From the NCBI GenBank assembly GCA_964387595.1, contig CAYLYF010000005.1, positions 2,220-66,219 of the forward strand: 64,000 bases of DNA, read 5' to 3'. Below are positions 1 through 64,000 of the stretch, piece after piece. Every line of letters begins with the position of its first letter. Position 1 is the stretch's first letter. The notes under the pieces were generated by a model. The model did not search any database, had not been told where the DNA came from, and saw nothing but the letters and a program-made list of their open reading frames with translations. The position numbers and the translations under genes were made by a program. This DNA is from an uncultured Thermodesulfobacteriota bacterium (GTDB lineage: Bacteria; Desulfobacterota; WTBG01; CAIYCZ01; CAIRTM01).

Positions 1-30
1 TCCGGCAAACCTCTAAAGAGAGGGATAATC

Positions 31-1680
31 TCAATTATTTTCTTCTTTTGACAGGTCTGCTCCCCAGAAGTAATTACCGCTTCCAACGCTGTTGGGGTCC
101 AGTGTTTCCTTAAGTTTGCGCTGCCAGTTATATTCCGGAGATTTTGAAAGTTTCTTTGCACGAACCTCTTCATCAGCATGCGTGCTCCTTGCCAGTCCAA
201 ACAGCATTCCGCCTGGAGGTCTGCCCTGTGCGGCTTTTAATCTATCTCCTTCGTCAGAGCAGTCCGCTGCAGCCTTTGATGAATCGGAATCCTGAGGATC
301 ATAAAAGACAAAATCCTCCCATCCGGTGACACCGCCGCCGCCTTGTCCGCCTATTGGTCCCATCGCCTGATCACCGCAATCAGCAATCTTGGGAGCATAT
401 TTTTTCAATAAAGCCTTACCTGCCTCAATTTCTCCTGAAGCCCAGACGTCCGGAGACGCGACTGAATTATAGGTATCGATAAAACCACCGGTAGCGGTAA
501 AATTGACGCTCTTAAAGCATAGCTTAAGCATAAACAGAAGTACGTACTGCTGCATGTCCGGCTCTTCAATTATCGATATGTTCCATCCACCTGTTTCTTT
601 CAGTATCTGATCCAGAACTTTCTGCTGATATGCAAGGTCTCTTGGTGTCATACCCACCATTATAAACTGGAAGTTGCGCTGCATTTCTTTTGTAAGCTGT
701 TGTATTTCCGGAGTTTCAAGTAATTCCGGAATGTCACACAGCTGTTTGGTTGGATCCGTTACGATCCTTAAAAAAGCGGCCTGCAGTTCATCTCCCCACA
801 TCACAAACTGTCTGTGAACGATATAGCCTATTTCCGAATCATAGATCCTGTAGATCGCATCAGCAAATCTCTGCAGACTGGGAAAGGCCGGGAACGCAGC
901 TTTAAAGTTTTCTTCAGGTAACTGTGTTCTATATGACGGCGCTGTTCCTTCAATGGGCATTTGTACTGGGCCGGGCCAATTAACAAGCCTGATCGCAATT
1001 TTGGTCACAACCCCCCATCCGCCGGCACCTCCAAGAGAGCCTCTAATAATTCCCTGTGTACTCGGCCCCGGCCCTTCAGCACAGAACCAGCCCAGATCGG
1101 ATCCCATAGAACCGGTTCTAAGTATTTCACCTGTTGGCATCACCCACTCTATGGACAATATACTGTCCTGTGGAGAAGAAAAATACATCACATCCGGTCC
1201 CCCGCCCTGAAAAGTACAGGCATTCGCAAGCACAGATGTTCCTGAACCGGCACCGCTGATATGATTGTTTAAGCCCACCTTCATGGCTTCGGCCTGCAAC
1301 TGTGCAGCCACACAATACGGCTCCACCACGGCAAACATATTCTGTTCGTTTATTTCAATAATTCGGTTCATTCTCCTCAGATCCATCAGGATCTGTCCAG
1401 CAGACGGCACAGCAGCCCATGGTCCCCAGCCTGTACTGAAGACATGATACTTGATTTTGTATTGGTTACAGGCTTTGATGATCGCCTGAACATCTTCTAC
1501 GCTACCCGGGACAAGAACTGCCTCAGGCCTGTCAAAGAACTTGCTTCCGCCGGTCACATCAGTTACCAGCTCAGCCATCCATTGATAAGCATATGAATCC
1601 AGCGTCGCCGGCTCTTCCGTAATATTTTCCGGTCCGACAATGTTTTCCAATGCTTCATATACTTCGCTCAATAGTGCCAT
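31..1680 (-). CDS. FAD-binding oxidoreductase, VAO/PCMH (GlcD/D-lactate dehydrogenase-like) family
   Basis: 549 aa ORF. FAD_binding_4-type motifs PEAVLVPGSVEDVQAII, DLRRMNRIIEIN, AVVEP, GGWGVVTKIAIRL; C-terminal LKETLDPNSV. Confidence 0.85.
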   Translation of the reverse strand: MALLSEVYEALENIVGPENITEEPATLDSYAYQWMAELVTDVTGGSKFFDRPEAVLVPGSVEDVQAIIKACNQYKIKYHVFSTGWGPWAAVPSAGQILMDLRRMNRIIEINEQNMFAVVEPYCVAAQLQAEAMKVGLNNHISGAGSGTSVLANACTFQGGGPDVMYFSSPQDSILSIEWVMPTGEILRTGSMGSDLGWFCAEGPGPSTQGIIRGSLGGAGGWGVVTKIAIRLVNWPGPVQMPIEGTAPSYRTQLPEENFKAAFPAFPSLQRFADAIYRIYDSEIGYIVHRQFVMWGDELQAAFLRIVTDPTKQLCDIPELLETPEIQQLTKEMQRNFQFIMVGMTPRDLAYQQKVLDQILKETGGWNISIIEEPDMQQYVLLFMLKLCFKSVNFTATGGFIDTYNSVASPDVWASGEIEAGKALLKKYAPKIADCGDQAMGPIGGQGGGGVTGWEDFVFYDPQDSDSSKAAADCSDEGDRLKAAQGRPPGGMLFGLARSTHADEEVRAKKLSKSPEYNWQRKLKETLDPNSVGSGNYFWGADLSKEENN

Positions 1681-1695
1681 TTTTATTCCTTCCTG

Positions 1696-2973
1696 TTAGA
1701 TTGCTTCTGCAACAAGGTCTACAATATCATATACTTTCATACTTTCGTTTTGATCATTAATGGCGTCAATAAAATTCCTTTCACACCAGCCGCAGGCAGT
1801 TACTATCGCCTCGGCTCCGGTGGACTTCGCCTCTTCGATCCTTTCTCCAGCGGTCCATCCGGAAAATTCAGGATACCTTTCCCTGACACCGCCGCCGGCA
1901 CCGCAGCACCACGCGTATTCCCTGTTTCTTTCCATTTCTACCAGTTCAATACCGGGAATACTTTTTATGATATTCCTCGGTATATCATAAATACCCAAGG
2001 CACCGTTATATCTGGGTTTCCGAGGCTCATATACCAGGACCTGACCGCGAATTTTTTTCTGTTCACCTTTCCACGGCATATAGGGTTCCCCTCGTCTTCC
2101 CAGATGACAGGGATCATGATAAGTCACTTTCATAGGAACAGTTTTGGTAAATTTCAACTTACCTTCATTGATAAGCCGTTCAAGATATTGCGTAATGTGC
2201 AGAACCTCAAAGTTAAATTCAAACTCTTCAGGATAGAGACGGTTAAACGCATGGTAACCATCAGAACAGGTGGTAACGATTGTCTTTACACCCGCATTTT
2301 TCCAGGCATCAATATTATTCTCGGCATATTTAAGAAATTCTCCCCGATAGCCCATGTCACAAACGCGACCACCACAGCAGTTTTCATCTTTCCCCATAAT
2401 ACCAAAATCAACTCCTGCGTTCTTTAAAATGGCCACCACTGTCTGGGGTATTTTCCATAGGTCCTTATCAAAACTTAACTTGCAGCCCACATGAAAAACA
2501 ACATCAGCCTTCTCCTGGGTCAGATCTTTAACATCCAGGCCGTCTGCCCATTTGCCACGGTCCGCCTTGGACTCCAGCATCATGTTGTCCTCTTTGCGGA
2601 GATGATCTATATAGGGAACATCCATGGGAGGAAAACAGCCGTTGTCTATCATTTTAAACCGTAATTGACGCATGATCTCCACAGGTTCCAGATCATACCG
2701 GTTAACCTTGCAGGCAACATCACAGCACCCGTCCAGCATACATTTAAAAACAATGTCCACCAGCCCTTCATCAAAATAGCTGCTCCTGCCCTCAAGCAGA
2801 GACAGGGAAGTACTTAATCTTCCACTGGCCGAGTAACTCTGAAACTTATTATATTCTATGCTGGGACAGCCTTTTGCAAAGCGCCAGCTCTTCACATGAG
2901 CTAATGGGATCCATTTACAGTATGAGCATTTACTACATCTGCTTACGGTTGCCCTAAGGTCTTCCAATGCCAC
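1696..2973 (-). CDS. (Fe-S)-binding protein with CCG domains (GlcF/HdrD-like)
   Basis: 425 aa. N-terminal CSKCSYC and CMLDGCCDVAC clusters, ENCCGG, YHDPCHLGR, AWCCGAGGG, VTACGWC. Confidence 0.9.
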   Translation of the reverse strand: MALEDLRATVSRCSKCSYCKWIPLAHVKSWRFAKGCPSIEYNKFQSYSASGRLSTSLSLLEGRSSYFDEGLVDIVFKCMLDGCCDVACKVNRYDLEPVEIMRQLRFKMIDNGCFPPMDVPYIDHLRKEDNMMLESKADRGKWADGLDVKDLTQEKADVVFHVGCKLSFDKDLWKIPQTVVAILKNAGVDFGIMGKDENCCGGRVCDMGYRGEFLKYAENNIDAWKNAGVKTIVTTCSDGYHAFNRLYPEEFEFNFEVLHITQYLERLINEGKLKFTKTVPMKVTYHDPCHLGRRGEPYMPWKGEQKKIRGQVLVYEPRKPRYNGALGIYDIPRNIIKSIPGIELVEMERNREYAWCCGAGGGVRERYPEFSGWTAGERIEEAKSTGAEAIVTACGWCERNFIDAINDQNESMKVYDIVDLVAEAI

Positions 2974-3003
2974 TTTATACTTCCTCCTTTGTTTAGTTTC
3001 TAC

Positions 3004-4536
3004 CTAAAAGCAAAGCTTGCCTGGGTTTAATACATTATTGGGATCGAATATCCCCTTCAGCTTCTTTGTTAGGTTCGTATGCTCGGCATTTCTGCTATAT
3101 GCCATGTCTGCCCAGATCCCGTAGGGTCGGGTATAGAACGCACCCTGCTCTGACAGTTCTTTACTGGCTCGGGTAAAAAGATCTTTTACCTTTGCAGCCT
3201 CTTTTTCGTCGCCCGGATCATACGGTAGACTAAATTCCACATGACAGCTCGTACCCAGATGCGTCGGCTGAATGTAAATACCAAGATCTGATGGCGAATA
3301 GTCAGATGCTTCGGCAAGAGTGTTCATTGCCGACACAAATTCCTGCGCCCTGTTCAGTGTGGTTAAAAAGAAAATGTCCTGGCATCCGCCCTTGCGGCGT
3401 AGTTTCCAGTAGGGTTCCTTCGAAGGGTTCATTACTGCTTCAGAAACCTGTTCGCCTGTTGCACCCGGAATTTCTGTCTCTATTGACACACCGAATTGCT
3501 GAGCTATTTCGGTAATATCCTTCTCCAGAAATTCCAGTCTTTCCTCAGCCAGAATATCACGCCCGGTCAGTCCCAAAACAAGAGTCCATGGAGGCAGTTC
3601 TTTTTCCAGGCTCGAGACCTGCTCCGTTCCTTCTCCAAGAATAGATACCAGGCTGGAACGGCTGAAAAGCATCAGCTCATCATGGAACCTGATTCTTAAG
3701 AGCTTATAGGCAAAACCGACAAGCTTATCAAGATCATCAGAAGCCACCAGGAAAAACTTTTGAGCTTTAGGAAGCACTTCACACCTGAGAGACGCCCAGG
3801 TGACAATCCCCATGGTTCCCTGGGCAGCTGAAACCAGCTTGTGGTAATTAAACTGTCCGGGGCCATATTGATACAGCGCTGTTTCTTGCGTTAGTTTTCG
3901 TTTTTCCATTAATTCTTCTATCGGTACAAGCTTCGCCTCTTCTCTGGTGGATGTGCTGACACCTCCACCAGCCAACTCACCGGTCCGGAACATCTCTCCG
4001 TTCCCCATTACCGTTTCAATACACCTAAGCGGCTCGTTCAGCGACCAGGCGTACCTGGGATTCATTATAGGCTCCCTTTCCAGAAGACCGCCCAGCACTG
4101 ATTTAGTGGCACGCGGCATTAATGGCATGGAAAGTCTTAATCCCTGTTTTGCCAACTCAGGCTGGAGTTGACTGTAGGTTACCCCGGGCTCTATGATCAC
4201 CACCCGATTTCTCCGGTCCATCATGATGATCCGCTTCATCCCGCTAAGGTCCACAATAACGGCTCCTTCTGAACCGGGAACACTGTCACCGCGGAAATGC
4301 GGCGGGCCTGAGCTTACAGGAACCAGCGGCGTCTTTGTCTGATTCGCCCACTTAACTATATCCTGCACTTCATCCGCATTCCTGGGCTTTACCACCATCA
4401 GTGGCATCATCGGGGTAACGAAACTGTGGTCCCGGGAGTAAATATCCAATGTTGAAGGATCATCAATTACATTCTCCGCACCAACTATCTTTATTAGCGC
4501 ATCTTTTTTTTCAGCCATCATCAGGTCTTTCATCAA
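3004..4536 (-). CDS. FAD-binding oxidoreductase, VAO/PCMH (GlcD-like) family, second paralog; start may be 4521
   Basis: 510 aa. VVKPRNADEVQDIVKWAN, VDLSGMKRII, IEPGVTYSQL, QGTMGIVTW, C-terminal LKGIFDPNNVLNPGKL. Confidence 0.88.
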   Translation of the reverse strand: MMKDLMMAEKKDALIKIVGAENVIDDPSTLDIYSRDHSFVTPMMPLMVVKPRNADEVQDIVKWANQTKTPLVPVSSGPPHFRGDSVPGSEGAVIVDLSGMKRIIMMDRRNRVVIIEPGVTYSQLQPELAKQGLRLSMPLMPRATKSVLGGLLEREPIMNPRYAWSLNEPLRCIETVMGNGEMFRTGELAGGGVSTSTREEAKLVPIEELMEKRKLTQETALYQYGPGQFNYHKLVSAAQGTMGIVTWASLRCEVLPKAQKFFLVASDDLDKLVGFAYKLLRIRFHDELMLFSRSSLVSILGEGTEQVSSLEKELPPWTLVLGLTGRDILAEERLEFLEKDITEIAQQFGVSIETEIPGATGEQVSEAVMNPSKEPYWKLRRKGGCQDIFFLTTLNRAQEFVSAMNTLAEASDYSPSDLGIYIQPTHLGTSCHVEFSLPYDPGDEKEAAKVKDLFTRASKELSEQGAFYTRPYGIWADMAYSRNAEHTNLTKKLKGIFDPNNVLNPGKLCF

Positions 4537-4808
4537 TTATTTTGTTAAATGTAGTCTCACAGACTTATTTGTAAGGTATTATATTAATTGCTTGTTAGCA
4601 TGTCAAGAAAAAATTAATCTCATAAAATTATACTTTAAAATTTGTCCGCGCGTTTTTAATTATGATAATAGTAAGTAAATTTAAAGGTTTATCTAACATT
4701 CATCTAACTATAATTCCTTCACGGCAGCTTAGCTTCAGATCTATGAATATGATATAAGGTGGTGAAAAACAATCAATAAAAATTTATTTACAACACCACT
4801 TTTCACCC

Positions 4809-6203
4809 TTAATTGACGTCTGCTTTGCTCACGGAAGCTAATTCCTCGTTAATTTTCCGGCTTGATATTATTAACCATATGGCCAGAAGGACATCAGCCG
4901 CGCCCTTCAGTCCAAAAGCCCAGCCGGGTCCAAGAACATCATACAAATAACCGCCAAGCTGAAGAAACAGGAGCATCCCGATAGGCTGCATCGTGTTTAA
5001 GCCCCCCAGAATAGAACCCAGCATTGCCTTGGGTGTAACATCCGTTGCCATGGTATTTGCACCTGCAATTGAGCCGGAGATTCCAAAAGCAACAATCACC
5101 ACAGTGGCCATAACCAGTCCGGAAAACGGTCCGGAAGAGACAGAAATGATCAACATACCCGTCCCGCCCAGAAAAAGAGTTAAAATAATTGTTTTTAATC
5201 TACCCCATTTGTCAAGCAGTATACCAATAATCGGAAACGCTAAAAAAGTAAAAACACTCATTATGATCATGGGTATAGACCCTTTAAGCGTGGCAGTCTC
5301 AGAGGTTAACCCCAGTTTCGCGCCATCCTGCACAGCCCAGGCAATGATAAATGTTGCCATTATCGTGATGTCCGCGCGGCTGATAAAGGAGCACAGATAA
5401 CTTGACTTTAAAGTCGGGCTTTTCATAACCACCTGCATCACTTCTTTAAAACTTTTCTGGTCTTCTTTTTTAGTCTCTGGCATACGGTCTTTTAAAAAGA
5501 GCCAGGTTGAAAGCAGACCAAAAGCTGCCATGATCGCTGCAACAATAAAAAGTCCTGAAACCCCGCTTTTGCGTCCGATCGGTGCGACCGCTGCAAAAAT
5601 AATAATACTGGCCAGCCCCATCATCATACCGTTTAAGGCCATGGCCTTACCACGGTCTTTTTTAAAGGTATAATCAGCACACATGGTAATAAACTGCGGA
5701 TAGACCAGGATCATCCCCACACCTACTAAAAGTCTTAGGATATAAGCTACAAAAAGACCCGGTGAAAAAGCAATAAACTCTGCCGCTCTGGACGGAGCAA
5801 AGCTCAAGTAAGCACAAAAAGTTGAAGAAAATCCTTCTGAGATGTTCAGCCATTCGGCAATGGCAACAGACTGACCGAAAGCATAATAGGAAAAAATAAG
5901 AGAGAAAAATCCGATAACCGCCAGTATCTTACGGCCGACCTTATCAGAGAGTACCCCCACCATGGCCACAAACGCCAGGGTTGCGATCTGGCTCATATTC
6001 TGCAAAAAACCGTTTATTGAACCAAAAAAGTCTGGAGCAACTTTAATAATATCCTGAAGAAATGCCGGCTGAATAATCGCAGGCATAACCATCAGCATTC
6101 CCATGATCAGGGTATTTAAGTAAAGAAAGAAAAAATTAGCTTTGGTCAGATCCGGTGCCACTTCAATTCCGGCAAACTTAGATACCTTCTGTTCTTCGCT
6201 CAT
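4809..6203 (-). CDS. MFS transporter
   Basis: 464 aa, about 12 hydrophobic segments; MFS motif A in both halves (GVLSDKVGRK, GILLDKWGRL). Confidence 0.9.
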   Translation of the reverse strand: MSEEQKVSKFAGIEVAPDLTKANFFFLYLNTLIMGMLMVMPAIIQPAFLQDIIKVAPDFFGSINGFLQNMSQIATLAFVAMVGVLSDKVGRKILAVIGFFSLIFSYYAFGQSVAIAEWLNISEGFSSTFCAYLSFAPSRAAEFIAFSPGLFVAYILRLLVGVGMILVYPQFITMCADYTFKKDRGKAMALNGMMMGLASIIIFAAVAPIGRKSGVSGLFIVAAIMAAFGLLSTWLFLKDRMPETKKEDQKSFKEVMQVVMKSPTLKSSYLCSFISRADITIMATFIIAWAVQDGAKLGLTSETATLKGSIPMIIMSVFTFLAFPIIGILLDKWGRLKTIILTLFLGGTGMLIISVSSGPFSGLVMATVVIVAFGISGSIAGANTMATDVTPKAMLGSILGGLNTMQPIGMLLFLQLGGYLYDVLGPGWAFGLKGAADVLLAIWLIISSRKINEELASVSKADVN

Positions 6204-6272
6204 ATCCTCTCCTCTTGTTCATTAAATAATGGTGTCTTCTATTTACTCCTAAACTAACAATAAAGCCGGGCC

Positions 6273-7622
6273 TTAATTTGTACTCGTGTTATTCGGAAAA
6301 CCGGATCGTTTACAGCCCTTAAAGATCTCCTGCAAAGGATCAGTTTTCATTCTTTTAAGTTTCTGGAACACATCAGGACGATCTTTAGAAACGATCGGCA
6401 TAATTTCAGCCATGGCAGCAGCAACAATTTTAGGAGTTTCATAGGGATCAAGAATACTACGCAGTGTCTTTGTAATTTTACTAAGCAGATAATCAATATC
6501 ATCTACTGTGAGGCAATAAGGCATAACTGCATTACGGATCATGTCACGATGGTCAAGTTTATCGATAATCTCCTTGCGCCACCAGTCAAGATAGACAAAC
6601 ACGCCCTCGCGAGAAATATTTCCTTCAGTTAACGCATATTTTACAGCGTTAGCAGCTTTCCAGCCGCTGATGATCGCTCCGGTCATTTCAGCTTCTTGAC
6701 ACCATACTGCATCAGATACCAGAAGGACCTGGTCTTTATATGGATCAATAATATGAGAATACATATTGCCTTCAATACACAAGGGGCGGATTGTTTCAGC
6801 ATTTTTAAACCAGGGTGCGAAATAGCCCTGCTGGGTAAAACGCTCAAAAGCCCCTTTCACATCTGCGCCGGGATGAGTACAGCTGATAAACGGAAAATAA
6901 GTCTCACCGTCAGCCCGGGGAGTCATCCAGATGCGCATAGGGGTCTTTTCACCCAGAAAAATCTGGAACAGCGCATATTTTTCAGAGGGCTCCACCCCCT
7001 GCATCTCAAAACCATAACTGGTACTGGTCCCGTAATAAATACGATCTTTGTTTTTCCCCAGAGTTTTTGCCAGACGGGAAGCTCTGCCGTCAGCACCGAT
7101 CACAAAGGTTCCTTTAAATTTTGTCCCTTCACGGGTATAAACAGTAACCTGGCCGTTTTGGGTCTGTGTGCCGGTTACATTATGTCCAGGAAAAACATCG
7201 ACACCATATTTTATGCATTCTTTCATCAGACTTTTAAGCAGAGCCCCTTTATCATAGGTCGCGCTGATCCGGCCTTCATCACCCATAGCCTCGTTTTTTT
7301 CATAATCTCCCAGCTGTATTTTGTTCCCTTTATAAGAATATATAGACCAGGAATAAAAATTCTGATGTTTCCCTTCATAGGGAATGGTAAATCCATACGC
7401 CGGAAAGCAGAGCCGCTGGTTCCGTGAATTAATTGAAACGCGGTCTCCCAGATAACAGCCGGTCAGGGTAACGATCATCATGCTGCAGGCACGGTTAATA
7501 TCGGTAATATTTTTTTTCCTTTCAATCAGAGCAACTTTCAGTCCCTGTTCGCCGGCCGTTTTTGCCGCCATTAAACCTGCGGGACCTGCCCCGACAATAA
7601 TTACATCATATACATTTGCCAT
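6273..7622 (-). CDS. NAD(P)/FAD-dependent oxidoreductase, geranylgeranyl reductase/FixC-like (paralog 1)
   Basis: 449 aa. DVIIVGAGPAG Rossmann motif, VIGADGRAS, LVSDA motif. Confidence 0.85.
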   Translation of the reverse strand: MANVYDVIIVGAGPAGLMAAKTAGEQGLKVALIERKKNITDINRACSMMIVTLTGCYLGDRVSINSRNQRLCFPAYGFTIPYEGKHQNFYSWSIYSYKGNKIQLGDYEKNEAMGDEGRISATYDKGALLKSLMKECIKYGVDVFPGHNVTGTQTQNGQVTVYTREGTKFKGTFVIGADGRASRLAKTLGKNKDRIYYGTSTSYGFEMQGVEPSEKYALFQIFLGEKTPMRIWMTPRADGETYFPFISCTHPGADVKGAFERFTQQGYFAPWFKNAETIRPLCIEGNMYSHIIDPYKDQVLLVSDAVWCQEAEMTGAIISGWKAANAVKYALTEGNISREGVFVYLDWWRKEIIDKLDHRDMIRNAVMPYCLTVDDIDYLLSKITKTLRSILDPYETPKIVAAAMAEIMPIVSKDRPDVFQKLKRMKTDPLQEIFKGCKRSGFPNNTSTN

Positions 7623-8066
7623 GTTTTCTCCTCATCTGTGTATCTGTATCTTTGAAAAAATATACTAGTTTATGTTATTCAGGTTCATCTTTTTTACTGC
7701 CGGTTCATAACAGAAATTAATGAAAATGTCCACCAGCCCCGCCTGATTTTCACCAGTCTCCTTAAACGGTTTGCTTACGCGACCAGCACTGACAGATCCT
7801 ATCTCATTCACCTATAAAAGCATATATACTAAAATTCATGACTTAAAGCTAATATTACGAAGGTGGTTAAATTATTTCTAATCATAAAGGTTAATCTAAT
7901 ATACTGATTACTCCAATATTTACAGGATAGATCCGAACAGAGATAATCTTTGCAGTTTTAAACGGACAGTTTATAAGTAATTAATTATAAGTCAAACTTT
8001 TAAAAGTCAGAGCGCATTCACAGTAGCTTGATAATTGCGAAGGATAAAGTCCGGCTGTTCAACCCA

Positions 8067-8237
8067 TCAGATTTCCTGAGGAGCCTTCATCGGACAAACT
8101 TTAACACAGGTTCTGCACTCCAGACATAAAGCTGAATTAATTAAGGCAAAATCTTCATATAAAACGATAGTAGCACGGGGACAAAGGTCCACACATCCTC
8201 CGCAGCCAACACATTTCTGTCTGTCAATCCTGATCAT
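8067..8237 (-). CDS. 2x[4Fe-4S] ferredoxin, 56 aa (below the ORF-track cutoff)
   Basis: Hand translation: MIRIDRQKCVGCGGCVDLCPRATIVLYEDFALINSALCLECRTCVKVCPMKAPQEI*. Two CxxCxxCxxxCP motifs and a GGAG RBS upstream. Confidence 0.9.
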   Translation of the reverse strand: MIRIDRQKCVGCGGCVDLCPRATIVLYEDFALINSALCLECRTCVKVCPMKAPQEI

Positions 8238-8386
8238 ATTGCTAACACTCCTTTAATCTTGTTTTTTTTAACAGCAGCTTAAATCACTTTTATTGAAAAG
8301 GTTGCCCCTGTTTTAACTTTTATCCTGACCTCAGATGCTTCGGCAATAACCTCCCTAGCGGAACACACCTTTAAAGAGGTTAATGA

Positions 8387-10186
8387 TTATTTCCGGGTCT
8401 GATTGTCTGTATCAAAATTTACAAAATTCATCACATGCTTTGCCAGCAATTTTCCAACTCTTGGGTCATCATTTGGCGGTCGATAGTATGCCCAGGTCCC
8501 GGTATACTGGTCCTGTACCGGACTGTTTTTATCGGGGTTGCCCACATAAGGATCATAACCCAGATGCCCGTATTCGCAGACATCAAAAGCCAGATACGGA
8601 TCCATATCGCTCATAGATGAATTTATATTTGTCTGTCTCGGCGGCGGATAAACTCCTCCGTCTTCACAGCCGCCCATTTCAAAACAGCATTCTTCTTCAC
8701 CGCACTGCGTATCCACCCAAATCCCCCAGTAATCCGCAAAAGGATAGCCATCTCCAGCATATGAAACTGAATCCCCTGTGTCCGCATACAACCAGTTCTG
8801 GGTACCGATTTCTTTAGCAATCTGGTTATGCTGTTCAACCAGATTTAAAACTGAATCAGTTATGATCTGAGGAAATCCGATAACGATATGCTTCACACCA
8901 CGGTCTTTAAAATATTCAAGCGCATCCCAGTAGAGATATCCCCATTCATCACCCGGCAGCACATAACCCGTGGTTTCGTATAGCCATGCATGACCAATGT
9001 TTTCGCCGCGCATTTCCCGAGATCTCTCGGTTTTACCATTTTCAGGATTTAGCTCCTTAATTCCCATAAAGGCACCGACTATATTTTCAGGATCCATATC
9101 CGGATGCCGTTCCAACAGTATACTCTTAATGTTTTCATTAAGAACAATCGTGTCATTTATTTTAGGATCGAATGCCTGGTTGTAATCGTGTACAGCATGA
9201 TTTAAAAGGAGAACCGCCGTCTCATTATCAGAAACCGCATCTGACCAGGAATCTTCAATTCCATCGGCCTGGAGTTCTGCCAGTTCAGTATCGTTTGATA
9301 TGGGGTTCTGGTCTGCTGCATAGGTAACAGATACATCATTTTCAGGAGCGCCTTTGCTTCTGGTCCAGTTTTTATCAGCTGGAAAAGATCGTTCCATCAA
9401 TTTTGTATAATCATTCACCCAGATAAGAGGAGTCGCAGGATCCGGTGCCGGTATTACAAACTCGTAATCATTGGGATAATAAAGCAGATGCGGAAATGCA
9501 TAATGCGAAACATCCTCGCCTGCCATCCAGGCAGCCCAGTCAACTTCAAAGCTGAAATCTTCTGAAGCGTCCTGAAGATCCAGTTCATCTTTCATATCCT
9601 GAAGCTGTTGTGCTGTAATATCGTCAAAAGGATCGATCCCGCCGAGTTTTTCATATTCATATGCATATTTAAGAACTTCTTTTTCAGCATTACCACTGCT
9701 CAGAATACCGCCCCATAGATTTTTATTCGGTAGATAAAGCATATTAACAGGATGGTTAGGGTCATAGGAAAACATCTGGGTTGAGGCATCCCAGAGATGC
9801 TGCGGCTTATAGGTTGTAAAACCGCCGTGAACCACAAATATCACACCGATTTTATTTGGATCAGCAACAACCGGGCTTGCTGCTTCAGCCTGTTGGGCCT
9901 CCCAGGCATTCATGGCTGTTTTGGTCATCTGTACCACGTCAAAAGTCTTGGCAAAGCGGACTCCTCCCACGGTCAGATCAATCATGATTATCCGGGAAAC
10001 CCCTTTATTCAGGAGTCTTTCCGCCGGGCCTAAAACATCATAGCGTTCGGAATCACAGTCAGTCCATGGACCGTCATCTTCTTTTTCACCACAGTAGTTA
10101 ATGGAATCTTTTGTACAGGAGGATAAAAACATTCCTGTAAAGAACAGGATAAGTAAAACCAATAAAGTGTTTTTGTTAATCTTCAT
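8387..10186 (-). CDS. Lipoprotein with ferrochelatase/class II chelatase-like motifs in unusual order
   Basis: Signal peptide with lipobox LSSC. HemH/CbiX-like segments IGVIFVVHGG, KLGGIDPFDDITAQQL, AVLLLNHAV, DALEYFKDRGVKHIVIGFPQIITD. Start set at the second Met (MKINK); the ORF track starts at 10201. Confidence 0.6.
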   Translation of the reverse strand: MKINKNTLLVLLILFFTGMFLSSCTKDSINYCGEKEDDGPWTDCDSERYDVLGPAERLLNKGVSRIIMIDLTVGGVRFAKTFDVVQMTKTAMNAWEAQQAEAASPVVADPNKIGVIFVVHGGFTTYKPQHLWDASTQMFSYDPNHPVNMLYLPNKNLWGGILSSGNAEKEVLKYAYEYEKLGGIDPFDDITAQQLQDMKDELDLQDASEDFSFEVDWAAWMAGEDVSHYAFPHLLYYPNDYEFVIPAPDPATPLIWVNDYTKLMERSFPADKNWTRSKGAPENDVSVTYAADQNPISNDTELAELQADGIEDSWSDAVSDNETAVLLLNHAVHDYNQAFDPKINDTIVLNENIKSILLERHPDMDPENIVGAFMGIKELNPENGKTERSREMRGENIGHAWLYETTGYVLPGDEWGYLYWDALEYFKDRGVKHIVIGFPQIITDSVLNLVEQHNQIAKEIGTQNWLYADTGDSVSYAGDGYPFADYWGIWVDTQCGEEECCFEMGGCEDGGVYPPPRQTNINSSMSDMDPYLAFDVCEYGHLGYDPYVGNPDKNSPVQDQYTGTWAYYRPPNDDPRVGKLLAKHVMNFVNFDTDNQTRK

Positions 10187-10248
10187 AACATTACCCTGCA
10201 TTTTTAGATTAATTAATTATTGGCTTATACTATTTTTTTTAAAACAGC

Positions 10249-11562
10249 TCAGCCCTTAACGATGTCTTCTGATGATGATTTCCAGTGTTTTTCAATAACA
10301 GCCGCAATTTTGGGTTTCTCTTTTCTGATCTGGTCAATATGGCTCATGATGGCCTTTTCCATCACATAGCCAGCCGTATTTTCGCTGACGTATCCGGCAT
10401 ATTCTTCATTGTTGGTCAGGCTGAAAATATAATCGAGTTCCTCATCCTGGAGCTGTCCGAGGCCGAACGCCTGCAATGCCTTTTCAATTTCACCGGGCCA
10501 GCAGTATTCAAAGCTTTCCCGCCAGAAATTAGTGTAGTCATCATATCCTTTTCCGGTCCCCAGAACTTTAAGCGCAGCTTGGGCTGCCAAATAACCATAC
10601 ATCAGTGCAGACTGACAATAGGTTTCAATAAACGCCGCAGAATCCCCCACCACAACAATATTTCCCTCAACCGGGTTCATAATACAGGTATAAAAATTAA
10701 GCATGCATGCCGCCTTGTGAACAATCTTGGCATTATGAAACCATTCCTTAAACGGTCCTTCGGTTAAAAACCAGTCCAGTCCCATTTTAGCCGGCATACC
10801 GCAGGGAGTTCCGCAAAAAACATCCAGGATAGGTTTGTCCCCTTCCTTTGCGTCAGCCAGATACTTGGGTACCATATAGATCTGGCCTTTGCCCCAGGGT
10901 GTATGTCCCTTGCCCACACAGGTTATCCAAGAATCCCAGTTTGGATAATCCACCTCATCCAGAAAATAGGAGGCCACCCTGTACGACCCAAAATATTTTC
11001 GGGTTTTGAACAGCTCAAGACCGGTGACAATCTGTGAGTTACAACCGTCCGCCGCGAAACAAACCCTGCACCAAACTTCTTTCTGCGTTCGCGTATGACT
11101 ATCACGAATCGTGACCTTTACCTTCCCGTCAATATTTTCCGCTCGGATACCCGCTGTTTCGGTCAGGATATCAACGCCATTGGCCAGAGACTCTTCCAGA
11201 AGATTTCGCAGGATGATCTCTTTAGTATACGGCAGAGCTACCCCGTTTTCACGGTTGACTATGGTCAGCTTGTTGCCGCCGGTTGACATCCTGGAGCTTT
11301 TAACCAGCTTCACATGAGGATGCCCATATTTTACGGTGATACCGGTTTTTTCAAAGTGCAGATCATTGTCAACAAAACGAACGGTTTCCCCATGGGTATT
11401 GGGTTCGTTAATCAGCATGGTACAGCAGGAACGGTAAACCTTTGATATTTCTTTTTTGATGTCGATTAGAAGAACATCCTGACTGGCAGCGGAGAGCTCT
11501 TTAGCGATCATCAATCCCGCAGGCCCTGCGCCTACCACGATAAAATCATATATTTTATTCAT
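10249..11562 (-). CDS. NAD(P)/FAD-dependent oxidoreductase, GGR/FixC-like (paralog 2)
   Basis: 437 aa. DFIVVGAGPAG, FAADGCNS, VVGDSA. Start overlaps the stop of the upstream ferredoxin. Confidence 0.85.
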   Translation of the reverse strand: MNKIYDFIVVGAGPAGLMIAKELSAASQDVLLIDIKKEISKVYRSCCTMLINEPNTHGETVRFVDNDLHFEKTGITVKYGHPHVKLVKSSRMSTGGNKLTIVNRENGVALPYTKEIILRNLLEESLANGVDILTETAGIRAENIDGKVKVTIRDSHTRTQKEVWCRVCFAADGCNSQIVTGLELFKTRKYFGSYRVASYFLDEVDYPNWDSWITCVGKGHTPWGKGQIYMVPKYLADAKEGDKPILDVFCGTPCGMPAKMGLDWFLTEGPFKEWFHNAKIVHKAACMLNFYTCIMNPVEGNIVVVGDSAAFIETYCQSALMYGYLAAQAALKVLGTGKGYDDYTNFWRESFEYCWPGEIEKALQAFGLGQLQDEELDYIFSLTNNEEYAGYVSENTAGYVMEKAIMSHIDQIRKEKPKIAAVIEKHWKSSSEDIVKG

Positions 11563-11792
11563 GAACGCTCCCCTTTTTCGTACGTATCGCTAGTGAAATT
11601 AAGCAACAATATTTCCGGAAAGCGACAGTCGCAATAAATCGCATCCACACCGCAGGCAGCCCTGCAGGTACCACACTCTATACAGGATACTTGATCAATA
11701 AAAGACTTGTCCTCGACGAACCGTATGGCCAGTCTCGGGCAGAGATTAACACAGGCTCCGCAGCCTACGCATATTTCACGATCTACTTTCAT
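11559..11792 (-). CDS. 2x[4Fe-4S] ferredoxin
   Basis: 77 aa. CVGCGACVNLCP and CIECGTCRAACG. Confidence 0.92.
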   Translation of the reverse strand: MKVDREICVGCGACVNLCPRLAIRFVEDKSFIDQVSCIECGTCRAACGVDAIYCDCRFPEILLLNFTSDTYEKGERS

Positions 11793-11832
11793 AACCTATC
11801 CACATCCATTTATAGTTAATATCGCTTACCAA

Positions 11833-12597
11833 TCATGTACGGCAATGACGGCAAATATCATAAAAATCTTTTGACAATCCGGCTTCTTTGGAAAAATAAG
11901 CCAGCTGATTTTCAGGTGCAAAAGTTTCTCCGCATTCTTTGCAGGTTTTGAGCTTGAGATTAACTTTCCAGTTCTGAATGATCCTTGCAGGCCCCTGTAC
12001 TTTGGTACCGTCATGGGCAACAGCTGTTTCACCTTCCTCAATATCAATAAGCTTTATGGCACCGGTCGGACAGATTTCCGCACAGGTACCGCAGCCGATA
12101 CAGTCTTCTGCTTTTTCATAGAATGGAGATACTGCCAGCTTTTCATAACCGCGGTTAGCAAAACCAATGGCGCTCATACCGACCAGTTCGCTGCAGGCCC
12201 GGACACATCTGCCGCAGGCAATACAGAGTTCGTTCCTTGGCGCAAAGCGTTTCACCGGTTTAACCCCAAGGTCACGTGCCAGATCCTGAATTACTTTTGC
12301 CTCAGGCGCTTCTGACAACAGCAGTTCAATAATGCAGGCCCGAATACCCCTGATCTTTTCTGTGGCTGTAAGAACGGTCAGGCCCTCTTCAGCCTTATAT
12401 ACGCAAGAACTGACAACATGTGACACACCGCCTCTGTTTATTTCTACCACACACAGCCTGCATCCACCCGTTGGGGTGAGTGAATCATGATGACATAAAG
12501 TTGGGATCCAGACACCGATCTTTTGAGCTGCCTGTAAGAGAGTGGCTCCTTCCGGAACCTGTACCTGAACTTCATCAATTTTGAGTGTTACCATCAT
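11833..12597 (-). CDS. NuoG/HydA N-terminal-like (HoxU/BamI-type) Fe-S subunit without a catalytic domain
   Basis: 254 aa. [2Fe-2S] motif IPTLCHH..GGCRLCVVE..SSC, two [4Fe-4S] motifs (CIACGRCVRAC, CIGCGTCAEICP), extra C-terminal CKEC..CRHC. No H-cluster or Mo-bisPGD domain. Confidence 0.88.
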   Translation of the reverse strand: MMVTLKIDEVQVQVPEGATLLQAAQKIGVWIPTLCHHDSLTPTGGCRLCVVEINRGGVSHVVSSCVYKAEEGLTVLTATEKIRGIRACIIELLLSEAPEAKVIQDLARDLGVKPVKRFAPRNELCIACGRCVRACSELVGMSAIGFANRGYEKLAVSPFYEKAEDCIGCGTCAEICPTGAIKLIDIEEGETAVAHDGTKVQGPARIIQNWKVNLKLKTCKECGETFAPENQLAYFSKEAGLSKDFYDICRHCRT

Positions 12598-12671
12598 AAC
12601 TCCTTGGAATATAAGGAAAAGACTTAAATACTCTAAACCTTTTCCTGTTTATAACATAAATATCCAACCTG

Positions 12672-14543
12672 TTAGGTCAGTACAGCGCCCACAGGACAAA
12701 TTTCTGAGCAGGCGCCGCACTTGATGCATTTTTTTAAATTAATTTTATGCGCCTTTTTCTTTTCACCGCTTACAGCTGCACTGGGGCAGGCCTTTAGACA
12801 GGCACCGCATCCAATACATGCTTTTTTATCAATTGAATATTTAACAAGTTCACGGCATACACCTGCCGGACATTTCTTATCCTTAATATGCGCCAGGTAC
12901 TCATCCTTAAAATATTTCAAGGTAGACAGTACCGGGTTAGGTGCTGTCCGGCCAAGTCCGCACAAAGCTGAGTCCTTAATCGTACCCGCCAGTTTTTCAA
13001 GCAATGCAAGGTCTTTTATCGTTCCACGGCCTTCACATATGTCCTCAAGAATTTCTCTCATTCTTCTAACGCCCACACGGCAGGGAGTACACTTACCGCA
13101 GGATTCGTCTTCCAGAAACCTGAGGAAATAAAGAGCCACATCGACCATACATGTTTTTTCATCCATGACGATCAGACCGCCGGATCCCATAATAGAACCG
13201 GTCTCAGCCAGTTTATCATAATCCACAGGCATATCGATCAGACTTTCAGGGATACAGCCGCCGGACGGGCCGCCGGTCTGAACAGCTTTGAATGCCTTAT
13301 CTCCAGGAATACCGCCGCCGATATCAAAAATAATTTCCCGCAGGCTTATTCCCATAGGCACTTCGACCAGTCCTACATTATTAACTTTTCCAACCAGAGA
13401 AAACACCTTGGTTCCCTTACTGGTTTCTGTTCCCACAGCAGAAAACAATTTTGCACCGTTCTTAACCAGAGCTGGAACATTGGCCAGAGTTTCAACATTA
13501 TTTATTATGGTGGGACATCCATACAAGCCCTGTACAGCTGGGTATGGCGGTCTTTGCTGCGGTTCACCGCATTCACCTTCAACAGACTGAATCAAAGCTG
13601 TTTCTTCACCACATACAAAGGCACCGGCACCCCGACTGATACGGATATCAAAACTAAAATCAGACTTTAAGACTGAATCACCGATAATACCGTTTTCACG
13701 GGCCTTTTCAATGGCTATCTCCAATCGCTGAATCGCCAGTGGATATTCATCTCTCACATAGATCACGCCCTGGGAAGCACCGACAGCATAGCCGGCAATG
13801 AGCATGCCCTCTATTACTGCATGCGGATCGCCTTCAAGGATACTTCTGTCCATATAGGCACCCGGATCACCTTCATCCGCATTACATATAATATATTTTT
13901 GTTTACCGCGAGCCTTTCGACAGGTCTTCCATTTAAGTCCGGTTGAGAAACCGCCACCGCCGCGTCCGCGCAAGCCGGCTTTCTTCACTTCATTAATGAC
14001 CTGCATAGACGTTTTTTCACTCAGTGCAGTAGCCAGACCTTCATAACCGCCAAGGGCGACATATTCATCAATATTTTCCGGATCAATAATACCACAGTTG
14101 CGCAGCGCAACCCGATGCTGTTTGCAGTAAAAAGCATGGCTTTTGCTGTCAGGCACATTTTCACAGCAGGGCTCGTCAGCAGATGGATCTAATGATGTTT
14201 GTAGCAGCGCTCCTTCCGGAATCGTATCCAGTTTAATCGCAGCCAGTATTGCCTGAACTTCATCATGAGTTACCTTACCATAGGTCAGCCTGACTTTACC
14301 GGGTATCCAGACATCAACCAAAGGTTCCTGATGACACATACCGTTACATCCGGCTTTTTGAACTTGAACATCCATTTTGCGCTTTTTAATCCCTTTAATA
14401 AAAGCGTCCAAAACGGTCTGTGCACCTGCAGCAAGGCCGCAGGAGGCAAAACCAACCGAAATCTTGATTCGTTCGGGCAACAGTGAAGCCTGCCCGGATT
14501 TTTCCAGTTTCTCTAAATGCGTAAAAGGTTTACCCTTCATCAT
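12672..14543 (-). CDS. NuoF/HydB/HoxF-family NADH/FMN-binding subunit (long form)
   Basis: 623 aa. GLRGRGGGGF, NADEGDPGAYMDRS, GAGAFVCGEETAL, GGPSGGC, ESCGKCTPCR; N-terminal Trx-like [2Fe-2S] domain and C-terminal 2x[4Fe-4S]. Confidence 0.95.
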   Translation of the reverse strand: MMKGKPFTHLEKLEKSGQASLLPERIKISVGFASCGLAAGAQTVLDAFIKGIKKRKMDVQVQKAGCNGMCHQEPLVDVWIPGKVRLTYGKVTHDEVQAILAAIKLDTIPEGALLQTSLDPSADEPCCENVPDSKSHAFYCKQHRVALRNCGIIDPENIDEYVALGGYEGLATALSEKTSMQVINEVKKAGLRGRGGGGFSTGLKWKTCRKARGKQKYIICNADEGDPGAYMDRSILEGDPHAVIEGMLIAGYAVGASQGVIYVRDEYPLAIQRLEIAIEKARENGIIGDSVLKSDFSFDIRISRGAGAFVCGEETALIQSVEGECGEPQQRPPYPAVQGLYGCPTIINNVETLANVPALVKNGAKLFSAVGTETSKGTKVFSLVGKVNNVGLVEVPMGISLREIIFDIGGGIPGDKAFKAVQTGGPSGGCIPESLIDMPVDYDKLAETGSIMGSGGLIVMDEKTCMVDVALYFLRFLEDESCGKCTPCRVGVRRMREILEDICEGRGTIKDLALLEKLAGTIKDSALCGLGRTAPNPVLSTLKYFKDEYLAHIKDKKCPAGVCRELVKYSIDKKACIGCGACLKACPSAAVSGEKKKAHKINLKKCIKCGACSEICPVGAVLT

Positions 14544-15016
14544 TTATTGTCTTTTCTATATTGTTGAAGTAAATTTCCGGTTTTAACCTGAGTCATGCCG
14601 CCGTGAATATCGTCATTGATTTTAACCACCGGAGCCATACTGCAGCATCCGAGACAGCGGACTTTTTTTAAGGTAAACTCACCATCAGCACTGGTTCCTT
14701 CACCGGCTTCAATTCCAAGCTCACGGGAAACACTCTGCGTCAGGTTATCCGCATTTTTAACATGACAGGCGGTACCCGTACATACACTGACAGTGTTTTT
14801 CCCCTGGGGATCCAGACTGAATGAATGATAAAAAGAAGCAACAGCAAATATTTTACTGAGGGGAATCTCTAATTCTTCAGATGCATGCGACAAGACCTCC
14901 TTCGGCAGATAACCGAATTCTGACTGAATGTCCTGCAGCAGCGTGATCAGTGTTCCCTTTTCCTCTTTATGTTTTTGAACTATTTGCTTAACTTTATTTT
15001 TTCGTGGCAATTTCAT
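14540..15016 (-). CDS. NuoE/HydC-family [2Fe-2S] subunit
   Basis: LITLLQDIQSEFGYLP, VASFYHSF, VCTGTACHVK, VRCLGCCSMAPVV. Start set at MKLPRK (15016), overlapping the end of the PorB-like gene. Confidence 0.93.
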   Translation of the reverse strand: MKLPRKNKVKQIVQKHKEEKGTLITLLQDIQSEFGYLPKEVLSHASEELEIPLSKIFAVASFYHSFSLDPQGKNTVSVCTGTACHVKNADNLTQSVSRELGIEAGEGTSADGEFTLKKVRCLGCCSMAPVVKINDDIHGGMTQVKTGNLLQQYRKDNK

Positions 15017-15935
15017 GGATTGTTCCCGTTTTTTGAATGTCCTCATAAAATTCATCAACAGCCGTCTGAAATGCAGGCATCAGACTTGCTGGAAAGGTGA
15101 AAAAGCGCTTTTGTAAAGCCAGATATTCCTGAACCGGTTTACGGTTTTTCGACTGTATCGTGAGCCGGATAACACCGTCAATTACTTCGTACAGCGGAAA
15201 ATATCCGGTTAAGACCGCCCTGCGGCCGATATCAAGTGTTTTATTCGAAGCAAATATCCATCCGGTGGGGCACGGGGTCAAAACCAGGATAAAAGCATTA
15301 CCAGGACTGTCAAGGCCCCGACGGACCTTTTCGATCAGATCAAACGGATGGCTTGGACAGGCTGTTGCCATATAAGAAAAATCTTCTTTCGCAGCAACAG
15401 CGGGAATATTTTTTTGCCGGACAGCATCCCTGACATCCTTTTCATTAACAGAATGTTTTCTTTCATTCTGTATAAAAGGCCGGGGAATTGCCCTGCGGAT
15501 AAGTGTATCCATAGCAGGTTCATTATCAAAACAGACAATCAAAGCATTTTTATTCTTCAAAAAACGCTGTAAAACAACATAATCACTGTCAAGCACCTTT
15601 CGGTCAATCCCGATCACAGGCTTTTTAACCGCCACATGAGACGACTTAGACTGACGGGCTGACTTTGCATTAAAACTGTCTATTACAAAGACAAGTTTTT
15701 CAAGAGTGTCTGCTGTATTCACACGGTCATGTGCAAAAGTGTTTGCGCTCAGAGCCGAATTGGAAATTCCGGTATGACCGTTTATACCGCCCAGCGCCGG
15801 ATCTGCGCTATCAGTTACTTTGGATACAAGCCGTGCGGCCAGAGACTTAACACACCCTTTACATGAGCGCCTTCCGCTTAGAAAGCGTTCCTGACGGGGT
15901 AAAATTTTCGGTACAAATACAGAGAACCTATCCAT
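14994..15935 (-). CDS. Degenerate 2-oxoacid:ferredoxin oxidoreductase beta-subunit-like protein (PorB/PadI-like)
   Basis: Retains SGRRSCKGC, CFDNE, YMATACPSHPFDL, TPCPTGW and GYFPLYE, but lacks the GDG TPP-binding motif. GGAGG RBS before MDRFSVF. Confidence 0.75.
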   Translation of the reverse strand: MDRFSVFVPKILPRQERFLSGRRSCKGCVKSLAARLVSKVTDSADPALGGINGHTGISNSALSANTFAHDRVNTADTLEKLVFVIDSFNAKSARQSKSSHVAVKKPVIGIDRKVLDSDYVVLQRFLKNKNALIVCFDNEPAMDTLIRRAIPRPFIQNERKHSVNEKDVRDAVRQKNIPAVAAKEDFSYMATACPSHPFDLIEKVRRGLDSPGNAFILVLTPCPTGWIFASNKTLDIGRRAVLTGYFPLYEVIDGVIRLTIQSKNRKPVQEYLALQKRFFTFPASLMPAFQTAVDEFYEDIQKTGTIHEIATKK

Positions 15936-15958
15936 TAATAAGTTGCCTCCCAAACATA

Positions 15959-16249
15959 TTATTTAACCAGCCACGGAGCGCGCTCTACGGCAATTTCCAG
16001 TGATATACAACCGGTGACACACTGCTGTATGCAAAGACCGCAGCCTTTACAATACGTTAAATCCGCTGCATAGAATCCGTCTTCATTTTGAAAAATGGCA
16101 CCGTCAGGACAGGACAGATAGCATATTCCACAGCGCACACATTTTTGCGTATCCCATACAGGCCTCTCAAAACGCCAGTCATCATTTATCTTAAAATCAT
16201 CAGTAATTGGATTAACGGACCCAAATTTTATACAATCTTGTTTTTTCAT
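15959..16249 (-). CDS. 2-oxoacid:ferredoxin oxidoreductase delta-subunit-like ferredoxin (PorD/PadF-like)
   Basis: 96 aa. DWRFERPVWDTQKCVRCGICYLSCPDG and CKGCGLCIQQC. Confidence 0.88.
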   Translation of the reverse strand: MKKQDCIKFGSVNPITDDFKINDDWRFERPVWDTQKCVRCGICYLSCPDGAIFQNEDGFYAADLTYCKGCGLCIQQCVTGCISLEIAVERAPWLVK

Positions 16250-16335
16250 CTTTATCTGCTTAATTAGTAGTTTAAGTATTTTTTGTTAAACTGCTTACTT
16301 AAGTTATTATTATTTAAAACCCAGGAAAATAAAAA

Positions 16336-17661
16336 TCAATAACAGGGATAGCCTATCCGGCTGGCCTTACTCATCATTAAAGCTGCTCTTTCCGGGGTAA
16401 ACATCTCAATTTTTTTAGCAATTATCGGACGCTCTTTTCTGATGGTTTCCAAATGTGGTTTTAAGCCCTGGCTGATCCCCCGGTACATCAAAAAGGGATT
16501 CATCGTCCAAGGAAGCTTGGTGTCAACGATCTGGTGGAGATAGTTATGCTCCTCCTCATTAAACAGCCTGTTAAATACTGGATATAAAACAAATTCTTTA
16601 TAATCATGGGTTTCCACCCAGTTTTTCTGCCACCAGTCAATATAATCTTTCACCCCTTCACGGTTCACCTGGCCTGTATGCAGGGCTTTACACACAGCAT
16701 TTGCCGCCTTATGTCCCGATAGCAGCGCACCGGTATTTTCCGCTTCAGCAAACCAGCAGCTGTCTCCCACAAATATTATATTATCCTTAAAAGGCTCTTT
16801 GGCAGGGCTCCAGTTGCTTATAACTGCACAGCGCTCATGGGTAATCTCCACATTCTTAAACCAGTGCTTATAGTTACTTTGCTGAGTCAGATATTCAAGC
16901 CGTTCCTTACCTTGAATATAAAGCCAGTATTCGTCCGGACTGTAAACACTTGGAAGCATACTGAACATGATCGTACCCAGCTGACCCGGACCATAACAAA
17001 GTCCAAGAGCGATCATTTCGGAGCGGTCAAATTCAACCCCAGTGATATAGTAGCTGTTGGCACGGCCGGTATTAATAAAAATCCGGTCACGATTCAGACC
17101 CGAGATCCGGGCAAGTCTTGAATTAGCACCATCGGCAGCTATACAGAAGCTGCCCGTAAAAGAATCTCCTTCCGCTGTTTTAACACGGACACCCTCCGGG
17201 GTGTTTCTGGCAGAAATCACATTCCGGCCCAGATAAAAATCTACAGTTGCCTGAATTCCCTCTTCATAAATACCGCCAAGGAGTGCGCCTTTATCAAAGA
17301 CAACCGCGGGCACACCCGCACCGGAAGCATTTTTTTCATAATCACCGATCTCAATACGGTCTTTTCCATTTGGCGCAATAAAATGGAGGGCGTAAAATTC
17401 ACGATAATCGCCGGCATAGTTTACTGAGAAATTATTCACCGGAAATACCCAGCGTTTTTGCTCGCGTGAAAAGTACATGTTTTCATTATAGAATGAATCC
17501 ATATTCAGCAGAAACATCTGCGCACAGGACCGCTGAATCTTTGCAGGATCTGTTTTGCGTTCGATCAATGCTACTTTCAGTCCGTTCTGAGCCGCAGTTT
17601 TTGCCGCTTCAAGTCCAGACGTTCCACCGCCAACAACGATTAAATCATATTTTTCAGACAT
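16336..17661 (-). CDS. NAD(P)/FAD-dependent oxidoreductase, GGR/FixC-like (paralog 3)
   Basis: 441 aa. DLIVVGGGTSG, IAADGANS, FVGDSC. Clearly alignable to 6273-7622. Confidence 0.85.
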   Translation of the reverse strand: MSEKYDLIVVGGGTSGLEAAKTAAQNGLKVALIERKTDPAKIQRSCAQMFLLNMDSFYNENMYFSREQKRWVFPVNNFSVNYAGDYREFYALHFIAPNGKDRIEIGDYEKNASGAGVPAVVFDKGALLGGIYEEGIQATVDFYLGRNVISARNTPEGVRVKTAEGDSFTGSFCIAADGANSRLARISGLNRDRIFINTGRANSYYITGVEFDRSEMIALGLCYGPGQLGTIMFSMLPSVYSPDEYWLYIQGKERLEYLTQQSNYKHWFKNVEITHERCAVISNWSPAKEPFKDNIIFVGDSCWFAEAENTGALLSGHKAANAVCKALHTGQVNREGVKDYIDWWQKNWVETHDYKEFVLYPVFNRLFNEEEHNYLHQIVDTKLPWTMNPFLMYRGISQGLKPHLETIRKERPIIAKKIEMFTPERAALMMSKASRIGYPCY

Positions 17662-17922
17662 AGATACTCTCCAAAATGTTCTGTATCTTTAAATTGTTTC
17701 AAACAAAATATTCAAGCATTTGTGATGTTATAGGATATATCTCATTGCTTATAGTATGATGGATGTATTCTTTAGCACTACTTATTTTATATTCGAAGAT
17801 TTCCGCTGTGTCAAGAATAAAATTTATTTTTCTATCTATCTTTAGTTATTTTAGAGTTTCGCCATTTTATTTTTTTGCAGACACGGAAAATAACACCGGA
17901 AATTCCGAAGGAAACAAAACTT

Positions 17923-18303
17923 CTATTTTAGTGACGCAATATTTTCATAAAATGAATCTATTACCGGTACCATAAGTGCCGATATCTCTTTAAGAAATGA
18001 TTTTCCAAAGGAAGTCAGCGAATAATACTTTCTGTTTGCACCCTGAGCAGACGGTTCTTTGATACTTTTAAGAATTCCTTCTGCCTCCAACGTCCGCAGT
18101 TTTTTGTAAAGGTTATTGCGGTCAATGTCAAAAGCACCTTCTGTAATAGTATAGATCTCATCCTTTATTTCATAAGCATATTTTGGGCTTCTGCTGATAA
18201 GAGACAGTACTGTAAATTGCAGAAATCCCCGTTTAATGTCAAATTGAAGTTGTTCAAGATGCTTACTCAGTATTTGCTGCTCGTTGATGTTTAATTTCAC
18301 CAT
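17923..18303 (-). CDS. PadR-family transcriptional regulator
   Basis: 126 aa. YAYEIKDEI, NLYKKLRTLEAEG, NRKYYSLTSFG. Confidence 0.9.
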   Translation of the reverse strand: MVKLNINEQQILSKHLEQLQFDIKRGFLQFTVLSLISRSPKYAYEIKDEIYTITEGAFDIDRNNLYKKLRTLEAEGILKSIKEPSAQGANRKYYSLTSFGKSFLKEISALMVPVIDSFYENIASLK

Positions 18304-18632
18304 TTTTTCAGCCTTGAGTAAAGGTTAGAGATATAGTTTGATAAGATACATTTACACACACTAGTTCTAACAAAATTAAAAGTCAAGCATGAAATTATTT
18401 TTTTGAAGCTTAAGATTAGAATAAATATAAATTGAGGACCGTCAAGGTCCGGAATCCATATCGCCACATCACATTATTTAAATGTTTAATAACAAATGCT
18501 GTTTTGAACAATAACCGTTAAATAACAAATCATGAAAAGACCTATACATAAATATCTCTTGAATTAGTTTTTTAAATCAGGTATATCTTCTTGCAAAATA
18601 GATAAATTTTTTTAATAAAAAAATAAGAATCA

Positions 18633-19016
18633 ATGAAAACCAAAAAAAATAAATTATTAGAAAAAGAAATAATCAAACAGCATCATGATCAGATCGTATT
18701 TGACCTGAAACGGGCCTTCCTGCAATCTATAACCCTGATATTGATCAATCAGGGATCAAAATACACATATGAAATAAAGGCCGATATCTTAAAACTCTCA
18801 AAAGGCGGTTTTGACATTGACCGTAATAATCTCTATAAAAAGCTGAGATCGCTTGAAAAAGACGGTGTCCTAGACAGTCATCTTGAACCTTCCGCTAAAG
18901 GAGCACAGCGTAAATACTATACCATAACACCCCAGGGACAAGAATTGCTGACCAGAAGCATCGCGACTTTATCTCCCCTGATCTCTTCATTAAAGGAACA
19001 TCTTGTGAACAGGTAA
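18633..19016 (+). CDS. PadR-family transcriptional regulator (divergent paralog)
   Basis: 127 aa. YTYEIKADI, FDIDRNNLYKKLRSLEKDG, RKYYTITPQG. Confidence 0.9.
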   Translation: MKTKKNKLLEKEIIKQHHDQIVFDLKRAFLQSITLILINQGSKYTYEIKADILKLSKGGFDIDRNNLYKKLRSLEKDGVLDSHLEPSAKGAQRKYYTITPQGQELLTRSIATLSPLISSLKEHLVNR

Positions 19017-19089
19017 AGACTCAATAGTTAACCTTAAGGTCACCCTGCAATCTATAATAATTTCGGAATCTCCTGATTATAACCAGCAA

Positions 19090-19290
19090 AATCAGGATCG
19101 ATAATTATTTTGGTACCGCAATGATCAGCGTTATAAAGCGGATTAGAGGGGCCCGCTTAAAAAAGTAATTCCCTGTCAAAATTAAACAACTCTTTCTTTA
19201 CTGCTTCATCAATAACAAATTCAGTAGCCCCTTTAACAGAAATACTGGCATGGTCGTCTGGACGGTACTAAAAATACCCGCCTTAAATTG
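19090..19290 (-). pseudogene. Remnant of a pyridoxamine 5'-phosphate oxidase-like (split-barrel) gene
   Basis: Hand translation *YRPDDHASISVKGATEFVIDEAVKKELFNFDRELLF*AGPSNPLY resembles the C-terminal half of PNPOx-like/general stress proteins. In-frame stops; no start. Confidence 0.4.
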
Positions 19291-19330
19291 TTGAAAACTT
19301 CACAAACTTTCTTCGATTTACCCCTTTTTT

Positions 19331-19876
19331 CTATCGTGTCCAGGAAACGCGAAATATCCCTTCCGCTGGATTTGTGTATCTAATCCGATTGGGCTCAATG
19401 ACGATGATTTTGTGATTAAATTTAGGGTTGAGGTTTTTTGACTGAATTTTTCTACCTCCGATAACAATGTTCATTGCTTTAAATGCTTTTTCAAACAATT
19501 CGGAGTCCTCTTTTCTGCTGTAAATTACCGCTTTCCCCCATGCCTGCAGTCCCTTGTAACCCCAGAAATCATCAGCGAGATTATAGGGTTCTGCAATCGA
19601 AAAAGCGATCTTTTTGTTTTTTTTAAGGTTGCTAAACTTACTGCCCCCCTCGGAAAGAACATAAAAGGTTAATCCGCGCGACATGTATCCAACAGGGGTG
19701 GAACGCGGGGCATCATTTTTTGACGTGCACAGGTGCAGGACCTCATTTCTTTTAATAAACTTTATAAGATCTTTTTCAAAGGAGCTTGCCGATCGGTAAT
19801 TTTTTAATTTCAACCCCGATTTCTTAAAAACCTCTGTTACATTTGTTGGTATAGAATCCTGTTTAATTTTTGACAT
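19331..19876 (-). CDS. Pyridoxamine 5'-phosphate oxidase family flavin-binding protein
   Basis: 181 aa. LHLCTSKNDAPRSTPV, KFSNLKKNKKIAFSI, GLQAWGKA. Confidence 0.85.
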   Translation of the reverse strand: MSKIKQDSIPTNVTEVFKKSGLKLKNYRSASSFEKDLIKFIKRNEVLHLCTSKNDAPRSTPVGYMSRGLTFYVLSEGGSKFSNLKKNKKIAFSIAEPYNLADDFWGYKGLQAWGKAVIYSRKEDSELFEKAFKAMNIVIGGRKIQSKNLNPKFNHKIIVIEPNRIRYTNPAEGIFRVSWTR

Positions 19877-19955
19877 ATCACTTCACCTTTCTTGAGATTT
19901 ATGTTAACCGGTTATCTGCTTCGATTAAGTAATTTTGAAAAAAAATAGTAATTAT

Positions 19956-19974
19956 CCACGGCTAAAAGCCGTTG
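19956..19974. repeat. IS200/IS605-end-like hairpin
   Basis: CCACGGCTAAAAGCCGTTG (stem ACGGCT/AGCCGT). Resembles the CCACGGCTAAAGCCGTGG-type subterminal hairpins of IS200/IS605 elements. No transposase nearby. Confidence 0.35.
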
Positions 19975-20044
19975 TTTTATCTTGTAATAAAATTCATCAA
20001 TTAAAAAACTCACAAGCCGTACGGCTCTCATGCTGTAATATAAA

Positions 20045-20495
20045 ATTTACCTGTATCCGTAGCCGAATGCCCCCCAGATTAGTCAGGGGCATTCGGTACA
20101 GACGCAAAGAGCCTTCACCTGCAGCAAACATATCCGCCCTTTTTTCAAGATCCTTAATAGAACGCCTAAGTTCATGATATATGATCTTTAGACATTAAAG
20201 AATATCTTCTCACTGGAAAGAATTTCTGCCCTGGACTCTACAATCGCAGCCCGGTAATTATGGCCGCGGTGATCACCGTCACAGATCTTAAAAGAAGCCG
20301 CCCGATTTTTTTCAATACAGCGGTTCATGCGGCCGCCGCGTTTTGTTCCGGTATAAAGATATAAAGATATTAATCATCTGTTGCAAATGATGTTTCAACT
20401 GCATAGGGCTTCCCCTTATCTACGACAATCAAGGTACCCAAGATCTGATCATTCATAAGCTTCTTGATTTCCGGTTCAGTAATTGACTGTCTCAT
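20045..20495 (-). pseudogene. PNPOx/NimA-like flavin-nucleotide-binding protein pseudogene
   Basis: MRQSITEPEIKKLMNDQILGTLIVVDKGKPYAVETSFATDD* then YLYTGTKRGGRMNRCIEKNRAASFKIC. TAA at 20370-20372, 8-bp tandem duplication ATAAAGAT (20353-20368), a further frameshift and stop near 20200. Confidence 0.75.
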
Positions 20496-20689
20496 ATCTT
20501 CCAATTCTCCAAAATATTCATAAAATAATTTAACCCGTCACACTTTTAAAACTGACTTCTTAACAAATTAATATTGCAAATCCTTCCATGGTACTATCTT
20601 TTCACATGTATTCTCTTACACTTGTTAAGAATATGTAACATGTTTTTTTTACCGTGTCAACACATGTGCGCTGTTAAACAGCTCGCATA

Positions 20690-21077
20690 AGTGTGACCAT
20701 CCCGCCCTGGCCGAAGATGCCTTTTAGCCGGACTGATACATGATGCGGGCAAACTTATTTTTGATCAGTACATTCTGCAAAGAATTGATGTTTTTCAGCA
20801 AAAACTGGGAAATAAAAATATATATTTTAAGTACCGAAAAAGAGATTCTTGGATTTGATCATGCTGAAATAGCCTCTGGCGTCTGTGAAAAATGGCAGAT
20901 TCCTTTGCATTAAGGTGCGGTCTTGGCGAGGGTATTGACGGAATGAAATATGAAATGGATATAAAAGCAATGGAATTCTTAAAACTCAAAGACAGCGATG
21001 TTCAGATGATAATCGGTGAAGTTCTTGAGTATATAGAACAAACCACACAATCTATTAATAAATGCCTCACACTATGA
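20690..21077 (+). pseudogene. HDOD-domain protein pseudogene (C-terminal part)
   Basis: Pieces in changing frames: HPALAEDAF / AGLIHDAGKLIFDQYIL / TEKEILGFDHAEIASGVCEKWQIP / MADSFALRCGLGEGIDGMKYEMD. Confidence 0.7.
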
Positions 21078-21239
21078 ATTTTCAAATCGTCCTTTTATAA
21101 CCATCAATTGACTTATCCTCAATAATTCCATAAAATCCTGTAAGTAGCGTGAGAATGTCTTAGGCATGTAATCTCCGAACTAAAGTACATATTTTCCACG
21201 GCACGAACCAAAATCTTTATTTAGTTAAGGAATTCAAGG

Positions 21240-22778
21240 TTGACAAATATTAAGATAAACAGCCAGTTTAAAAGTGCACTTAAACTGATTAAAAATTCAA
21301 ATGAATCCGTATTTATTACAGGAAAAGCAGGCACAGGCAAATCAACTTTTCTTCAATATGCACGCCGGAACATAAAAAAAAACATGGTTGTTCTTGCACC
21401 TACCGGTGTTGCAGCGCTTAATGTTAAAGGTGAGACAATCCATTCTTTTTTTCATTTTAAACCCGGAATCACACCCAAGGATGCGGAAAAAAAAGCTAAG
21501 AAAAATATTGATAATGCTCTATACAAAAAGATTGATACCATCCTGATCGATGAGATCTCAATGGTCAGAGCGGACCTGCTGGACTGCATTGATACATTTT
21601 TAAGAACCTTTCTGAACAGCGATCAACCTTTTGGCAATATCCAGATGGTGTTTATCGGCGACCTGTATCAGCTGCCGCCTGTGGTGACAAACCATGAAAG
21701 GGAAATGTTCAGTAAATATTACGAATCACCTTTCTTTTTCTCGGCAAATGTAATTATAAAAGATAAATTTAAATATCACTATGTCGAACTTGAAGAAATA
21801 TACCGTCAGAAGGATGATCATTTCATTGAGATCTTAAATGCTGTCCGAAACAATTCTGCAACTGCAAAACATTTTGAATATATAAACAGAAATGTCATTG
21901 ATGACCAATTCGAAGAGGACCAGGGCTTTATTTTCTTAACGACTCTGAACCGGAGCGCCGACGAAATAAACGCTTATAAGCTTTCAGCCTTAAGCACAAA
22001 ACTGTTTATTTCAAAAGCAGAAATAGACGGTGAATTTGAGCTTAACGCTGCACCCACTTCAGTTAAGCTGGCTTTAAAACCGGGGGCCCAGGTTATGTTT
22101 TTAAATAATCATTCTGACGGACTCTGGGTTAACGGTACCGTAGGCATCATTGAAGAAATAGATAATTCAGAAATATTTGTCAGAACTGATAATAATCTGG
22201 TTGTATCAGTAAATAAGCACAAATGGTCTCTTTACAAATACATATACGATTCAGAAAACAAGAACCTTATCCAGGAAAAAACAGGGGATTTTCTTCAGTA
22301 TCCGTTAAAACTTGCATGGGCAATAACTATACATAAAAGCCAGGGGAAAACATTTAAAAAAGCAATCATTGATCTTAAAAACGGTACTTTTGCACATGGA
22401 CAGTCCTATGTAGCACTCAGTCGATGTGTTTCTCTAAATGGGATCGGACTTGTTCATCCGCTAAAGAAGAACCACATTAAAACCGACCATAGAATAATAA
22501 ATTATTTAACAAAACTTCAATATGACGCGGCAGAAGACAGATGCCCGACAGCTGATAAAATCAAGATCCTAAAAGATGCAATTAATAAAAAGAGCTTAAT
22601 TAATATTGTTTATTTAAAGCCAAACGACCATAAATCCACCCGCACGATCAAACCATTTTTCCTTGGCGAAAAAAAATACAGGGACAATAAATACATTGGA
22701 CTGGATGCTTACTGCATGAAAGATAATACAGACAGGATCTTTAGAATTGACAGAATACTTGAGATAAATGAAAAGTAA
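21240..22778 (+). CDS. Pif1/RecD-like SF1B helicase with C-terminal WYL domain
   Basis: 512 aa. ITGKAGTGKST, LAPTGVAA, IDEISMV, GDLYQLPPV, YRQ, QYPLKLAWAITIHKSQG, GQSYVALSRC; C-terminal IVYLK..STRTIKP..LDAYCMKDNTDRIFRIDRI (WYL). Confidence 0.9.
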   Translation: MTNIKINSQFKSALKLIKNSNESVFITGKAGTGKSTFLQYARRNIKKNMVVLAPTGVAALNVKGETIHSFFHFKPGITPKDAEKKAKKNIDNALYKKIDTILIDEISMVRADLLDCIDTFLRTFLNSDQPFGNIQMVFIGDLYQLPPVVTNHEREMFSKYYESPFFFSANVIIKDKFKYHYVELEEIYRQKDDHFIEILNAVRNNSATAKHFEYINRNVIDDQFEEDQGFIFLTTLNRSADEINAYKLSALSTKLFISKAEIDGEFELNAAPTSVKLALKPGAQVMFLNNHSDGLWVNGTVGIIEEIDNSEIFVRTDNNLVVSVNKHKWSLYKYIYDSENKNLIQEKTGDFLQYPLKLAWAITIHKSQGKTFKKAIIDLKNGTFAHGQSYVALSRCVSLNGIGLVHPLKKNHIKTDHRIINYLTKLQYDAAEDRCPTADKIKILKDAINKKSLINIVYLKPNDHKSTRTIKPFFLGEKKYRDNKYIGLDAYCMKDNTDRIFRIDRILEINEK

Positions 22779-23066
22779 TAAACCCGGAAGATCAAAAAAA
22801 GTCATACCGAAAGTCCCGGATATCAGTCGGTAAAAACGATGGTGAATAATTCTGTTATAAAATATATAAGAACTGATAAATGATTTTGTTTACGCCTGAT
22901 CCAATCAGTCAGTGGGTCGGGAAGGTCAAGCAGTTTTTAATGATCTGTGAGCCGGATTTTGAATTCATACAGGTATTCTGGGAGAATTTTGGACGGTATT
23001 GTCTACTGGATTTAAAGCTGAAAATCAGTTCTTAAGGTCTGATCCTCAGCCCTATCAATTATCAAA

Positions 23067-23267
23067 TTACGGCCTATACTGAAAACGCATTGCTTTACGT
23101 TTTCTTCTTACTGCTTCAAGTTTTTTTCTTTTCTTTTTAACGCTTGGTTTTTCATAGAAACGCCTGCTTCTAAGCTCTCTTAAGAGTCCATCTATCTGAA
23201 CTCTTTTTTTAAAAAGCCTTAAAGCTCTTTCTATGTCGCCGCCTCTAATTTCTACAGAAATTGACAT
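23067..23267 (-). CDS. rpsU: 30S ribosomal protein S21
   Basis: 66 aa. IERALRLFKK, RRFYEKPSVKKKRK. Confidence 0.95.
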   Translation of the reverse strand: MSISVEIRGGDIERALRLFKKRVQIDGLLRELRSRRFYEKPSVKKKRKKLEAVRRKRKAMRFQYRP

Positions 23268-23605
23268 TTTTAACCTCTATTAATATATTTTAAAATATAA
23301 TTATTAACTTATTTTAACTAAATGATTCAAATTTATATACTTATTTATATCTTTACTGAATTTGTCAGCTTACCTCTTTTGAATTTTAAATAATAAATTA
23401 AAAATGTTTCTATGTCAATAAAAATAAATCATCCTGTATTCAGAATGTTTCCTAAGTATTTGATTAATAATGAAAATCAGCATCCCGGATCGAAAGTCTT
23501 CAATTATAGATTACAAATATCCAAATCATATTTAATCTGATTGACATCTATGCTCATATTTTTATAGTATTACAAAAATAGTAAATACGATAAGGAAACA
23601 GCAGC

Positions 23606-24355
23606 ATGATGAGAACAGCAAACCCTGCTCTGAATAAAAAAACCTTTGAAAGCATCGGTTATACTTCAAAAAACGAAAATTTGATGACATTGCAGGGAAC
23701 CGTTAACAAAACAGGTTTTCTATTAACATTTCTCATCCTTGCAGCTGCCTATACCTGGAACCTCTACTTTGAAACAGGTAACCCGGCCGCTATTATGCCA
23801 TGGCTGATCGGCGGTGGAATAGGAGGATTCATTGTTGCCCTGATCACAACATTTAAAAAAACCTTATCCCCAATAACAGCTCCGATCTATGCAGTTCTTG
23901 AAGGGCTTTTTCTAGGCAGCTTATCAGCGTTTTTTGAAAGCCGGTTTCCCGGGATAGTTGTTCAGGCTGTGGGTCTTACCTTTGGTACCCTTTTTGCCCT
24001 TCTCATGGCTTACCGGTCAGGACTTATAAAAGCCACTGAAAATTTCAAGCTCGGTGTAACTGCCGCAACCGGTGGAATATTCTTATTGTATCTTATCTCT
24101 TTTATCCTCGGACTTTTCGGAACAGGTATCCCCTATATTCACCAAAGTGGCATAATCGGTATTGGTTTCAGCCTTGTTGTTGTTGTTATTGCCGCCTTAA
24201 ATCTTGTCCTTGATTTTGATTTTATTGAAAATGCCACAGAAAACGGCGCCCCTAAATATATGGAGTGGTACGGCGCTTTTGGATTACTGGTAACGCTTAT
24301 CTGGTTATATATTGAGATTTTAAGACTTCTTTCAAAACTTTACAGCAGGAACTAA
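23606..24355 (+). CDS. Bax inhibitor-1/YccA family membrane protein
   Basis: 249 aa, multi-TM. MTLQGTVNKT, LNLVLDFDFIE, APKYMEWYGAFGLLVTLIWLYIEILRLL. Confidence 0.92.
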   Translation: MMRTANPALNKKTFESIGYTSKNENLMTLQGTVNKTGFLLTFLILAAAYTWNLYFETGNPAAIMPWLIGGGIGGFIVALITTFKKTLSPITAPIYAVLEGLFLGSLSAFFESRFPGIVVQAVGLTFGTLFALLMAYRSGLIKATENFKLGVTAATGGIFLLYLISFILGLFGTGIPYIHQSGIIGIGFSLVVVVIAALNLVLDFDFIENATENGAPKYMEWYGAFGLLVTLIWLYIEILRLLSKLYSRN

Positions 24356-24388
24356 CATCAAACAAATACTTTTTCTATAGAAATCACT

Positions 24389-24694
24389 ATGGCAAAACCT
24401 GTTAAACCACCGGTTGACCGCCTGATTAAATCAGGAATATTCTCTAAGCCCAGAGCGCCTCAGGATGCACCTCACCTCTACGGTAAACTCCTTTTTTTCC
24501 CCGTCTGGTGCAAAAAGTGCGGACTTTGCACTGTTGCCTGTCAGACAGGGGCATTAAAACAGAAAAAAGACGGTACCCCCTACCTGGCTGACCCAGACAA
24601 ATGCAAACTCTGCTCGCTTTGCTGGAGGACCTGCCCTGACTTTGCAATTGTAAAAAACCCTGTCCAGGAGGAGGAAAAAAGTGACTCTAAATAG
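24389..24694 (+). CDS. korD: 2-oxoglutarate:ferredoxin oxidoreductase delta subunit (ferredoxin)
   Basis: CKKCGLCTVACQ, CKLCSLCWRTCPDFAI. First gene of the kor operon. Confidence 0.8.
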   Translation: MAKPVKPPVDRLIKSGIFSKPRAPQDAPHLYGKLLFFPVWCKKCGLCTVACQTGALKQKKDGTPYLADPDKCKLCSLCWRTCPDFAIVKNPVQEEEKSDSK

Positions 24695-25850
24695 AACCAC
24701 ACCTGACGGCCTTCCCATAAGCTTTATTCAGGGTAATGAAGCCTGCGTTTTCGGAGCACTGCATGCAGGATGCAATTTCTTTGCAGGTTATCCGATAACC
24801 CCTTCAACAGAAATTGCTGAAGGAATGGCTCGTGATCTTCCGGTCATCGGCGGAACTTTTATTCAGATGGAAGATGAGATCGCATCCATCGGCGCAATCA
24901 TCGGAGCCAGCGCTGCCGGAGCTGTCTCTATGACCGCAACATCCGGCCCCGGTTTTTCTCTGATGCAGGAAAACATCGGATACGCATATATGACCCAGAT
25001 TCCCCTTGTCCTGATAAATGTGCAGCGCGGGGGACCCTCCACCGGTTCACCCACAAACCTGGCTCAGGCTGACACGATGCAGGCAAGATGGGGAACACAT
25101 GGTGATTATACAGCCATTGCAATCGCACCCTCAAGTGTACAGGAGTCATACAATATAACCATACGGGCTTTTCAGCTTGCAGAGAGATTCAGCACTCCCG
25201 TTATTGTCCTGCTGGATGAACTGGTGGGCCACATGCGTGAAAAAGTTATCCTTAAAGAAACTAAAAATGTAAATCCGGTAAAAAGAAGTTTCCCGGAAGT
25301 GCCGCCAGAGTGGTACTTCCCCTATAAAAAAACGCTGGACATGGTTTCACACCCTGCGCCTATGAGTGAAGGATACCGCTACAATATAACCGGGCTCACA
25401 CATGACGAATCAGGATTTCCAACCGCTGTTCCTTCTGAAATAGTCAGCGCTCTTGAAACTTTAAAAAACAAGATAATGCTCCATACCCAGGAAATATGGG
25501 AATGGGATGAATACTATACCGAGGACGCAAAGTTCCTCATTATTGCCTATGGAAGCGCAGCAAGGGCTGCACGCGGTGCTGTGGAAACCCTTAGAAATAA
25601 AAAAATAAAGGCGGGTCTTTTTGTCTTGAAAACGGTATGGCCCTTCCCTGACCTCCCCCTTAAACAAATAGTAGAAAAAACCAAACTGAAAATTGCATTT
25701 GTTGCTGAAAACAACATGGGACAGTTAATTCACCCGGTAAGAGAAGCGCTTCCCCAGAACATAAAGATCATGGGTATAAACCGCTATGACGGACACTCTC
25801 TTGATCCCTATAAAATTGTTCAGATAGTCAAGGAGGAGATCTATGCATGA
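24681..25850 (+). CDS. korA: 2-oxoacid (2-oxoglutarate):ferredoxin oxidoreductase alpha subunit
   Basis: QGNEACVFGA, FAGYPITPSTEI, QMEDEIAS, TATSGPGFSLMQE, QRGGPSTG. Confidence 0.93.
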   Translation: MTLNRTTPDGLPISFIQGNEACVFGALHAGCNFFAGYPITPSTEIAEGMARDLPVIGGTFIQMEDEIASIGAIIGASAAGAVSMTATSGPGFSLMQENIGYAYMTQIPLVLINVQRGGPSTGSPTNLAQADTMQARWGTHGDYTAIAIAPSSVQESYNITIRAFQLAERFSTPVIVLLDELVGHMREKVILKETKNVNPVKRSFPEVPPEWYFPYKKTLDMVSHPAPMSEGYRYNITGLTHDESGFPTAVPSEIVSALETLKNKIMLHTQEIWEWDEYYTEDAKFLIIAYGSAARAARGAVETLRNKKIKAGLFVLKTVWPFPDLPLKQIVEKTKLKIAFVAENNMGQLIHPVREALPQNIKIMGINRYDGHSLDPYKIVQIVKEEIYA

Positions 25851-26676
25851 GCTGTCTGATATATATAAATATCTGCGATGGAAAAAAAGATTTCCAACGG
25901 TCTGGTGTGCGGGATGCGGCATAGGAACAGTTATGGGCTCTATCCTGCGCGGGATGATAGACCTTAAAATCCCTAAAGACGATGTGGCCTTTGTCTCCGG
26001 GATAGGATGTACCGGAAGAATGCCCGTATATCTTGATTTTAACACAATGCATACAACCCATGGCAGAGCGCTGGCATTTGCAACCGGTATTAAAATGCAC
26101 CGTCCAAAAATGAAAGTTGTCGTAGTCTCGGGTGATGGAGATGCTCTCGCTATCGGCGGCAATCATTTTATACATGCCGCAAGAAGAAATATTGATATTA
26201 CGCTGATACTGGTAAATAACAGCATTTATGGAATGACAGGGGGACAGGTCGCTCCCACAACTCCGATTGGATCAAATGCCCATACGACGCCATACGGAAA
26301 TTATGAACCGCCATTTAATCCCGTAGAACTTGCCATGTCCGCGGGCGCAACATTTGTTGCCCGCAGCACCACTTATGCTGTTGTTCAAACAACCAACTTC
26401 ATCAAAAAAGCCTTAAATTACAATGGTTTTTCACTCGTTGAGATCATCAGCCAGTGCCCGACCCAATACGGCAGACTGAACAAACTTGGAAATGCCAAAA
26501 GCATGCTCCTGCAGCAAAAAGAAAACAGCATAAGTCTGTTAAAATCAAAAGAAATGTCCGAAGAGGACTTGAAAGACAAGATCATAACCGGAATATTTTG
26601 TGAAAGCATACGGCCCGAATATACAACAGCCTACAAAAACTATGTGAAAAACATCCAATCTCAGTTGGAGGACTAA
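25843..26676 (+). CDS. korB: 2-oxoacid:ferredoxin oxidoreductase beta subunit
   Basis: WCAGCG, SGIGCTGR, THGRA, intact SGDGDALAIGGNH TPP motif, NNSIYGMTGGQ. Confidence 0.95.
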   Translation: MHELSDIYKYLRWKKRFPTVWCAGCGIGTVMGSILRGMIDLKIPKDDVAFVSGIGCTGRMPVYLDFNTMHTTHGRALAFATGIKMHRPKMKVVVVSGDGDALAIGGNHFIHAARRNIDITLILVNNSIYGMTGGQVAPTTPIGSNAHTTPYGNYEPPFNPVELAMSAGATFVARSTTYAVVQTTNFIKKALNYNGFSLVEIISQCPTQYGRLNKLGNAKSMLLQQKENSISLLKSKEMSEEDLKDKIITGIFCESIRPEYTTAYKNYVKNIQSQLED

Positions 26677-26677
26677 T

Positions 26678-27280
26678 TTGTCACCTTCAAAAAAAATGAT
26701 TTCAAAAGACAGTCCTGGAAAAACAATGAATAGAATCAATATCAGGATCTCGGGTTCAGGCGGTCAAGGGATAATATCAACCGGCATGCTGCTGGGAGAA
26801 GCCATAGCCATCGGAGACGGCAAAAACGTGACCCAAAGCCAGTCCTACGGCCCTGAAGCAAGAGGCGGCGCAACACTTGCTGATGTGATCGTAAGCGATG
26901 GTGAGATCTTTTTTCCGGAATGTAATGACCTTGACATCCTGCTTGCGTTTACATATGAAGCATACGGAAAATTCGCGTCTAAAACAAAGCAGGATGGAAC
27001 TGTAATCGCTGATGAAAGTGCTGTTGATGTAATTGTGGGGGATGCAAAAACAGTCCAGATCCCCTTCATACAGTTCTCAAAAGATAAATTCAAAACACCA
27101 ATGGTCGCAAATATTATAGCCCTGGGTTTTCTTTCAACATACGCAAAAATTGTCAGCCGGCCTTCTCTGCGGGACGTCGTTGAAGAGCAGTACGCATCCA
27201 CTCCGCATCTTGAGATGAACATGAATGCCCTTGAAGAAGGATTTAAGCTTGGATCAAAATATTTAAAGGATGAAACCTGA
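26678..27280 (+). CDS. korC: 2-oxoacid:ferredoxin oxidoreductase gamma subunit
   Basis: IRISGSGGQGII, QSYGPEARGG, NIIALG. Confidence 0.93.
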   Translation: MSPSKKMISKDSPGKTMNRINIRISGSGGQGIISTGMLLGEAIAIGDGKNVTQSQSYGPEARGGATLADVIVSDGEIFFPECNDLDILLAFTYEAYGKFASKTKQDGTVIADESAVDVIVGDAKTVQIPFIQFSKDKFKTPMVANIIALGFLSTYAKIVSRPSLRDVVEEQYASTPHLEMNMNALEEGFKLGSKYLKDET

Positions 27281-27482
27281 TTTTCTATTAATTTTCACCT
27301 AAACTGAGCGATTTTAAAGTGACCAAAAAAATAAGGGCGATGTCGCCTTAATTTTCAAAGAAACCTGATACTGTCGGCTTGTTTGAGTGTCTGACCAGCA
27401 AAAAAAATAAAATTCCGAATCCTGATAATTCATATTTTTTTAACTGCCCCATTTTTGAGCGCATTTCGCTTGTTCCGATCAT

Positions 27483-28018
27483 GTGCCAGTATGTTTTCTG
27501 CTGATTGTTTGTAACAGGCATGGTTATAGACAAATTGCCGGTGATGCATTACATCTTCTCCAAAGTCGTAATATTTTTGTGCCGTGCCATACGGATTCTG
27601 TCACCTGCAATATCACGGCAAACGAAGGCTGTCCCAAATTCACCCTCAATATTTTGATTATGATAATAACAGCAGTAATATTGACATGAATATTGACGGA
27701 ACCGAAAAAGCAATTAATTTTGGTAATAGGGTAAATGTTGATAATTCGTTCATGGTTGTTCCAAAGAACGGATATAGAGTAAATGTGATTGGTTTCAGGA
27801 AACAGGGTATTTTAAACGAATGCGGCATTCAGATTCACAAAAATGATATCCAAAAACCTTTTTCAGTGGATAAAAGCGGGCATGTTTACAGAGTTGAAAT
27901 TTATAAAGACCAAAAGTTTTCCGGCACGGTCCTTGTAAATTTTAATGATGGGCCGGAAATGATCTCAAGTTCAAGCCCCTCTCAAATCTTATTTCTACAG
28001 GATTACACCGGCCGTTAG
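27483..28018 (+). pseudogene. Frameshifted C-terminal fragment, probably of an M14/M99-type carboxypeptidase
   Basis: Two overlapping ORFs join as LIVCNRHGYRQIAGD.../...IHPQYFDYD..YRVNVIGF..FSVDKSGHVYRVEIYK. No N-terminal catalytic part. Family assignment is from recall of the C-terminal domain. Confidence 0.4.
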
Positions 28019-28036
28019 ATCAGTATCTTTCCAGGA

Positions 28037-28840
28037 TTAATGACCGAATTCAGCAAGCAGATCTCTTTCAAGATATGCATCATCCGCAAATCTTTCCTGT
28101 GCGATCTCTTCCGTCAGCCAGTCGATTTTAGCCCCCTGGCTGGTATTTTCCAAGACCTTTTCAGCCAGATACGGTGTAACCGTCTCTACCTTATCTCCCA
28201 GAATATTAAATATGATTTTTGCCTGTTCCCGGTCCTCTTCCGTCATATTCTTTAGATCGTTTATTAAAAGATCTGTGATAACCATACCCGGCCCGATCGT
28301 ACCGACGATAACGGGTTTACCCTCGAGTTCCGCCACAAGAGACTCTGTCAAATAGCGTACCGCCCTCTTGGTCGTACCATACGGAGTCAGCCCGGCAAGA
28401 ACCATATCATTACTGCCGTGCCCTTCAAAGTTAAATACCTGCCCCGATCCCTGTTCAAGCATACCTTTTATGGCAACCCTGCAGCCGAACATCAAACCAA
28501 TAATATTTGTATTCACAACCGAACTTATCTCTTTTGGATCCAGTTCCCACAGCATCTTTTTTCTATTTGAAATACCGGCATTATTGATCCATATATCAAC
28601 TTGACCAAATTTTTCTTTTGCAGCATTCCAAAGTGCTTCCACCTGATCAAAATCCGACATATCACAGGTCTTTCCCATGACACGGTCACTTTCAAAGTCA
28701 TTGCCAAGATTCACCACTTCCTGATCGAGCTTTTCTTTACCGCGTGCACTTATAACAACCGCACAGTCTTTTTTTAAAAATTCCTTTGCAAGTCCGAGAC
28801 CGATCCCCTTTGAGCTTCCCGTTATTAATACAACTTTCAT
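28037..28840 (-). CDS. Short-chain dehydrogenase/reductase (classical SDR)
   Basis: 267 aa. ITGSSKGIG, WINNAG, YGTTK. Confidence 0.93.
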   Translation of the reverse strand: MKVVLITGSSKGIGLGLAKEFLKKDCAVVISARGKEKLDQEVVNLGNDFESDRVMGKTCDMSDFDQVEALWNAAKEKFGQVDIWINNAGISNRKKMLWELDPKEISSVVNTNIIGLMFGCRVAIKGMLEQGSGQVFNFEGHGSNDMVLAGLTPYGTTKRAVRYLTESLVAELEGKPVIVGTIGPGMVITDLLINDLKNMTEEDREQAKIIFNILGDKVETVTPYLAEKVLENTSQGAKIDWLTEEIAQERFADDAYLERDLLAEFGH

Positions 28841-28896
28841 TATATTCTCCGTTAAAACAGTAAAAAAATTTAAAAAACTATCCGTTCATCAAAAGG

Positions 28897-29700
28897 CTAT
28901 AACCCTCTTTCTGTAAAGAAGTCTCTGTTATAATAGTTTTCATCCTCAAACCTTCTGTTTGCCTCATCCTTTGTCAGCCATATGAAACGTTTTCCATTTT
29001 CTTCGTTTTTAAGCACGTTTTCTACCAGGAACGGCGTTACTGTTTCAACCGTATCGGCTAAGGCATTGTAAACTGGCTTTATTGATTCCAGTTTTTCCGG
29101 ATCCATTTTACGCAGATCATCAAGGAGAAAATCTGTAATAACGATTCCAGGGCTTAATGAGCCAATAACTACAGGCTCATTATCTACCTCCTGAGCCATT
29201 GATTCAGTAAAGTATCTCAAAGCTCTTTTTGTAGAACCATAGACACTTAATCCCTCAAACATGGTGTCATCACTCCCAAAACCTTCTAAATTATAGATCT
29301 GACCCCAGCCTTGCGCCAGCATTCCTCTAAGTGCAACCTGTGTTCCAAAGATGACGCCTTTAAGGTTAGTATCCACAACTGAACTTATCTGAACCGGATC
29401 AAGTTCACAAAGCAAAGCTGTGTCATTTGATATTCCGGCATTATTAATCCAAAAATCAACATTCCCGAATTTTTTTTTTGAAGCATCCCAAAGCTGCTGG
29501 ATCTGCGCAACATCTGTTACATCACAAGTCTTTCCCATGACACGGTCGATTCCAAACACATTATCCAGATTTGCAACTTCCTTATCAAGCTTTTTTCCCC
29601 CGCGCGCACTCATAACAACCGAACAGTCTCTTTTAAGACACTCTCTTGCGAGTCCTAGCCCTATTCCTTTTGAACTTCCTGTTATGACGACAGTTTTCAT
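28897..29700 (-). CDS. Short-chain dehydrogenase/reductase, tandem paralog
   Basis: 267 aa. ITGSSKGIG, WINNAG, YGSTK. Same length and colinear with 28037-28840. Confidence 0.93.
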   Translation of the reverse strand: MKTVVITGSSKGIGLGLARECLKRDCSVVMSARGGKKLDKEVANLDNVFGIDRVMGKTCDVTDVAQIQQLWDASKKKFGNVDFWINNAGISNDTALLCELDPVQISSVVDTNLKGVIFGTQVALRGMLAQGWGQIYNLEGFGSDDTMFEGLSVYGSTKRALRYFTESMAQEVDNEPVVIGSLSPGIVITDFLLDDLRKMDPEKLESIKPVYNALADTVETVTPFLVENVLKNEENGKRFIWLTKDEANRRFEDENYYNRDFFTERGL

Positions 29701-30514
29701 TAGACCCCCAATTTTTAGCTTTTAAGATTGTTCTAATAAATTATAAGCTAAACAATAAACCTTAGATGCTTTATTTTGTCAAGATTTAATAGGACTTCCA
29801 CAGGTAAGCGTTTTAAAACTTACTTTTTATAGAGTTATGAACCGTTTCTCAACATTAGCTTTTGAAATATCTGTACTTTTTATTGTACTTTAAAAAACGT
29901 ACCATAGAAATTTTTTAATTAACTTAAGCTTATGATATTACTTAATATTTTACAGTGCTCCAAAATGGCGCACTATGCTCAACACCCAATGTTTTTAAGC
30001 TAAAATTGCAGTTTTAACAAAGTTTTCCACAGGCAATTAACATTGTCTGTGGATTTCAATATATGCTACCTGAGCGCGTATCTAATACAACATATAGATA
30101 GAATGTTTTAATAGATCAGAACAAACAGGACTGCTTGTGAAAAAGCTGTGAATTGGTTAGTATAGAGGTTTTAAACCTTTGATGATCTTAAAAATTTTTT
30201 AATATTTTCAAGCAGCAGATCATTAAAAAAAGGGCCTGATGGTCCTTCTTTTAAGGGTTTAACTTCCCCTGTATTCTTTACCGGATCAACACGGCTCAAA
30301 GGCTCAATTTTGATAATATCATCTATGTAAGATTTCAAAAAATATCCCCATAAAAAAAATATATTTATCAAATTAAATAATACTCAAAGTTCATGCCAGA
30401 ATATGAATAATATTGATACTCTCCGACTACAAAAGACTTTCTCTGAGGGTTTTAAAAATGGAGGGTTTATACGCCGGGTTATTTATGATATAGGTTTTAA
30501 AACAAAACACGAAT

Positions 30515-31102
30515 ATGAGTTTTTTTATGCTAAAAGATCTAATACAAAAAAATAGAAGCTATAGAAGATTTATAGAGGATGAGCCCATATTGCGGGATAC
30601 ATTAACTGAACTCATAAACCTGGCTCGGTTCTCCCCTTCTGCCGGAAATCTTCAGCCCTTGAAATACATCCTCTCCTGTAAAAAAGAAAAAAATGAACTT
30701 ATATTTAAACACATTAAATGGGCTGCATATTTAACAGACTGGGTTGGACCGGAAAAAGGCGAAAGGCCCTCTGCTTATATCATCATTACCGGTGACAGGA
30801 ACGTTTCTTCCAATTTTTACTGTGATCATGGAATAGCAGCACAAAGCATCCTGCTGGGTGCCATCGAAAAAGGTCTTGGCGGCTGTATTATTGCAAACAT
30901 AGATAAACAAAATCTCATAAAAGATCTAAACATCCCGCAAAATCTTGAGATACTGCTTGTAATCGCCCTTGGAACTCCGGAAGAAAAAATAAAGATAGAA
31001 GGGATCCCTGAAAATAAAAGTATAAAATACTGGAGGACTGCGGACAGGACACACCACGTGCCAAAAAGATCACTTGAAGACATCATCCTGTTAGATTATT
31101 AA
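30515..31102 (+). CDS. Nitroreductase family protein
   Basis: RSYRRF, ARFSPSAGNLQP, AAQSILLGAIEKGLGGC, VPKRSLE. Confidence 0.92.
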   Translation: MSFFMLKDLIQKNRSYRRFIEDEPILRDTLTELINLARFSPSAGNLQPLKYILSCKKEKNELIFKHIKWAAYLTDWVGPEKGERPSAYIIITGDRNVSSNFYCDHGIAAQSILLGAIEKGLGGCIIANIDKQNLIKDLNIPQNLEILLVIALGTPEEKIKIEGIPENKSIKYWRTADRTHHVPKRSLEDIILLDY

Positions 31103-33564
31103 TGGAAACCAAAGATAACAACAAAGCTGAAAACCTTGATTCTATTCTTTCCGCAATAGAACGCCCCCTTTTATTTGCATCAAAAAATGATTTTTCTGCC
31201 TTTCATAACATAAAAGGTCTTGATGAGCTGATCCCTTCTTTGGCTCAAAAAGCACTCCCTTTTTTAACATCTAAAAAACCGGAAAAAGTCATAAGAGACC
31301 TGGCTAATGACTTCAAGACTTTTGAATCACTTAGTCTGGACGAAAAAAAAGAACTCATAAAATCAGCCTTGTTAAATATTACGAACTTTAATCACCCCAA
31401 AAAAAATGAAGCGCCGATAAAAGCCTCACCTGTTTCATATACAAGCTTTACCGAATGTATGCATATGCTGTCGACACCCATTGATAAAATAAAAGGAGTG
31501 GGCCCGAAGATCTCAGAAACACTTTCACGCATAAACATAAAAAACATAGAGGACCTTCTTTACCTTATACCGCGCAACTATATTGACAGGCGAAGGATAA
31601 AAAAGATATCCCAGGCAGGTCCCGGAGAACATGCAACTGTTATCGGTAAAGTCATGAGTATTTCAAGCAGAGCTTTTGCCGGAAGAAGCAAGCTGTTTGA
31701 GATCCTGATCAGCGACGGTTCACAAAACCTTTCCGCGAAATGGTTCAGGATATCCGCAAAATACCAGAACCTCCTTAAAAGCAGATTCAAAGAAGGAACA
31801 GAAGTCATTCTTTCAGGTACGATCTCAAATTTCAGATATCAAAAGGAGGTGCATCACCCTGAAATAGACATTATATCAGGAGAGGACACCTTTGAAACAA
31901 AACTTAAAATACTGTCGGTATATCCATTAACTGAAGGCATCCATCAAAAGAGCATGCAGAGGATCATGGAATACACGGTTATTAATTACTGCAGATATAT
32001 TCCGGATGTCATGCCAAAGGATATACGGGATAAATATGAACTGATGGCGCTGCAGACAGCCTTTCAGCACGTTCACTTCCCGGACACCGAAGATAACATA
32101 GACAAACTGCTTAACCTTCAATCTGATTATCACAGAAGAATTGTATTTGATGAATTTTTTATGCTCCAGGCCGTGCTTGCGTTAAGGAAAAAAGGCATCG
32201 CCATTGAACCGGGAATAGCCTTTAAGGTCCAGCAAAATAAAATTAATGAATTCTTGAGTACCCTGCCCTTCAGCTTAACCCGGGCACAGCAGAGATCCGT
32301 TGATGACATCCTAACCGACATGAAAAGACCTTTTCCCATGAACCGGCTGATACAGGGGGATGTGGGTAGCGGAAAAACCGTGGTCAGCCTGGTTGCCTGT
32401 TTATGCGCAAAACTAAACGGCTACCAGTCCGCGATTATGGCCCCAACCGAAATACTGGCTGAACAGCATTTAACCACAATTAAGTGCTTAACGGATAATC
32501 TGAATATTAAGGTCATCCTTCTGACCAGCAGTCAGCCAAAAGCAGAAAAAGATGCGGCCCTTCAAAAGATTAAAAACGGGGGATCAGATATCATCATCGG
32601 CACACATGCCCTGATCCAGGAAGGCGTTGAATTTAAAAATCTTGGATTTGCAGTCATCGATGAACAGCATAAATTCGGCGTGATGCAGCGGGCTGAGATC
32701 AAGCGCAAAGGAGAAAGCCCGGACGTCCTGGTGATGACAGCCACCCCGATCCCAAGAACGCTTGGACTAACGGTTTACGGCGACCTGGATATCTCCATCA
32801 TCAACGAACTGCCTCCGGGAAGAAAACCGATCAAGACAAAGGTCGTTCATGAAAACAGGCGGGAAGACGTATATCAGGTCATCCGGCAGGAACTTGATAA
32901 AAACAGGCAGGCCTTTATTATTTATCCGCTTGTTGAAGAATCAGAGAAAATGGATCTACTGGATGCCACAAACATGGCCTCCCATCTCCAAAAAGACATC
33001 TTCCCGGAATATAACGTGGGACTGGTTCACGGCAGAATGAAGGCTGTTGAAAAAGAGGCCATCATGAATAAGTTTAAGGATGGAACAATTCATCTTCTGG
33101 TTTCAACCACGGTTGTTGAGGTGGGCATAGATATCCCCAATGCGTCTCTGATGATCATTGAGCATGCCGAAAGGTTCGGGCTGTCACAGCTTCATCAGTT
33201 GCGCGGACGGGTGGGAAGAGGTGCGGCAGAGTCTATGTGCATCCTGCTTGCTCAGTTTAAAAAATCAGATGAAGCCAAACAAAGATTGGCTGTCATGGAA
33301 AAGACAAATGACGGCTTTAAGATCGCGGAAGAAGATTTTAATATCAGAGGCCCGGGAGAGTTCCTGGGCACCCGCCAGTCCGGCCTGCCGGATTTCCGGG
33401 TTGCACATATTGGAAGAGATATTAATATTTTAATTGAAGCCAGAAAAGCAGCCTTTGATCTTATTGACAAAGATCCTGAGCTGAAAGAAGCCGAACATCA
33501 GCAGCTTAAAAAACTGCTGTTTGAAAGATGGAAAGGAAGACTTGAACTGGCAGGTATCGGATAA
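31102..33564 (+). CDS. recG: ATP-dependent DNA helicase RecG
   Basis: 820 aa. RLIQGDVGSGKT, MAPTEILAEQH, IDEQHKFG, MTATPIPRT, GLSQLHQLRGRVGRG, DFNIRGPGE. Confidence 0.97.
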   Translation: METKDNNKAENLDSILSAIERPLLFASKNDFSAFHNIKGLDELIPSLAQKALPFLTSKKPEKVIRDLANDFKTFESLSLDEKKELIKSALLNITNFNHPKKNEAPIKASPVSYTSFTECMHMLSTPIDKIKGVGPKISETLSRINIKNIEDLLYLIPRNYIDRRRIKKISQAGPGEHATVIGKVMSISSRAFAGRSKLFEILISDGSQNLSAKWFRISAKYQNLLKSRFKEGTEVILSGTISNFRYQKEVHHPEIDIISGEDTFETKLKILSVYPLTEGIHQKSMQRIMEYTVINYCRYIPDVMPKDIRDKYELMALQTAFQHVHFPDTEDNIDKLLNLQSDYHRRIVFDEFFMLQAVLALRKKGIAIEPGIAFKVQQNKINEFLSTLPFSLTRAQQRSVDDILTDMKRPFPMNRLIQGDVGSGKTVVSLVACLCAKLNGYQSAIMAPTEILAEQHLTTIKCLTDNLNIKVILLTSSQPKAEKDAALQKIKNGGSDIIIGTHALIQEGVEFKNLGFAVIDEQHKFGVMQRAEIKRKGESPDVLVMTATPIPRTLGLTVYGDLDISIINELPPGRKPIKTKVVHENRREDVYQVIRQELDKNRQAFIIYPLVEESEKMDLLDATNMASHLQKDIFPEYNVGLVHGRMKAVEKEAIMNKFKDGTIHLLVSTTVVEVGIDIPNASLMIIEHAERFGLSQLHQLRGRVGRGAAESMCILLAQFKKSDEAKQRLAVMEKTNDGFKIAEEDFNIRGPGEFLGTRQSGLPDFRVAHIGRDINILIEARKAAFDLIDKDPELKEAEHQQLKKLLFERWKGRLELAGIG

Positions 33565-33650
33565 GCTGGAATTTCATCTCCAGCATTAATTTAAAAACAA
33601 ACCATTCATATATTAAAAATTAACTGTCCAAAAGCATACTGCGTATTAAA

Positions 33651-33678
33651 AAAAGAGGCTCCAGATGGAGCCTCTTTT
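33651..33678. terminator. Bidirectional rho-independent terminator between recG and the convergent lipoprotein gene
   Basis: AAAAGAGGCTCC-agat-GGAGCCTCTTTT: perfect 12-bp stem with A/T tails on both sides. Confidence 0.85.
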
Positions 33679-33711
33679 AAATTATCAAGGATTTAGAACA
33701 GCGATTATTTT

Positions 33712-36198
33712 CTAATTATCAATAAATGATGCAGCAACAACCTTGCCGCGCCAGTCCCACTGGGAACTGCCTCCGGTGCGCCAGACAGCAAGACCATTAA
33801 AGCCGCGTGGACGGCTATCCCATAAACCTGCAGCTTCATTAACTGATCCAGTACCCGGATTATCTTTAGGATCATTGGTCAGCTGCACCAGTTCCAACGT
33901 TCCTGCAGTAAGGTCGCAGCAAAAAACCTCTTTGTTATTATCAGGATTTTCAACACCGTACTCAAGAGCTGCAAAAACAACTATTCCATCAGAAATACTG
34001 GGATAGCATACACTTGATTGCCTGGACGAAGTGCCGTTAAAAGCATAGGAAAAATCATCAGAAGGAACATCAAAGGTAGTACCTTCTGTTATATCATGGA
34101 CAACTACCACATTGGCCGATATTTCTGCTGTATCATTATCATTATCATTGTCATGATCCCAGTTTGTACGGTTTTCCAACCAGGTAAGAAAACGTCCGTC
34201 TGTACGCACAGGACTTCCAATAGTATACGTGTAGTCTGTCGGAACAGTATCGTAAATATCTATCTCTTCAGGTGTAAGAGCATTGAGATCATAATAATAA
34301 GGATGGTTATCATTTTCCCAGACAATAAGACCATTTGAAATATTGGGACATTTATCAGGACTGGCACCTACTAATACGCCGTCTTCACTGTCATTCAGAT
34401 CATAATAATACAGGTCTGAACCGTCACGCCAGACACCAATACCGGAATCAACCGCAACTTTGACACTACTGGCAGGACCAATAGATTGTTTTTTACGGGA
34501 TGAAATATCATAAGCCCAGGCATAATAATCCCCGCCATTATCAGACCAAGTGACAAATTCACCGTCAGTCTGAGGATTTGACTCATTATTCGTATTATTT
34601 GTGATCCGTTTAAGCAGGGGCCTGCCGTCCAGATCAATGCAGTATACTTCAATCAGGTCATCTGCTTCGTAATCATCCAGTAAAAGCATATTGTCAAGAT
34701 AGCGGCTGCGTTCCAGTGCGGTAAAGGTAAGAACACCGTTTGTCACAGAAAATTTGTGAACAAACATTTCTGGTGGAGTAACAGTAACAGGTTTGGCTTT
34801 AAATACCGCCCGTTTAACAAACAAGCGAAAAGAATGGTCACGTTGAATAAATACAGCCTTGCCTCCTGCCACCGCATAAACCGGGACCTGCTGAAAATCA
34901 CAGTCTCCTGTAAGTTCTTTAAGCCTTTTAGTTGCAAAATCATACATTACCAGAACCTTGGATGGATTATGTACACTTTCATATGCAAAAGCGTCATAAA
35001 CCTTGGTTCCGTCAACTTTCAACTCAATTTCTTCATATGCTGTCTCACGGTTATTAGAAACCTGAACCCCGTTAACTGCAGTGAGGTTAGTAAGGTTATA
35101 TACAAAAATCTGATCAGTCCCATTGTCATCATCACCAATATAAGCAAAAAAACCATTCCCTGTTTCTATACTATCAATTTCTCCATCATAGGCAATAGCT
35201 GTAGGATCAGTTTGAGCATCGCCAACATCTGATTTAGCAAGATACTGGTTAGAACCATTCTCATACCAAATAAAGTAATCGGGACCAGCCACCGGATCAT
35301 CCTGATAATTCCCTGATTCAAAAATTTCAATTGAATCAGAGCTCACACCCGGTTCAAAAAAATAGGCATTTCCATCCTCAACCCAGGTAAAAATACCGTT
35401 GGCAGAACTAAAATCAGATGGACCTGTTGAAGGGTCATCATCACCGGTAAGAACCTGTGCAGCAACAGTACCGGCAGACATGTCATAAACTTCAACTGCG
35501 CCTTCATTTACAGCCCCAAGATATACTCTAGAGAGTGACTCATGATATGGATCAGCACCCACGGAAAGAGTAATATTTTCAAATACCGGTGTAAAACGTG
35601 AAAGATCAGCACGATAAACTGTAGTTTCTGAAAGATCTATAAAATCTGTTGTAGTTTCTGAAAAATCAACACTGTTTTTAATAGATGCCAAATCAAAAAC
35701 AATTGCAAAATCACCGGAAACGTATACCTTATAATTTTGCAGAGAAGAACTGCTGTCTCCAAAGGGCAGTTCAATACCTGCAGCCTTACCATTCGGACTC
35801 ATATAGTAGAATTTAGGCTTTTCACAGGAAGCAACATCTCTTCCTACAAAAGCGATGGTTTCACCGTCAAATGCAATCGGAGACGAAGAACAATAATTAA
35901 AAGCCCACGGCGTTACAGAACCGCTAAGACCGGTATCCAAAGGTCTAACCGTTATACCGTTATAGTAACTCAGGTTAATTGAACGTCCCTTCCAAACAAT
36001 CCAGTTACCGTCTGTTTCAACCTCGCGTGTATCTGCCGTTGCAGCCTGTAAAGTCTTTGCTCCGTTAGACGAAACCGCCTTCAGGGTTGCCATAATGCCG
36101 GTCGAATAATCGGTTAGTTGAGCAAAAAAACATCCATAAAGCAATAAAGCCCCCACCAAAACAGGAAGTAGAAATACATATAACTTTTTAATTTTCAT
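33712..36198 (-). CDS. Secreted lipoprotein with beta-propeller-type repeats
   Basis: 828 aa, lipobox LYGC. Recurrent xxDGxxxxW/F motifs (ETDGNWIVW, QTDGEFVTW, NISNGLIVW, RTDGRFLTW, SISDGIVVF) followed by YxYDL/VYN motifs. Confidence 0.65.
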   Translation of the reverse strand: MKIKKLYVFLLPVLVGALLLYGCFFAQLTDYSTGIMATLKAVSSNGAKTLQAATADTREVETDGNWIVWKGRSINLSYYNGITVRPLDTGLSGSVTPWAFNYCSSSPIAFDGETIAFVGRDVASCEKPKFYYMSPNGKAAGIELPFGDSSSSLQNYKVYVSGDFAIVFDLASIKNSVDFSETTTDFIDLSETTVYRADLSRFTPVFENITLSVGADPYHESLSRVYLGAVNEGAVEVYDMSAGTVAAQVLTGDDDPSTGPSDFSSANGIFTWVEDGNAYFFEPGVSSDSIEIFESGNYQDDPVAGPDYFIWYENGSNQYLAKSDVGDAQTDPTAIAYDGEIDSIETGNGFFAYIGDDDNGTDQIFVYNLTNLTAVNGVQVSNNRETAYEEIELKVDGTKVYDAFAYESVHNPSKVLVMYDFATKRLKELTGDCDFQQVPVYAVAGGKAVFIQRDHSFRLFVKRAVFKAKPVTVTPPEMFVHKFSVTNGVLTFTALERSRYLDNMLLLDDYEADDLIEVYCIDLDGRPLLKRITNNTNNESNPQTDGEFVTWSDNGGDYYAWAYDISSRKKQSIGPASSVKVAVDSGIGVWRDGSDLYYYDLNDSEDGVLVGASPDKCPNISNGLIVWENDNHPYYYDLNALTPEEIDIYDTVPTDYTYTIGSPVRTDGRFLTWLENRTNWDHDNDNDNDTAEISANVVVVHDITEGTTFDVPSDDFSYAFNGTSSRQSSVCYPSISDGIVVFAALEYGVENPDNNKEVFCCDLTAGTLELVQLTNDPKDNPGTGSVNEAAGLWDSRPRGFNGLAVWRTGGSSQWDWRGKVVAASFIDN

Positions 36199-36633
36199 TA
36201 CACACTTTCCTTTAATTATTATTAAGTTTGAAAAATATCATATTCATCCTACTTGTCAATATTAAATATAATTTAATATGCTTTAAATCATAAATTTATA
36301 ATCAATCTATCTTATTCATAGATAGTCTGGATATATATCGGTCCTATTAGGAAAAATCTGGGAAATTTGGCAGGTGCATAAATGAAAATTGCTCTAAAAT
36401 AACCCCAGGGGAAATCAGCATATGAGAAATAGAACAAAGAATAATCCGGTGACAGCATACCGGTTTTCACCTTTTGAATAAAGTACGAATTTCTCAATGA
36501 TAATCAGGGGCTGTAAAAAGGAGTTATTCTTAGGATTATTTTGACTGGCGGGGATTAATAATAAGTTTACTATTATTTGATTAGACAAAAACAGCTTTTA
36601 AATTGATACATGACTAGCTATTGACCTTATGAA

Positions 36634-36963
36634 CTAATAATCAATATTTTCCGACTTACCGGTATCCATCATACTGGTAAAACGTTTTTTTCCTCTTTTG
36701 GCTGCCTGTTGAGAAAGCGCTTTGATCTCTTTTTGGGTATTTGAATCTACTTTTCCGCCCATGGACTGTATCATCCGGTTCTCAACATTGGAAGCCAGGC
36801 CGGATTCTTCAGGTCCTGACATGTATCTAACTCTGGAAACCAGCTTTTTAACATCTGTGCTTCCGCATTTCTCACACTTGGGGTCATACTTTTCTGATAC
36901 GCTCATTACAATACAGTCAAACGCTGCATCACACTTATTGCACTGGTACTCATATATCGGCAT
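36634..36963 (-). CDS. FmdB-family zinc ribbon protein
   Basis: MPIYEYQCNKC..PKCEKCGS..KKLVS. Confidence 0.88.
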   Translation of the reverse strand: MPIYEYQCNKCDAAFDCIVMSVSEKYDPKCEKCGSTDVKKLVSRVRYMSGPEESGLASNVENRMIQSMGGKVDSNTQKEIKALSQQAAKRGKKRFTSMMDTGKSENIDY

Positions 36964-37067
36964 CGAATACTCCATCTAATAAAATTGTACTTTTGCATTA
37001 AAGACTTTAAAAAAGCCTTCACATCCCTTATTAAGCAGAACAGGTCATTTCATTCAAAGAAGAAGAA

Positions 37068-37295
37068 CTAAACATGAATGTATTTTTCCATTATCCGTTT
37101 CTGATCAGGCGGCAGCTTCTCATGTTTGGCTTTTTCAAATATTACATCAGCCATCTTAAGCGATGAAATATAATCATCGACAACTTTCTGCCTGCGTTCA
37201 TCAACGCTCAAATCCTTATAATCCGGTACCTGATAAGAAGCATAAAATGCGATCTGAAGTGTTGCGGCAATATTGGGTATGTCTTTGTGCGGCAT
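37068..37295 (-). CDS. Small hypothetical protein
   Basis: 75 aa ORF with an AAGGAG RBS, co-oriented between two real genes. Confidence 0.55.
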   Translation of the reverse strand: MPHKDIPNIAATLQIAFYASYQVPDYKDLSVDERRQKVVDDYISSLKMADVIFEKAKHEKLPPDQKRIMEKYIHV

Positions 37296-37335
37296 AATTC
37301 TTCTCCTTTAATCAAGTTAACGATTTATAAATTTG

Positions 37336-39114
37336 TTAGTCCTGCTTTAATAGTAGCGCAGTAATATACCTGTTGTCAATCGCTTCATTTGCATTAAAAC
37401 TTTTAAGTTCATCAGAAAGCAGATTAAAAGACTCCTCAAGAAAACGTTTAAAAGAACTCAAATCCGGGTCATTAAGCTCAAAACTATCTATTACCCAGTT
37501 AAACGCCTCTTCTTTAACAGCCTTTTTAATAAATATATCCTTATTGTCTGAGGGCTCAAAAGCTGTTTTAAGAAATTTTATAATATCCTTATTTGTCAAA
37601 GGATCAGGCCGTGAAATGCCCTTACAGATATTATTTACCAGCATTGTATTAAAAAGAGACATGCAGGATACAGGATTATTCTCATATGCAATACCAGACC
37701 CCGTACCTTCATTTATATATAATTCAGGATCAAGTTCGAAAAATTCAAACAACAGTCTGTTGGAAAATACAAAATCAAGAACTGATTCTTCTGTTCTTCT
37801 AACTTCATAAATACTTTTAAAATCCCTGAATGTTATTAAACCCTTTTCACCAAGACCTTCAAAATATTGGGGCCTTGCTTCAAGCAGCCCGGATATTACC
37901 TCTGCGGTCTTTGAATCTGCAAAGGAAATAAACTGTTCTCCATCCTTCTTTATTTGATCCTTGAGTCGGTTTTTCAGTTTTAAACCGGATGAATAGCCAA
38001 TCCGGAAAAGCTCTCCAGGATGAAGAGAGGTTAACAAATCAGATGCTTTTGAGATATCTTCACCTGATAATATCTCAAGACCGATATTAATATAAGCCTC
38101 AACCTTTTCAATTGCCTTTTTCTGGTCATCAATATCCCTGACCTCAAGACAATCCGCTATGATAACCTTGTTTGCAAGGTTTATAATATTTTTCTGGACA
38201 TCATGGAGCACAGCCGCATCTGAAATATGCTTAACTGCAAAGGAAAAAAAGGTCGGGGAAGCATCAATTGCAAGCAGATACCTGAACCCTGAACTATTCT
38301 CAGGCCCTGCAGCTGTTTTCTTACTGAATTTTTCCCTTAATTTTTCGATATCCCTGTCAGAAACAAACTGATAGACTTCCAGCGCTTCATCTATTTCAGG
38401 AAAACCTTTTTCAGACATCCTGACCTGCCGCCAGCGGAACGCATCCTCATCAGACTCGGCAGTAAATTCATATAAAATCGCATTGATCAATGAATAGAAA
38501 AAGCTGCTGTCATACCTGTATAAAACGCCCAGAAGCGGCATCAAAACCAGCTTGGTATCCTCATCTACAAACTGAAAATAATATACATTATCAAAGGTAT
38601 CATTGGGCATATCTTCATATTCCTCAAGAATATCCGATTCTTCCTCAAGTTTGAATATACCCATAAAGCGTTTTAAGGTTGAGATTAAAAATCTTTCATC
38701 CGCATTTTCAAACCATTCAACAACTTTTGTCTCATTACATTTACCCAGAAGAATATACCATTCCGCAATATTATTAAAATCGATTTGATCCCTGTTCCAG
38801 CAATCCACATCAATTAAGTATTGAAACTGATCATGCGTTGTCCGGGATATGATTGCAAGAGAATCCGACCTGCCCCTCTCCTTAATCGTCCAGTAGAGCT
38901 CTTCTTCCGGAAGATCCTGAACAAGGGCCTTTGGATCATCCGACATTAAAATAAGGTCCATTCGGTCTTTAAAAGGTGCTCTGATTACGAGTGCAGCTCT
39001 TTTCTCATGAGACAGGCTGTTAAACACCTTCTCTGCTGAATCCTGCGGCAGCTTTAAAAGCTTTTCAGATGAAATATTTTTAATATCAGCAATATCTGTG
39101 ATTTTTTGAGACAT
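37336..39114 (-). CDS. DUF6178-like protein
   Basis: 592 aa. LVQDLPEEELYWTIKERG..QFQYLIDVDCW, FRWRQVRMSEKGFP, LFRIGYS match my recollection of this deltaproteobacterial family. Confidence 0.6.
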   Translation of the reverse strand: MSQKITDIADIKNISSEKLLKLPQDSAEKVFNSLSHEKRAALVIRAPFKDRMDLILMSDDPKALVQDLPEEELYWTIKERGRSDSLAIISRTTHDQFQYLIDVDCWNRDQIDFNNIAEWYILLGKCNETKVVEWFENADERFLISTLKRFMGIFKLEEESDILEEYEDMPNDTFDNVYYFQFVDEDTKLVLMPLLGVLYRYDSSFFYSLINAILYEFTAESDEDAFRWRQVRMSEKGFPEIDEALEVYQFVSDRDIEKLREKFSKKTAAGPENSSGFRYLLAIDASPTFFSFAVKHISDAAVLHDVQKNIINLANKVIIADCLEVRDIDDQKKAIEKVEAYINIGLEILSGEDISKASDLLTSLHPGELFRIGYSSGLKLKNRLKDQIKKDGEQFISFADSKTAEVISGLLEARPQYFEGLGEKGLITFRDFKSIYEVRRTEESVLDFVFSNRLLFEFFELDPELYINEGTGSGIAYENNPVSCMSLFNTMLVNNICKGISRPDPLTNKDIIKFLKTAFEPSDNKDIFIKKAVKEEAFNWVIDSFELNDPDLSSFKRFLEESFNLLSDELKSFNANEAIDNRYITALLLKQD

Positions 39115-40111
39115 TTTGGAAATAACCTTCTTTTCTATACCAGTCTACGGTGCTTTTAACCACGTGCTTTAATGGCGTCTGAGGAATACCGAGTTCTTTA
39201 ACCGCTTTTGTAAAGTCCACCCTCTTTTTAGCTGAAAGCACCCGGATATTTGCAGGAGTCGCAACCGGTTCCTTCTTGGTTATATAATCAGAAACAGCTG
39301 TAATTAAAACAGCCCAGGCCAAAGCCATAAAACGGGGTGATTTCATGAACGGCGCCCTTACGCTGCCTTCATCTGCAATCAATTTAAAAATTTCTTTCAT
39401 AGTCGCAAAATTTTCGACGCATCCCAGGTTATAGGACTCGCCTTTCCCCCCTTTTTCCATGGCCAGCAGATGACCGGCAACAACATCATTGATCCCGACC
39501 ACATCTATACCGCCGTCAAAATAAGAAGGCATTCTTCCTTTGATGATATCAATCACCAGCTTACCGGACGGCGTGGGATAGATATCGCCCTCACCCATGA
39601 CCATGGCAGGTCTGACAATAACAGCATTTAGCCCCTTTTCAACAGACTCAAATACAACTTTTTCAGCTTCATATTTAGAGATCTCATAAGGTGCTTTTAA
39701 ATAGTGAAGGTTAAACTCTATATCTTCTGCAGATGGCTTTCCGTCCGGCCTGATCCCAAGAGCTGCAATGGAACTGGTATGGACAACCTTTTCAACACCA
39801 GATTCAAGAGCTGCCTGCATGACATTTCGGGTACCTTCAACATTCACCTTTATCAGCTGATCATAATCACGCATCCATGTCCTGTATAAGCCTGCTACAT
39901 GATAAACATGGGTACAGCCGTCTACAGCTTTATCAATAGATTCCCGGTCATTAATATCAGCTTCAAAAATTTCAGCATCAAGACCTTCGATGTTCTTTCT
40001 GCTGCTTGCCTTCCTGACCGTTATCCTTACTTTTTCATTCCGGTTTAAAAGTTCCTTTACAATCGCTGATCCCAGAAAGCCGGTTGCGCCGGTAACTAAT
40101 ATTTTTTTCAA
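39086..40111 (-). CDS. NAD-dependent epimerase/dehydratase (HpnA/dihydroflavonol reductase-like)
   Basis: LVTGATGFLG, YHVAGLY, HTSSIAALG, YEISK, DVVAGH. Confidence 0.88.
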   Translation of the reverse strand: MKKILVTGATGFLGSAIVKELLNRNEKVRITVRKASSRKNIEGLDAEIFEADINDRESIDKAVDGCTHVYHVAGLYRTWMRDYDQLIKVNVEGTRNVMQAALESGVEKVVHTSSIAALGIRPDGKPSAEDIEFNLHYLKAPYEISKYEAEKVVFESVEKGLNAVIVRPAMVMGEGDIYPTPSGKLVIDIIKGRMPSYFDGGIDVVGINDVVAGHLLAMEKGGKGESYNLGCVENFATMKEIFKLIADEGSVRAPFMKSPRFMALAWAVLITAVSDYITKKEPVATPANIRVLSAKKRVDFTKAVKELGIPQTPLKHVVKSTVDWYRKEGYFQNVSKNHRYC

Positions 40112-40296
40112 TATAAGCTCCTAAAACTAAGATTTATAATGTTTTATATTAATTTAATGTTTTTAACTGAGCTATTTATCTTATAATTATATACTGCTCT
40201 ATTAACAAAGACAAACTATTATTGCCGCAGCAAAACATCCTTAACTATTTGATGATCACAGAGAGCAGCAGCAGCAGGCTGTCCGGTGACAGCCTC

Positions 40297-42006
40297 CTAG
40301 AGCTTTTCAAAGGCTGAAAGCTTTTTAATGCCGATTTTCATGGGAAGCAAAAATACCAGAATGTTTATAAATAATACAAGGCCAAAATGTATTGACACAC
40401 TCACCCATTGTGATGAGGACACCGGAACATTGGTAAACTCAGACATCATAAAATAATACACCGGTCTTGCTTCCAGAACGACAATTGAACCGATAAAAAG
40501 CATTGACAGGATCATAAACAAAAGGCCTCCAAAACCGGTTGGGATCTGGGCAATATTTTCAATTTTAAAACGGGGATAAGACGCTCCGCATCCGATACCC
40601 AGACTTGTAATCCCGAAGGTCATTAAAAATATAGTTACTGCCGAAACAGCCATCATCATTGTATCAACCTTTAACAGGTAATTTGTAAAAATGATCAAAA
40701 TCTCTGACATCACCACAAGAAATATAAAGTTCACCCAAAACTTGCACCATAAAAACCTTTTTAACCCCATAGGGGATGATTTAATTATCCAGAAAGCATC
40801 CCCCTCAAGACTGACAGCCGGATAAGCAAACCTCACAGCAACAGCAGAAATAACGAAACCGGCCAGGCCCAGGTTTATAAATGAAATAATGTTCTGTAGA
40901 TAAACCGTTGGAAGAGGGTTTTTTTCCATCGGGAGAACACTGATATTATACAAATAAATAACAATGATCGCCAAAAGGATAAAAATCTGTGACCACTGAG
41001 CAGTGTCTCTAAAAAAGATCTTTATGTCTTTTTCAACAATAGACCTGCCAGGTGGAGACATTGGAAATAAAATGAGATCCAGCACCTTGTTGAAAAATCT
41101 GTTAATTGATATCGCTGCCGTTTTTCCTTCCTGAGTTTTATTCCAGGCATCATAAAAAACAGCGTTAAAGACCCAGCCGAGCATCACCGTAAAAGCAAGT
41201 GCTGTACTCCATAAAAGGAGCATATTAAAAACGGCCGTACCCGGCACCTTATCAAAAAGCATTGATGACAAAATATCCGTCACCCACTGACTGGGCAGAA
41301 AAGGGGATGTGGGTGCTTTAAGAGCGGAAAGATAATCTATTACCGTAAAAAATTTATCCGGGTCAACAAGTCTCTCCGGTTTTAAAAAACGAAACATAAA
41401 ATATACAATAATAACAAAGAATATTGTTATCAGAAAGAGCACGTCTTTAAGTCTTTTTGCAGGAAAATATTTGACCAGCGCCATGGCAACTCCGATCCCG
41501 AGAGTACCGCAGATAACAACAAACGGAAGACCGGAAAATATCAAAAAAACATAATACGAAAAGTTCTGTTCATAGATTATCCCATATGAAATAAACACAG
41601 GCAGACTGAACATGAGTACCATCCAGGAACTGTTGAAAATAGTTTCAGTCAGTTTTGAGAAATAAAGGTCAGCATAATTAAAAGGCGTGGAGATGATCAG
41701 TTGAAGCTCTTCTGAAATAAAAAAAGAAGAGATGGCAGTTATCACATTACTGAAAATTAAAATAGAAAAGAAAGTTAGAAATACCATTGAAAGGAGTTTG
41801 GCCGCAAGAAAATCTCCGAAAACTTCAATACCCTTGAAATAAGTAAGCACCCTGAAAAAAACAATAAAAAGACCGGCCCAGAACGCAAGACCGAAACCCA
41901 CCATCAAAAACGCCTTGGTATAAGAACCTTCACCTTTAAATTTTATCCTGTTTTTTAATTGCGTGATCTTTGGGTATAAAAGACCCAGACTGTTATTAAT
42001 CATCAA
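40297..42006 (-). CDS. Putative ABC-2-type transporter permease
   Basis: 569 aa polytopic membrane protein immediately downstream of the ABC ATPase. EKDIKIFFRD, SLEGDAFWI. Confidence 0.8.
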   Translation of the reverse strand: MMINNSLGLLYPKITQLKNRIKFKGEGSYTKAFLMVGFGLAFWAGLFIVFFRVLTYFKGIEVFGDFLAAKLLSMVFLTFFSILIFSNVITAISSFFISEELQLIISTPFNYADLYFSKLTETIFNSSWMVLMFSLPVFISYGIIYEQNFSYYVFLIFSGLPFVVICGTLGIGVAMALVKYFPAKRLKDVLFLITIFFVIIVYFMFRFLKPERLVDPDKFFTVIDYLSALKAPTSPFLPSQWVTDILSSMLFDKVPGTAVFNMLLLWSTALAFTVMLGWVFNAVFYDAWNKTQEGKTAAISINRFFNKVLDLILFPMSPPGRSIVEKDIKIFFRDTAQWSQIFILLAIIVIYLYNISVLPMEKNPLPTVYLQNIISFINLGLAGFVISAVAVRFAYPAVSLEGDAFWIIKSSPMGLKRFLWCKFWVNFIFLVVMSEILIIFTNYLLKVDTMMMAVSAVTIFLMTFGITSLGIGCGASYPRFKIENIAQIPTGFGGLLFMILSMLFIGSIVVLEARPVYYFMMSEFTNVPVSSSQWVSVSIHFGLVLFINILVFLLPMKIGIKKLSAFEKL

Positions 42007-42761
42007 AACCTCAAAGAATCTATTACTTCTCCGATCTCATCACCGCCGGTAAACTTAAAAAATATTGAGTCCAGTTTTTCGCCTTCGGTCCCGGTTTTTT
42101 CCCGCAATTCTTTCATTGTCCCAACCGCAACAATAGTTCCCTTTTGTATGATTCCGATCCTGTCGCACATCTCTTCAGCGATCTCCAGGGTATGGGTCGA
42201 CATAAATATTGTTGTGCCTTTTTTACAAATCTCTCTGAATATTTTTTTAACCAGGCTTGCTCCTTTCGGGTCGAGTCCGACCATCGGTTCATCAACGATT
42301 AATAGCTTCGGTTTATGGATAAGAGATGATGCCATGACCAGGCGCTGCTTCATCCCATGGGAAAAACTTTCAATCAGATTATCAACATAGTCTTCCATAT
42401 TAAAAAGTTCCATCAGCGGTTCAAGACGTTTGTTGATATCCTCTTTATTAAGGCCATACAGTCTTCCGGCAAACCACAGGAACTCCCTTCCTGTGAGTTT
42501 GCTGTACAAAAAAGGCCTGTCAGGGATAAAACCAGTAATCATTTTTGCCTCATTGGGATCATTAGCGATGTTCCATCCATTAATAAAAACATTTCCTGAT
42601 GTGGGTTTAACAAGTCCCGCCATCATTCTTATCGTTGTTGTTTTTCCGGCACCATTGGGACCCAGAAACCCAAACAGTTCGCCTTTATCAACAGAAAGTG
42701 AAATGTTATCAATGGCTGTAACCGATGGATATTTTTTTGTTAAATTCTCAAGTTTAATCAT
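42003..42761 (-). CDS. ABC transporter ATP-binding protein
   Basis: GPNGAGKTT, FSHGMKQR, LIVDEP, STH. Confidence 0.95.
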   Translation of the reverse strand: MIKLENLTKKYPSVTAIDNISLSVDKGELFGFLGPNGAGKTTTIRMMAGLVKPTSGNVFINGWNIANDPNEAKMITGFIPDRPFLYSKLTGREFLWFAGRLYGLNKEDINKRLEPLMELFNMEDYVDNLIESFSHGMKQRLVMASSLIHKPKLLIVDEPMVGLDPKGASLVKKIFREICKKGTTIFMSTHTLEIAEEMCDRIGIIQKGTIVAVGTMKELREKTGTEGEKLDSIFFKFTGGDEIGEVIDSLRF

Positions 42762-44221
42762 CTTTGCTCCAATACTTCCAGTTCAAGCCTTCCAACAAGG
42801 CCCAGAACCCCCAGCTGGTCTTCCATCTCACCCTCAAAAAACTTGACATGGGTGACATCAGCAGGGAATTGCTTTAAAGTCGGATCTATTGTCACCCATT
42901 TACCCAGATATATTTCTGACCATGCATGATAATAAAAACCGCCGTTCACATATACGATACCGGCACAAATCCTTGCCGGTATTTTTACAGCCCGGCAAAG
43001 TGCCGTAAACAAAACAGCATGTTCATTACAGTCTCCCTGTCTTGTCTTAATGACTTCAAGCGCACTCGGTATGCTTAGGGTTGGTTTTTTTTCAATATTT
43101 TCATATACCCATTTAAAAAGTTTATCTGCTGCCTTTTTTGCATCAGTTTCATCTTTTATGATGTCTTCGGCAAGCGATATTATTTCTTCATCTTCACTTT
43201 GAATAAAAAGAGTGGGCAAAAGATATTTTTCCATCCCCTTTCCGTTAAAAGGCAATAGGTACGTATCTTTACTTGACAAAAGATCCGCTTTTATCTCAAC
43301 GACATCACCTTCCTGAATCTGTCTTTCACTTGTGAGATCAAAATCATCGACCTTAATATTTTTAAGCCGCAACTTTAGATAACTCAGCCCTCCCAACCTT
43401 ATTTTGCTGTTAACTTTTACCGCTGTTTCAGAGACAAGGTCCACCTTATCTCCCTGACCAGCACTTAAAGCCTCCTCTTTTGACTCTTTTAGAAGCATAA
43501 TCCCCATAGGGCTTTCTTCTTTTAAGGTCTCCCCCTGCTGATCGATCCAGGAATAAAGCGCGATTCCGTTAAACACTTCTTTTATTTTAAAACAATTCTT
43601 TTTTTCCCCTTTAATTTTGATCTGTTCTTCTGATACAACCTCAACGGTTATTGATCTGTTTGCAAGCGTGAGCGGATCAAATATCCTCCTTGAAAAAGTA
43701 CTCCCGACCTTAAGCCCTTTTTTTAAAATAAAATATTTAAGACCATTTGAAAGTATCGGTTTCTCTTTTAAGATTAAGTCCCTGTTCTGCTTTTTCCCGC
43801 CGGAAACGATCATCAATTTAAGTTTTTCATCCTCAATATTTCCGTAAGCGATAAAACTGATGACACCGGACTTTATCCTGAAACTGAAATTTTTCAATGT
43901 CATTTCCCGATCCGTAACAGAATTGATTTTACTTTCTATCTTCTGCGGAAGGCCCATGACTTTCATGTTCATAAACAGATTTTCTGTGATTCTGTAACCT
44001 TCTTCTATTTTTCTTATTTCAGAAAAAGAATATCCTATTTTCTGCCCTTTAAGATAAAGGCCGGCCCATTCTTCCCTGCTCTCTATTTCATTTACAAGAT
44101 ATTTCTCTTCAAAGATAAAATTAGAACCAACAAACAGATTCTTCTTTAGAAGAAGTCCCATCATTATGATCCAGAATAAAACGATTACAATTCCTAAAAT
44201 TTTACCGGATTTCATCATCAT
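42758..44221 (-). CDS. Transglutaminase-like domain membrane-anchored protein
   Basis: N-terminal TM; catalytic triad motifs GDCNEHA, YHAWSE, IDPT. Confidence 0.9.
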   Translation of the reverse strand: MMMKSGKILGIVIVLFWIIMMGLLLKKNLFVGSNFIFEEKYLVNEIESREEWAGLYLKGQKIGYSFSEIRKIEEGYRITENLFMNMKVMGLPQKIESKINSVTDREMTLKNFSFRIKSGVISFIAYGNIEDEKLKLMIVSGGKKQNRDLILKEKPILSNGLKYFILKKGLKVGSTFSRRIFDPLTLANRSITVEVVSEEQIKIKGEKKNCFKIKEVFNGIALYSWIDQQGETLKEESPMGIMLLKESKEEALSAGQGDKVDLVSETAVKVNSKIRLGGLSYLKLRLKNIKVDDFDLTSERQIQEGDVVEIKADLLSSKDTYLLPFNGKGMEKYLLPTLFIQSEDEEIISLAEDIIKDETDAKKAADKLFKWVYENIEKKPTLSIPSALEVIKTRQGDCNEHAVLFTALCRAVKIPARICAGIVYVNGGFYYHAWSEIYLGKWVTIDPTLKQFPADVTHVKFFEGEMEDQLGVLGLVGRLELEVLEQR

Positions 44222-44243
44222 AAAATAATTTATATATTAAAAA

Positions 44244-44274
44244 AGCCCTGACGCACAAAATATGCTTCAGGGCT
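44244..44274 (-). terminator. Probable rho-independent terminator after ihfB
   Basis: AGCCCTGA..TCAGGGCT stem with a U-run on the minus strand. Confidence 0.55.
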
Positions 44275-44307
44275 ATTCATCTATTAATCAACTAAAACAG
44301 TTCACGT

Positions 44308-44592
44308 TTACGGTTTATTTTTATTAATTCTTTCCCTTAATTCCTTGCCCACCTTAAAAAACGGCCGCTTTTTCGGTTTTATCTCAATAGGCTGACCTGT
44401 ACGGGGATGATTGCCGGTTCGTCCAAAATATTCACGTACCTTGAAACTTCCAAAGCCGCGTATTTCTATACCGTCACCTTTAACCAGTTCTTCTGACATA
44501 CAGTCAAAGATTTTATTTACTGCGATTTCTGCGATATTCGGCTGGATCTTTGCTTCATCAGCCAGTTTTTGAATGAGTTCAGATTTTACCAT
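44308..44592 (-). CDS. ihfB: Integration host factor beta / HU-family DNA-binding protein
   Basis: MVKSELI, IEIRGFGSF, GNHPRTG, PFFKVGKELRERIN. Confidence 0.88.
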   Translation of the reverse strand: MVKSELIQKLADEAKIQPNIAEIAVNKIFDCMSEELVKGDGIEIRGFGSFKVREYFGRTGNHPRTGQPIEIKPKKRPFFKVGKELRERINKNKP

Positions 44593-44683
44593 AAATTACC
44601 TCTTAGATATTGTATTATCCTATAAATAAGTATAATTGCTTTCTTTTATATCGAATAGTACGACTGATGTCAATTAAAAGTTA

Positions 44684-45310
44684 TTAAATATTTTTAGCCG
44701 TTTTTTTTATTTTTTCAAAAAATTCCAATAATTCTAACGCTGCTTCTTTAGAATCAAAAACAACATTTGATTCATGATTTGAAGTAAGGGCATTATAAGT
44801 CCAGTTGGTACTTCCAATTATAACCATTTTTTCATCGATGATTAGAAGCTTACTGTGAGTTGTGGTTTTTTCCGTATCAATCAGCACATCAACGCCTGCT
44901 GTTTTTAATCTTTTAGCCGTATCAATATTCCGCTCTGTGTTCCTGTCGTTTTTTTGTCTGACATCAAGTATTATCTCTACCTTCAGACCCCTCTTTTTTG
45001 CATCAATTAAAGCATCAATCAGCTGATTACTCGGACTGTTCTTATGCTTTTTGTAGTAACTCGCTTCAAACATAATCATTCTTATGGAGCTGTTTGCATC
45101 AGTAATACGTTTTTTAACCTCCGGAAAATAATCTCTGTCAAGAAGAATCTCCAGATTTGTTACGTTTAATGCCATACTGCTTGAACAAAAAAACAGTATT
45201 ATTGCGATCAGCACTGGCAGAAGGCTAATATAAAACCTTAAGCTTTTAATATAACTATTTGTATAAACATTATTATTCATAATTCTCTTCATCACTTGCA
45301 GCAGCATCAC
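44684..45310 (-). CDS. Phospholipase D-like (single HKD, Nuc-type) protein
   Basis: HSKLLIIDEKMVIIGSTNWT. N-terminal signal/TM; exact start uncertain. Confidence 0.85.
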   Translation of the reverse strand: MMLLQVMKRIMNNNVYTNSYIKSLRFYISLLPVLIAIILFFCSSSMALNVTNLEILLDRDYFPEVKKRITDANSSIRMIMFEASYYKKHKNSPSNQLIDALIDAKKRGLKVEIILDVRQKNDRNTERNIDTAKRLKTAGVDVLIDTEKTTTHSKLLIIDEKMVIIGSTNWTYNALTSNHESNVVFDSKEAALELLEFFEKIKKTAKNI

Positions 45311-45461
45311 CCGCTAGATTGTATTCCTCTCCAAACCACTGCCCAAGATCAATAAGCCTGCATCTTTCAGAACAAAAAGGCCTGAATGGATTTTCAGCCG
45401 AGTAAACAGTTTCCTTTTTACATAAAGGACATTTCACTTTAATAATCTTTTCATCTGTCAT
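45273..45461 (-). CDS. yacG: DNA gyrase inhibitor YacG
   Basis: VKCPLCKK..FRPFCSERCRLIDLGQWFGEEY. Confidence 0.95.
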   Translation of the reverse strand: MTDEKIIKVKCPLCKKETVYSAENPFRPFCSERCRLIDLGQWFGEEYNLAGDAAASDEENYE

Positions 45462-47044
45462 TTTTCGCTGTAAACTTTCTTAATATATTCTTTTACACTT
45501 TTATCCCAGGAAAATTCGGCTTTTTGGGCTGCCCTGCAGATGTTATTCCATTCAGAAACGGAATTCTCTCTTATATTAACAGCTGCAAGACATTTTTCAA
45601 CAAAATTATCCACCTTCGCCTCTACGGTTTCACCGTAAAAAACAAAACCGTTTTTATTATCGTTTACGGTATCATTAAGACCTCCCACACCATGCACGAC
45701 ACAGGGCTGGCCTTCCCGCATTGAATACATCTGACTGATCCCGCAGGGCTCATAAGAACTGGGCATTAAAAAAAGATGCCCATTAGCGTAAAGCACATCT
45801 GCGCACTCATTTGAGTATCCATTTAAAAATATAAAATTTTCATATTTTAAACTCATTTTCATGAGGAAACGCTCATAGTCCCTGTCTCCGTTTCCAAGAA
45901 CAATATATAAGCCTCTGCCTTTTATTCCCTCAAGTATGCCATCAATTGCTGAAAAATCCCCCCCCCCTTTTGCCTTTAAAAGATAAAACTTCTGCTCAAC
46001 AACTCTGCTGATACTGGTAAGGATAATCGAATCTTTATAATTATCAGCATTAATAGCAGAAAGTTTTTCAAGGGTAAGGTAATGAGAGCTCTTAAGAAAT
46101 TCATCACCTGCCGCCCACGCTTTAACAACATTTTTAAAATATTTTAAAAGGAGATAAATATTATAAACAGGGACGCTTTTTTTAATTTCAAAATCACATC
46201 CGTTTAATATACCGAACAATTTGCCCTTTTTTTCTACCCTTAACAGATCCTTTTCAAGGCCGTCACCGCCATAATAAAAAGGCGGATTGCTGGATTTTAA
46301 TATCTCTTTTGCATAACCGGGGGAAACCGTATTCACCGCGTCAGCAAGCCGTATCCCCACTGCCATGGGATTTATACAGTCATCCCACCGGGTATCCACA
46401 AGCAGAGCTTTATCAAATTTATAGAGATCCGGATACCATTCCTTAAGAGAAGAACGGTGCCCCTGAAAAGGCCGTATCCCCTGAACAGAAAGGTTATGTA
46501 TGGTAAAAACAGTCCGGTATTTTTTAAGCCCTTTATATGCCTGATGATATTCTCTAAGGATTAATAAAAAAGCAGTATGCCAGTCATGAAGATGAAGGAT
46601 TGTGATATCACCAAAAATTTTATTTTTAATACCTTCCGCAACAGCCCTTGAAAAAAAAGCAAATTTTGTAGCATCCGTGGCAAACGGAGTTTCCGGAGGA
46701 TCATCATGATATATCCTGTTCTCATTTCCAGGGATAAAACCGCTATAAAAACCGGGGGAATCAATTATAAAATGGACCACTCCTGAATCATGCCTGAACC
46801 TGTAATAAACAGCCTCATAACTTGCGTTCGCAAAAAGAAAAGAGAGTTTACCCACAGCTTTTATTCTGTTTATTTCTTTATGTAAAAAACCATAGGACGG
46901 AACCACAACACTTACTTTACACCCCTGTCTGACCATTGCAGAGGGAAGATCTCTTACAACATCACCGATTCCGCCGACTTTACAATTTGGCAGCGCATCA
47001 TTTTCAGATGCGATCATAAGAACATTTATATCTTTATTTTTCAA
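45458..47044 (-). CDS. glgA: Glycogen/starch synthase (GT5)
   Basis: KVGGIGDV, LHLHDWH, FTIHNL, GILNG, FLMPSSYEPCGISQM, VGGLNDTV. Confidence 0.88.
   Translation of the reverse strand: MKNKDINVLMIASENDALPNCKVGGIGDVVRDLPSAMVRQGCKVSVVVPSYGFLHKEINRIKAVGKLSFLFANASYEAVYYRFRHDSGVVHFIIDSPGFYSGFIPGNENRIYHDDPPETPFATDATKFAFFSRAVAEGIKNKIFGDITILHLHDWHTAFLLILREYHQAYKGLKKYRTVFTIHNLSVQGIRPFQGHRSSLKEWYPDLYKFDKALLVDTRWDDCINPMAVGIRLADAVNTVSPGYAKEILKSSNPPFYYGGDGLEKDLLRVEKKGKLFGILNGCDFEIKKSVPVYNIYLLLKYFKNVVKAWAAGDEFLKSSHYLTLEKLSAINADNYKDSIILTSISRVVEQKFYLLKAKGGGDFSAIDGILEGIKGRGLYIVLGNGDRDYERFLMKMSLKYENFIFLNGYSNECADVLYANGHLFLMPSSYEPCGISQMYSMREGQPCVVHGVGGLNDTVNDNKNGFVFYGETVEAKVDNFVEKCLAAVNIRENSVSEWNNICRAAQKAEFSWDKSVKEYIKKVYSEK
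45958..45967. repeat. C10 (G10 on the coding strand) homopolymer inside glgA
   Basis: Ten consecutive C at 45958-45967, encoding KGGGD, currently in frame. Confidence 0.9.
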
Positions 47045-47265
47045 AATGTGTCTCTAGTCATAATTTATTTGTAAGATTAATCAGCTTTTGTATGTATTAT
47101 ACTGGTAAATAGAACATAATTAAATAATATTGTCTATATTTTATAGATTTCAAATGGCAAAAATAAGTTTTCTGCCCCATTATTTTCATGAGAAAAAGTA
47201 AAATCTTATGATAATGTTTAAACAAAGAATGGACACAAACATAAAGTACACCTAAAAGATATAAT

Positions 47266-47707
47266 ATGAATGAACTCTTAATCTTAGCATCCACAGCCCT
47301 GCTCTCATTTATAATATTTTTTTCTGTAATGATTTACTTCTATAAGAGCAATAACTGGTCTGTAAACATTTTAAAAAATTCAGAAAAACAAACCCATGTA
47401 AAAACGGTGAACTATCTTGATAGCCCAGATATAACCGTAGCTTTTCCCGGGAAAAAAGATCATTATTGTAAATTAAGTTTTACCTTGGCTGTTGATAATA
47501 AAGCACAGCCGATAATCCTGGATGATAAATACAAAACAGTGTTTCAGGGATTCTATCATACAGATCGTCACCGCTAAAAGTTACGAAAAATTGTCTTCAT
47601 ACAATGGCAAAATACACCTTAATCAGAACATCCGCACCAAACTTAATAAATATCTGGATGCCCCGTCTATCCGGGATGTTTATTACAGCGAGCTGGTTCT
47701 GCAGTAA
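47266..47707 (+). pseudogene. fliL: Frameshifted flagellar basal body protein FliL
   Basis: N-terminal TM plus HYCKLSFTL in one frame; FRDSIIQIVTAKSYEKLSSYNGKIHLNQNIRTKLN..IRDVYYSELVLQ in another. Removing one T from the TTT at 47542-47544 restores the frame. Confidence 0.75.
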
Positions 47708-47955
47708 TGATAAAATAATCTTACATTCAAATCTTATTGATTATCTTAAACATTTAAGAGTTTTTATAGCTTTTAATTTTATCTTTGATATTATATCTTA
47801 TATTATTTTAAAAAATGTTTAACAGCAAATTATGATTTAAAATAATTAAAATAAAATTATTATTTAATATAACTTTAAATTCTATTTGACACCTAATATG
47901 CATTTACTTATACTTTCAAAAATATAATCAACATCCATAATGCCAGGAGGAAATT

Positions 47956-48441
47956 GTGAACAGGAAATTTTTTTTAATATTCAACTTATTCATTATTTTG
48001 TTTGTTTTTGTCGTAAGCGGCTGCATGACGGCTAATGCCCCTAACCTTCCGTACAGCAACAAGCAAAAGAGTAATCTTACGGCAGGGATGGTTAAAAAAT
48101 ATGTAAAAGTTGACCAGGCAACACAAACAGATATACTCTCTGTCTTCGGTGCGCCAAACATCATCACCAGAGATAAAGACGGACATGAAGTCTGGACCTA
48201 TGACAAGCAAAGCATGGCATCTTCATCTGAAATCGCCGCCTGGAATGCAGCCGGATCCGGAACTGCCGCGGCTACCGGACTGGCCGGTGATGCACTTGTG
48301 GGCGGCATCGCAACCGTAGGTGCCCAGGCCGGAAAGAACAGTACTTCTTCCCGATCCAGCAGTACAACCTTCACCCTGATGATCAGTTTTACCGAAAATG
48401 ATGTGGTCAAATACTACCGGATGCGTGCAACGCAGTTTTAG
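47956..48441 (+). CDS. Lipoprotein, SmpA/OmlA(BamE)-like domain
   Basis: Lipobox VSGC; TQTDILSVFGAPNIIT..EVWTYDK, TLMISF. Confidence 0.65.
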   Translation: MNRKFFLIFNLFIILFVFVVSGCMTANAPNLPYSNKQKSNLTAGMVKKYVKVDQATQTDILSVFGAPNIITRDKDGHEVWTYDKQSMASSSEIAAWNAAGSGTAAATGLAGDALVGGIATVGAQAGKNSTSSRSSSTTFTLMISFTENDVVKYYRMRATQF

Positions 48442-48467
48442 ACACGAAAAACCATTTCTGAAGGAAA

Positions 48468-49106
48468 GTGAATTATTTCATGAAAATAAATATTGGCAGA
48501 AAATTTTCGATTATCATCATAACGTTGTTTATGATCTCTGGCTGCGCAGGTACAAGAGCCATAAAAAGCGGTTATCAGCCGCTTTCATCACAGCAGCGCG
48601 CAGCCATGCAGACAAAAGAACTGGAAGGAAGCTTTGACACCGGGTTTTCTGCCACGATATCCGTACTCCAGGATGAGGGCTGGCAGATCAAAGTTGTTGA
48701 TAAGTCCAGCGGGATTATCCAGGCCAGCTCACTTAAACGCCAGAGCATTATCGGTCCCGCCGAAGACTGGCATAATAAAATGGATTCAAGCTACATTGAA
48801 ACGCTGAAAAAAAATGCCGAAAAAAGAGGTTCCGGACTGCTGGACTGGACCCGGTGGGAACAGCTGACGGTTCATATAGAGCCCTGGGGGAAAAATTCCA
48901 TCCGTGAAAGGATCACCATAACAAAATTCGGTTCACTTCCTTCAAACACTTACAGTTACGCAAATAAAAAAGACATTCAGAGAACGGCGACCATCGGTGC
49001 GAAAGAACAGTCCATTGTGGTGGAGAGCCCGGCGACTTATCAATACCTTTATCAAAAGATTCAGCGTTCTATTTTTATTCGTCAGGGTTTGACAAACGAG
49101 CAATAA
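48468..49106 (+). CDS. Hypothetical lipoprotein
   Basis: Lipobox ISGC; QRAAMQTKE..SVLQDEGWQI..DKSSGIIQA. Directly follows the previous lipoprotein. Confidence 0.65.
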   Translation: MNYFMKINIGRKFSIIIITLFMISGCAGTRAIKSGYQPLSSQQRAAMQTKELEGSFDTGFSATISVLQDEGWQIKVVDKSSGIIQASSLKRQSIIGPAEDWHNKMDSSYIETLKKNAEKRGSGLLDWTRWEQLTVHIEPWGKNSIRERITITKFGSLPSNTYSYANKKDIQRTATIGAKEQSIVVESPATYQYLYQKIQRSIFIRQGLTNEQ

Positions 49107-49212
49107 AACCTTAAAGGATAAAAAAATCAACTCCCGCTAATCTGTTAACGACAAGACCCCTTATAATATTTTTTGTGGATATAAGGCGACGCATATCTGA
49201 GTCCCGACAAAA

Positions 49213-49300
49213 GATACTTTCCGCAGCAAGCTGCAGAGTATCTCGGTAATTAAACCGATCATTTTAGATACATGCCGCTTAACTCCGCACCAAGGTGCGG
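49213..49300. repeat. Two CAAG-loop hairpins (REP-like) between convergent genes
   Basis: GATACT..GCAG-CAAG-CTGC..AGTATC (49213-49242) and CCGCAC-CAAG-GTGCGG (49285-49300). Confidence 0.45.
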
Positions 49301-49412
49301 TGGTTGCGCGGCACGCTTCCGACTTAGGACCATTGTAGCGCCGACCGCAAAAAAACTTATGATTTTTCTATACTCTCTGCTGCCAACTCGGCCCCTTGAA
49401 TCCTGCTTTGCA

Positions 49413-49613
49413 TCAGGAACACACGCCCTGACAATTTGCCGGCGATATACCGATTATATCAAGAAATGATTTCATCTTTGAAATATCCAGGCCGTTATCC
49501 TGCGCGAATTGCTGTATTTCTGTACAACTTAAACTATTCTTTTTAGAAATGCTTATTAACTTCTGCTCCAGCTCTTTTGTCATCCACTCTTCCCGGACTG
49601 CAGCGTTACTCAT
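49413..49613 (-). CDS. Small hypothetical protein (last gene of the hcp-linked run)
   Basis: 66 aa. LSCTEIQQFA..CQGVC; co-oriented, with an RBS-like GGAG upstream. Confidence 0.55.
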   Translation of the reverse strand: MSNAAVREEWMTKELEQKLISISKKNSLSCTEIQQFAQDNGLDISKMKSFLDIIGISPANCQGVCS

Positions 49614-49624
49614 ATATTCCCCTT

Positions 49625-50374
49625 CTAGGCCGCGTTCTTTTTCCGTTCTTTTACCGCGCCTAACAGTGTAAGCGTTACGATTTCCAGAGGTACATTCACA
49701 CCTGCCTTATTCATACCGTCAATTACGATTTTAGGCATGTTACCGCAGCAGGGAACCTCCATTCTCAGGATTGTTACACTTTTTATATCACAGGATCGGA
49801 ATATATCAGTAAATTTATTTTTATATTCTTCTGTATCATCAAATTTCGGACAACCGGACATCACAACTCTTCCTTTAACAAAATCACGATGAAAGTCCGG
49901 AGATGAAACTGAAGCACAGTCAGAAGAAACCAAGAGGTCAGCGCCCTTTAAAAATGAAGTATCCGGAGAAATAAGACGGATCTGTACCGGCCAGTTCATA
50001 AGCTGTGAATGATTAACCGGAAAATTACCGTTGGGTCGTTCTGATACAGCAGAATTATTTTCAGGCTTAAGATTCGTTTGTATTCTTGAAGGACATCCAA
50101 AGGGACGTACATCCTTTTCTTCAGCTTTCTTTTTTTCCAGATGTGCTTCCACTGCCGCTTCATCAAACGCATCTGCTTCTCTTTCGACTATCTTAAGTGC
50201 ATCTTGTGGACATTCGCCAAGACAGGCACCCAGCCCGTCACACAGATCATCCGAGATCACTCTTGCTTTTCCGTCAATCAGCTGAATGGCTCCCTCTGCA
50301 CACGACAGGATACAATCACCGCATCCGTTGCAGAGCTCTTCGTCTATCTCAATTATTTTTCGTTTAATTGCCAT
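49625..50374 (-). CDS. 4Fe-4S ferredoxin-domain protein (often hcp-associated)
   Basis: CNGCGDCILSCAEGA, CDGLGACLGECP, LMNWPVQI, GCPKFDD, MEVPCC. Confidence 0.88.
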   Translation of the reverse strand: MAIKRKIIEIDEELCNGCGDCILSCAEGAIQLIDGKARVISDDLCDGLGACLGECPQDALKIVEREADAFDEAAVEAHLEKKKAEEKDVRPFGCPSRIQTNLKPENNSAVSERPNGNFPVNHSQLMNWPVQIRLISPDTSFLKGADLLVSSDCASVSSPDFHRDFVKGRVVMSGCPKFDDTEEYKNKFTDIFRSCDIKSVTILRMEVPCCGNMPKIVIDGMNKAGVNVPLEIVTLTLLGAVKERKKNAA

Positions 50375-50392
50375 ATTAATTTCCTCCAATTT

Positions 50393-51127
50393 TTATGTAC
50401 CGGACAACAGTACATCCTGAACAATTCGTTTACCCTGATCTGTTAAAAACGAATTTTCAATAATTGACTTGATCTTTTCCGGGCCAAAAGGTTTTTTTTT
50501 ACTGTTTTCTTCAAGATTAACGATCAGATCTGCATCATAAAGCGCCTTAAAATTATCTGTTTCATCCTTACGGGGACTGTGATGGTGTCCGATAATGTCA
50601 CAGACTTCATCAATCAGTTTTATATCCGCACCCAGGCTTTCAAGAATTTCACGGGCTACTGGAGGACCCAGTTCCTCCTGATAAGCTAAATCCGTACTTT
50701 GATACTTTCTTTCAGCTTCTTTAATTCCGATATCATGAAGATACGCAGAGATCAGGACAACAGCCATATCGCCCTTCTCTCTTTTCGCGATCTGTTCCGC
50801 GTAACGGGCAACATTACAGGCATGACCGATCCGTTTAAAATCATTTGCAAAATATTTCTTTATTTCAAGTGCGACCCGGTCTTTTAAAAGGTTTGATCTT
50901 TCAGCCAAAATCTCCGGGGGCAGTTCTTTCAGGCACTGATCCGCATGTTCACAATATGCAGCACAGCCAAAATCAATTTTAGGATTTAATACCCGCTTGC
51001 CGCAATTTTTACACTTCCGGCTAGAATCATCTTTGAAAAATTCGAGAAACTGACCGCATCCCGGACATTTTTCCTCAAATATATCGCCTGATTTCCAGTA
51101 TCGGGTATCCTGACCTGGGCATTTCAT
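50393..51127 (-). CDS. HD-domain phosphohydrolase with N-terminal Cys-rich/zinc-ribbon region
   Basis: MKCPGQD, CPGCG, CKNCG, CAAYC; HD motifs RIGHA, YLHDIG, GHHH, YDAD. Confidence 0.85.
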   Translation of the reverse strand: MKCPGQDTRYWKSGDIFEEKCPGCGQFLEFFKDDSSRKCKNCGKRVLNPKIDFGCAAYCEHADQCLKELPPEILAERSNLLKDRVALEIKKYFANDFKRIGHACNVARYAEQIAKREKGDMAVVLISAYLHDIGIKEAERKYQSTDLAYQEELGPPVAREILESLGADIKLIDEVCDIIGHHHSPRKDETDNFKALYDADLIVNLEENSKKKPFGPEKIKSIIENSFLTDQGKRIVQDVLLSGT

Positions 51128-51375
51128 AACAAACTCCAAAAAAAATTATAGCTTAGCGCATGGGGCATCACGTATAGAGTAAAAACAAAACCATAGGGGC
51201 ATTAGCTTCTTAATGTGTCAACAAATTTAAGCATTCCAGCAGTGGCTATAAATATTTTCGCTCTGTTCTCTGTCCAATGCTATTCGAAACGAATATCTGT
51301 TTCCGGTTTCCGCGAGAGGGGACGCGCAGTCCCCGAAATCAGTATCCGGTTTAAATGCTATTTTTCCGTAGTCAT

Positions 51376-53019
51376 CTATCCCAGTATGGCTTTAAGATCT
51401 TCATCCGGGGTGCTGATCGCTTGAATATTAAAGTTCTCTATTAAAACATTAAGAACATTCGGTGTAATAAACGCGGGCAAAGACGGTCCTAAACGTATGT
51501 CCTTAATACCCAAATGCAACAAAGTCAGAAGAATAGACACGGCCTTCTGCTCATACCATGAAAGAACAAATGACAGAGGTAATTCATTCACACCGCATTC
51601 AAATGCACCGGCAAGAGCAACAGCAATCTGTACGGCAGAATATGCATCATTACACTGACCGATATCAAGGAGTCTTGGAATACCGCCGATGTCACCCAGG
51701 TCCTTATCAAAAAATCGGAACTTACCGCAGGCAAGTGTAAGGACCACACAGTCCTCCGGAACTTTTTCAACAAATTCTGTATAGTAATTTCTGCCGGGTT
51801 TTGCACCATCACATCCGGCAACCAGGAAAAAATGACGAATATCTTTATTCTTAACAGCCTCGATCACTGTACCTGCAACGTTCATTACCGCGTTCCTGGC
51901 AAATCCGGCCATTATTGTTTTACCTTCAATATCAGTTTCAAATCCGGGAAGTTCCAAAGCTCTGTTAATCACCGGTGTAAAATCCTTATCTGCAATATGT
52001 TCTACACCCGGCCAACCGACCAGTCCGGTGGTAAAGATATTTTTACTGTAAGTCTCTTTTGGTTTCTGGATACAGTTGGTTGTCATTAAAATCGCACCGG
52101 GAAAGGCATCAAACTCTTTCGCCTGATTCTGCCAAGCGGTTCCATAATGCCCGCACAGATGATCATATTTCTTAAGTTCCGGATATGCCAGACAGGGAAG
52201 CATCTCACCATGGGTATAAATATTTATCCCCTTGCCTTCAGTCTGTTTAAGAAGTTCGGCCAGGTCTTTCAGGTCATGACCGGAAATAAGGATTGCTTTT
52301 CCTTTCTTTGCACCCAGGGAAACTTTTGTAGGTTCAGGATGACCGTATTTGCCGGTGTTGCCAGCATCAAGGATCTCCATTGCTTTTAAATTAACCTCAC
52401 CGCATTTAAGGGCTAATCCCACCCAGTCATTAAGTATCAGGTCCTTATTAAATGGTGCTGCAAGTGCCTCATAAATAAACGATGCTATTGACGGGTCCTG
52501 CTGTCCAAGAATACGGGCATGGTCTGCATAGGCTGCAACTCCTTTTAAACCAAACAGCAAAATGTGCTGCAAAGAAAGAATATCGGGATTTACTGAAGCA
52601 TCTGCTTTTAAACCGGCAACAGCCGCCTGCGCATTAAGCGCATCAACTGTTTCAGCAGGCGTAAAATTTGCGGCATCTTCGGATAAGTCTGTATTACCGC
52701 CTGTAGCTGAAACTTTTGCTTTTAACTGGTTCCGCAGTAAAACCGATTCTTTAATCATTGCGGCAAGTCTTTCATCGTCAAAATTAACATTCGTAAGCGT
52801 TGCAAAAAGTGCTTCAAATACAAACCCGTCCATATCCGGGTCCTTGATCCCTTTTTTTTCACCTTCAACGGCATATAAAGCCAGACCTCTTAAAGCGTAG
52901 ATCAACAGGTCCTGCAGGGCCGAGGTTACCGGTGTTTTTCCGCATACACCGCTATTTGTACATCCCTGGCCTTTCGCTGTCTGCTCGCACTGATAACAAA
53001 ACATTGCATTGTTTCCCAT
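51376..53019 (-). CDS. hcp: Hybrid cluster protein (hydroxylamine reductase)
   Basis: MFCYQCEQT..GCT..GVCGK, SGHDLKD, YTHGEMLP, TTNC, GCDG, LACGK, GQCND, SWYEQKA. Confidence 0.97.
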   Translation of the reverse strand: MGNNAMFCYQCEQTAKGQGCTNSGVCGKTPVTSALQDLLIYALRGLALYAVEGEKKGIKDPDMDGFVFEALFATLTNVNFDDERLAAMIKESVLLRNQLKAKVSATGGNTDLSEDAANFTPAETVDALNAQAAVAGLKADASVNPDILSLQHILLFGLKGVAAYADHARILGQQDPSIASFIYEALAAPFNKDLILNDWVGLALKCGEVNLKAMEILDAGNTGKYGHPEPTKVSLGAKKGKAILISGHDLKDLAELLKQTEGKGINIYTHGEMLPCLAYPELKKYDHLCGHYGTAWQNQAKEFDAFPGAILMTTNCIQKPKETYSKNIFTTGLVGWPGVEHIADKDFTPVINRALELPGFETDIEGKTIMAGFARNAVMNVAGTVIEAVKNKDIRHFFLVAGCDGAKPGRNYYTEFVEKVPEDCVVLTLACGKFRFFDKDLGDIGGIPRLLDIGQCNDAYSAVQIAVALAGAFECGVNELPLSFVLSWYEQKAVSILLTLLHLGIKDIRLGPSLPAFITPNVLNVLIENFNIQAISTPDEDLKAILG

Positions 53020-53102
53020 TTCTTTCTCCTTAAATTTATATTTTCGGTTTATTTATGTCTGTCATTTGTTACGAATAATAATGGATTAACTGAAATGCCG
53101 CA

Positions 53103-53116
53103 TTGACTTAAGTCAA
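53103..53116. promoter_or_regulatory. HcpR-type (Crp/Fnr) operator upstream of hcp
   Basis: Perfect palindrome TTGAC-TTAA-GTCAA, 84 bp upstream of the hcp start. Matches the TTGAC-N4-GTCAA type of HcpR site. Confidence 0.75.
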
Positions 53117-53395
53117 AAAAACATTAATTTATTAAAAATTATTTATTTTTTTGTCCAAAGAGTATAAAATATTTAACCCATACCTAAAATGTCAGTGTAA
53201 AATATGTTGAAATATTAACCAGGCAAACAAAATTTTAAGCTTTCAGAAGCTGCACAAAAAATAACTTGACTAAACAATACCATTAATCTACTATTTTAAT
53301 AGATTTAATAACGTTGCTTAAACATGGATCTATTAAAAATCAACAAATGTTAACCTCTTATAGATAGATATAACATATATTTAAAGGAAAACAGC

Positions 53396-54244
53396 ATGTG
53401 GGACTATACTGAGAAAGTAAAAGATCATTTTTTTAATCCAAGAAATGTAGGGAAAATTGAAAATCCGGACGGAATCGGTGAAGAGGGATCACTTGCCTGC
53501 GGCGATTCATTGACCCTGACATTTAAACTGGATGAAAATAAAAATATCAAGGATGCAAAATTTCAAACATTCGGCTGCGGAAGTGCAATTGCGTCAGCAT
53601 CCGCACTAACTGAAATGCTCATCGGAAAAAGCCTTGAAGAAGCCGAAAAAATATCAAATAACGACATTGCAGATTATCTTGGTGGACTTCCTGATGAAAA
53701 AATGCACTGTTCAGTCATGGGTAGAGAAGCTCTTGAAGTCGCAATATCAAATTGCCGGGGTGAAGATGTCAGCATCTTAAGAGATCGCCATAAAAACGTA
53801 GTGTGTCAGTGTTTTGGGGTGACAGACGTTGAGATAATCAAGACCATTAAAGAAAACCAGCTTAAAACTGTTCAGGATGTCACCAACTACACAAAAGCAG
53901 GCGGCGGCTGTAAAGCCTGTCATGATAAGATTGAAGAGCTGATTACTGGGACCATGGGTGTTCCGGAAGAAGCAGCCGTGTCAAAAGAAACACCGACCCG
54001 AATGACTAATATTCAAAAAATAAAACTGATTGAAGAAGTGATTGAACGCGAAATAAAACCCGCATTAAAAGCAGATGGCGGCGATATTGACCTCATTGAT
54101 CTTGACGGAGACAGAGTTATTGTTGCACTACGCGGCATGTGCGCATCCTGTCCAAGTTCCAGCTATACACTAAAAGAATATGTTGAAGCCAAACTAAAAG
54201 AATTTGTATCAGAGGATATTATTGTAGAGGAAGATAAATTATGA
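53396..54244 (+). CDS. nifU: Fe-S cluster assembly scaffold NifU
   Basis: HFFNPRNVG, LACGD, FGCGSAIAS, KMHCS, VCQCFGV, GGGCKACH, C-terminal NifU domain GMCASCP. Confidence 0.95.
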   Translation: MWDYTEKVKDHFFNPRNVGKIENPDGIGEEGSLACGDSLTLTFKLDENKNIKDAKFQTFGCGSAIASASALTEMLIGKSLEEAEKISNNDIADYLGGLPDEKMHCSVMGREALEVAISNCRGEDVSILRDRHKNVVCQCFGVTDVEIIKTIKENQLKTVQDVTNYTKAGGGCKACHDKIEELITGTMGVPEEAAVSKETPTRMTNIQKIKLIEEVIEREIKPALKADGGDIDLIDLDGDRVIVALRGMCASCPSSSYTLKEYVEAKLKEFVSEDIIVEEDKL

Positions 54245-55404
54245 TCGAACGTACTATTTACGCGGACAACAATGCAACCACAATGGTATCGCCTGAAGTC
54301 AAAGATGAGATACTGCCGTTTTTAACGGATCTGTATGGAAACCCTTCCAGCATGCATCTTTTTGGCGGACAGGTTAAGGGCTATCTTGATACCGCCCGTG
54401 AAAAAGTTGCGGCGCTCATTAATGCCGACCCCTCTGAAATATTATTTACATCCTGCGGAACAGAAAGTGATAATAACGCGATCAGCGGCATATTAGCGAA
54501 TACGCCGAACAAAAAACATATTATCACCACACGGGTTGAACACCCTGCTGTTAAAAATGTCTGTCAATCACTTATACAAAGCGGTTACAGAATAACTGAA
54601 CTGTCAGTTGACAAAACAGGTCAGATCGACCTGGACGAGCTTCGTGAAAGCATAGATGATGATACAGCCCTGGTTTCCATCATGTGGGCAAACAATGAAA
54701 CCGGAGTAATATTCCCCATAGATGAAGCTGCACAGATGGTTAAGAGCAAAGGTATCCCCTTTCATACAGACGCGGTTCAGGCTGTGGGAAAGCTCCCGGT
54801 AGATGCAAAAAAGACACCTTTTGATCTGCTTGCCATTTCTGGCCATAAGCTTCATGCTCCAAAGGGGATCGGTGTGCTTTATATTAGAAAAGGTACCCGG
54901 ATATCCCCGTTCATACTTGGCGGTCACCAGGAAGGCGGCAGAAGAGCCGGGACAGAAAACATCCCGTATATTGCCGGTTTGGGTAAAGCCTGTGAAATTG
55001 CCAAGCAAAATATGGAAAATGAGCAGACACAGGTGTCAAAGCTTAGAGACAGACTGGAAAAGGAACTTCTTGAAAAAGCGGTTGATGCTTCTGTAAACGG
55101 GGATATTAAAAACCGTCTGCCGAATACCACAAACATCAGCTTTAAGTATATTGAGGGTGAATCAATTTTACTCCTGCTCAGTGCTCAGGGAATTGCCGCA
55201 TCTTCCGGATCCGCATGTACCTCCGGCTCTCTCGAACCCTCACATGTTCTGCGAGCAATGGGCGTTCCCTTTACAAGAGTTCACGGCTCAATAAGATTCA
55301 GCCTTTCCCGTTACAATACGGATGAAGAAATATCTATTATTGTTGAAAAAATGCTAAACATCGAACAACGCCTCAGAGTGATCTCACCCTTCACTGATGA
55401 TTAA
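54241..55404 (+). CDS. nifS: Cysteine desulfurase NifS
   Basis: YADNNATT, GNPSSMH, HTDAVQA, SGHKLHAPKG, SSGSACTS. Confidence 0.96.
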   Translation: MIERTIYADNNATTMVSPEVKDEILPFLTDLYGNPSSMHLFGGQVKGYLDTAREKVAALINADPSEILFTSCGTESDNNAISGILANTPNKKHIITTRVEHPAVKNVCQSLIQSGYRITELSVDKTGQIDLDELRESIDDDTALVSIMWANNETGVIFPIDEAAQMVKSKGIPFHTDAVQAVGKLPVDAKKTPFDLLAISGHKLHAPKGIGVLYIRKGTRISPFILGGHQEGGRRAGTENIPYIAGLGKACEIAKQNMENEQTQVSKLRDRLEKELLEKAVDASVNGDIKNRLPNTTNISFKYIEGESILLLLSAQGIAASSGSACTSGSLEPSHVLRAMGVPFTRVHGSIRFSLSRYNTDEEISIIVEKMLNIEQRLRVISPFTDD

Positions 55405-55435
55405 AGCCTGTTAACCTTATTTCGGAAGCAACACA

Positions 55436-55906
55436 ATGACAGTAATAAACTTAAACAACACGGCAAAAATTGTTGCTGTGTGCACCAGCCCCAAAACCGG
55501 CATGCGCAAGAAAAACATCAATGAGGGTACACTCATTGAATATCTCGGTTTTAAAGATGATGCACATGCCAACAGCAGCACACACCGGCAGGTAAGTCTT
55601 CTTGCCATGGAAAGCATCAAAAAAATGCAGGAAATGGGACTTGATGTGCATGAAGGTGATTTTGCGGAAAATATTACAACCTTGAATATTAACCTGCTCT
55701 CACTTCCGATCGGATCTAAAATAGCGATAGGAAAAACATCCATTCTCGAGATTACCCAGCACGGCAAGGTATGTCACAAACCCTGTGCTATATACCACCA
55801 GGCCGGTACCTGTGTCATGCCGAAAGAAGGAATATTTGCCAAAGTCATAAAGGGCGGATTGGTTAAATCCGGTGATGATTTAATACCTGTCTCTGATGAA
55901 AGATAA
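55436..55906 (+). CDS. MOSC domain-containing protein
   Basis: DAHA..RQVSLL, FAENITT, TQHGKVCH..C, MPKEGIFAKV. Confidence 0.9.
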   Translation: MTVINLNNTAKIVAVCTSPKTGMRKKNINEGTLIEYLGFKDDAHANSSTHRQVSLLAMESIKKMQEMGLDVHEGDFAENITTLNINLLSLPIGSKIAIGKTSILEITQHGKVCHKPCAIYHQAGTCVMPKEGIFAKVIKGGLVKSGDDLIPVSDER

Positions 55907-56596
55907 ATGGATATTAAAGATTTTATAGAAACAATCAGCCTTTTTCAAAATCTCGAAAAAAAGAATTATGATGATTTGGCTGCGATCATACATTCAAAAA
56001 AATTCAAAAAAAACGCGATCATTTTTTCAGAATATGACAGTGCCGACGGATTTTATGTGGCGACACTGGGCCGGGTAAAGATTTTCAAATCATCTCCTGA
56101 AGGAAAAGAACAGATACTGCATATTTTCGGACCCGGAGAACCCTTTGGAGAAATTGCCGTATTCACAGGTAAAAGCTTTCCAGCGTCTGCCCAGGCCATT
56201 GCAGACAGTGAGACAATCTTTTTCCCGAAAAATGAATTTATTAACCTGATCAAAAAAGATCCTACCCTATCACTGAACATGCTGTCTGTTTTATCGCTCC
56301 GACTAAAACGCTTTACATCCCTGATTGAAGACCTGTCTTTAAAAGAAGTGCCCGGCAGACTTGCCGCCTACCTGCTCTATATCAGCGAAAGCAAAGGTTC
56401 AAAAGATGAGCTGTCTCTTGATATTTCAAAAGGTCAGCTGGCATCGATTCTGGGCACCATACCTGAAACGCTCTCCAGGATTCTGGCTAAAATGACCAAA
56501 GAGGGTTTAATTGATTCTGACGGAAAAAGAAACTATTTAATTAAAGACAGAGATTCCCTTATAGACCTTGCAGAGGGTGAGAGAAAACTAGTCTAA
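55907..56596 (+). CDS. Crp/Fnr-family regulator, HcpR-like
   Basis: cNMP-type domain (GEPFGEIA) and HTH LASILGTIPETLSR. Close to hcp. Confidence 0.88.
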   Translation: MDIKDFIETISLFQNLEKKNYDDLAAIIHSKKFKKNAIIFSEYDSADGFYVATLGRVKIFKSSPEGKEQILHIFGPGEPFGEIAVFTGKSFPASAQAIADSETIFFPKNEFINLIKKDPTLSLNMLSVLSLRLKRFTSLIEDLSLKEVPGRLAAYLLYISESKGSKDELSLDISKGQLASILGTIPETLSRILAKMTKEGLIDSDGKRNYLIKDRDSLIDLAEGERKLV

Positions 56597-56658
56597 AGCA
56601 TTTTCATAACGTGTAACCGTTGCGCAGCAAAAGGCTGAAGCGGTACAATCAAAAAGTC

Positions 56659-56771
56659 AAATTTCAAAGTTCAAATGCCAAATGAATGACAAAAAAGAAA
56701 AAAGGATAAAAGGGTTTGGCCTTGGTGTTTTTCAGTTTTATTTGATATTTTTAATTTGAACTTTGAAATTT
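56659..56771. repeat. 18-bp perfect inverted repeat element between convergent genes
   Basis: AAATTTCAAAGTTCAAAT (56659-56676) and ATTTGAACTTTGAAATTT (56754-56771), with internal CAAAT/TTTG sub-repeats. Confidence 0.8.
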
Positions 56772-56856
56772 CATTTTAATTCATTTAAATCGTTCAATCC
56801 GTTCAAACTGTTCTTGAGGCTACAATATTAAAAATATTACTCTTACATAAAACCTT

Positions 56857-57909
56857 TTAAGCACACTGACTCAAATCCCATTCATTTTTTAATCCTCTCA
56901 ACCCAAACATGACCTTCAGGATCTCAGTCGCCTGAGCTCTGTTCACGGGATAACCGCCGCGCGAAAGCATCTCAAAACCTTCAAGCGCTGATTCAATCGC
57001 GCAATCTATCACTGAAGAAGCTGAGTTTGGATACGTTAAGCTGAAATTTGCATTTTCTTCATTTGCCGACTGTGTAATATCTGAGAGTGTCTTTAACCCA
57101 TCCTCCTCTTTGTAAATTATCCAGCTGGTAAAATAATTTATTTTATTATTTAAAATATCATCACCAATATCTGTCAGATCATCCAGCATCTGCAGCGCAT
57201 TACCAATATAAAGAATACCGGATTCCATGCAGATCAGACTTTCACGCTTATCCGTTTCAGCTTCAAGAGGAGCAATCAAAGCCAGCCTTAAAAGTTCACC
57301 GCCGATCTTTTGATGAATGGTCTCAGTTATTTCTTCGGGACGGGGCATGATATCAGTAAGCTTGGTAACCGATTCCCCTTTACCGATCGAACAGATACTG
57401 TCGAGTATACGGCTCTCAATATCATCAGCCAGCGAACCATTATTTGTCAGCTCTCTTATTGACTGGCCCATCACCCGATAGGAAAGAAGGGAAAGCATGG
57501 TGTTATTCAGTATAAGATTATCAAGCCCGGCGTTTAAAAAAACCGGCCCCTTACTTTCTGAATCAAGGATATTGTCTGTACAGGTAATAATAATACGGAG
57601 GGAATGCAGGACCATTCCGTAAAGCATAATCCTGTCATAGGGAATCTTTAATGATTTAAAAATACTTAAAAAAAGTATGCTGAAAAAGTTTTTTTCAAAA
57701 TACTTAATAGAATTTAAGTTCTGAAACGGCCGGTCGATCCTGCTGCCCGAATCACACTGGGCAAGTTTTTGAGAAAACAGCTCCTCAACCTGTCTATGCT
57801 CTGCATATGCAGCGGCAAAAAGTTTGATCAGTGAAGGCTGTGAGATCCCTATTTTCATCAGTGATGATATTTTTGAAAAAAAATCAAGTCCAATTAATTT
57901 CATATTCAT
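56857..57909 (-). CDS. Class I isoprenoid synthase/prenyltransferase-fold protein
   Basis: First Asp-rich motif variant TDNILD, KIGGEL (KTG-like), GNALQMLDDLTD second motif, KINY. Confidence 0.7.
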   Translation of the reverse strand: MNMKLIGLDFFSKISSLMKIGISQPSLIKLFAAAYAEHRQVEELFSQKLAQCDSGSRIDRPFQNLNSIKYFEKNFFSILFLSIFKSLKIPYDRIMLYGMVLHSLRIIITCTDNILDSESKGPVFLNAGLDNLILNNTMLSLLSYRVMGQSIRELTNNGSLADDIESRILDSICSIGKGESVTKLTDIMPRPEEITETIHQKIGGELLRLALIAPLEAETDKRESLICMESGILYIGNALQMLDDLTDIGDDILNNKINYFTSWIIYKEEDGLKTLSDITQSANEENANFSLTYPNSASSVIDCAIESALEGFEMLSRGGYPVNRAQATEILKVMFGLRGLKNEWDLSQCA

Positions 57910-59921
57910 CCCTTCTGAATTAAATTAATTTTAGAAAGTAATGGCGGTACAACAGCCAGCGATAGTATAAGACAAAAGATCATACCGAACATTGCAGCAA
58001 GTCCCAACTCTCTAAAACCGGGATTTACCGCAAACAACAGACTTCCAAAAGCTGCGCAGGAAGTAATACTTGTGGCGGTTATCGGGCTGCTTATACCGGA
58101 AAGAGCCCGGTTTATATTTCCATTTTCTTCTTTGCTTCTCCACAGCATATGTACGCCGTCATCTATCCCGGCTCCGATGACCAGCGGAAGCACAACCATT
58201 GTCATTAAGCTAAAATTAATATTTAAAATACCCATCAAACCCGAGGTAAAGATTAGAGACACAAAAACAGGAACAAGGGCAACGACAGTCAATTTTAGAT
58301 CCCTGAAAAACAAGGTCGTGATTATAGCAATCAAAAAAAACGCGGTTAATGAACATCTTAAAAGATCCGACTTAATCGTCTCATTCAAAGATGAATTCAG
58401 AAAGGCCGAACCTGTCACAAAATTACCGGAGTCTGAAAAAGATTGATTTATTCTATCGGCCAATGATCTTATTTTATTAAAGCCATCAGGTTTAAAAGGA
58501 TTAGTACTGCCGTAAATATAGGTTACCAAAGAGCCGTCCAACCCCACAAAGTCTTCCGGATCCCGGCCGGTATACGCGGCCAGAGAGTAACTCTGTATAA
58601 AGGAAATATCATCAAAAGTATTATTAACCAGAAAATCCAGTTTATCCTTTTCAGTTTTATCGTTTGGTGAAATAACCGCAGCCGGAACAGGAAAAAATTT
58701 ATAATTGCTTAGTAGCTTTGATTGAAGCGAAAAAGAGCTCAGGTCCTGGTCAAGAAGACTGTTCTGGTCCGCAGTAAAACGTACGGACAATGCAAAGGGA
58801 ATAGATGTAAGCAATATTAATAATATAACACAATAAAGAATAACAGCACGTTTCTTAAAGGTATTAAAAATAGCGGACCATAAAGAATCTAAACCTTTTA
58901 TGGGAGCAAACTGTTTAAGCTTAAAAAAGCTTAAAAACACCGGAAGAAAAATATAAGCGGATAAAAACATAATCATGATTCCTGCAGCACCGACCATGCC
59001 CAGTTCAAACAAACCGTCTGAATCTGCAGCCGTAAGCGCAATAAATGCGCCTGCAGTTGTAATCGCTCCAATAGCCATGGGCTTAACCGTCTTTTTATAA
59101 ACATAAGAGATCAGGGATGTTTTTTGAAATAATGCATCAGAGCAGGCAGATGAATTTATTATGGATGAGGCTTTTTCATTAAAAGAATAGATGATATGGA
59201 GACAGTAATCCACACCCAAACCGAGTAAAACAGCAGGTAAGGCAGCTGTCATAAAAGTCAAACGGTCAAATAATATTTCCGCAAACCATAAAGTTACAAA
59301 AAGTCCAAGAAATATTGTTAGCATGGATGCAAGGACAACTGAAAATGGGATCTTAATCATGATCAGCAGTATAAAAGCAATCGCTAAAAAGGTAATTACT
59401 GCTGACCGCATCATATCCTTTGTAATTGAATCCGCAGTTTCTAAAACGACCTGATAGCTGCCGGTGATACCGACTGTTATCCCCTGCTCTTCGGCAGCAT
59501 TCCGGATAGCTTTGGTCATGATCCTGCTCTGTGCCATGTCCGTGGGCTTAAAATCCGGGGTTAACAATATAACAGCGCTTTTAGTCTTCGGTCCATTTAC
59601 TTCTGTATTCACCGGAGGGCTGTACAAAACTACATTATCAACTGATCTTAATTGTTTTAAACGTCCCACTAAAATATCAAGGGCTCTTTCTTCTTTGTTA
59701 TTGTTATCTGCAACAACAACAAACGAATCAGAGCCCTTAAAATTATCAGTGTAATATTTATACTGCTTGACTACAGGATCGTCCTGGTTCAGGAGATCGA
59801 TCAGATCTCCCTCAACCTTCAGGTCAAGGACATTCAGGACAGCGGTTAATAAAATTAGGATATAAACTAAAACAAGCAGGTAACGTCGGGTATAAACAAT
59901 ATTTACAATTGCATTATTCAA
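57906..59921 (-). CDS. MMPL/RND-family lipid transporter
   Basis: 671 aa with two TM repeats. ITGSYQV, GLGVDYCLH, GAITTAGAF, GAGIDDGVH, TSCAAFGSL. Confidence 0.88.
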   Translation of the reverse strand: MNNAIVNIVYTRRYLLVLVYILILLTAVLNVLDLKVEGDLIDLLNQDDPVVKQYKYYTDNFKGSDSFVVVADNNNKEERALDILVGRLKQLRSVDNVVLYSPPVNTEVNGPKTKSAVILLTPDFKPTDMAQSRIMTKAIRNAAEEQGITVGITGSYQVVLETADSITKDMMRSAVITFLAIAFILLIMIKIPFSVVLASMLTIFLGLFVTLWFAEILFDRLTFMTAALPAVLLGLGVDYCLHIIYSFNEKASSIINSSACSDALFQKTSLISYVYKKTVKPMAIGAITTAGAFIALTAADSDGLFELGMVGAAGIMIMFLSAYIFLPVFLSFFKLKQFAPIKGLDSLWSAIFNTFKKRAVILYCVILLILLTSIPFALSVRFTADQNSLLDQDLSSFSLQSKLLSNYKFFPVPAAVISPNDKTEKDKLDFLVNNTFDDISFIQSYSLAAYTGRDPEDFVGLDGSLVTYIYGSTNPFKPDGFNKIRSLADRINQSFSDSGNFVTGSAFLNSSLNETIKSDLLRCSLTAFFLIAIITTLFFRDLKLTVVALVPVFVSLIFTSGLMGILNINFSLMTMVVLPLVIGAGIDDGVHMLWRSKEENGNINRALSGISSPITATSITSCAAFGSLLFAVNPGFRELGLAAMFGMIFCLILSLAVVPPLLSKINLIQKG

Positions 59922-60582
59922 ATCCGCTTCCTGTCATTACAATATGAAATTTAATTTCGACTTCATTTGAAGTCCTGAAAAAAAGTAAAGATGGATTTTT
60001 AATCTCATAATCCTGTAAGAACAGACTCAATTCTCCATCCAGAATTATTCTGCCGGCACTGGTACTTAATTTACCTAGGATTGAAACTGTTTTTTTTACG
60101 CCGTGAATCGTCAGATCACCGTTGATATTTAACAGGGTAAATAAATCAGGATCAGAACGCTCATTTACATTAAATGGTTTTTCAGAAGCAAAGGATAAAA
60201 GATCAAAAGTAATATCAGGATATTTTTTAACATGTAAAAACTTCTTTTTCATCCTCTTATCACGGGCTTTATCCTTTGTATCCAAAGCCTTTGCGTCAAT
60301 TCTTATACTGCTGTCCGCATTTAAAAGATCACCGGTTTTAGAAAAAAAGGCAGAGACCGATCCTTCAATTTTTTCAGGGCTGCCTAAAGTATCATGGACA
60401 TTACCCTTTAGAAAAAAAGTAAGCCATGAAGTTTCATTGTCTATCTGCAGAGTTACTTTTCGAGGGATATTTACAGACGCGGCCGCAGACTTTAGTTTCT
60501 GCGCGGAAAGTCCGGCAGGAACTAATAAACAGAGTAAAAGAATTGCGGATAGTTTAATTTTGCATATTAAATTGTTATTCAT
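59914..60582 (-). CDS. YceI-family lipid/isoprenoid-binding protein
   Basis: Signal peptide; IDAKALDTK..RDKRM, KYPDITF, GDLTIHGVKK, DYEI. Confidence 0.9.
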   Translation of the reverse strand: MNNNLICKIKLSAILLLCLLVPAGLSAQKLKSAAASVNIPRKVTLQIDNETSWLTFFLKGNVHDTLGSPEKIEGSVSAFFSKTGDLLNADSSIRIDAKALDTKDKARDKRMKKKFLHVKKYPDITFDLLSFASEKPFNVNERSDPDLFTLLNINGDLTIHGVKKTVSILGKLSTSAGRIILDGELSLFLQDYEIKNPSLLFFRTSNEVEIKFHIVMTGSGFE

Positions 60583-60605
60583 ATTATACCAATACAATTT
60601 TATGA

Positions 60606-60920
60606 TTAATTTGTCACTGCAAATCTTTTTCTATCATTTAATTCACCGCGTTTACCCGGGTTCCAGCTGCTGGTCTTGGTAAAATAACCGGTTATCCGGG
60701 TGATTCCTTCAACCAGCAGTCCCCTGTTAATCTCCTGCATAAGATCATCAGATGACATCTCATCGATCTTCCAGTATTTTATTGCAGTTTTCCTGTTTTC
60801 ATCATTACGGTACCATTCAACATGGATATTTCTAAAACATAACTGCTCATTTTCAATATCATCAAACCATTCAACACTAGTATTATCTTCTAAAAAATTA
60901 TTAAGTTCCTGTTTAGTCAT
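60606..60920 (-). CDS. Stand-alone NrdD-type C-terminal glycyl-radical domain protein
   Basis: 104 aa ending ITRITGYFTKTSSWNPGKRGELNDR, the class III ribonucleotide reductase glycyl-radical motif. Confidence 0.75.
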   Translation of the reverse strand: MTKQELNNFLEDNTSVEWFDDIENEQLCFRNIHVEWYRNDENRKTAIKYWKIDEMSSDDLMQEINRGLLVEGITRITGYFTKTSSWNPGKRGELNDRKRFAVTN

Positions 60921-60975
60921 GATGTCCTCCTCTTTGAAATTATTATTTATTCTTTCCTACAATCAAGCAAAATTT

Positions 60976-61392
60976 TTAAATGCAGTCTATACAGACACCA
61001 TTTAACTGAATCTGATCTGTAAAAACAGTCGCAATCTTAAACCCCTCCGGAATTTTGATCTCAGGCAGCATGACATCATGTAAATCGATTATTTTTTTAC
61101 ATTTAACACATATAAAATGATGATGCGGTGCAGCATTACCATCAAACCTACCCAGATTTGTAAGATTATTTATTTTCTGTATAATGCCGTACTTCACAAA
61201 AGTCTCCAGATTCAAATAAATAGTATTCATTGAAAGACTGGGATAATCCTCTTTAAGATTTTTATAGATCAGGTCAGCACCGGGATGATCTGTACGCGAC
61301 ATCAACTCTTTTAAAATTGCTATTCTCTGAGTTGTGGGTTTTAGCCCTGTTCCCCTGATTTTTTCAGCAATTTGATGATTTGTTAATTTCAT
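60976..61392 (-). CDS. perR: Fur-family regulator, PerR-like
   Basis: QRIAIL, HPGADLIY, RFDGN..HHHFICVKC..IID, CIDC. Confidence 0.75.
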   Translation of the reverse strand: MKLTNHQIAEKIRGTGLKPTTQRIAILKELMSRTDHPGADLIYKNLKEDYPSLSMNTIYLNLETFVKYGIIQKINNLTNLGRFDGNAAPHHHFICVKCKKIIDLHDVMLPEIKIPEGFKIATVFTDQIQLNGVCIDCI

Positions 61393-61407
61393 ATTACCTC
61401 CTTATAA

Positions 61408-61422
61408 TAGTATTTATTACTA
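61408..61422. promoter_or_regulatory. Candidate autoregulatory Fur/PerR-type palindrome
   Basis: TAGTA-TTTAT-TACTA, lying between a TTGACA -35 (minus strand, 61434-61439) and the GGAGG RBS of the PerR-like gene. Confidence 0.4.
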
Positions 61423-61685
61423 ATTAGGAAACATGTCAAGTTTTTTTACAGATATTGTGTTTTTTTATTTGCCATTACAACATCTGGTAGAAATTGACAA
61501 TCATAATCCTTTTAAAAATATAAAGGGAATATAAAGTAATATACCTATAAAATATAATTTGTAGCCATTTTAACAGTGACAAAGAAGACCGTAGCGGGAA
61601 ACATAAAAATGATTAAATCCTGAATAAACCATACATAATTTATAAAATCCGGAGTTAAGCTGGAAATTCTCATATTTAATTTGAA

Positions 61686-62412
61686 TTATAAAATTGACTT
61701 AATCAGACATGCGTCTTCCTTGATCCATCCCCAATCACAGAGTTTATTAAACGCCTGTTCGATCATTCCCCCCGGCTTTGACGTCAGCGCCGACAACCCG
61801 CTGGTCAGGGTGCTCGTAAAATGAGCCCAAAAAAAGTGCCGTGCGCCATTCCTCCCTCAGATCGGGTAAGTCCGTACAGTGATTATCCTGATTATCGCAG
61901 ATTACGCGGGCACGGTTATCATTCGAATCCTTTTGGTAGTAAGCGACGTCAATATTGTACCCGTTAGTATGGGTCCCGGCCGGATGTCCTAGAAGACTTA
62001 TTGCCGGGTATAGCTCCGCTCATGTCGATCAATCCAAGAGGGCCACCGTTTTCATACGACCAGTTCTCAGCCAGACAGGCAACCCTGGCGGTTGCGTACT
62101 TGATCAGGTAAAAGGTGTCCCGCCGCAACCAGCTTTGAAATTAATTATTTTTGGTCTCTCCATTTTCCGGGAAGTTAGAAGAGCCATATCTGTAAGAGGG
62201 CCGAACTGGATCAGCTCAATACAGTTATCAATCTCGGGGTCACATAGAAGCTGCGGCAGATCGCATTCAGCTTCTACGTCCAGAGGAGCCGGGCCCTGAC
62301 TCAGCAGGTACTTCAAGGCTGCAATACCCGTTAGTCCAGCATACCTGGCCGTCGGGGCAGGAGCCCTCAGCGCAGGGTTGCGGGTCGCATAAAACGAAGA
62401 AGATGGAGACAA
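61686..62412 (-). pseudogene. Pseudogene of a secreted protein with a murein endopeptidase-like H-x-x-G-x-H..D motif
   Basis: Pieces across frames: CIELIQFGP / FPENGETKNN*FQSWLRRDTFYLIKYATARVACLAENWSYENGGPLGLIDMS / GHPAGTHTNGYNIDVAYYQ..WRTALFLG / MIEQAFNKLCDWGW. Several frameshifts and a stop. Confidence 0.6.
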
Positions 62413-62491
62413 AGATGATTTTTATTTTAAACAATCACCCCTTAGATGAGCAATTCGCATTGCTTCATTCTAAAAACAAGCATAGTTAAAA

Positions 62492-63127
62492 TTACCTGAT
62501 AAAATTGGTCAAGATTTTGTCAACCGGCTCAGGGGCGGGGTATTGCTCCTTTCCGTACTCGATAACCTTCATGACCCATGCCATATTTTTGCCTAAAACC
62601 GCCATGATCTGTTTACCTTCACCATCCTGCTCCATTTCCCCGGGCTTAAGGCCATGGGCCACATTCCAGTAGTTTGAAGAGGGCATGATCATCTCGGAGT
62701 AGTTGATATAATGATTAAGGGAGTCAACCGTGGGAATCCCTCCGGATCGCCTGACAGCGGCAACAGCGGCGCCAACTTTGTTCCGGAATAAGCCGCCGTT
62801 AGACGAAGAAACGAAAAAGGCTCTGTCAAGAAAGGATTTCATTGTACCTGCAACACCGGAAAAATGGACAGGGGAAGCAAGTAGAATGCCGTCGGCTTCC
62901 TTCATCTTCTGAATCCATTCATTAACGGGATCGTCTTTTATGGAACAAGCTTCATTTTGCTTTTTTGCACAGCCGTAACAGGCAATGCATCCCTGTATCT
63001 TTTCTTTGCCGACATGGATCATCTCCGTCTCAATATCGGAATTTTTCAGCTCATCAAAAACCATATTCAATGCACATACCGTATTTCCATTTTTATTGGG
63101 GCTGCCATTAAACCCAACAACTTTCAT
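62492..63127 (-). CDS. Iron-sulfur flavoprotein (Isf) / flavodoxin-fold NADPH-dependent FMN reductase
   Basis: FNGSPNKNGNT, CIACYGC..ACSIKDD, ASPVHFS, RRSGG, YWNV. Confidence 0.9.
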   Translation of the reverse strand: MKVVGFNGSPNKNGNTVCALNMVFDELKNSDIETEMIHVGKEKIQGCIACYGCAKKQNEACSIKDDPVNEWIQKMKEADGILLASPVHFSGVAGTMKSFLDRAFFVSSSNGGLFRNKVGAAVAAVRRSGGIPTVDSLNHYINYSEMIMPSSNYWNVAHGLKPGEMEQDGEGKQIMAVLGKNMAWVMKVIEYGKEQYPAPEPVDKILTNFIR

Positions 63128-63229
63128 GTTTATTCTCCTTTTTTGTGATTTATATTCATTATTCTTCTCCGGTTACGATATGCGGTTTATCCACGACTTC
63201 AAGCCAATACCGTTATTCCCGCTGCCGGA

Positions 63230-64000
63230 TCAATTTCCGTTGTCAATATTTTTGATTACACTGTAATCAACTTTGGTTTTTTTCGGCGGAATACCGCTCT
63301 CGCAGGGCATACCGCACTGGCATTTGCCGCACCCGTAATAAGACGGATGCTGTTCATTTACCTTTTCTAAAAATTTGTAGCAGGGTACATGCGCCTTGCC
63401 GTTTTTGTTTATGGCGTCCGCAGGACACGCCCTCTGGCAGGTGCCGCACAGTAAACAGTTATCGTAGAGCCCAGTGTATTCCCGTTCATCCGCTACCAAT
63501 TCAATATCTGTAATAATCGAACAAAAACGCCCCGCTATGCCTTTTTGTGTGATAATTGCGCGGTTCAGACTGAACGTTCCCAGCCCCGCTATGTATGCCG
63601 CATGACGCTCCGACCAGTTGCTGTATTTTTTGGGTTCTGGGTAGACCTTAAAACGTTCGTCCGCAACAGGAACCAAAGCCTGTGCTCCCTTTAAGCGCAG
63701 GTACTCCGCCAACGCCTGTGCCGCTGCAACGACGTATGCCTGTCCTTCAATTCTGCCGTGCAGCCACTTATGGCTGGGCATATTGCCCCCCGAATTGCTG
63801 TCTTTGATGTGCTGTGTAAAAGGATTAAATATGGATATAACGCTTTTTGCACCGTCCATCCACTCAGACGGCAGCATATAGTTTTCGCCCACAACTTCAG
63901 GCTTTTTGTATTTTTCATATATCTCATCCTGAGCCGACGACACTCCCACCAGCGGCCACTCGAAAATACGAATTTCTGCGCATTCAGGCATAAGGGCCAT
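63230..64000 (-). CDS. Epoxyqueuosine reductase (QueG)-like cobalamin/2x[4Fe-4S] protein; N-terminus probably beyond the window edge
   Basis: WSERHAAYIAGLGTF, GRFCSIITD, CLLCGTCQRACP, CGKCQCGMPC. ORF runs to position 64000. Confidence 0.75.
   Translation of the reverse strand: MALMPECAEIRIFEWPLVGVSSAQDEIYEKYKKPEVVGENYMLPSEWMDGAKSVISIFNPFTQHIKDSNSGGNMPSHKWLHGRIEGQAYVVAAAQALAEYLRLKGAQALVPVADERFKVYPEPKKYSNWSERHAAYIAGLGTFSLNRAIITQKGIAGRFCSIITDIELVADEREYTGLYDNCLLCGTCQRACPADAINKNGKAHVPCYKFLEKVNEQHPSYYGCGKCQCGMPCESGIPPKKTKVDYSVIKNIDNGN

Follow-up and report, generated by a model that had tools for sequence, protein, structure and literature searches.

We show that a 64,000-nucleotide stretch of DNA (the window) contains what is probably a five-gene unit encoding a PerR-like regulator, an NrdD glycyl-radical domain, a YceI lipocalin, an MMPL transporter and a synthase-like enzyme. 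The last of these, a 350-aa protein, is a divergent class-I enzyme with the fold of trans-isoprenyl diphosphate synthases (trans-IPPS), and it founds an uncharacterised, previously undescribed family. On balance, we favour the reading that the last three genes of this operon are a module that makes and exports an as yet uncharacterised isoprenoid lipid, with a role in stress response.

The locus comes from an uncultured salt-lake anaerobe. Three consecutive minus-strand genes stand in the ORF listing exactly where the first-pass annotation had placed them: the synthase-like gene (56857..57909, 350 aa), the MMPL/RND transporter gene (57906..59921, 671 aa, TTG start) and the YceI lipocalin gene (59914..60597, 227 aa, TTG start). 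The overlaps reported at that time, of 4 bp between MMPL and synthase and of 8 bp between YceI and MMPL, are reproduced on longest-ORF coordinates. Gene calls from independent metagenome annotation of identical contigs begin the synthase at Met3 (348 aa), with a 2-bp gap to MMPL, and begin YceI at an ATG five codons in (222 aa, probable ATG at 60582); since the choice of start differs between gene calls, the exact overlap lengths vary, but the tight coupling of the three genes does not. A probable upstream extension on the same strand had been missed, consisting of a stand-alone NrdD C-terminal (glycyl-radical loop) protein of 104 aa (60606..60920), 8 bp from YceI, and of the PerR-like Fur-family regulator (60976..61392), which is the first gene of the same-strand array, has a good RBS and lies 55 bp from the NrdD-like gene. 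No terminator-like sites were found between the upstream genes of this array. In the convergent intergenic region that follows the synthase gene, we identified a long imperfect inverted repeat (56653..56777, assigned to neither strand) with 50-nt arms that are 74 % complementary and an RNA fold of -30.8 kcal/mol (z = -2.76), which makes it a candidate bidirectional terminator and the candidate 3' end of the operon. At the opposite end, inspection of the AT-rich upstream sequence (61393..61560, minus strand) suggests a candidate promoter and operator, with a perfect -35-like TTGACA at 61439-61434 and, within 61407-61423, the imperfect 7-1-7 palindrome TAGTAAT-A-AATACTA. This region is conserved merely loosely in the related locus L073, it yielded no consensus -10 at 16-18 nt spacing from the TTGACA, and no second copy was found within the window. 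Among RNA runs, none was found to contain the locus.

The 350-aa protein gave no match at E<=1 to Pfam or NCBIfam. Its AF2 model (pLDDT 91.7, pTM 0.90) was compared with the PDB using Foldseek, and the best 50 matches were all trans-isoprenyl diphosphate synthases (probability 1.00, TM 0.45-0.6). The predicted structure thus shows a cytoplasmic protein that folds like the class-I trans-prenyl diphosphate synthases. An isoprenoid-synthase fold had been claimed in the first-pass annotation, and of the two relationships that structure comparison was meant to separate, terpene cyclase or trans-IDS, the IDS-like one stood and the cyclase-like one did not. We rejected a canonical class-I terpene synthase or cyclase: no terpene cyclase occurs among the best 50 Foldseek matches, the first motif is DNxxD rather than DDxxD, and in the second, DDxxDxxxD, positions 5 and 9 are Asp, whereas the NSE/DTE motif carries Ser/Thr and Glu there. 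A profile of the family matches GGPPS, FPPS and OPPS chains in the PDB (E 2e-7 to 1e-4), and PF00348 weakly matches 36 of 66 members (best E 3.3e-7); the window protein itself falls short of PF00348 membership, with no match at E<=1 and the gathering threshold not reached. Sequence search found 82 homologs, and 353 representatives reach E<=1e-3 when the family profile is run against 1.84 billion proteins, a search in which canonical IPPS were not reached at that threshold. Every genomic match is a MAG. On sequence grounds, the family is small, sharply bounded and set apart from the very large IPPS family.

The family carries a near-invariant signature, DNxxDxExK … QxxDDxxDxxxD … N. Both Asp-rich motifs named at first pass are present, DNILD as TCTDNILDSE (57585-57556) and QMLDDLTD within LQMLDDLTDIGDD (57195-57157), and neither is there by chance, because they are conserved almost absolutely across 204 family members. 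Translation and conservation delimit the first metal-binding motif, the FARM equivalent D112-N113-I-L-D116-S-E118 (57556..57576, minus strand), in which D112 and D116 are kept in 204/204 members, N113 in 202/204 and E118 in 193/204; it departs from the FARM consensus DDx(2-4)D by the Asn at the second position, with the first and last Asp retained. The second motif, Q240-M-L-D243-D244-L-T-D247-I-G-D-D251 … K256-I-N258 (57136..57192, minus strand), corresponds to the SARM and the downstream GK lysine. Here D244 and D251 are kept in 204/204 members, Q240 and D243 in 203/204, and D247 and N258 in 202/204. It agrees with the SARM consensus (F)QxxDDxxD, LQMLDDLTD aligning by hhalign to FQVQDDILD of IspA, so that Q240 pairs with Q221 and D243/D244/D247 with D224/D225/D228 (IspA reference sequence verified against 1RQJ). 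In the alignment of family member P0019 to IspA, D116 falls on the last FARM Asp (D90), K120-G121 on R96-G97, and the first Arg of RRG in a gap. All 57 context-classified members carry D-N-D-E-K, with Lys at 201 in the MMPL-linked clades and Lys/Arg at 202 in the MacB-linked clade; a Lys stands at or near the KT position, whose Thr is replaced by Gly. Position 73 is Lys or Arg in 152 of the 204, and the fixed residues specific to the family are N113, E118, N74, F76, S77, Y97, R105, T109 and N258. Collectively, the residues for the Mg2+ cluster and the allylic diphosphate (D112, D116, K120, K201, D243, D244, D247 and K256) are retained and the site looks intact, and the invariance of the metal-binding residues argues for catalysis. 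Of the IPP-binding motifs, we could recognise neither GGKRxR nor the first Arg of RRG; EKNFFS stands where GGKRxR is expected, but the N-terminal alignment to IPPS is unreliable, and we therefore speak of motifs that are not recognisable rather than proven absent.

The 671-aa protein belongs by its sequence to the MMPL/RND superfamily (PF03176 in two stretches, 113.8 bits vs a cutoff of 20.5, E 1e-32). It matches TIGR00921 HAE3 at 1e-45 and TIGR03480 HpnN at 1e-51, the latter with 176 bits vs a cutoff of 751.85, and its nearest solved structures are HpnN (5KHN, 1e-17) and MmpL4. Identity as the hopanoid transporter HpnN was rejected, given scores far under the cutoffs of TIGR03480 and NF052374 (103 bits vs 1100 for the latter) and the lack of hpn context; no hopanoid genes were found among the scanned ORFs of the window. 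We classify it as a putative short MMPL/RND lipid transporter, HpnN/HAE3-like. The secreted partner belongs to the YceI family (PF04264, 76.1 bits vs 23.7, E 4.9e-21), with a predicted 8-stranded barrel and a secretion signal: the top 18 Foldseek matches of its AF2 model (pLDDT 72) are all YceI proteins, the best being BcnA 5IXH (1.4e-8, TM 0.75), and a hydrophobic N-terminal signal peptide ends AGLSA/QK. In the solved structures of YceI proteins the ligand is octaprenyl phosphate, octaprenylphenol or UQ-8; BcnA acts with a cytochrome b561 to detoxify lipid peroxyl radicals (PMC9113575).

Conservation of the neighbourhood connects these genes. The first-pass annotation expected the trio to recur in other genomes, and we found that MMPL and synthase do so without exception among relatives of 41-100 % identity whose flanks are long enough. 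The complete YceI-MMPL-synthase order recurs in L073, L065, L066 and L069, the last in an unrelated neighbourhood, so that the trio is kept in two unrelated settings; YceI is confined to the clade of the window and is absent from L074, L001 and all distant clusters. The MMPL and YceI subfamilies are small, and every matchable close relative lies on a synthase-bearing contig; MMPL relatives of at least 45 % identity form nine clusters including the window's own, with 6/6 of the matchable ones on such contigs, and below these identity falls to 22-33 %. Among relatives of 22-35 % identity, MacB/FtsX and an ABC ATPase adjoin the synthase in 29 of the 57 context-classified loci, and operons of this type also carry PEMT-like and UbiE-like methyltransferases. 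In L083, a YceI of the same subfamily accompanies the same methyltransferase and MacB/ABC genes and a CrtI-family desaturase, a link to CrtI that comes from this single locus. In other clades, periplasm-facing redox or electron-transfer modules adjoin the synthase. In most loci with usable flanks, the synthase gene shares an operon with a lipid-type exporter. The coupling of enzyme and exporter is stronger than had been proposed, because about 30 distant relatives share operons with a different lipid-type exporter, MacB/ABC, which takes the operon position of MMPL.

The two upstream genes point to the physiological setting. The Fur-family regulator matches PF01475 (81 bits vs 23, E 7.8e-23), with PerR NF052545 as its best NCBIfam match (2.5e-31; 108.5 bits, under the cutoff of 180), and Fur-family genes also adjoin the distant clusters L007, L008, L020 and L025. 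In the 104-aa protein, residues 70-100 match NRDD PF13597 (2.7e-7) and RITGYFTKTSSWNPGKRGELNDRK aligns with the loop of NrdD 8P23; the gene is kept at the same position in L073, with 86 % identity. This NrdD-type mini-protein could serve as a spare part for ribonucleotide reductase damaged by oxygen. Since a PerR-like repressor and a putative NrdD spare part head the operon and YceI proteins act in defence against lipid peroxidation, the module most likely belongs to a response to peroxide or oxygen stress, one that would protect the envelope.

The first-pass annotation had proposed a dedicated enzyme-transporter-periplasmic carrier unit for an isoprenoid, and the fold and the co-occurrence with MMPL support it; we infer its chemistry and export as follows. 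The enzyme would ionise an allylic prenyl diphosphate drawn from the general pool, with no prenyl synthase encoded nearby. As claimed at first pass, the window lacks a standard prenyl synthase context: the strongest tblastn match to IspA has an E of 0.49, and this one ORF is all that the family HMM matches. Chemistry other than standard head-to-tail elongation would follow, possibly transfer to a non-IPP acceptor, irregular coupling, quenching or cyclisation, and would yield a hydrophobic product that sits in the inner membrane. MMPL, a proton-driven pump, may then extract this product, and the secreted YceI lipocalin may receive or carry it in the periplasm.

Rather unlikely, in our judgement, is an ordinary divergent chain-elongating trans-prenyl diphosphate synthase with a polyprenyl diphosphate of one particular length as its product, whose polyprenyl phosphate or quinone-like derivative is bound by YceI and moved by MMPL. 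Elongating IPPS account for all the nearest structures and profiles, and the allylic site is intact; Q240 and the Lys/Arg at 73 are retained, which leaves room for IPP elongation. Moreover, some sources label family members 'geranylgeranyl pyrophosphate synthase', octaprenyl phosphate or UQ-8 sits inside solved YceI proteins (PMC9113575), and the co-clustered soluble methyltransferase is UbiE/MenG-like. However, neither GGKRxR nor the first Arg of RRG can be recognised, Asn occupies FARM position 2 in 202/204 members, Gly replaces the KT threonine, and the family stands sharply apart from the very large IPPS family, with the window protein lacking any PF00348 score; nor was a UbiA-type prenyltransferase noticed in passing in the neighbourhoods examined.

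Two further explanations deny either the shared pathway or its proposed purpose. MMPL and YceI could handle a general envelope lipid or xenobiotic beside an unrelated, possibly non-catalytic synthase-like protein, as might be expected from the about 16 orphan family members with no exporter nearby and from the promiscuous binding of YceI lipocalins, which take up antibiotics, Nile red and tocopherol (PMC9113575). We find this very unlikely in view of the translational coupling of genes that overlap or abut, the persistence of the MMPL-synthase pair over 41-100 % identity in different neighbourhoods, the replacement of MMPL by a MacB-type exporter at the equivalent place in the operon of about 30 loci, the confinement of matchable close MMPL and YceI relatives to synthase-bearing contigs, and the invariant metal-binding residues. 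It is hardly credible that the family serves metal(loid) or chalcogen detoxification, for instance by building arsenolipids (prenylated organo-arsenicals) for methylation and efflux, with the window's version as a reduced form. L008 and L056 do encode a fusion of ArsS (TIGR04167, 348 bits vs a cutoff of 300) with an ArsM-like methyltransferase, followed by PEMT, synthase, MacB, ABC, MerT and MerA (495 bits vs 454), an ArsP-type permease lies downstream in L075, and the PEMT-like protein weakly resembles the methanethiol S-methyltransferase MddA. Yet of the 29 MacB-type loci classified by context, only 2 have ArsS (3 of about 30 if L051 is included, where a weak methyltransferase match also lies at the position of the ArsS fusion), and ArsS/ArsM and MerTA may be merely an adjacent resistance island. 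The common stand-alone methyltransferase lacks the As(III)-binding cysteines of ArsM, since its sole conserved Cys lies in the SAM-binding GCGTG motif, and the ORFs and Pfam scan of the window operon contain no methyltransferase, arsenic or mercury genes.

The make-and-export module bears parallels with several known systems. Like HpnN and BstABC, it combines an RND/MMPL inner-membrane pump, encoded next to a gene of lipid biosynthesis, with a partner that binds lipid in the periplasm; unlike them, its pump has 671 aa rather than about 860-900 aa, and no hopanoid or sterol genes were seen at the window locus. The BstA model match is good, yet the window pump scores 83 bits vs a cutoff of 1400. 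BstB and BstC are the periplasmic lipid carriers of BstABC sterol transport, whereas the carrier here is a YceI lipocalin. With BcnA-LcoA (PMC9113575) it shares a secreted YceI lipocalin, an oxidative-stress context and, as we expect, an isoprenoid ligand, and other clades of the synthase family have periplasm-facing electron-transfer modules in the operon. In contrast to that system, the window operon lacks a cytochrome b561 and encodes an MMPL pump together with a dedicated synthase-like enzyme, and in this anaerobic host the ligand is presumably not ubiquinone.

As for the enzyme, it resembles trans-IPPS (IspA/FPPS, GGPPS, OPPS; PF00348) in its all-helical class-I fold, in long helices whose C-terminal ends carry the two Asp-rich motifs, and in the SARM QxxDDxxD, the GK lysine, an Arg-Gly of RRG equivalent to K120-G121 and a Lys near the KT position; it differs in a DNxxD FARM with a fixed Asn, followed by E118, and in the embedding of its gene in exporter operons instead of isoprenoid or quinone pathways. 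Some IDS-derived enzymes have been repurposed for irregular coupling or terpene-synthase chemistry (PMC7484799). Non-elongating enzymes such as chrysanthemyl diphosphate synthase and the insect and fungal IDS-like terpene synthases likewise have a scaffold of the IPPS type in which the Asp-rich motifs or the second-substrate site are altered, but they are recent eukaryotic offshoots still recognisable as FPPS/GGPPS, whereas the window family is prokaryotic and deeply divergent. Class ID terpene synthases (PeuTPS), which ionise a prenyl diphosphate in a Mg2+-dependent manner, have a D-(N/D) first motif whose Asn is experimentally essential, carry their other motifs, ND and RxxKD, further downstream (by about 194 aa and 49 aa), and are most similar to the alpha-domain of plant terpene synthases (PMC11234867). 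The window family shares with them a helical, class-I-like fold that standard HMMs do not detect and a D-N first motif; ND and RxxKD are not conserved in it (R338 in 124/204), the spacing differs from the PeuTPS description, and the family, which resembles IPPS, has DDxxDxxxD 131 aa downstream.

The first-pass annotation had proposed three consecutive genes, and an ORF listing returns exactly these, all on the minus strand: the synthase-like gene (56857-57909, 350 aa), an MMPL gene for an RND-type pump (57906-59921, 671 aa) and a YceI lipocalin gene (59914-60597, 227 aa), the last two identities lying well above the Pfam cutoffs (113.8 bits against 20.5 for MMPL and 76.1 against 23.7 for YceI). 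The proposed overlaps of 4 bp and 8 bp hold on longest-ORF coordinates only; gene calls on identical metagenome contigs place the synthase-like start at Met3 (348 aa), leaving a 2-bp gap, and begin YceI five codons later, at an ATG (222 aa). Under every start choice the coupling of the trio is tight. Both Asp-rich motifs are present in the translation, which reads TCTDNILDSE and LQMLDDLTDIGDD, and the window lacks a canonical prenyl synthase, as had been supposed: the best tblastn match to IspA, the farnesyl diphosphate synthase (FPPS) of E. coli, has an E-value of only 0.49, and the sole match of the family HMM in the whole window is the synthase-like ORF.

Upstream of the trio, and sharing its strand, are two further genes. 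A 104-aa gene (60606-60920, minus strand), 8 bp from YceI, encodes a protein whose C-terminus corresponds to the glycyl-radical loop of class III ribonucleotide reductase (PF13597, 2.7e-7); it matches NrdD 8P23 at RITGY…WNPGK…EL.DR, with the loop sequence RITGYFTKTSSWNPGKRGELNDRK, and is 86% identical in L073, the locus of a 69% relative. Fifty-five bp farther upstream is a Fur-family gene (60976-61392, minus strand) whose top model is PerR (2.5e-31), yet below the model cutoff. The NrdD-loop protein stands alone between the PerR-like gene and YceI, and it might serve as a "spare part" for class III ribonucleotide reductase that oxygen has damaged; such proteins have to date been validated for pyruvate formate-lyase only (PMC8683613). 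Both upstream genes have strong ribosome-binding sites and no terminator-like site occurs between any of the five genes, which probably form one operon.

Upstream of the PerR-like gene we found a perfect -35-like TTGACA and an AT-rich 7-1-7 palindrome. No consensus -10 lies 16-18 nt from TTGACA, and a strong sigma-70 promoter of the form TTGACA-17-TATTAT is ruled out by the actual spacing to TATTAT of 24 nt. The palindrome is only loosely kept in L073, and a PerR-box regulon was likewise rejected because the operator-like 17-mer has no second copy in the window and is loosely conserved in that relative. Since the -10 is not canonically spaced, conservation is loose and the window holds a single copy, we treat the putative promoter and operator as candidates only. 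At the other end, the convergent intergenic region between the synthase-like gene and a CRP/FNR gene contains an imperfect inverted repeat (56653-56777, 125 nt, with 50-nt arms that are 74% complementary and an RNA fold z-score of -2.76), which is probably a bidirectional terminator and a plausible operon end. An Rfam scan of the entire window gave no match, and the locus was found in 0 RNA runs and only in salt-lake DNA metagenomes, where the window's organism is abundant.

Other parts of the window deserve mention in their own right. The stretch 61700-62412 has a G+C content above its surroundings and no intact long ORF; it holds overlapping ORFs of ~100 aa on both strands, one of which (102 aa, no Pfam match) is called as a gene on identical contigs, and it may be a gene remnant. 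The region 18000-24000 is low in G+C (0.35 against about 0.42), encodes a PIF1-like helicase-WYL fusion (for example at 21240-22778, plus strand) and may be a mobile or defence island. A minus-strand gene array at 37336-42006 encodes a DUF6178 protein (592 aa, 2.8e-126) together with a PF16949 "putative ATP-binding cassette" protein (569 aa, 1e-123).

Alone, the 350-aa protein has no match at E<=1 in Pfam or NCBIfam. It has 82 homologs in an index of 5.8 billion proteins, most of them unnamed, and a profile built from an alignment of 66 of these matches PDB chains of GGPPS, FPPS and OPPS at 2e-7 to 1e-4; 36 of the 66 members have a weak PF00348 match. Structure comparison, which the first-pass annotation had suggested as a way to decide between terpene cyclases and trans-isoprenyl diphosphate synthases (IPPS), points to the latter: the AlphaFold model (pLDDT 91.7, pTM 0.90) finds IPPS throughout its best 50 Foldseek matches (probability 1.00, TM about 0.45-0.6, identity 12-20%) and no terpene cyclase among them, and the protein is therefore IPPS-like. 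The family is small. Searched exhaustively with the family HMM, 1.84 billion representative proteins gave 353 matches at E<=1e-3 and 162 at <=1e-30, with canonical prenyl synthases falling below threshold, and all 53 matches among GTDB species genomes are in MAGs, assigned to Desulfobacterota, Nitrospirota, Planctomycetota, Ilyobacter, Omnitrophota and Euryarchaeota. We found no description in the literature of this family or of the pairing of YceI and MMPL with isoprenoid synthesis.

Across 204 family members the signature is DNxxDxExK … QxxDDxxDxxxD … N (residue numbers follow the window's protein). D112, D116, D244 and D251 occur in 204/204, Q240 and D243 in 203/204, and N113, D247 and N258 in 202/204, while T109 (196/204), H199 (195/204), E118 and K120 (193/204 each) and R105 (192/204) follow closely. 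With an IspA reference identical in sequence to 1RQJ_A, a family-level hhalign alignment equates H199 with H178, L239-Q240 with F220-Q221, and D243, D244 and D247 with D224, D225 and D228. Around the first motif this global alignment has zero confidence, and the phmmer alignment of a single member, P0019, to IspA was used there instead: it equates D116 with D90, the last Asp of the first Asp-rich motif (FARM), K120-G121 with R96-G97 of "RRG", and the G-K256 pair with G-K237, which makes D112 and N113 FARM positions 1 and 2. By these alignments, the Mg2+-cluster and allylic-diphosphate residues of IPPS are present in the family, the roles of these residues being those assigned to them in FPPS structures. 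The threonine of the IPPS "KT" motif is replaced by Gly. We rejected an apparent loss of the lysine of this motif, since it was confined to the window's clade and to column 202; all MMPL-linked members have Lys at 201, and members linked to MacB, an exporter of another type, have Lys or Arg at 202.

These features bear on the main rival explanation, that the enzyme is merely a divergent elongating synthase. K/R73 and Q240 are retained, which leaves this explanation credible, if less likely than a non-elongating enzyme. Against it, FARM position 2 is almost invariably Asn, which points to selection for a function unlike that of elongating synthases. The IPP site is less easily read: the first Arg of RRG lies opposite a gap, and no GGKRxR-like motif is recognisable, the family having EK-N74-F-F76-S77 instead. 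As the N-terminal alignment is unreliable, we grade the IPP site as not recognisable, short of absent. Class ID terpene synthases offer an experimental precedent for Mg2+-dependent class-I chemistry with D-N as the first motif (PMC11234867); as described, these enzymes differ from the family in their other motifs and structural neighbours.

A synteny survey, in which seed proteins and HMMs were run against about 80 loci and the loci sorted into five groups, showed that the family is coupled at the operon level to two alternative lipid-type exporters and to recurrent methyltransferases. In relatives at 55-100% identity, MMPL lies directly upstream of the synthase-like gene. YceI is clade-restricted: it precedes MMPL in the window, in L073 and in L065, L066 and L069 (57-58%), so that the trio recurs outside the window, as the first-pass annotation had required of its proposal. 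L073 preserves the whole neighbourhood (Fur, NrdD-like, YceI, MMPL, synthase, CRP, MOSC, NifS, NifU, Hcp). L069 has different flanks, with TM_HPP upstream and phosphoesterase, GT2 and ArnT-like genes downstream, and the trio is thus conserved beyond regional synteny. L074 and L001 are without YceI; its slot holds an unrelated secreted 220-aa protein in L074, degenerate in L001. In both (L074:8762-11820, L001:7409-10368) the synthase is followed on the same strand by a multihaem cytochrome c and a cytochrome b, the latter being Ni_hydr_CYTB fused to cytochrome c3 domains.

In relatives at 41-48% identity (Planctomycetota and others) the gene order runs MMPL, usually a UbiE-like methyltransferase (missing from L013 and L014), synthase, a lipoprotein gene and a gene for a NapH/NosR-like Fe-S membrane protein. 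The lipoprotein (in L002 within 8056-9806; also L012, L013, L014, L075/L076, L022 and L054) has a KFLxQF…(I/V)TGAT core, a C-terminal TM anchor and an AGC or TGC lipobox, with no match in Pfam, the FMN_bind domain included. In L002, L012, L013 and L075/L076 it is followed by the NapH/NosR-like 4Fe-4S protein, and we interpret the two together as resembling a NosR-like module for electron transfer on the periplasmic face, split into separate proteins. An ArsP_1-type permease of the organoarsenical efflux family lies a few genes past the methyltransferase-synthase-lipoprotein-NapH-like cluster of L075 (5161-6183). A link to MOSC was dropped as unsupported, the HMM match in L054 being to an upstream 185-aa ORF and not to the MOSC ORF.

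In more distant relatives (22-35% identity, 29 context-classified loci) a PEMT/ICMT-like membrane methyltransferase gene precedes the synthase, and after the synthase come a MacB/LolCE-like permease and an ABC ATPase, often with the UbiE-like methyltransferase of the 41-48% group in between; the genes usually have overlaps of a few bases. This operon type is widespread and conserved in Nitrospirota and Desulfobacterota MAGs (L004-L009 and L019-L063, about 30 loci; for example L008:6450-9965), and we found no description of it in the literature. Roughly 16 members, from Ilyobacter, archaea and other sources, are orphans; the archaeal loci L010, L017 and L049 have no exporter, and a PNPOx-like gene (split-barrel, flavin- or F420-binding) adjoins each. 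No canonical IPPS lies within about 8 kb of a family member at any of about 80 loci.

In L008 (3932-11755) and L056, a Fur gene and a 661-aa ArsS/ArsM-like methyltransferase fusion, the arsenosugar radical-SAM (ArsS) part of which is above the NCBIfam cutoff, directly precede the PEMT-synthase-MacB-ABC genes, and MerT and a bona fide MerA lie downstream; these may reflect an adjacent arsenic/mercury island or a functional link. A role in arsenolipid or metalloid metabolism was rejected as a general explanation: the common methyltransferase lacks the ArsM cysteines, ArsS is found in only 2 of about 30 loci (3 with L051, a weak match at the fusion position), and the window has no methyltransferase.

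Reciprocal searches started from the partner proteins. The 671-aa MMPL subfamily comprises nine clusters at >=45% identity, the window's own included, and the six that could be placed are on synthase-bearing contigs; beyond the subfamily there are only partial matches of 22-33%. Its closest solved structure is the hopanoid transporter HpnN (5KHN, 1e-17), followed by MmpL4; the window's protein is about 200 aa shorter and scores far below the HpnN and BstA cutoffs. The YceI subfamily has 13 clusters, several on the same contigs. The model of the window's YceI (pLDDT 72) has 18 significant matches, all of them solved YceI lipocalins, BcnA being the top one (1.4e-8, TM 0.75). Solved YceI proteins typically contain octaprenyl phosphate, octaprenylphenol or ubiquinone-8, and BcnA is reported to work with LcoA, a cytochrome b561, in detoxifying the peroxyl radicals of membrane lipids (PMC9113575). 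The most distant YceI on a long contig (L083, 35% identity) lies, within 5082-10156, between a bona fide CrtI-family phytoene-type desaturase (460 bits, cutoff 238) and the same UbiE-like methyltransferase, here seemingly split or frameshifted, with MacB/ABC, a gene order that ties the subfamily at one locus to both exporter types and to carotenoid-type chemistry. No synthase-family gene lies within about 7 kb of this YceI, and the CrtI association was seen at L083 only.

Collectively, we propose that the enzyme would ionise an allylic prenyl diphosphate to yield a hydrophobic isoprenoid by a route other than routine IPP elongation, that MMPL would export the product and YceI would receive it, and that the module would serve a peroxide or oxygen-stress response. 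Three observations suggest this stress role, short of proof: Fur-family genes adjoin distant clusters, periplasm-facing redox modules recur in other clades, and YceI lipocalins are already known from defence against peroxidation. It is tempting to extend the proposal further. The enzyme may catalyse prenyl transfer to a non-IPP acceptor or irregular coupling, its product being a hitherto undescribed isoprenoid lipid that uncultured anaerobes export; PEMT-like and UbiE-like methyltransferases would tailor this lipid, lineages would differ in using MMPL or MacB/ABC as the pump, and YceI lipocalins would hold it in the periplasm. There it could work as an antioxidant, either redox-active or sacrificial, with NosR-like or cytochrome modules returning it to the reduced state. 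Such a system would parallel, in anaerobes, the defence against peroxidation that relies on ubiquinone, YceI and cytochrome b561, and PerR would switch it on. Taken whole, a new non-elongating class derived from IPPS, an unknown exported lipid and a PerR-switched defence make an unlikely combination, and we offer it tentatively.

If true, the proposal would give a handle on an unknown envelope lipid of widespread uncultured anaerobes (Desulfobacterota, Nitrospirota, Planctomycetota and some archaea), reveal a new enzymatic branch of the prenyl-synthase scaffold missed by standard HMM-based genome mining, and assign to a YceI lipocalin, in an organism that lacks ubiquinone, both a ligand and a partner of physiological relevance. 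Being small and self-contained, the module of three genes lends itself to a direct test in a heterologous host, with the YceI carrier as a ready-made affinity trap for the product. A lipid synthesis gene combined with an RND pump and a periplasmic carrier is already known in kind from HpnN and hopanoids and from BstABC and sterols, a trafficking logic that would here extend to a new lipid class; what is new is the enzyme family, its fixed DNxxDxE signature and restriction to uncultured anaerobes, the alternative MMPL and MacB exporters, and the association with YceI and with a PerR-like regulator.
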